Below are positions 1 to 21,163 of a DNA stretch of 21,163 bases, one piece after another (the stretch's first letter is position 1; the number at the start of each line of letters is the position of its first letter). Both the position numbers and the translations under genes were made by a program. Source of the DNA: Bdellovibrionota bacterium (GTDB taxonomy: Bacteria; Bdellovibrionota_C; UBA2361; JBGSMV01); assembly GCA_044356455.1 (NCBI GenBank), contig JBIKWF010000073.1:1-21163 (forward strand), in the 5' to 3' direction. The notes under the pieces were generated by a model. The model did no database searches, was not told where the DNA came from, and saw only the letters and a program-made list of their open reading frames with translations.

Positions 1-817
1 CCAATTTTTTCTGGGAGAGAGAGGGGCGAAACCTAGGCTCGTAGAAGAAGCTCTGAAAGACCGTCTCGGTCACTTTAAAGTTAATATCATTTCCAATCAT
101 GTCCATGAGCTCAAAGGGTCCCATGCGGAAACTTCCGAGTTCCTTCATGGCCCAATCGATGGTGGCATGGTCGGCGATTCCCTGGTCATAGATGCGCAGG
201 GCCTCGGTGTAAAAAGGTCTGGCGACTCTATTCACAATAAAGCCAGGGGTATCCTTGGTGCGCACCGTCTTCTTACCCCAGCCGCGTATAAGGTGCGTCA
301 CTGATATGAGTGTCTCCTCAGGAGTCCCGACCCACGGGACAACCTCTACCAGCGCCATAAGTGGAGCCGGATTGAAGAAGTGTACGCCGAGCACCCGCTT
401 GGGATGCTGAGTCGCGGTGGCGAGGGCGGTAACGGAAAGGGATGAGGTGTTGGTCGCAATAATACAGCTTTCACTCACAATATGATCAAGCTGCTGGAAG
501 AGGTCTTGCTTGACACTCATATCCTCAAGGATTGCCTCTACCACTAACTTACAGTGCGACAGGCCCCTTAAACCATCAGCGAACGTTATGCGACGCTTTA
601 CTTCCTCTGCTTCTTGAGACGTGAGCGTGCCCTTTTCCACCAGCCGCGCAAAAACCTTGGCTAAATTTGACCGCGCATTTACCAAGGCCTCATTTGTTGA
701 GTCGTAGAGAACGACTTTGTGACCGTGCTGAGCGGCGAGCTGCGCAATGCCGGTTCCCATGGTGCCAGCACCAATAACTCCAATGGTTGATGTTCTATCA
801 AGAACGCTATGCATCAT
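1..817 (-). CDS. paaH: 3-hydroxyacyl-CoA dehydrogenase (PaaH, 3-hydroxyadipyl-CoA dehydrogenase-like); 3' end truncated by window edge
   Basis: Not in the ORF track. Manual translation from ATG 817 gives MMHSVLDRTSTIGVIGAGTMGTGIAQLAAQHGHKV (Rossmann GxGxxG). Near the window edge the same frame reads FRMGPFELMDMIGNDINF..FFYEPRFRPS, typical of this family. It starts 7 nt after the paaG stop. Confidence 0.88.
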   Translation of the reverse strand, partial: MMHSVLDRTSTIGVIGAGTMGTGIAQLAAQHGHKVVLYDSTNEALVNARSNLAKVFARLVEKGTLTSQEAEEVKRRITFADGLRGLSHCKLVVEAILEDMSVKQDLFQQLDHIVSESCIIATNTSSLSVTALATATQHPKRVLGVHFFNPAPLMALVEVVPWVGTPEETLISVTHLIRGWGKKTVRTKDTPGFIVNRVARPFYTEALRIYDQGIADHATIDWAMKELGSFRMGPFELMDMIGNDINFKVTETVFQSFFYEPRFRPSLSQKKL

Positions 818-824
818 GGTGCCT

Positions 825-1622
825 CTACTTGCCTGTAAATACGGGCGCTCTTTTTTCAAAGAAAGCGCTCACACCTTCGATAAAATCCTCAGATTTCCCC
901 GCGAGACTCTGGAGCTCTCTTTCAAGCTCTAGCTGCTCTTCAAGGGAATTAGAGAGCGACGCATTCAGCCCACGTTTCATAAGGCCAAATCCTCTGGTGG
1001 GCTGTGTCGCAAGCTGCACGGCAAGCTTGGTAGCTTCGGTCATCAGCTCGGAGCCTTCGACTACGCGATAAATCAGCCCAAGCTGCTGGGCTTGCTCCGC
1101 GCTCACCTTTTCGGCCAGCATCGTAAGCGCCGTAGCACGCGCCATGCCGACCAAGCGCGGAAGAAAGAAGGAGCCACCGCAATCCGAAATGAGCCCCACC
1201 TTTGAGAACGATTGAATGAAAGAGGCTTCTTTTGCGGCAAGGGTGAGGTCGCACGCAAACGCAAGATTCGCCCCCGCCCCTGCGGCCACGCCATTAACTG
1301 CGCAGACCACCGGCTTCTCAATCGAACGAATGGCTTTTACTACCGGGTTATAACACTCAGCGATGATTCCCCCGAGGTCTGGGATCTTAGGCTTCGCCCC
1401 ACCTACCGGCGCAAACTCTGAAAGATCCTGACCGGCGCAAAAACCCCGCCCCGCCCCCGTGAGAAGAAGAGCTCGGACCGTCTGGTCCTGCTCGGCAGCC
1501 TTGAGGGCCAGAGCAAGCTCCTTCGACATTGGAGCAATAAAACTATTTAACTTGTCAGGACGATTCAGGGTCAGGTGCGCAACCCCCTGTGAAACCTCGT
1601 ACCGGATGTATTCGTAGCCCAT
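825..1622 (-). CDS. paaG: 2-(1,2-epoxy-1,2-dihydrophenyl)acetyl-CoA isomerase (crotonase fold)
   Basis: LTLNRPDKLNSF, GAGRGFCAGQDL, AVNGVAAGAGANLAFACD, FIQSFSKVGLISDCGG; GAGG SD upstream; paa context. Confidence 0.9.
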   Translation of the reverse strand: MGYEYIRYEVSQGVAHLTLNRPDKLNSFIAPMSKELALALKAAEQDQTVRALLLTGAGRGFCAGQDLSEFAPVGGAKPKIPDLGGIIAECYNPVVKAIRSIEKPVVCAVNGVAAGAGANLAFACDLTLAAKEASFIQSFSKVGLISDCGGSFFLPRLVGMARATALTMLAEKVSAEQAQQLGLIYRVVEGSELMTEATKLAVQLATQPTRGFGLMKRGLNASLSNSLEEQLELERELQSLAGKSEDFIEGVSAFFEKRAPVFTGK

Positions 1623-1762
1623 GGTGTTACCTCAGGCGGACTCTTTAGCAGAAAACCGCCCGGACGACCATTAAAGTCGCCCAAATTGCAGCGCCGAAGC
1701 TATCTGACGTAACAATAGTGACCTATTAGCTTTTTTGGTGTAATTCGCAGCCAGGGCCATAA

Positions 1763-1978
1763 TAGGGAATCTCTGAAAAACTTCGTTTTCCCCTCCGCGT
1801 CCTCGGCGTCCTCCGCGTTATTTTCCAATGTATCGCGCACCCGCAATGCTTTGGTTTAACGCGAAGCCGTCTGCGCCTTACGGCTGCGCCGAGCCTGGCT
1901 TAAGTGCGGCCGCGGCGCAGCTTTGGCGGAGCCGGGGACGCGAAGAGCACGAAGGAGGAATTTTTCAGAGGCGCCTTA
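1763..1978. repeat. Composite palindromic element: outer TAGGGAATCTCTGAAAAA/TTTTTCAGAGGCGCCTTA inverted repeats enclosing a 9-bp-periodic hairpin with a further insertion
   Basis: Outer arms 1763-1780 and 1961-1978 resemble those at 6940-7076. The inner left arm CTCCGCG-TC-CTCGGCG-TC-CTCCGCG-TTA (1793-1820) pairs with TAACGCGAAG (1857-1866) and GCCGGGGACGCGAAG (1931-1945). Confidence 0.75.
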
Positions 1979-2032
1979 GCTGCCCGGTTGTTGTTAAAGG
2001 CAGGTAAATCTTAAAACAGAGGCTTACTCCGC

Positions 2033-4120
2033 ATGGCACGCTCTTCTAATGACTGCGCTTCTGATGACCGTGATTGGAAGCGAATCTCATATCTCTCACT
2101 CGTCTCCCGCACGATTGACCAGCTGGAAGAAACGAAACTCGTCCCCGAAAAGAAGGTGCTCTATCAGTTCTCCGCGCGAGGGCATGAAGTCTCTCAGTGC
2201 ATTCTTTCTAGCTTTCTCACCCACAAGCACGATGCGGTGGGCGCTTACTATCGCTCTCGGCCAATTCTTCTCTCACTCGGGCTTAGTCTTGAGGACGCCA
2301 TAGCTGCTCCGATGGCTAAATCAGGAGGTTTTAGCGACGGACGTGACATCGGTGTTGTATGCAACTTGCCATCCAAGAATGGGCCTGTCGTTATACCTAT
2401 GTCGGGAGATGTAGGCTCGCAATTTACGCCTGCGGTCGGCTGGGCACAGGCCATCACGTACCGACTTGGCACTCTTAAAGATGAGAGTTATCGCGGCGCA
2501 ATTGCAGTCGCTCATACCGGAGACGGCGGAATTGCAACCAATGGATTCTGGGCCGCACTCACCATAGCAACAACCCTCAAACTTCCGATGCTTTTCTTTC
2601 TTGAGGATAATGGCTTCGGCATCTCAGTTCCGGGCGTTCGCCAGACTCCGGGCGGAAATATTGCTGAGAACCTCGCCTCGTTTAAGAACCTCTTTATTGT
2701 TCAAAGCGATGGCACCGATCCTAAAGATGCGGCTTCTGCCGCCGAAAAGGCAGTTGCGCATGTGCGGGCCGGTAACGGCCCCGCACTTCTTCGCGCGTCA
2801 GTGCCAAGACTCTCGGGGCATTCTGGTCAGGACACGCAAGCGTACAAGAGTAAGGAACAAATCGAATCAGAGCGAGCACGCGATCCACTTCCTAAGCTGA
2901 AATCTTTTATGGCTTCCCAGGGGCTCAGCGACGGTGGATGGAGCGCTCTTGAGAAGCAAGCTCACGATGACGTTGCCGCATCTCTTGAGAAAGCCTTGGC
3001 GCGCCCTGAGCCCAAGACCGCAACTATCCATCGGCATGTCTACTCTGAAACCCTGCCGAGCGGAGCTCCCGACCTTCAGCAAAGGGGTGGCCTGCTAACC
3101 GAAGGGCACAAGTTCCCTGACGCGACCGATACGCCAAATCCAGAACCGCAGCGCATTAATATGATCACGGCGATTCGGCGAACCCTTGAGAATGAACTTA
3201 AAATTAATCCTAAGGTACTCGTGTTTGGTGAGGACGTTGGCCCCAAGGGCGGAGTACATGCCGCAACCCTCGGGCTCCAAGAAACGTTTGGGGAAGCAAG
3301 AGTCTTCGACACGTCTCTTTCCGAAGAGGGAATTATAGGGCGCGCAGTTGGCATGGCGCTGAGTGGCCTCATGCCAGTCGCGGAGATCCAGTTTCGAAAG
3401 TATGCCGACCCCGCAACTGAACAACTTAATAACTGCGGCACCATACGCTGGCGCACCAACAACAGGTTCGCAGCTCCGATTGTGGTGAGAATGCCTGGCG
3501 GTTTCTTTAAATGCGGCGATCCTTGGCACTCGGTGAGCAGCGAGGTTCTTTGGGCCCACGCCATTGGCTGGCAAGTCTGCATTCCCTCAAATGCCGAAGA
3601 TGCCGTAGGACTTTTGCGTGCGGCTATGCGCAGCAATAACCCCACCATCTTCTTTGAACATCGCCATATGCTCGATACGCCCTGGGCGAGACGCCCCTAC
3701 CCTGGAGACAACTATGTACTCCCGATGGGGAAAGCGAAGCTGCACCAAGAAGGCACCCAGCTAAGCTGCATAACATGGGGCGCCATGGTTGAACGCTGCG
3801 AAGAAGCGGCGACGGCTTCTGGCCTCTCGGTTGATATTCTTGATTTAAGAACCATCATGCCGTGGGATAAGGAAGCGGTGCTGGCTTCAGTTAAGAAAAC
3901 TCGCCGCTGCTTAATCGTTCATGAAGACGGCCTTACTGCGGGTTTTGGTGCAGAAGTGGCAGCTACGGTGGCTGCGGAGTCATTCTTTAATCTAGATGCG
4001 CCCGTGCAGCGGGTAGCGGTTCCCGATCTTCCCATCCCCCACAATGTGGCACTGATGGAAGCGGTAGTTCCCAGTGTAGAAGTTATCTCCCAGGCCATGA
4101 TTTCGCTCTCAGAGGTATAA
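2033..4120 (+). CDS. 2-oxoacid dehydrogenase E1, fused alpha/beta subunits (branched-chain/aromatic type, TPP-dependent)
   Basis: Alpha part: YQFSARGHE, TPP motif GDGG...EDN, RLSGHSGQD loop. Beta part: VFGEDVGPKGGV, FDTSLSEEGIIG, AEIQF, FFEH, DLRTIMPWD, IVHED. 695 aa. Confidence 0.9.
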   Translation: MARSSNDCASDDRDWKRISYLSLVSRTIDQLEETKLVPEKKVLYQFSARGHEVSQCILSSFLTHKHDAVGAYYRSRPILLSLGLSLEDAIAAPMAKSGGFSDGRDIGVVCNLPSKNGPVVIPMSGDVGSQFTPAVGWAQAITYRLGTLKDESYRGAIAVAHTGDGGIATNGFWAALTIATTLKLPMLFFLEDNGFGISVPGVRQTPGGNIAENLASFKNLFIVQSDGTDPKDAASAAEKAVAHVRAGNGPALLRASVPRLSGHSGQDTQAYKSKEQIESERARDPLPKLKSFMASQGLSDGGWSALEKQAHDDVAASLEKALARPEPKTATIHRHVYSETLPSGAPDLQQRGGLLTEGHKFPDATDTPNPEPQRINMITAIRRTLENELKINPKVLVFGEDVGPKGGVHAATLGLQETFGEARVFDTSLSEEGIIGRAVGMALSGLMPVAEIQFRKYADPATEQLNNCGTIRWRTNNRFAAPIVVRMPGGFFKCGDPWHSVSSEVLWAHAIGWQVCIPSNAEDAVGLLRAAMRSNNPTIFFEHRHMLDTPWARRPYPGDNYVLPMGKAKLHQEGTQLSCITWGAMVERCEEAATASGLSVDILDLRTIMPWDKEAVLASVKKTRRCLIVHEDGLTAGFGAEVAATVAAESFFNLDAPVQRVAVPDLPIPHNVALMEAVVPSVEVISQAMISLSEV

Positions 4121-4123
4121 GTT

Positions 4124-5362
4124 ATGACTATAGCTTCCGCTCCCATAACCTTCTCCGCAGAACAACAAGAGGGGACTCAGTCGATTATCTCTCAGTGGTT
4201 CAAAAAAATTGGCGACCGAGTCAAGGAGAACGAACCTCTTGTTGAGGTGAGTACCGATAAAGTGAACGTTGAGATCGCCTCACCGGCCAGTGGGGTTCTC
4301 ACTGAAATTCTAAAAAAAGACGGCGACCAGCTTGCTCCCGGCGAAGTACTAGGAACTATCTCCCTTGGAGAGGCGGCTACCACAGGAGCTGCCGCAGGAG
4401 CCAAACCGGCCACCAGCGCGCCGCGAGCTGAAGCAGCCTCAAGCACCTCCGCTTCTGCCCCCTCCTCTGCCTCGCAGGATCTAAGTCCCGCCGTAAGAAA
4501 GCTTCTCAAGGAACACAATTTGCAGGCATCCCAGATAACGGGAACGGGCAAAGGCGGACGAATTACCCACGAAGATGTGAGCGCTTTTCTCGCTTCACGC
4601 ACCTCAGGGACAGAAAGCTCAAACTCAGCCTCTACGGCAACTGCTCTCGCCAGCAGAAAAGTCCCTCACACGCCCATGCGCAAACAAATCGCTCACCATA
4701 TGAGCGAAAGCTTGATGCGCGTCGCTCCACACGTTACTTCGATCTTCGAATGTGATTTGTCTTCTGTTATGGCGCACCGAGATGCCCACAAAGTTGAATT
4801 TGAGAAGAAGGGAGTTCGGCTCACCTTTACGAGCTATTTTGTCGTAGCAACCGCAAAAGCTCTTCAGGCTGTTCCTGAAGTAAACAGTCGCTTTCATGAA
4901 GATGCACTTGAGATTTTTGATGACTGCAATATCGGAGTCGCAGTCGCCCTGGAGCCCGGTAAGCACAGCGACTCAGGACTTATTGTCCCGGTGATTCATC
5001 ACGCGCAAAAGCGTTCGCTCTTTGAAGTTGCCGCCGAGCTGCAGCAGCTCACCGAGAAAGCAAAAGCCGGGACCATCGCAGGAGCGGACGTGAAAGGTGG
5101 AACTTTTACCATCTCCAATCACGGAGTCAGCGGTAGCCTTGTCGCCGCGCCCATCATCATCAATCAACCCCAATCAGCGATTCTTGGCATTGGAAAACTG
5201 GAGAAGCGGCCTGCCGTGGTAACAGAAAACGGCAAGGACACCATCCAGATTCGTCCTCGGATGTACGTAACCCTGACCCTCGATCACCGCGTTTTGGATG
5301 GGTTTAAAGCCAATGCCTTCCTCAGCACCTTTGTTGAAACACTTGAAGGGCAGTGGGTGTAA
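4124..5362 (+). CDS. Dihydrolipoamide acyltransferase (E2) of a 2-oxoacid dehydrogenase complex
   Basis: Lipoyl domain EVSTDKVNVEI, Ala/Ser-rich linker, peripheral-subunit-binding domain LSPAVRKL..GTGKGGRITHEDV, GGTFTISN, catalytic DHRVLDG. Starts 3 nt after the E1 stop. Confidence 0.93.
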   Translation: MTIASAPITFSAEQQEGTQSIISQWFKKIGDRVKENEPLVEVSTDKVNVEIASPASGVLTEILKKDGDQLAPGEVLGTISLGEAATTGAAAGAKPATSAPRAEAASSTSASAPSSASQDLSPAVRKLLKEHNLQASQITGTGKGGRITHEDVSAFLASRTSGTESSNSASTATALASRKVPHTPMRKQIAHHMSESLMRVAPHVTSIFECDLSSVMAHRDAHKVEFEKKGVRLTFTSYFVVATAKALQAVPEVNSRFHEDALEIFDDCNIGVAVALEPGKHSDSGLIVPVIHHAQKRSLFEVAAELQQLTEKAKAGTIAGADVKGGTFTISNHGVSGSLVAAPIIINQPQSAILGIGKLEKRPAVVTENGKDTIQIRPRMYVTLTLDHRVLDGFKANAFLSTFVETLEGQWV

Positions 5363-5369
5363 GGGAGGC

Positions 5370-5600
5370 TGGGCGCCCTGTTCCTCCTCTGCCAGGAGAT
5401 CTTGCGGCACCGCGGGGACGCGGCGCCCTACCCAGATACCAAACCACCAGGTAGGGCGCGCTGTCCCAGCGTGCCGAAAGATCCCGCGTCTCATTCTGAA
5501 TGGTTTCGACTTGCCGCCACTGGGCGAGTTGAAAGATCACGCGGCGCCCTGGGGACAGGACGCCCCACCAGGATGCCTCGCCTATGGGTAGGGCGCGCCG
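5370..5600. repeat. Cluster of GTAG-type REP palindromes (REPIN-like doublets)
   Basis: Arms at 5405-5431 (reverse; exact reverse complement of 7077-7103), 5451-5476 (forward) and 5542-5568 (reverse). Partial arms near 5370 and at 5588-5600. Confidence 0.85.
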
Positions 5601-5728
5601 AATCAAATGCTGGGCAGAATTAAACAATCGCGCCAAGCGCCTATAGCCTGCGCCCTTCTCAAGGTCCCACCTTGAACTCCGCCGCTAATTGGCGGAAAGT
5701 CTCGGGGTATCTATGGAGACCACGTTAC

Positions 5729-6943
5729 ATGGCCAAGATTAAGGTTAAGACCCCCCTCGTAGAACTAGACGGCGATGAAATGACAAGAATCATCTGGGAG
5801 ATGATTCGAACGCGTCTGATCCTGCCGTACCTCGACGTTGACCTTAAGTACTACGATCTTTCGATCGAAAACCGAGACGCTACCGGTGACAAGGTCACCG
5901 TAGAATCAGCAGAGGCCATCAAAAAATATGGCGTGGGCGTTAAGTGCGCCACCATCACTCCAGACGAAGCGCGGGTTAAGGAATTTAATCTTAAGCAGAT
6001 GTGGAAGTCGCCCAATGGCACTATCCGCAATATTCTTAACGGCACCGTGTTCCGCGAGCCCATCCTCTGCAGCAACGTTCCGCGGCTTGTCACCACCTGG
6101 ACTAAACCCATTGTCATTGGCCGCCACGCCTACGGCGACCAGTACCGCGCGACTGATTTTAAGGTACCAAGCGCTGGAAAAGTCACGATTACCTTTCAGC
6201 CGAATGATCCCTCACAAAAGAGCATATCCCACGAAGTCTTCGCCTTTCCGGGCGCTGGAATTGCGCTTGCGATGTACAATCTTGATGAATCAATTGTGAG
6301 CTTTGCGCGTAGTTCTCTCAACTACGGACTCTCCAAGCGCATGCCTGTATATCTTTCTACGAAGAATACCATTCTTAAGGTCTACGACGGCCGCTTTAAG
6401 GACATCTTCCAAGAGGTATACGACCGGGAGTTTAAGACGCGCTACGAAGCCGCAGGCATTACCTATGAGCACCGCTTGATTGACGACATGGTTGCAACTG
6501 CCATGAAATCAGACGGTGGATTCGTTTGGGCCTGTAAGAACTATGACGGAGACGTGCAGTCCGACAGCGTAGCCCAAGGCTACGGGTCTCTAGGACTCAT
6601 GACCTCAGTGCTCATGACTGAAGACGGAAAAACCATCGAAGCAGAGGCCGCTCACGGCACCGTTACCCGCCATTACCGCGAGCATCAAAAAGGCAAGGAA
6701 ACTTCGACCAATCCAGTAGCATCCATTTTTGCCTGGACGCGTGGGCTTATCTACCGCGGTCGGTTCGACAATACGCCTGAGGTTATCGCCTTCGCTGAAA
6801 AGCTTGAAGCGACCTGCATCAAGACGATTGAGTCAGGAAAGATGACGAAAGACCTTGCGATGTGCGTTCATGGCGCAAAGACCGAGAGAAAACATTATCT
6901 CTCCACCAAAGAGTTCTTCGATGCTCTGGTAGAAAATCTCTAG
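5729..6943 (+). CDS. icd: NADP-dependent isocitrate dehydrogenase (type II, homodimeric)
   Basis: [52 protein letters not shown]. Start moved to ATG 5729 (MAKIKV), with GGAG at 5715-5718. Confidence 0.96.
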
Positions 6944-7076
6944 GGAACCTCTGAAAAACATCGCTATTTTCTTTTTTCTCTCAGTGAGCTCTGTGTCCTC
7001 TGTGGTTTTTCAACAATTTAAATCAACCACAGAGAGCACAGAGTTCACAGAGCGGACGTTTTCAGAGATTCCCTAG
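6940..7076. repeat. Composite palindromic element (about 135 bp, MITE-like) with inner CTCTGTG/CACAGAG hairpin
   Basis: 18-bp terminal inverted repeats CTAGGGAACCTCTGAAAA / TTTTCAGAGATTCCCTAG (1 mismatch). Inner arms CTCAGTGAGCTCTGTGTCCTCTGTGGTT / AACCACAGAGAGCACAGAGTTCACAGAG. Clearly homologous to 13881-14016. Confidence 0.88.
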
Positions 7077-7195
7077 GTAGGGCGCCGCGTCCCCGCGGTG
7101 CCGCATGATCTTTGAACCCACCCCATGGTGGCAAATTGAAATCGGATTAGCATAGGCGAAAGAACATACGGCGCCCTAGGGACAGGGCGCCCTAC
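7077..7195. repeat. GTAG-type REP doublet (REPIN-like)
   Basis: GTAGGGCGCCGCGTCCCCGCGGTGCCG at 7077-7103 and inverted CGGCGCCCTAGGGACAGGGCGCCCTAC at 7169-7195. Confidence 0.88.
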
Positions 7196-7196
7196 C

Positions 7197-8162
7197 CTAG
7201 GCCGCGACATCGAGTCGACCGGCCGGCCTCTGAGCCAAGGTCTGCACGAGACCAGCTCCCGTTACCGTCGAGGCGCGAACGATGGCCTGTTCAATGGTAC
7301 CAATAAGCTCAAGATGCGCGAGAATATCCCGAGCATGCTGATAGCGGCGCTCTGGATTGCGATGCATGGCTTTTATTGAAAGTTCACTGAGAGAACGCGG
7401 CAACCCCGCCCGCACTTCACGCGGCGCCACAGGATCGAACCGTACCCGGCGAACAAGCGTATCAACTAAACTGTCGCCGCTAAAAGGAGCTCTCCCTGTC
7501 ATCAGCTCATAGGCAATCACGCCCAGTGCATAGATATCGGACCGCTCATCAAAAAAGCCATCCGCGATGTATTCAGGGCTGAGATAGTTCACTGTTCCTG
7601 CGAGCGCTTCCGCCTTCATTGAAGACACGCTCGCCGGGGCCGAAGAAATACCAAAGTCGGTTATCTTTACGGTACCGTCAGGAGTAAGGAGAATGTTCTC
7701 GGGTTTCAAATCGCGGTGAATAATCCCCGCCTCGTGAATCGCAACAAGCCCAGCCGTCACTTGGCGAAGAATATGAACAACTGCATCAACAGAGAGTTCT
7801 TTCTTTGACTCAAGAATATCAGCCAGCGTTCCTCCACTCACATACTCCATGGAGAACGCAACGAAACTTTCGTCCGAGAAGAACTCATAGGAGCGAACCA
7901 CATTGGGGTGGCGAAGCTTGAGACTAAGGGCGACTTCCTGGTGAAAAAGCTCACTCTGCTTGGCTTCACAGAGCGCCTGGTGAGAAAAGATTTTAAGCGC
8001 GCAGAAACTATCGTCTTCGTGAGACCGGCAAAGATATACTCCCCCGGTCTCTCCGGCGCTAAGGCAACGCACGAGCTCGAACTTCTTAAAGAGCGTCGTT
8101 CCGGGAAGTACATTTTCAAAGAACTGAAGATTCACAACTACATTCCTTTGGGGACAGCTCAC
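7197..8162 (-). CDS. Hanks-type serine/threonine protein kinase, catalytic domain only
   Basis: ALK, HPNVV, MEYVSG, HRDLKPEN, DFG, GTVNYLSPE, SDIYALG. Degenerate Gly loop (LSAGETGGVY). No TM or sensor domain seen; exact start uncertain. Confidence 0.92.
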   Translation of the reverse strand: MSCPQRNVVVNLQFFENVLPGTTLFKKFELVRCLSAGETGGVYLCRSHEDDSFCALKIFSHQALCEAKQSELFHQEVALSLKLRHPNVVRSYEFFSDESFVAFSMEYVSGGTLADILESKKELSVDAVVHILRQVTAGLVAIHEAGIIHRDLKPENILLTPDGTVKITDFGISSAPASVSSMKAEALAGTVNYLSPEYIADGFFDERSDIYALGVIAYELMTGRAPFSGDSLVDTLVRRVRFDPVAPREVRAGLPRSLSELSIKAMHRNPERRYQHARDILAHLELIGTIEQAIVRASTVTGAGLVQTLAQRPAGRLDVAA

Positions 8163-8190
8163 AATGAACGTCCACCCCCAGATCCGCCTT

Positions 8191-8218
8191 AGCCTATGGT
8201 TTGCTCCAGAATAGTCAA
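8191..8218 (-). promoter_or_regulatory. Putative sigma70-type promoter for the kinase gene
   Basis: Minus strand TTGACT-N16-TAGGCT, ending about 28 nt before the GTG at 8162. Confidence 0.4.
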
Positions 8219-8263
8219 AAATACTCCCCGAAAATGCCGCAACTATCTGAACTTGCTACACTT

Positions 8264-8315
8264 CCCCTTGGTGGTCTTAGTGGTTGATGCAATGAAAAAC
8301 AACCACTAAGGGGAG
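8264..8315. repeat. Short AACCAC-family hairpin
   Basis: CTTGGTG-GT-CTTAGTGGTTG (8267-8286) pairs with CAACCACTAAG (8300-8310); same motif as 15755-15785 and 14013-14059. Confidence 0.75.
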
Positions 8316-8364
8316 GTCCTCTCCATTCCCGCCGCTCCCAATCTGTCGTAGACATAACCGCACT

Positions 8365-9342
8365 ATGAGATCCCGCGTTGCGATCGTAAATTCATCAAGC
8401 TTTGGAAGAACCTTCCCTGAACACCTCGCAGCCCTCGAGTCTTTTGCGGAAGTAAGCAGGGTTGAAATTGCACGCGGAGCTGGGGAGAAGGAGGTCGTCA
8501 GCGCGCTGAGTAATTTTCAGGGCCTGATCTTAGGGGTAACCCCCCGACTCTCCAAAGGGGTGCTTGAACAACTCCCTTCCCTCAAACTACTCGCAAGACA
8601 CGGCATCGGAGTTGATTCGATAGACTTGGATGCTGCGCGCACATGCAACATTCTCGTAACACGCATCCCTGGAATCCTCGAGCAAACTGCAGTTGCAGAA
8701 CACACGATAGCCCTTCTACTCGCCCTCATGCGGAAAATCCCCGCGGCGCACCTGGCCGCAAGGCAAGGTGCATGGAGTTCTCGTGCTGATTTCGTGGGCT
8801 GTGAGCTTAAAGGCAAACCGGTAGGCGTAATTGGCCTCGGTAATACGGGGAGCCGAATCGCCGCAATTCTCAAAAATGGCTTTGGCGCCGAAGTGACGGC
8901 TGCTGACCCTTACCTATGGCCGGAAGTTGCCAAATCGCTGGATATCCCGCTGGTGGAGAGAGCTACTCTCTTTCGCTCCTGTGAAGTAATTATTCTCTGC
9001 GTCAATCTCTCTGACGAAACTCGGCAGATGATTGGAAGCACTCAAATTGATGCGATGAAAGAGGGCGCCCTGCTTATTAATGCCGCTCGCGGAGAACTGG
9101 TGGATGAAGCAGCGGTGCTCGCAGGCCTGGCTTCAGGAAAGCTGGCGGGCTATGCAACGGATGTACTCTCAGAGGAACCTCCATCCCCTACGCATCCCTT
9201 TCTCTCGCATCCTAAGGTTATTCTCACCCCACACCTTGGCGCCTACACAAAGGAATCACTGCACGCCATGGGCACGACCCTAGTTGAGCAAGTTCGAACA
9301 GTACTTGCCGAAGGTGGGGAACCGATTGGTCTGGTTCGTTAG
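8365..9342 (+). CDS. D-isomer-specific 2-hydroxyacid dehydrogenase (phosphoglycerate dehydrogenase-like, no ACT domain)
   Basis: ARHGIGVDSID, AVAEHT, GVIGLGNTG, LINAARGELVDE, DVLSEEP, TPHLGA (Arg/Glu/His catalytic set). Confidence 0.9.
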   Translation: MRSRVAIVNSSSFGRTFPEHLAALESFAEVSRVEIARGAGEKEVVSALSNFQGLILGVTPRLSKGVLEQLPSLKLLARHGIGVDSIDLDAARTCNILVTRIPGILEQTAVAEHTIALLLALMRKIPAAHLAARQGAWSSRADFVGCELKGKPVGVIGLGNTGSRIAAILKNGFGAEVTAADPYLWPEVAKSLDIPLVERATLFRSCEVIILCVNLSDETRQMIGSTQIDAMKEGALLINAARGELVDEAAVLAGLASGKLAGYATDVLSEEPPSPTHPFLSHPKVILTPHLGAYTKESLHAMGTTLVEQVRTVLAEGGEPIGLVR

Positions 9343-9428
9343 GAAACGCATTCCTCGGGTATCTTTGAAAACTGCTCGTTCCCTTTGGAGTTTTTCCCCG
9401 CAAGGTCTCTGAGAATCTGGGAAGAGAG

Positions 9429-9588
9429 TATGCATGGTAGGGCGCGCTGTCCCCAGCGTGCCGCAAGATCTCTCGTGCCGGCACGTGGCAAGTCCTAATC
9501 CACCTGCTGACCGCACAACTGCCAAAGGCCATGGAAGCCCCGCGGCATTTGTTCGGCACGCTGAGGACAGCGCGCCCTACCATGCATA
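9429..9588. repeat. GTAG-type REP doublet with 35-bp inverted arms
   Basis: TATGCATGGTAGGGCGCGCTGTCCCCAGCGTGCCG (9429-9463) versus 9554-9588, one mismatch in 35 bp; lies between convergent genes. Confidence 0.9.
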
Positions 9589-9696
9589 TTATCAACTGGC
9601 GTATTTCAAGTTGTAATCGGCAGCTCACATAACTTCGGACATGTGCTGCAAGATAAAGTCGCGCTTTCGGTTCTAAAAATTTGCCAACAGGCGCCT

Positions 9697-10194
9697 TCAA
9701 ATCGGCTTGAAAAACTCAAACGGCTGGCGGCATGCACCACAGAAATAGAACGCTTTACATGCCGTAGCGCCGAACTCACTTCGAAGTTCGGTTTTCTCCG
9801 ACTTACAGAATGGGCAAGGAACGTTGCGCCGGCTCTTTCCAATCGCGACAAGCTCTTCGCTCACGAGTCCAGGCGGCGCAATTCCATAGGCACGCAGCTT
9901 CTCCTTTCCCTCAGCACTCATCCAATCAGTAGTCCAGGGAGGAGAATATTTTCTGTGAGTAATAACCTTGGCGAATCCAGCCTTCATGAGCGCCGCGGTT
10001 ACATCACCTTCAATTACCGCCATGGCAGGACAGCCAGAATAGGTGGGCGTAATTTCAACGTGGAGCGCTTGCTCCCCCTCATCCCAGCGCACTTCTCGGA
10101 TGATGCCCATATCTAGGACACTCATCACAGGAATCTCAGGATCCATCACCTGAGCAAGAATCGAAGGCACGCTTGCAACGAGGTGCGCACTCAT
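9697..10194 (-). CDS. paaD: Phenylacetyl-CoA epoxidase subunit D
   Basis: DPEIPV, TPTYSGCPAM, PPWTTDW, CPFC, FGATACKAFYFC..C.QPFEFFK. Confidence 0.95.
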   Translation of the reverse strand: MSAHLVASVPSILAQVMDPEIPVMSVLDMGIIREVRWDEGEQALHVEITPTYSGCPAMAVIEGDVTAALMKAGFAKVITHRKYSPPWTTDWMSAEGKEKLRAYGIAPPGLVSEELVAIGKSRRNVPCPFCKSEKTELRSEFGATACKAFYFCGACRQPFEFFKPI

Positions 10195-10196
10195 AA

Positions 10197-11027
10197 CTAC
10201 CAGCGCGCATCAGGGTAGGAACGCGGAAGAATCTGCATTTCAGCGAGCAGCTTACCTAGATACTCGGTATGAAGTCCCTTTCGGCCACCCGTGTGCATAA
10301 AACAATCTGCGGGAAAGGTCAGAGTCGCCTCGCTGAAAATCTCTTTAACCTGCTTAGTCCATGCACTTTTCAGGCTACTAGAATCTGGAACACCAAGTTC
10401 TTGGCTGAGCAATTTCTCAACGTCATCAGTAACAAACAACTCGCCTGAATAGGCCCAGATCTCGTCAAAAGCCCGTTGAATCTTGGTTCGACTTTCGTCA
10501 GTCCCATCTCCTAATCGCAGCACCCACTGGGCGCTGTGCCGAAGGTGATAGGTGTCCTCTTTCAATGTCTTGGCCGCAAGTCCCGCAAGCTCAGGGAATC
10601 GGCACTTTTGCAAGTGCTCCATGAGAAGCACTGCGTAGGCATCAAAAATAAAGTGCCGTGCAATCGTGAAGGCAAAATCACCTCTCGGGAGCTCCGCCAG
10701 TTTTACGTTTCGAAATTCGCGCTCGCCTCTAAAAAAGGCGAGCGTATCTTCCGTGCGCTCAGCTCCTTCAAGCCGCCCAGCCAAGCCCAGAAACGCCTGA
10801 GCATGTCCAATCAGATCAAGAGCCACATTTCCGAGTGCAAGATCTTCTTCAAGGATAGGACCGTGCCCACACCACTCGGAAAGGCGATGCCCAAGAATAA
10901 GCCTATCGTCCCCAATTCGGAGAAGGTACTCAAAAAGAGCCTTCTTCACCGAGGCTGAGAATACGGGAAGCTCTTGAGGCTTGTTGGTGGCCGCAGTAAC
11001 GCTAAGATTTTCTTCGTGCGTATCCAT
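10197..11027 (-). CDS. paaC: Phenylacetyl-CoA epoxidase subunit C
   Basis: LRIGDDRLILGHRLSEWCGHGPILEEDLALGNVALDLIGHA, KEDTYH, RLGDGTDES, HTEYLG. Confidence 0.95.
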   Translation of the reverse strand: MDTHEENLSVTAATNKPQELPVFSASVKKALFEYLLRIGDDRLILGHRLSEWCGHGPILEEDLALGNVALDLIGHAQAFLGLAGRLEGAERTEDTLAFFRGEREFRNVKLAELPRGDFAFTIARHFIFDAYAVLLMEHLQKCRFPELAGLAAKTLKEDTYHLRHSAQWVLRLGDGTDESRTKIQRAFDEIWAYSGELFVTDDVEKLLSQELGVPDSSSLKSAWTKQVKEIFSEATLTFPADCFMHTGGRKGLHTEYLGKLLAEMQILPRSYPDARW

Positions 11028-11028
11028 A

Positions 11029-11346
11029 TCAGAACACCTTTACGCCGCGAGGAACTTTATAAAATTGGGGATGACGATAGACCTTGTCTTGCGCGGGATC
11101 GAAAAACGGACCCGTATCTGCAGGCGAGCTCGCGGTAATCACGGAGGCTGGGACAACCCAAATACTCTTTACTTTTCCTCGACGCGCATAAACGTCGCGC
11201 GCGTTTTGAAGGGCGATTTCGCCATCTGGAGCATGAACACTTCCTGCATGCTCATGAGGGGAACCTTCCTCACCCTGTTGTACAAACACCTCCCAGACCG
11301 GCCATTCCGCACCCGTCGCACTTACCTTTCCAGCTTCTATTGCCAT
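11029..11346 (-). CDS. paaB: Phenylacetyl-CoA epoxidase subunit B
   Basis: WPVWEVF, HAGSVHAPD, ALQNARDVYARR, SIWVV, DKVYRHPQFY. Start set at ATG 11346 rather than TTG 11370. Confidence 0.95.
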   Translation of the reverse strand: MAIEAGKVSATGAEWPVWEVFVQQGEEGSPHEHAGSVHAPDGEIALQNARDVYARRGKVKSIWVVPASVITASSPADTGPFFDPAQDKVYRHPQFYKVPRGVKVF

Positions 11347-11448
11347 GACTCGAACCCTATCTCTAAACAAGCCCTACCATCTCATAACTGCACAGCTTCT
11401 TTGATTTACCGCGCTTATGCCCCGAAGATGGCTCCCAGAACAGCAAAA

Positions 11449-12387
11449 TTAGGCGGCCACTTTACGCGCCTGCTTTTGAGCATATGCCTCCGCAGCTTCG
11501 CGAACCCACGCCCCCTTCTCATGCGCATCCCGGCGAGCCTGGAGGCGCTCTTTGTTGCAGGGACCATTGCCTGAGATTACCTGGTGGAACTCTTCCCAGT
11601 TGATTTCGCCAAAATCCCAATCTTGCGTCTGCTCGTTGAACTTAAGTGCAGGATCAGGAAGGGTCAGATTCACTGCTTTCGCTTGGGGAACAGTGAGGTT
11701 AACAAAACGCTGCCTTAGCTCAGTGTTAGTCTTTCGTTTCACTTTCCAGCGCAAAAGCTCCTGGCTATTCGGCGAATCTTTATCTGAAGGACCAAACATC
11801 ATCAGAGCAGGCCACCAAAACCGGTTCACAGAATCTTGAACCATCTCCTTCTGTTCAGGTGTTCCATTAGCAAGAGTAGCGACTATCTCGTATCCCTGCC
11901 GCTTGTGAAAATTCTCTTCCTTGCAAATCCGCACCATCGCCCTCGCATAGGGGCCATAGGAAGTCTTGGCAAGCATGGTCTGATTTACAATTGCGGCTCC
12001 ATCAACAAGCCACCCAATCACTCCCATATCCGCCCACGACAGGGTCGGGTAGTTAAAGATATTTGAGTATTTGGCCTTCCCCGTAAGAAGCTGCTGAGTG
12101 AGCTCTGCTCGATCCATTCCAAGAGTCTCAGCGGCACAGTAAAGGTAAAGGCCATGCCCAGCCTCATCTTGAACTTTCGCAAGCAGAGAAATCTTGCGCT
12201 TAAGGCTAGGAGCCCTGGTAATCCAGTTGGCCTCAGGGAGCATCCCCACAAGTTCTGAATGCGCATGCTGCGAAATCATTCGGATCAGCTGAGAACTGTA
12301 GCGTTCTGGCATCCAGTCTTTAGGTTCAATTACCTCGCCCTTGGCAATTCTTTCTTCAAAGGCTTGGAGCTTCGCTGCATCATCCAT
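11449..12387 (-). CDS. paaA: Phenylacetyl-CoA epoxidase catalytic di-iron subunit A
   Basis: [44 protein letters not shown] (two ExxH motifs), MMFGP. Confidence 0.97.
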
Positions 12388-12475
12388 ACTGAGAAGACCT
12401 CGATTTTTGGTTTACGCCTTTTCGTCGAAATGTGCCCAAGAACCTTACGCTCTTATAGGGCATCAGAAAGTTTTC

Positions 12476-12555
12476 ACCACAAAGGACGCAAGGGACACAA
12501 AGGAATACATTGAAATTGCTATTTTTAATTGAGCTTTCTTTGCGTCCTTTGTGGT
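12476..12555. repeat. 9-bp-periodic ACCAC-family inverted repeat (arms in the opposite arrangement)
   Basis: ACCACAAAGGACGCAA (12476-12491, continuing GGGACACAAAG) pairs perfectly with TTGCGTCCTTTGTGGT (12540-12555). Confidence 0.8.
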
Positions 12556-12615
12556 CCAATAAAAGCTTAAGTAATTTTAGCGTTTTACGCCGAACATTCT
12601 TGCGCCCTGACGTTC

Positions 12616-13845
12616 TTAACTCTTTTTATCGAATTCTGCACGCATGGCGGCCTCAAACGAGAGTTCACCTCCGGCAGCTAAGGCACGCTTTGCGCCATCC
12701 TGACAGGCCTCCTCCAGGCGCTTGGCCGCCTCAAGCATGAACTTCATTTCAAACGAACCACTTCGCTTGGTGAGGTACTCCTCTACCGCGGTAAGATATC
12801 CCATCATTCCGCACAGTTCCGTGGGGCAATAGAGCCGGGCAGCCTTCTGTAAGCGCTCTGAGTCTTTGTGATCTGGCATTACAAGATTCTCGCATCCACA
12901 GATCACTTTTATTCGCGGATTATGAATAATCTGGTCAACTGTTTTTGAGTCAAGGGTGCCTCCGTTGGCATTCACCACCAAAGCATCGATGCCGAGGGCA
13001 AGTAGCGTCCCCTTCTCCTCGGGAGAGAAAACGCGAACTCCTCGCCGTGCAAGCTCTTGGCGCCGCGCGGGGTTAAACTCAACGACAAACATGCGCTTTA
13101 AGACGGAACTCCCGAGCACTTCTTCTAGTCTCTGCACGAGATGCTTACCGATATTTCCGTAACCGATGAGACCGATTGAAGCGGTGTGCGGATCAAGCCC
13201 AGCGCCCTTGAGCATTCCCAAGAGGCTATAGAGATTGCCCTCAGCGGTTGGCTCTGAGGTGTCAGCGAGAACACTGCCGTGGAAATGCTGATTGAGATAC
13301 TCAAGCGATGTGGTCTTCCCATCGGAGAGAACGCCATGCCCTAAATCCTGCCCCGTGGTGAGGAAAATGCCTGAGTGCTCCTCGAAATCGAGCATCGCCG
13401 AAATAGCAAAATCGAGCATTTTTATGTCATTCGGCTGGCCCACGCGAGAATCATTCCCGGGAAGCAGCACGCACTTTCCGCCGACAACCCTATCGAGATT
13501 CTTAATGCCTTGCGGACCACCCACTCGAATAACGCGTGACCAATAGACCTTTTCATCCATGCCGGTAGCGAGCCCAATGGCTTCGCGTTCTGGGCTAAAA
13601 TCTTTAGTCGCGGCGCGCGCCTCAGGAACTATTCGAAAACCACCCAGTGAGAGTTTTCCCGACTTAGGCTCCCCGCAGGTACCTATGCAAAGGACCCAGG
13701 GCTTAGAGAGATGTTTGTAGCGGTAGAGAGAAACGTCTTGATTGAGATCGGGGGCAAGCTTTCGGCACTCAGCCGGGGTAAGAACTTCCCGCTTAAACTC
13801 AGGCTCCGATGATCTTTCCATACTCTCCGCCGCGGTTACACGCAT
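12616..13845 (-). CDS. Divergent Glu/Leu/Phe/Val dehydrogenase family protein (possible phenylalanine dehydrogenase)
   Basis: Family motifs in order: SLGGFR (cf. ALGGTR), LATGMDEK (cf. LxxGMTYK), GGKCV (catalytic Lys), TGQDLG, DTSEPTAEG, Rossmann GYGNIG. C-terminal motifs are strongly diverged. Confidence 0.78.
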   Translation of the reverse strand: MRVTAAESMERSSEPEFKREVLTPAECRKLAPDLNQDVSLYRYKHLSKPWVLCIGTCGEPKSGKLSLGGFRIVPEARAATKDFSPEREAIGLATGMDEKVYWSRVIRVGGPQGIKNLDRVVGGKCVLLPGNDSRVGQPNDIKMLDFAISAMLDFEEHSGIFLTTGQDLGHGVLSDGKTTSLEYLNQHFHGSVLADTSEPTAEGNLYSLLGMLKGAGLDPHTASIGLIGYGNIGKHLVQRLEEVLGSSVLKRMFVVEFNPARRQELARRGVRVFSPEEKGTLLALGIDALVVNANGGTLDSKTVDQIIHNPRIKVICGCENLVMPDHKDSERLQKAARLYCPTELCGMMGYLTAVEEYLTKRSGSFEMKFMLEAAKRLEEACQDGAKRALAAGGELSFEAAMRAEFDKKS

Positions 13846-13880
13846 AAAGCTCTCTCTACTTAATCCTTCCTTCGAGTTCT

Positions 13881-14016
13881 TAGCGAACCCCTGAAAAACC
13901 TCGATATTCTATTATTTTATCTCTGTGAACTCTGTGCCCTCTGTGGTTTTTCAACAATCTAAACCAACCACAGAGGGCACAGAGTTCACAGAGAGGGTTC
14001 TTTCAGAAGCTCCTCA
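13881..14016. repeat. Second copy of the roughly 135-bp composite palindromic element
   Basis: Perfect 29-bp inverted repeat 13920-13948 / 13966-13994. Loop TTTCAACAATCTAAACC is nearly identical to the loop in 6940-7076. Outer arms TAGCGAACCCCTGAAAA / TTTCAGAAGCTCCTCA are decayed. Confidence 0.88.
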
Positions 14017-14059
14017 GTGTTCTTGGTGGTTGTTCTCCTTAACCACAGAGACCACTAAG
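14013..14059. repeat. Short AACCAC-family hairpin abutting the composite element
   Basis: CTCAGTGTTCTTGGTGGTT ... AACCACAGAGACCACTAAG. Confidence 0.7.
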
Positions 14060-14099
14060 GGGTGAGATTCCCTCAAATCCCCCCCCCTCGACCGATGTG

Positions 14100-15716
14100 C
14101 TACCCCTTCGTAAGCAAGGAGGTACTCGGTGGCGCCAGAATCGTATCCTTAGCGCCAGCCGGGTCAAGATCTGGAAAGTCAGTATTATAGTGCAGACCCC
14201 TACTTTCCTTACGCGCCAGGGCGCAGCGGATAACTAAGTTAGCGACCAAGCTTAGGTTTCTAAGTTCTAGCAAATCGGGCGTTACCTTAAAATTCCAATA
14301 ATAGTCCTTGATTTCTTGCTCAATAGTAGCGCTGCGGTGCAGGGCTCTCTCAAGGCGCTTGGTGGTCCTTACAATCCCTACGTAGTTCCACATGAAGCGG
14401 CGAATTTCATCCCAATTTTGGGCAATAACTACCTGCTCATCGCTATCTGTTGCGGGCCCCGTGTCCCAGAGAGGAACATGGATATCAACCCTATGCTTCT
14501 TAAAGTTCTCTCGCGAATGCCGGGCAGCTCGGTAGCCATACACAAGCCCTTCGAGAAGCGAATTTGATGCCAGGCGATTTGCCCCGTGCAGCCCCGTACA
14601 GGCCGTTTCTCCGCCCACATACAAATCAGTTATGCCCGTTTGTCCAAACTCATCGCTCACCACTCCTCCGCAAAGGTAATGGGCAGCAGGCACGACGGGA
14701 ATAGGCTGAGAAGTAATATCAAACCCAAGCTCCTTGCAGCGCGCATAGATGGTCGGAAAGTGCTCACGAACAAATTCCGGAGGACGGTGAGTAATATCAA
14801 GCAGCACGTTATCTTCGCCGTGCGTCTTCATCTCGTTATCGATTGCGCGCGCTACGACGTCCCTCGGCGCAAGTTCCTTGAGGGGATGATACTTGTGCAT
14901 GAACTCTTCACCATTGATGCGGCGAAGTTTTGCTCCTTCTCCCCTCATCGCTTCAGTGATGAGGAAATTACGTGCTTGAGGATGGTAAAGGCAGGTCGGA
15001 TGGAACTGGAAAAATTCTAAATTAGCAACACGCGCCCCTGCGCGGTAACACATTGCGATTCCATCTCCCGTCGCTACATCAGGATTCGAGGTGTAGAGAT
15101 AGACGCGGCCAGCGCCGCCTGTTGCAACAAATATCTTGTCAGCAAGAAAGGCCTCTATCTCCCCGTTCGGCAAGAGCACATAAGCCCCAAGCGCACGATT
15201 AGGAACTGCGCCTGCATTCTTCTGCCGCGACGAGATCTTATGGCTTGTAATGATATCAACCGCGTTGGTGTCTTCAAAGAAGGTGATACTGGAATTCGCC
15301 TGAGCCGCGACAAGTAAGGCGCGCTGGATTTCATATCCCGTGCGATCGGCTGCATGAAAGATGCGCCTTCTTGAATGCCCCCCTTCACGGTGCAGATGAT
15401 ATCCGCCCTCATCTTTATCGAAGATGGTCCCAAGCTTAATGAGCTCCTCGACTCGCTCGGGTCCCTCCCTCACCACAAGTTCAACCGCTGCTCTATTACA
15501 AAGCCCGGCGCCCGCGGTAAGGGTGTCTTCTATGTGCAAATCAAAATTGTCATCAGCCGCAGTTACCGCGGCGATTCCCCCTTGAGCCCAGGCGGTAGAG
15601 GACTGGGAGCGCTGCTTTTTGAAGAGAACAGCGACTGAACCTTGTTTGGCGACTTCAAGCGCATAGGTAAGTCCCGCAATACCGCCGCCGAGAACAAGGA
15701 AATCAAATTCACGCAT
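14100..15716 (-). CDS. nadB: L-aspartate oxidase
   Basis: GGGIAGL FAD motif, AQGGIAAV, REGGHSRRRIFHAAD, QFHPT, LITEAMRGEG, ELAPRDVVARAI, TGLHGANRLASNSLLE, ESRGLHY. Confidence 0.96.
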   Translation of the reverse strand: MREFDFLVLGGGIAGLTYALEVAKQGSVAVLFKKQRSQSSTAWAQGGIAAVTAADDNFDLHIEDTLTAGAGLCNRAAVELVVREGPERVEELIKLGTIFDKDEGGYHLHREGGHSRRRIFHAADRTGYEIQRALLVAAQANSSITFFEDTNAVDIITSHKISSRQKNAGAVPNRALGAYVLLPNGEIEAFLADKIFVATGGAGRVYLYTSNPDVATGDGIAMCYRAGARVANLEFFQFHPTCLYHPQARNFLITEAMRGEGAKLRRINGEEFMHKYHPLKELAPRDVVARAIDNEMKTHGEDNVLLDITHRPPEFVREHFPTIYARCKELGFDITSQPIPVVPAAHYLCGGVVSDEFGQTGITDLYVGGETACTGLHGANRLASNSLLEGLVYGYRAARHSRENFKKHRVDIHVPLWDTGPATDSDEQVVIAQNWDEIRRFMWNYVGIVRTTKRLERALHRSATIEQEIKDYYWNFKVTPDLLELRNLSLVANLVIRCALARKESRGLHYNTDFPDLDPAGAKDTILAPPSTSLLTKG

Positions 15717-15738
15717 AGGGTAATCGCATTTATCTTTA

Positions 15739-15785
15739 CTTCGTGTTCTCAGTGTTCTTAGTGGTTAAAAAACAACCACTAAGAA
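15739..15785. repeat. Short AACCAC-family hairpin in the divergent nadB/ribD gap
   Basis: CTTCGTG-TT-CTCAGTG-TT-CTTAGTG-GTT. TTCTTAGTGGTT (15755-15766) pairs with AACCACTAAGAA (15774-15785). Confidence 0.78.
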
Positions 15786-15850
15786 GAATGAATGACCTGA
15801 AATGCCATCCCTTCTTCCAAGAGCACGAGATTAACGCTAGATACCCCCTT

Positions 15851-16927
15851 ATGGAAGAAGCACAAAGATTTATGCAGCGCGCCCTTGAACTAGCCGTTAA
15901 GGGCCATCGCCAGGTAGCCCCTAATCCCTTGGTAGGAGCGGTGGTGGTTCATGAAGGCAAGATTATTGGGGAAGGCTACCACCAGCGCTTTGGAGGCCCT
16001 CACGCTGAGGTCTTAGCTATAAACTCGGTTTCTGACCGCTCCTTGCTTGCCGCCTCAACACTCTACGTTACTCTTGAGCCCTGCTGCCATTTTGGCAAAA
16101 CACCGCCCTGCACTGACTTGATTCTAGAACATCGCATTCCGCGCGTGGTGATAGCCACCAGGGACCCATTTCCGTCTGTTTCTGGGAATGGCATCGAAGT
16201 CCTAAAGTCGGCAGGAATCGACGTATCCCTTGGGGTGTGCGAAAAGCAAGCGCGCTGGGTCAATAGACGCTTTTTCTCGCTATACGAGCAGAGACGACCT
16301 TACGTAATTCTCAAATGGGCCGAAACAAAAGACGGCTTTATTGCGAGCAGTGATTACTCCTCAAAGTGGATTTCTGGAGAATCCTCGCGTGCACGGGTAC
16401 ATGAGTGGCGAGCCGAAGAGGCGGCTATTATGGTGGGGCCTCGTACCGCGCTAGTCGACAATCCACTGCTCACCGCGCGCCCTGAAAAACAAGCCGAAGA
16501 GACTCAAACGCCCCCGCGTCAACCTCTGCGAGTGGTGTTAGATCCAAAAGGAAAGCTGCCGCGCAGCAGCAACGTATTTAACGATGCGGCGGAAACGCTC
16601 GTCATCACACGCTCCAAAGAGCGCAGGGACAAGCTCCCCCCTCACCTTACCTTTGAGGAAATAGACTGGTCTCAAAAAGTCCCCGCTCAAGTCTTGGGGC
16701 AATTGGCGTCGCGCCGGATACTTTCTGTCTTGATTGAGGGGGGAGCCCATACCTTGCAAGAGTTTATAGACGCGGGACTATGGGATGAGGCCAGAATCTT
16801 CACCAGCCAAAGTTCCTTTGAAGATGGGGTAAAGGCCCCTCTGCTCAATGGAATTGAACATGCACGTGAGGCAATCGGAGAGGATTCACTACGTATCATC
16901 GTGAATGAGAGTAATCTCTATGCCTAA
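15851..16927 (+). CDS. ribD: Bifunctional riboflavin biosynthesis deaminase/reductase
   Basis: PNPLVGAV, HAEV, VTLEPCCHFGKTPPC, LKWAETKDG, DNPLLTAR, LIEGG. Start moved to ATG 15851 (MEEAQRFM). Confidence 0.96.
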   Translation: MEEAQRFMQRALELAVKGHRQVAPNPLVGAVVVHEGKIIGEGYHQRFGGPHAEVLAINSVSDRSLLAASTLYVTLEPCCHFGKTPPCTDLILEHRIPRVVIATRDPFPSVSGNGIEVLKSAGIDVSLGVCEKQARWVNRRFFSLYEQRRPYVILKWAETKDGFIASSDYSSKWISGESSRARVHEWRAEEAAIMVGPRTALVDNPLLTARPEKQAEETQTPPRQPLRVVLDPKGKLPRSSNVFNDAAETLVITRSKERRDKLPPHLTFEEIDWSQKVPAQVLGQLASRRILSVLIEGGAHTLQEFIDAGLWDEARIFTSQSSFEDGVKAPLLNGIEHAREAIGEDSLRIIVNESNLYA

Positions 16928-17468
16928 GGAAAGCCCCACAAGTGCCAGATGGCGCGTGCTTGACGAGCACGTCTACGAAACGTTTAAGATCTTTCGCATT
17001 CGCCGCTCCGGGCGCATCAATCCCCGCACAGGTAAGCGCTTTGATTTTTTTCTCATGGATGGTCTTGATTGGGTGAATATAATTCCGCTCACCAAGGACA
17101 ACAAAGTCGTACTCGTGCGCCAATATAGACACGGCTCAGAAAGTTATACCTGGGAGATTCCCGGGGGCTGTGTTGAAGCAGGAGAAGATCCCAGATTCAG
17201 CGCTTGTCGGGAGCTGAAAGAAGAAACCGGATATGAAGTTAAAGGCGAAATAAAGCTCCTCGGAACTATCCATCCGAATCCGGCCATGCAGGCCATGCGC
17301 TGTCACTGCTACGTAGCAGAGGGAGTGGAGTTAACATCCGCTCAAGCGCTCGACCCAGGAGAAGATATCGAAGTAGCCCTAAAACCTATCGAAGAAGTCC
17401 GCGCGATGATTGGCAGGGGCGAAATTACGCACGCCATCGTGCTCGCGGCGTTTGCGCTATTTAGGTAG
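16920..17468 (+). CDS. Nudix hydrolase (ADP-ribose pyrophosphatase-like)
   Basis: Nudix box GGCVEAGEDPRFSACRELKEETG, plus LVRQYR and GEDIEV. ATG 16920 overlaps the ribD end; 16905 is an alternative start. Confidence 0.9.
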   Translation: MPKESPTSARWRVLDEHVYETFKIFRIRRSGRINPRTGKRFDFFLMDGLDWVNIIPLTKDNKVVLVRQYRHGSESYTWEIPGGCVEAGEDPRFSACRELKEETGYEVKGEIKLLGTIHPNPAMQAMRCHCYVAEGVELTSAQALDPGEDIEVALKPIEEVRAMIGRGEITHAIVLAAFALFR

Positions 17469-17643
17469 GGCGCGCCGTTCCGCCTCTGCCAGTAGGCGAC
17501 GGCGCGACGCGCGCCCCGGCGTGCCGAAACAAACGCCGCAAGGTATCCATGACGGCAGCAATTGCCCAATCAGCAAGTGGGTAAAAACAAGATCAGTGCG
17601 AGGACGAGAGATCTCACGGCGCCGGAGAGACCCGGCGCCCTAC
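17465..17643. repeat. GTAG-type REP doublet spanning exactly from one stop codon to the other
   Basis: Forward arm 17465-17526 carries a loop insertion. Reverse arm CGGCGCCGGAGAGACCCGGCGCCCTAC at 17617-17643. Confidence 0.85.
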
Positions 17644-18824
17644 CTTGCCGTCAATCGTTCAAGGGCCTTCGAAAGCTCCTCAAACGTGACAACTTTGCTG
17701 TTCTGAAATACGCCGCTACCTTGAGGAGAAACAATCCAGCGCTCCACAATGTTGAGTCTCAATGATTCTAATAAGCGCATCTGCGAGGTCGTTAAATCTT
17801 GCGGCGTCGCCTTAACCTCTATGGCGACATAACGCTGATTCGGGAGCTGGACCAAAAGATCGATTTCGACCTTCTCTTTCGTGCGAACATAATTGAGCTG
17901 CGGCAACTGACCACGGTTGATGAAGAACTTAGCGATTTCGCTTACTGCTATATTCTCGAGAAGAGGCCCCCAGCTTGGGCTTACCATCAGAGGAGCTATT
18001 TCTGTCCAACCCTGCAGTCGAGTCGCTAGCGCGACATCCTCGAAGTAGAACTTAGGGGCCTTGATCAATCGCTGGTTTAAATTCGTGTAGTAAGGTTGTA
18101 ACCGCCTGAGTATCCCGTTTTCTTCGAGTAACGATACCCAAGATTGAACTGTAGTCACGTCCGCCGATACGTTTGCTGCAACATCAGAAAAGTTAAAGAG
18201 CTGCCCCACTCGCCCCGCAGTCAATCCAAGACATTTTGTGAATGCAGCTTTTCTCTCAATCCCAGCGGAATTCACAATGTCCCTCTCAATAAAGGAGGCG
18301 ATTAAGTCGTTAAGATAGCGGGAAACGGATAACTGCTCGGACACGTACAGCTCTGGCCATCCACCCCTAAATAAATAATCACTCAATCGATAACGCTGCT
18401 TAAGTTCCTCAATCGATAGCCCAGCGAGATCTAGGAAACTGGCGCGTCCCGCTAGCGATTCGCGAATCTCCCTTTGGAGTAGCGTTTGATTGGAGCCAGT
18501 TATCCAAACATCGAGCTCGCTGATGTTCTTACTTTCTAACCGAGCCGCGTCTACACGCCTCTTCAGCTCGGGGAATAGAGCGGGAGCAAACGGGGCTTCA
18601 TCGAGAATGACTTTGCTCGGTAGCTGCTCAAGGAAAAGTCGCGGATTCTCTTCTGCTCGAATCCTGGTCGCCGCATCATCAAAGTAAAAAACTTCATGGG
18701 TTCCTAGGTGCTGCAATAATGATGTTTTTCCGACTTGCCTAGGACCACGCAGAACTTTAATGGGAAGCATTGAGTGTATGCTTCCCGACTGCAAGAACGA
18801 CTGCAAATTCCTTTCAATCCACAT
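17640..18824 (-). CDS. AAA+ ATPase (AAA_14 + DUF4143 type) with C-terminal PD-(D/E)xK-like motif
   Basis: Walker A GPRQVGKT, Walker B VILDE, ITGSN, ESLAGR, GGWPE, KAPKFYFED, and C-terminal EIDLL...AIEVK. Confidence 0.88.
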   Translation of the reverse strand: MWIERNLQSFLQSGSIHSMLPIKVLRGPRQVGKTSLLQHLGTHEVFYFDDAATRIRAEENPRLFLEQLPSKVILDEAPFAPALFPELKRRVDAARLESKNISELDVWITGSNQTLLQREIRESLAGRASFLDLAGLSIEELKQRYRLSDYLFRGGWPELYVSEQLSVSRYLNDLIASFIERDIVNSAGIERKAAFTKCLGLTAGRVGQLFNFSDVAANVSADVTTVQSWVSLLEENGILRRLQPYYTNLNQRLIKAPKFYFEDVALATRLQGWTEIAPLMVSPSWGPLLENIAVSEIAKFFINRGQLPQLNYVRTKEKVEIDLLVQLPNQRYVAIEVKATPQDLTTSQMRLLESLRLNIVERWIVSPQGSGVFQNSKVVTFEELSKALERLTAR

Positions 18825-18825
18825 A

Positions 18826-18862
18826 GTTGACTATATTAGGATATCACCCATATCCGGTCAAC
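18826..18862 (-). promoter_or_regulatory. Sigma70-type promoter with palindromic operator-like sequence; probably leaderless transcript
   Basis: Minus strand TTGACC-GGATATGGGTGATATCC(17)-TAATAT-AGTCAACT-ATG; no SD sequence. Confidence 0.65.
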
Positions 18863-18868
18863 AGCTAG

Positions 18869-18926
18869 GTAAGGCGCCCCTCCTCTGCCAGTAGGCGACG
18901 GCACGGCAGCGCGCCCCGGAGTGCCG
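18869..18926. repeat. Solo variant REP arm, direct repeat of 17465-17526
   Basis: Shares CCTCTGCCAGTAGGCGACGGC (18882-18902 = 17483-17503) and GCGCGCCCCGG.GTGCCGAAA. Confidence 0.85.
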
Positions 18927-18948
18927 AAAAAATATACAGAAAGAAGTC

Positions 18949-21163
18949 TTAGCTAGTCGTCTTGGGGTCTTCTTCCCCAACTATGTGAACATCAGTAAGG
19001 CCACGTTTTGCGGCAGGCCCACTAGGAGGCGCGTCATCTTTCTTCTTCGCAGAGGAACTCGCAGAAGCCAAAGCCGCCTCATCAAGCTTTTTAACTCGCT
19101 TAACCCTCTTGTCCTCATCAAGCCGATAGAACTCAATCAAATCAGCAATCATCTTCTGGTATGAGGCGTCTGGATCTTGTGAAATGGATTTATAAAAGGA
19201 AACGCCAGGCTGATCCTCTGACTGAAATCGACCAACAATTCCAGCCGAAGCCGTCGGACTGGACGGCAGAAGCAATAGCAAAGCCCCTGGGCTCTTCGCA
19301 TCTGAAGTATTTACCTGAGGAAGAGTCACTTCTATAAAGCTAAAGGTTGTTCCTTCTGAGCCTGAATTGGGCAAAGCCTTAACAATTTCCGGAGTGGCAT
19401 CCCTCTCAGGTCCCCCAGAAATTCCCATAGAACGAAGCATGGAAGAAACGGCTTTTCTATCGCCGTATACATTCTCAAAAGATTTGTCGTTGAGCAGCTT
19501 CTTGAATACGTCGTAGTCACCATACTTTTTGACAACGTCGGACTTAAAGAGCGTCTCACTAATTAAGTGGAACGAGAACTTAGTCCCCTTCCAACTCTTC
19601 GCAAAACCAGGGACAGGGACTTCAATCTCTTTGAGACTAGTCGCCACCATATCCGATGCGTTACGGCCCTTCACGAATTTGGATCCGTCTAATTTACCAC
19701 TGACAACGGTATGGTCACCAAAATTGTACTCTTCAAAGATTGCCTTGGGGCAAGACAAAGTCGCCGAGGTAGTTCCCTTCGGATCGTCAATAATTAGCTT
19801 CTTGAAAACGATACCTTCGCCTTCAATTCGAAGCACCGAGTTCTTCGCTTGAAGCGAGATCTCAGCCCCAGGCGCGCAGCGCAAACTAAGTCCAACTTTT
19901 TCGACTTCTTTCTGTACAACAAACTTTTGTACTCGAAACGCTTCATTGGTCGTGAGGTGACGAACATAGTCGTTGCTTATGGGGTGGTAAGGAGTCGCTG
20001 AAGGAAGATCCTTAAGAAGAAGCTCTCTCTTTGCTTCATCCAAACTTTCGAACTTAGCGAGAGCTTCTTTAGCAACTTGAACTACAATCTCGCTGCCCTG
20101 AAGCACAGCTGAAAGCTCCCCGGTTCCGTCACCGCGCAGCTTGAAGCGGATGTTTGAATCAAGCACAACTCCATCAGGATTGTTTGAGCGCAGCTCTGAC
20201 ATCCAAGCTTTTTCTTCGAAATCCTCCTTGCGGCCTACCACTCCGGTTGCGCCGGGATCCTGGACAGGCGTTGAACTAGGAGCTGGCGGTGGCGTTATCG
20301 GCGGCTCTGAGCCCTTTTCTTCCTCAGCGGCTGGCGCTTTTTCGGAAGGCGCTTTCTGAGCAGTCACGTGCTTTTCGATTGCTGCCGCAACCGCAGCAAG
20401 GGCCTCCGGTGATTCCGCACCAAGAATGAGTTTGCGAACTGTCGTGTTTCCTCGCGACCTTCTCCCAAATATTTCACGAACAATGGGGCGTGAAGCTTCG
20501 ACCTCGGTCGCCGAATCCTTCATATGCTGCGGGACCTTTTCCCATACGGCAAGACGCGCCTGGTGGGCTCTTGTCATCTTGGAAAGAGGATTCGCCTTTT
20601 CGCCGTATATTGTCTTCAAGGCAGCAACTCTGGAGTCTTCCGAACGAAGACCAGCCTCAATCAACTTATTGAGGCATCTTACTGCCTCGACCTGCGCCTC
20701 CAGCCTTGGAAGCTGGTTGTTGTTAACAGACGTCTCAACAAGCTCACGGAAGGCTGAAATGAAGCCGTCTGGCAAACCACTTATGGCCCGCATTTCATTC
20801 CACACCTTCACCTGTGCAGGGAGCTGCGCGGCACGCCTGGAAAGGGCATCTAAGTCTACCCTATTAAAATCAGACTCAATTAACTGAACAATTCTCGAAT
20901 CCTCCAAGTAGAGTCCAGCCTCTTTCGCTTCACGAAGGGCCTCGAGAGCTGCGGCCTTGGATTTTGCGGCCTGCTGTTCAGCTGCACCAGCAGTAGGTTG
21001 TTCCGCGGCAGCAGCAGGTTGTTCCGCGGCAGCAGCAGGTTGTTCCGCGGCAGCAGCAGGTTGTTCCGCGGCAGCAGCAGGTTGTTCCGCGGCAGCAGCA
21101 GGTTGTTCCGCGGCAGCAGCAGGTTGTTCCGCGGCAGCAGCAGGTTGTTCCGCGGCAGCAGCA
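18949..21163 (-). CDS. Large hypothetical protein, 5' end outside the window, with AAAAEQP repeats and Pro/Ala-rich linkers
   Basis: The frame of ORF 18949-20907 stays open upstream: (AAAAEQP)n-TAGAAEQQAAKSKAAALEALREAKEAGLYLEDSR. TTG 20907 is therefore probably not the start. No family recognised. Confidence 0.8.
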   Translation of the reverse strand, partial: AAAAEQPAAAAEQPAAAAEQPAAAAEQPAAAAEQPAAAAEQPAAAAEQPAAAAEQPTAGAAEQQAAKSKAAALEALREAKEAGLYLEDSRIVQLIESDFNRVDLDALSRRAAQLPAQVKVWNEMRAISGLPDGFISAFRELVETSVNNNQLPRLEAQVEAVRCLNKLIEAGLRSEDSRVAALKTIYGEKANPLSKMTRAHQARLAVWEKVPQHMKDSATEVEASRPIVREIFGRRSRGNTTVRKLILGAESPEALAAVAAAIEKHVTAQKAPSEKAPAAEEEKGSEPPITPPPAPSSTPVQDPGATGVVGRKEDFEEKAWMSELRSNNPDGVVLDSNIRFKLRGDGTGELSAVLQGSEIVVQVAKEALAKFESLDEAKRELLLKDLPSATPYHPISNDYVRHLTTNEAFRVQKFVVQKEVEKVGLSLRCAPGAEISLQAKNSVLRIEGEGIVFKKLIIDDPKGTTSATLSCPKAIFEEYNFGDHTVVSGKLDGSKFVKGRNASDMVATSLKEIEVPVPGFAKSWKGTKFSFHLISETLFKSDVVKKYGDYDVFKKLLNDKSFENVYGDRKAVSSMLRSMGISGGPERDATPEIVKALPNSGSEGTTFSFIEVTLPQVNTSDAKSPGALLLLLPSSPTASAGIVGRFQSEDQPGVSFYKSISQDPDASYQKMIADLIEFYRLDEDKRVKRVKKLDEAALASASSSAKKKDDAPPSGPAAKRGLTDVHIVGEEDPKTTS
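20995..21163. repeat. Perfect 21-bp coding tandem repeat, at least 8 copies
   Basis: Unit AGGTTGTTCCGCGGCAGCAGC repeated 8 times (20995-21162) and continuing off the edge. Confidence 0.97.

What the first reader, a model, noticed from the sequence alone, without database searches (positions are those of the whole stretch)
825..13845. Candidate PaaK-independent phenylalanine catabolic route: amino acid dehydrogenase + fused-E1/E2 complex feeding the Paa epoxidase
Seen: a Leu/Phe/Val-type dehydrogenase directly upstream of and co-oriented with paaABCD, and a fused E1 plus E2 pair divergent from paaG-paaH. No paaK, phenylpyruvate decarboxylase, aldehyde dehydrogenase or iorAB lies in the window. 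Established: PheDH makes phenylpyruvate, 2-oxoacid dehydrogenase complexes turn R-CO-COOH into R-CO-CoA, and the substrate of PaaABC(D)E is phenylacetyl-CoA. Inference: Phe -> phenylpyruvate -> phenylacetyl-CoA directly via a lipoate-dependent phenylpyruvate dehydrogenase, with no free phenylacetate and no ATP-dependent ligase. This is not part of the canonical E. coli/Pseudomonas paa pathway. Caveats: unrelated genes (icd, kinase) interrupt the cluster, and paaK could lie left of the window.
Basis: partly seen in the sequence, partly recalled or inferred. Interest (0 to 1): 0.8.

Follow-up and report, generated by a model that had tools for sequence, protein, structure and literature searches.

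The report
Ligase-free phenylalanine route into Paa pathway
This lake bacterium has the genes that break down phenylacetyl-CoA, but the usual enzyme that makes it was not found in its draft genome; beside them lie an unusual amino acid dehydrogenase and an extra 2-oxoacid dehydrogenase that likely turn phenylalanine straight into phenylacetyl-CoA, a step not yet assayed.

Summary
Observation confirmed; interpretation largely supported, enzymes untested. The window holds paaG-paaH', a fused E1 plus E2, paaABCD and a divergent Leu/Phe/Trp-dehydrogenase-fold protein. The genome (93% complete) shows no paaK, iorA, 2-oxoacid:ferredoxin oxidoreductase or phenylpyruvate decarboxylase, and has a separate PDH and BCKDH-like E1. 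paaH continues on contig C25 into paaI-paaJ-paaY, without paaK. The E1 and its E2 form their own clades. In 178 genomes from three lineages, all 38 with this E1 carry paaA, none of 118 without paaA has it, and only 2 of the 38 have a PaaK-like ligase. The dehydrogenase keeps the catalytic and pocket residues listed for a phenylalanine dehydrogenase, and its relatives sit between hppD/hmgA and paa genes. Best reading: Phe to phenylpyruvate to phenylacetyl-CoA by a lipoate-dependent complex (about 0.7). Against: no assay; 20 of 60 paaA genomes have neither E1 nor PaaK; many Proteobacteria keep both. The chemistry has biosynthetic precedent (PglB/C, ripostatin). This scan noted the same system before in seven findings on other genomes, one with this dehydrogenase. 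S. meliloti 1021 offers a ready test.

The parts
2..817 (-). paaH, 3-hydroxyacyl-CoA dehydrogenase, 5' part; the gene continues on contig C25, followed by paaI, paaJ, paaY
   Evidence: Pfam 3HCDH. A relative's 394-aa PaaH maps residues 1-272 to this contig and 283-393 to C25:2-334
825..1622 (-). paaG, epoxide/oxepin-CoA isomerase
   Evidence: TIGR02280 359.5 bits, over cut-off
2033..4120 (+). fused E1 alpha-beta of a paa-linked clade; candidate phenylpyruvate dehydrogenase E1
   Evidence: Pfam domains; own clade, SH 100, stem 0.84; catalytic residues kept, pocket loop distinct; model pLDDT 90
4124..5362 (+). dedicated E2 (lipoyl domain, E3-binding domain, acyltransferase); candidate phenylacetyl transferase
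   Evidence: Pfam; lipoyl-Lys motif at 44-47 and catalytic His motif at 387-393; clade of 27 E2s apart from E. coli SucB, SH 99
9697..10194 (-). paaD
   Evidence: TIGR02159 over cut-off
10197..11027 (-). paaC
   Evidence: TIGR02158 over cut-off
11029..11370 (-). paaB
   Evidence: TIGR02157 over cut-off
11449..12387 (-). paaA, diiron epoxidase subunit
   Evidence: TIGR02156 507.7 bits
12616..13845 (-). divergent ELFV-fold amino acid dehydrogenase; candidate aromatic (Phe/Tyr) amino acid dehydrogenase
   Evidence: Fold match to LeuDH/TrpDH/PheDH; hhalign to LeuDH-type proteins, probability 97.3; pocket residues invariant in 120 of 120; neighbours paa, hmgA, hppD
5729..9342 (.). interrupting genes, not part of the system: icd (5729-6943 +), Ser/Thr kinase (7197-8162 -), D-2-hydroxyacid dehydrogenase (8365-9342 +)
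   Evidence: icd and the hydroxyacid dehydrogenase in 0 of 98 related loci; the kinase was not checked in relatives

Best explanation
The window encodes paa ring-opening genes, a fused thiamine-dependent E1 with its own E2, and a divergent amino acid dehydrogenase, which together likely convert phenylalanine to phenylpyruvate and then directly to phenylacetyl-CoA without free phenylacetate or an ATP-dependent ligase. Step 1 (inferred): the ELFV-fold enzyme deaminates Phe with NAD(P)+, and probably Tyr too, which would go on to HppD/HmgA encoded on contig C97. Step 2 (inferred): E1 decarboxylates phenylpyruvate on ThDP and passes the phenylacetyl group to the lipoyl arm of E2, which transfers it to CoA. 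The genome's one E3 candidate (C159) would reoxidise the arm, and LipA (C116) would supply lipoate. Step 3 (established pathway; genes shown): PaaABC(D), PaaG, PaaZ, PaaJ, PaaH and an enoyl-CoA hydratase degrade phenylacetyl-CoA. Here the epoxidase lacks a recognisable PaaE, so its reductant is unknown.
For: Own genome: no PaaK by HMM or by tblastn with E. coli PaaK; no IorA; no POR family; the only PF02776 enzyme is MenD. paaZ, paaI, paaJ and paaY lie on C25. Separate PDH (C133) and BCKDH-like fused E1+E2 (C87) are present. Co-occurrence: own order 11 E1 genomes, all among the 12 with paaA, 0 of 29 others; phylum sample around G041, 21 of 21, 0 of 49; phylum sample around G042, 6 of 6, 0 of 40. 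PaaK-like ligase in only 2 of these 38. 34 of 34 E1-selected genomes carry paaA. A paa gene lies within 10 kb in 52 of the 80 best GTDB loci. The E1 neighbours are what a Phe feeder would need: a divergent Lrp in 33 of 80, a HisC-family aminotransferase directly before E1 or after E2 in 17 of 80, or this dehydrogenase directly after E2 (G012, L048). In S. fredii NGR234 a PaaX-like repressor gene adjoins Lrp-E1-E2. E1 keeps the ThDP and catalytic residues but has an invariant pocket loop unlike that of 19 housekeeping fused E1s. The dehydrogenase matches the B. halodurans PheDH pocket list (PMC9728165, passages) at L67-G68-G69, M96, K99, K124, G165, D167 and N320. G165 aligns with the Ala of LeuDH-type proteins. 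Its relatives have paaA downstream in 27 of 31 and hmgA upstream in 24 of 45 metagenome loci long enough to show it. Precedent for the chemistry: PglB/C 'suggested' (PMC7089894, passages) and the ripostatin PDH-like complex (PMC5490192, passage).
Against: No enzyme assay, mutant or expression data were found. 20 of 60 paaA genomes in the samples have neither this E1 nor a PaaK-like gene, and 17 of them checked show no E1 near paaA, so other unknown entries exist or generic BCKDH suffices. PaaK coexists with the E1 in 9 of 34 E1-selected genomes and 10 of 80 loci. The dehydrogenase is missing from 4 of 6 E1 genomes of the G042 sample and all 23 tested genomes of the G041 group, and from G009. 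A 37% paralogue occurs in 3 genomes without paaA. Two pocket positions differ from PheDH (Y350 and A353 for L305 and V308). A Shinella plasmid with Lrp-E1-E2 has no paaA, and S. fredii NGR234 has none within 20 kb; chromosomes were not searched. No SucB orthologue is assembled in this genome, so the window E2 might also serve SucA. The genome is in 216 contigs (93% complete) and has unassigned AMP-binding ligases. Sampled genomes are kin (11 of the 21 in the G041 sample group with Balneolaceae in the tree), so the counts overstate independence.
Confidence: 0.7

Rival explanations
1. The E1/E2 is a broad-specificity, BCKDH-like complex for hydrophobic 2-oxoacids (branched-chain, Met- and aromatic-derived). 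It is co-inherited with paa genes because phenylpyruvate is one of several substrates, and it is not a dedicated phenylpyruvate dehydrogenase.
For: Closest solved relatives are PDH and BCKDH subunits. Lrp control resembles bkdR (recalled). 19 paaA genomes of the G041 sample have neither this E1 nor PaaK, which suggests ordinary BCKDH may make phenylacetyl-CoA.
Against: A BCKDH-type fused E1 with the usual pocket loop coexists in this genome and in 8 of the 21 E1 genomes of the G041 sample at the threshold used. The clade was never found without paaA in 118 genomes, and its pocket loop is replaced in 66 of 66 rows.
Confidence: 0.14
2. E1/E2 acts on a related aryl-2-oxoacid (4-hydroxyphenylpyruvate or indolepyruvate) or on a product downstream of the Paa pathway, while phenylacetyl-CoA comes from an unrecognised ligase or CoA transferase.
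For: The dehydrogenase family is tied to hppD/hmgA as well, and its best HMM hit is a tryptophan dehydrogenase. The genome has 8 AMP-binding hits, not all assigned.
Against: hppD/hmgA occur in 0 of 80 E1 loci. The known Paa pathway has no 2-oxoacid intermediate (PMC9493321 and PMC13186573, passages). E1 tracks paaA, whose known substrate is phenylacetyl-CoA.
Confidence: 0.09
3. The pair is part of central metabolism, for example an alternative 2-oxoglutarate dehydrogenase or the E2 partner of SucA, sitting beside icd, and the paa link is incidental.
For: The E2's best NCBIfam hit is SucB (310 bits, below the 449 cut-off). icd follows E2 in the window. No SucB is assembled. An older tree groups SMb20019 with SucB (PMC1500873, passage).
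Against: icd lies near the E1 in 0 of 98 related loci. The E2s form a clade apart from E. coli SucB. SucA is present (C13/C31). 29 of 41 genomes of the same order lack both this E1 and paaA.
Confidence: 0.04
4. The E1/E2 reading is right, but the divergent dehydrogenase is not the Phe-deaminating step (for example it is Tyr- or Trp-specific, or works on another substrate), and Phe is transaminated by housekeeping aminotransferases.
For: It is absent from most E1 genomes outside this order. Two loci have hppD/hmgA but no paaA (L121, L139). Pocket residues Y350 and A353 differ from PheDH.
Against: It sits upstream of paaA in 27 of 31 loci, directly after E2 in G012 and L048, and is found in 11 of 12 paaA genomes of the order.
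Confidence: 0.2

Closest known systems
Branched-chain 2-oxoacid dehydrogenase complex (Thermus thermophilus E1 1UM9; Pseudomonas putida 1QS0)
   Same: alpha/beta-type ThDP E1 fold (beta part TMt 0.89-0.94, 37-41% identity); lipoyl E2; inferred acyl-CoA formation; often a divergent Lrp gene
   Different: alpha and beta fused; the pocket loop and several active-site neighbours are fixed differently; inherited with paa genes; a housekeeping BCKDH-like E1 is kept separately
PglB/PglC of Streptomyces pristinaespiralis (L-phenylglycine operon)
   Same: PDH-like E1 suggested to turn phenylpyruvate into phenylacetyl-CoA (PMC7089894, passages)
   Different: biosynthetic, split subunits, and the gene list read names no E2; reaction only 'suggested' in what I read; sequences were not compared here
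Ripostatin pyruvate-dehydrogenase-like complex (Fu et al. 2017, seen only as cited in PMC5490192)
   Same: decarboxylates phenylpyruvate and keeps the phenylacetyl group thioester-bound, avoiding free aldehyde
   Different: loads a carrier protein for polyketide synthesis, not CoA for catabolism; sequences not compared
Indolepyruvate/phenylpyruvate:ferredoxin oxidoreductase (IorAB, Ior1)
   Same: same net step, phenylpyruvate to phenylacetyl-CoA without a ligase (recalled)
   Different: Fe-S/ferredoxin enzyme, unrelated fold; not found in this genome
Phenylalanine, leucine and tryptophan dehydrogenases (1C1D, 7VID, 5B37; B. halodurans PheDH)
   Same: whole-length fold, both catalytic Lys, Asp and Asn, Rossmann glycine motif, PheDH-type Gly before the Asp motif
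   Different: only 15-20% identity; missed by Pfam ELFV models; insertions; Tyr350/Ala353 in the side-chain pocket; no solved or named member found
Canonical E. coli paa pathway (paaZ, paaABCDEFGHIJK, paaXY)
   Same: paaA, B, C, D, G, H, I, J, Y, Z present, 58-67% identity for PaaA, PaaJ, PaaZ
   Different: no PaaK, PaaE or PaaX found; E1/E2 and dehydrogenase added

Membership tests
Lipoate-dependent 2-oxoacid dehydrogenase complex | ThDP-binding motif and catalytic residues in E1 | tested here: met
   G163-D164...N193, R74, R259, H263, E451, H499; conserved in 65-66 of 66 clade rows, D/E at 164, aligned to 1UM9; residue roles recalled
Lipoate-dependent 2-oxoacid dehydrogenase complex | E2 with lipoyl-Lys domain, subunit-binding domain and catalytic His | tested here: met
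   Pfam domains, motifs at 44-47 and 387-393
Lipoate-dependent 2-oxoacid dehydrogenase complex | E3 and lipoate supply in the genome | tested here: met
   E3-like ORF on C159 by motif only; LipA on C116 over cut-off; neither is in the window
Branched-chain 2-oxoacid dehydrogenase (BCKDH) | BCKDH-type substrate pocket loop (Gln-Met-Pro-x-His, as in the 1UM9 alignment) | tested here: not met
   Clade has Asp-Ile/Val-Gly-Val-Val/Ile; 16-19 of 19 housekeeping fused E1s keep Q, M, P, H; the loop's role in specificity is recalled
Branched-chain 2-oxoacid dehydrogenase (BCKDH) | activity on branched-chain 2-oxoacids | not testable with these tools
   needs assay
Pyruvate dehydrogenase E1 (TIGR03181/03182) | HMM score over cut-off | tested here: not met
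   142 vs 411 and 122 vs 394 bits; the genome's PDH is on C133
2-oxoglutarate dehydrogenase (SucA/SucB) | SucA-type E1 and SucB-clade E2 | tested here: not met
   E1 is alpha/beta type; E2 310 vs 449 bits and outside the SucB branch
Phenylpyruvate dehydrogenase (PglB/C- or ripostatin-like activity) | phenylacetyl-CoA formed from phenylpyruvate | not testable with these tools
   inferred from co-occurrence and neighbours only
Phenylpyruvate dehydrogenase (PglB/C- or ripostatin-like activity) | sequence kinship to PglB/C or the ripostatin enzymes | not tested
   no tool supplied those sequences
Glu/Leu/Phe/Val dehydrogenase superfamily | two-domain fold with Rossmann domain | tested here: met
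   Foldseek E 1e-14, TMt up to 0.77; ESM Atlas neighbours are ELFV clusters
Glu/Leu/Phe/Val dehydrogenase superfamily | catalytic Lys, carboxylate-binding Lys, Asp and Asn | tested here: met
   K124, K99, D167, N320 invariant in 120 of 120; K124, D167, N320 aligned by hhalign, K99 matched by motif, 2-3 columns off in the alignment
Glu/Leu/Phe/Val dehydrogenase superfamily | Pfam PF02812/PF00208 match | tested here: not met
   no hit at E 1e-3 for the window protein; a minority of relatives carry PF00208
Phenylalanine dehydrogenase (EC 1.4.1.20) | PheDH pocket residues (B. halodurans list, PMC9728165) | tested here: inconclusive
   9 listed positions identical, including Gly at 165 where LeuDH-type proteins have Ala; Q166, L168, Y350, A353 differ
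Phenylalanine dehydrogenase (EC 1.4.1.20) | NAD-dependent deamination of L-Phe | not testable with these tools
   needs assay
Canonical paa pathway | PaaABC(D) epoxidase, PaaG, PaaZ, PaaJ, PaaH | tested here: met
Canonical paa pathway | PaaK ligase and PaaE reductase | tested here: not met
   genome 93% complete; PaaE also not found in 5 of 5 relatives and no PaaK-like hit above 200 bits in 12 of 12 paaA genomes of the order

The most novel reading that the evidence does not exclude
A widespread, uncharacterised fourth type of lipoate-dependent complex, a dedicated catabolic phenylpyruvate dehydrogenase, is the main way in which many paaK-less bacteria of at least eight phyla feed phenylalanine into the Paa pathway. 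In this lineage it is paired with a new family of aromatic amino acid dehydrogenases that routes Phe to Paa and Tyr to HppD, and with a PaaE-less epoxidase that uses an unknown reductant.
Probability: 0.55. Interest if true: 0.75.

Novelty: new variant of a known kind. Interest (0 to 1): 0.62.

Why it matters
The Paa pathway is reported in about 16% of bacterial genomes and is usually defined by its ligase; a 2026 survey of 6,536 genomes anchors its whole analysis on PaaK (PMC13186573, passages). In my samples only 4 of 60 paaA genomes had a PaaK-like gene, while 38 had this E1. If the reading holds, it fills the missing entry step for many of them and turns a 'phenylacetate pathway' into a phenylalanine pathway there. 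It would also correct annotations such as 'transketolase C-terminal domain protein' or 'pdh', and add a substrate class to the 2-oxoacid dehydrogenase complexes. The route saves the ATP of the ligase and avoids free phenylacetaldehyde. The divergent dehydrogenase family (over 1,000 hits, unnamed) may be a new source of aromatic amino acid dehydrogenases for biocatalysis. The homologue on S. meliloti 1021 pSymB makes the idea testable in a standard laboratory strain.

Tried and rejected
1) paaK left of the window: rejected; paaH continues on C25 into paaI-paaJ-paaY (inferred from the split gene, no sequence overlap). 2) Sole housekeeping BCKDH: rejected. 3) icd or the 2-hydroxyacid dehydrogenase (as a phenyllactate dehydrogenase) as part of the system: 0 of 98 loci. 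4) Glutamate dehydrogenase identity for the ELFV protein: Leu, not Lys, at position 67 (rule recalled), and GDH folds rank lower. 5) Gammaproteobacteria sample: E1 only in the centre genome, 1 of 111; paaA and paaK were not searched there, so it is left out of the counts. 6) Promoter scan of the paaG/E1 spacer: nothing above chance. 7) Sequencing runs: 24 lake-water DNA runs, no RNA holder listed; contigs of four runs cover the genes and break at intergenic repeats; no statement on expression. The 'clade' label was set by identity (50-74% vs 29-40%), so the shuffle test there is circular; only branch length and support count. 9) E1 fold search gave only generic PDH/BCKDH beta subunits; the pocket could not be measured. 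10) Ten literature searches found no description of a paa-linked E1/E2. The library lacks most subscription papers, Teufel 2010 was not held, and the S. wittichii RW1 supplements, which may hold Phe-induction data for such genes, could not be read. 11) No plasmid carries the divergent dehydrogenase. 12) No earlier scan note on this genome fitted. 13) Fisher tests were computed (p 1e-8, 5e-9, 8e-7, centres removed) but are not relied on, because kin are not independent.
Full report
1. Observation. The window is a whole contig (C32) of a 4.7-Mb draft genome in 216 contigs, 93.3% complete. Runs holding it are lake-water DNA. A close E1 relative (L027, 71%) comes from a record titled 'uncultured Bdellovibrionales bacterium'. 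Family scans confirm paaG and a cut paaH on the minus strand, the divergent fused E1 (695 aa) and E2 (412 aa), icd, a kinase, a D-2-hydroxyacid dehydrogenase, paaDCBA, and a 409-aa ORF 228 nt upstream of paaA.

2. The rest of the genome. A relative's PaaH maps 1-272 to the window's left end and 283-393 to the start of C25, which goes on with paaI, paaJ and paaY; paaZ lies further along C25. So what most likely lies left of the window is known, and it is not paaK. PaaK was not found by TIGR02155, by a PaaK from locus L060 or by E. coli PaaK. IorA and the POR family were not found. The one PF02776 enzyme is MenD, which leaves no phenylpyruvate decarboxylase candidate. PaaE and PaaX were not found either. 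Eight AMP-binding hits were found; of four scanned, one is acetyl-CoA synthetase and three could not be assigned, two of them resembling fatty-acid ligases. Other E1s: a split PDH (C133), fused E1s on C87 (with E2) and C167, and a split pair on C111. A LeuDH-type gene lies on C114, hppD and hmgA on C97, LipA on C116 and an E3-like ORF on C159. SucA is split over two contig ends and no SucB is assembled.

3. The E1/E2 pair. 52 of 80 loci hold a paa gene within 10 kb (38 of 52 loci of at least 15 kb); paaK occurs in 10, paaX in 22 and a divergent Lrp in 33. A HisC-family aminotransferase lies directly before E1 in 14 Balneolaceae loci and directly after E2 in 3 gammaproteobacterial loci. NCBIfam calls the one tested hisC; that this family includes aromatic aminotransferases is recalled. 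In a FastTree of 88 rows, 66 rows form one branch (SH 100, length 0.84), and the genome's C87 E1 falls with 18 other housekeeping-type fused E1s. 27 E2s found beside such E1s form their own branch (SH 99), apart from E. coli SucB and the C87 E2. ThDP and catalytic residues are kept. The loop read as Gln-Met-Pro-x-His in Thermus BCKDH and in most housekeeping rows is Asp-Ile-Gly-Val-Val in the clade, and Trp498 beside the catalytic His is invariant. That these line the substrate pocket is recalled, and that Trp498 stacks on the phenyl ring is a guess.

4. Genome-level test. Own order, 41 genomes: E1 in 11, paaA in the same 11 plus G008; PaaK-like hits above 500 bits only in 3 genomes without paaA, and G034 has a weak hit (141 bits) in a 761-aa ORF, which I did not count. 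Phylum sample around G041 (Ekhidna), 91 genomes: E1 clade (56-70%) in 21, all among 42 with paaA; PaaK-like genes in 17, of which only G071 and G079 have paaA and neither has the E1. Phylum sample around G042, 46 genomes: E1 in 6, exactly the 6 with paaA; PaaK-like in 2 of them. Together: 38 of 38 with paaA, 0 of 118 without, three centres included. A further 34 genomes picked for the E1 (31 of the 80 loci, one also in the G041 sample, plus G043-G045) all carry paaA, one as a partial gene; 9, all proteobacterial, also carry paaK. Against exclusivity: 20 of 60 paaA genomes have neither gene, and paaA regions from 17 of them show no E1. On plasmids the clade occurs in 90 records as Lrp-E1-E2 where inspected. 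It is 2 kb from paaA in Rhizobium AB2/73 and CCGE531, and on the same replicon as a paaK-less paa cluster in S. meliloti 1021. Sinorhizobium has 76 records with E1 but 64-65 with paaA or paaZ. In NGR234 no paaA lies within 20 kb, yet a PaaX-like gene adjoins the cassette. A Shinella plasmid has neither paaA nor paaK. Chromosomes were not searched.

5. The dehydrogenase. It has 1,012 relatives among 8,000 candidates scored, named 'hypothetical' or NAD(P)-binding where named. Model, fold search, profile search and Atlas place it with Leu/Phe/Trp dehydrogenases. Against the B. halodurans PheDH pocket list (PMC9728165, passages) it keeps L67-G68-G69, M96, K99, K124, G165, D167 and N320, all invariant in 120 of 120, and differs at Q166, L168, Y350 and A353. 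G165 aligns with the Ala of LeuDH-type proteins; that Gly here favours aromatic substrates is recalled. In the best 80 of 136 metagenome loci, paaA follows in 27 of 31 loci with 3 kb downstream, the E1 in 14 of 17 with 8 kb, and hmgA precedes in 24 of 45 with 1.5 kb upstream; hppD occurs in 24 of 80; paaK and paaE in 0 of 17. It is present in 11 of 12 paaA genomes of the order, with a 37% paralogue in 3 genomes without paaA. Outside the order it is in 3 of 80 genomes, all with E1 and paaA. In G012 and L048 it follows E2 directly. I read it as an aromatic amino acid dehydrogenase, one of at least two interchangeable deaminating partners.

6. Mechanism. Shown: genes, domains, catalytic residues, clades, co-occurrence, and failure to find known entries. 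Inferred: Phe to phenylpyruvate (dehydrogenase), phenylpyruvate to phenylacetyl-lipoamide (E1), transfer to CoA (E2), reoxidation by the shared E3. Established: the Paa steps after phenylacetyl-CoA (PMC9493321, passages). Confidence about 0.75 for the E1/E2 step and 0.7 for the overall reading. The first three rivals are alternatives to the E1/E2 step; the fourth concerns step 1 only.

7. What is known. PglB/C is 'suggested' to do this reaction in phenylglycine synthesis (PMC7089894, passages). A PDH-like complex does the decarboxylation in ripostatin synthesis (PMC5490192, passage citing Fu 2017, which I did not see). Pseudomonas tropolone clusters use a decarboxylase plus ligase instead (bioRxiv 10.1101/2024.04.03.587903, passages). 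The 2026 paa survey is PaaK-anchored and has no occurrence of 'phenylpyruvate' (PMC13186573, passages). GapMind's paper does not treat this step (PMC9007349, passages). In S. wittichii RW1 the paa cluster is higher on Phe (PMC3425912, passages; supplements unseen). SMb20020 is listed as 'pdh' (PMC12542648, passage); that this tag is the pSymB homologue is recalled, not shown. PMC11110157 and PMC4807370 (passages) give only the PaaK route. Ten searches (listed under Tried and rejected) found no report of this catabolic complex. Seven earlier notes of this scan reached the same idea on other genomes, one with this dehydrogenase; they are not independent evidence. I had the reading before opening them, and took the PglB/C lead from them.

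8. Verdict. A real, conserved feature; a new variant of a known kind of enzyme complex, probably filling a common gap in phenylalanine catabolism; untested biochemically. Interest 0.62.

Noticed in passing
window 9697-12387; G000, G001, G003, G009, G012, G023; L095-L174: The epoxidase genes have no PaaE reductase: best TIGR02160 scores are 28-63 bits against a cut-off of 421 in six genomes, and 0 of 17 long metagenome loci hold paaE. Thermus, which has paaA, also gave no hit in the control. The electron donor is unknown; an FNR-like ORF on C117 is the best weak hit.
   Followed up: partly
G000 C212:3900-4676; L099 and 54 other dehydrogenase loci: An enoyl-CoA hydratase-family gene, below all NCBIfam cut-offs, sits between the dehydrogenase and paaA in 55 of 80 loci and near paaZ in Bacteroidota loci; perhaps a PaaF stand-in.
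   Followed up: partly
G046, G053, G058, G063, G068, G069, G077, G083, G087, G089, G101, G103, G107, G109, G111, G113, G125, G127, G131, G008: paaA genomes with neither a PaaK-like gene nor this E1 clade: a further unknown entry to phenylacetyl-CoA, or another role for the epoxidase.
   Followed up: partly
G000 C13:1-1164 and C31:19459-21177: SucA is present, but only three E2 proteins are assembled and none is a SucB orthologue; the C87 E2 (best hit SucB_Actino) may be shared between complexes.
   Followed up: partly
window 1765-1960, 5397-5569, 6964-7076, 9436-9489, 12456-12607, 13899-13995: Several families of palindromic intergenic repeats (REP-like), with 43-575 blastn hits genome-wide per spacer; public contigs break at them.
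   Followed up: partly
L213, L214, L215 (G005, G025, G036): A 37% paralogue of the dehydrogenase with a changed N-terminal glycine motif lies beside a lipoprotein-like gene in genomes without paaA.
   Followed up: no
G017, G028, G039 and 15 genomes of the G041 sample: PaaK-like ligases (510-610 bits) in genomes without paaA; probably other aryl-CoA ligases, as the name 'phenylacetate-CoA ligase' does not fit.
   Followed up: no
L054, L067, L074, L081, L086, L088: A Rieske petA-like gene lies between E2 and paaX in six gammaproteobacterial loci, and alanine dehydrogenase lies upstream of Lrp-E1 in 15 of 80.
   Followed up: no
G000 C111:15600-17600: A split, divergent E1 pair with an E2-like neighbour inside what looks like a polysaccharide gene cluster.
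   Followed up: no
window 18949-21162 (-): A long ORF without a start in the window begins with an 8-residue Ala-rich tandem repeat running off the contig end.
   Followed up: no
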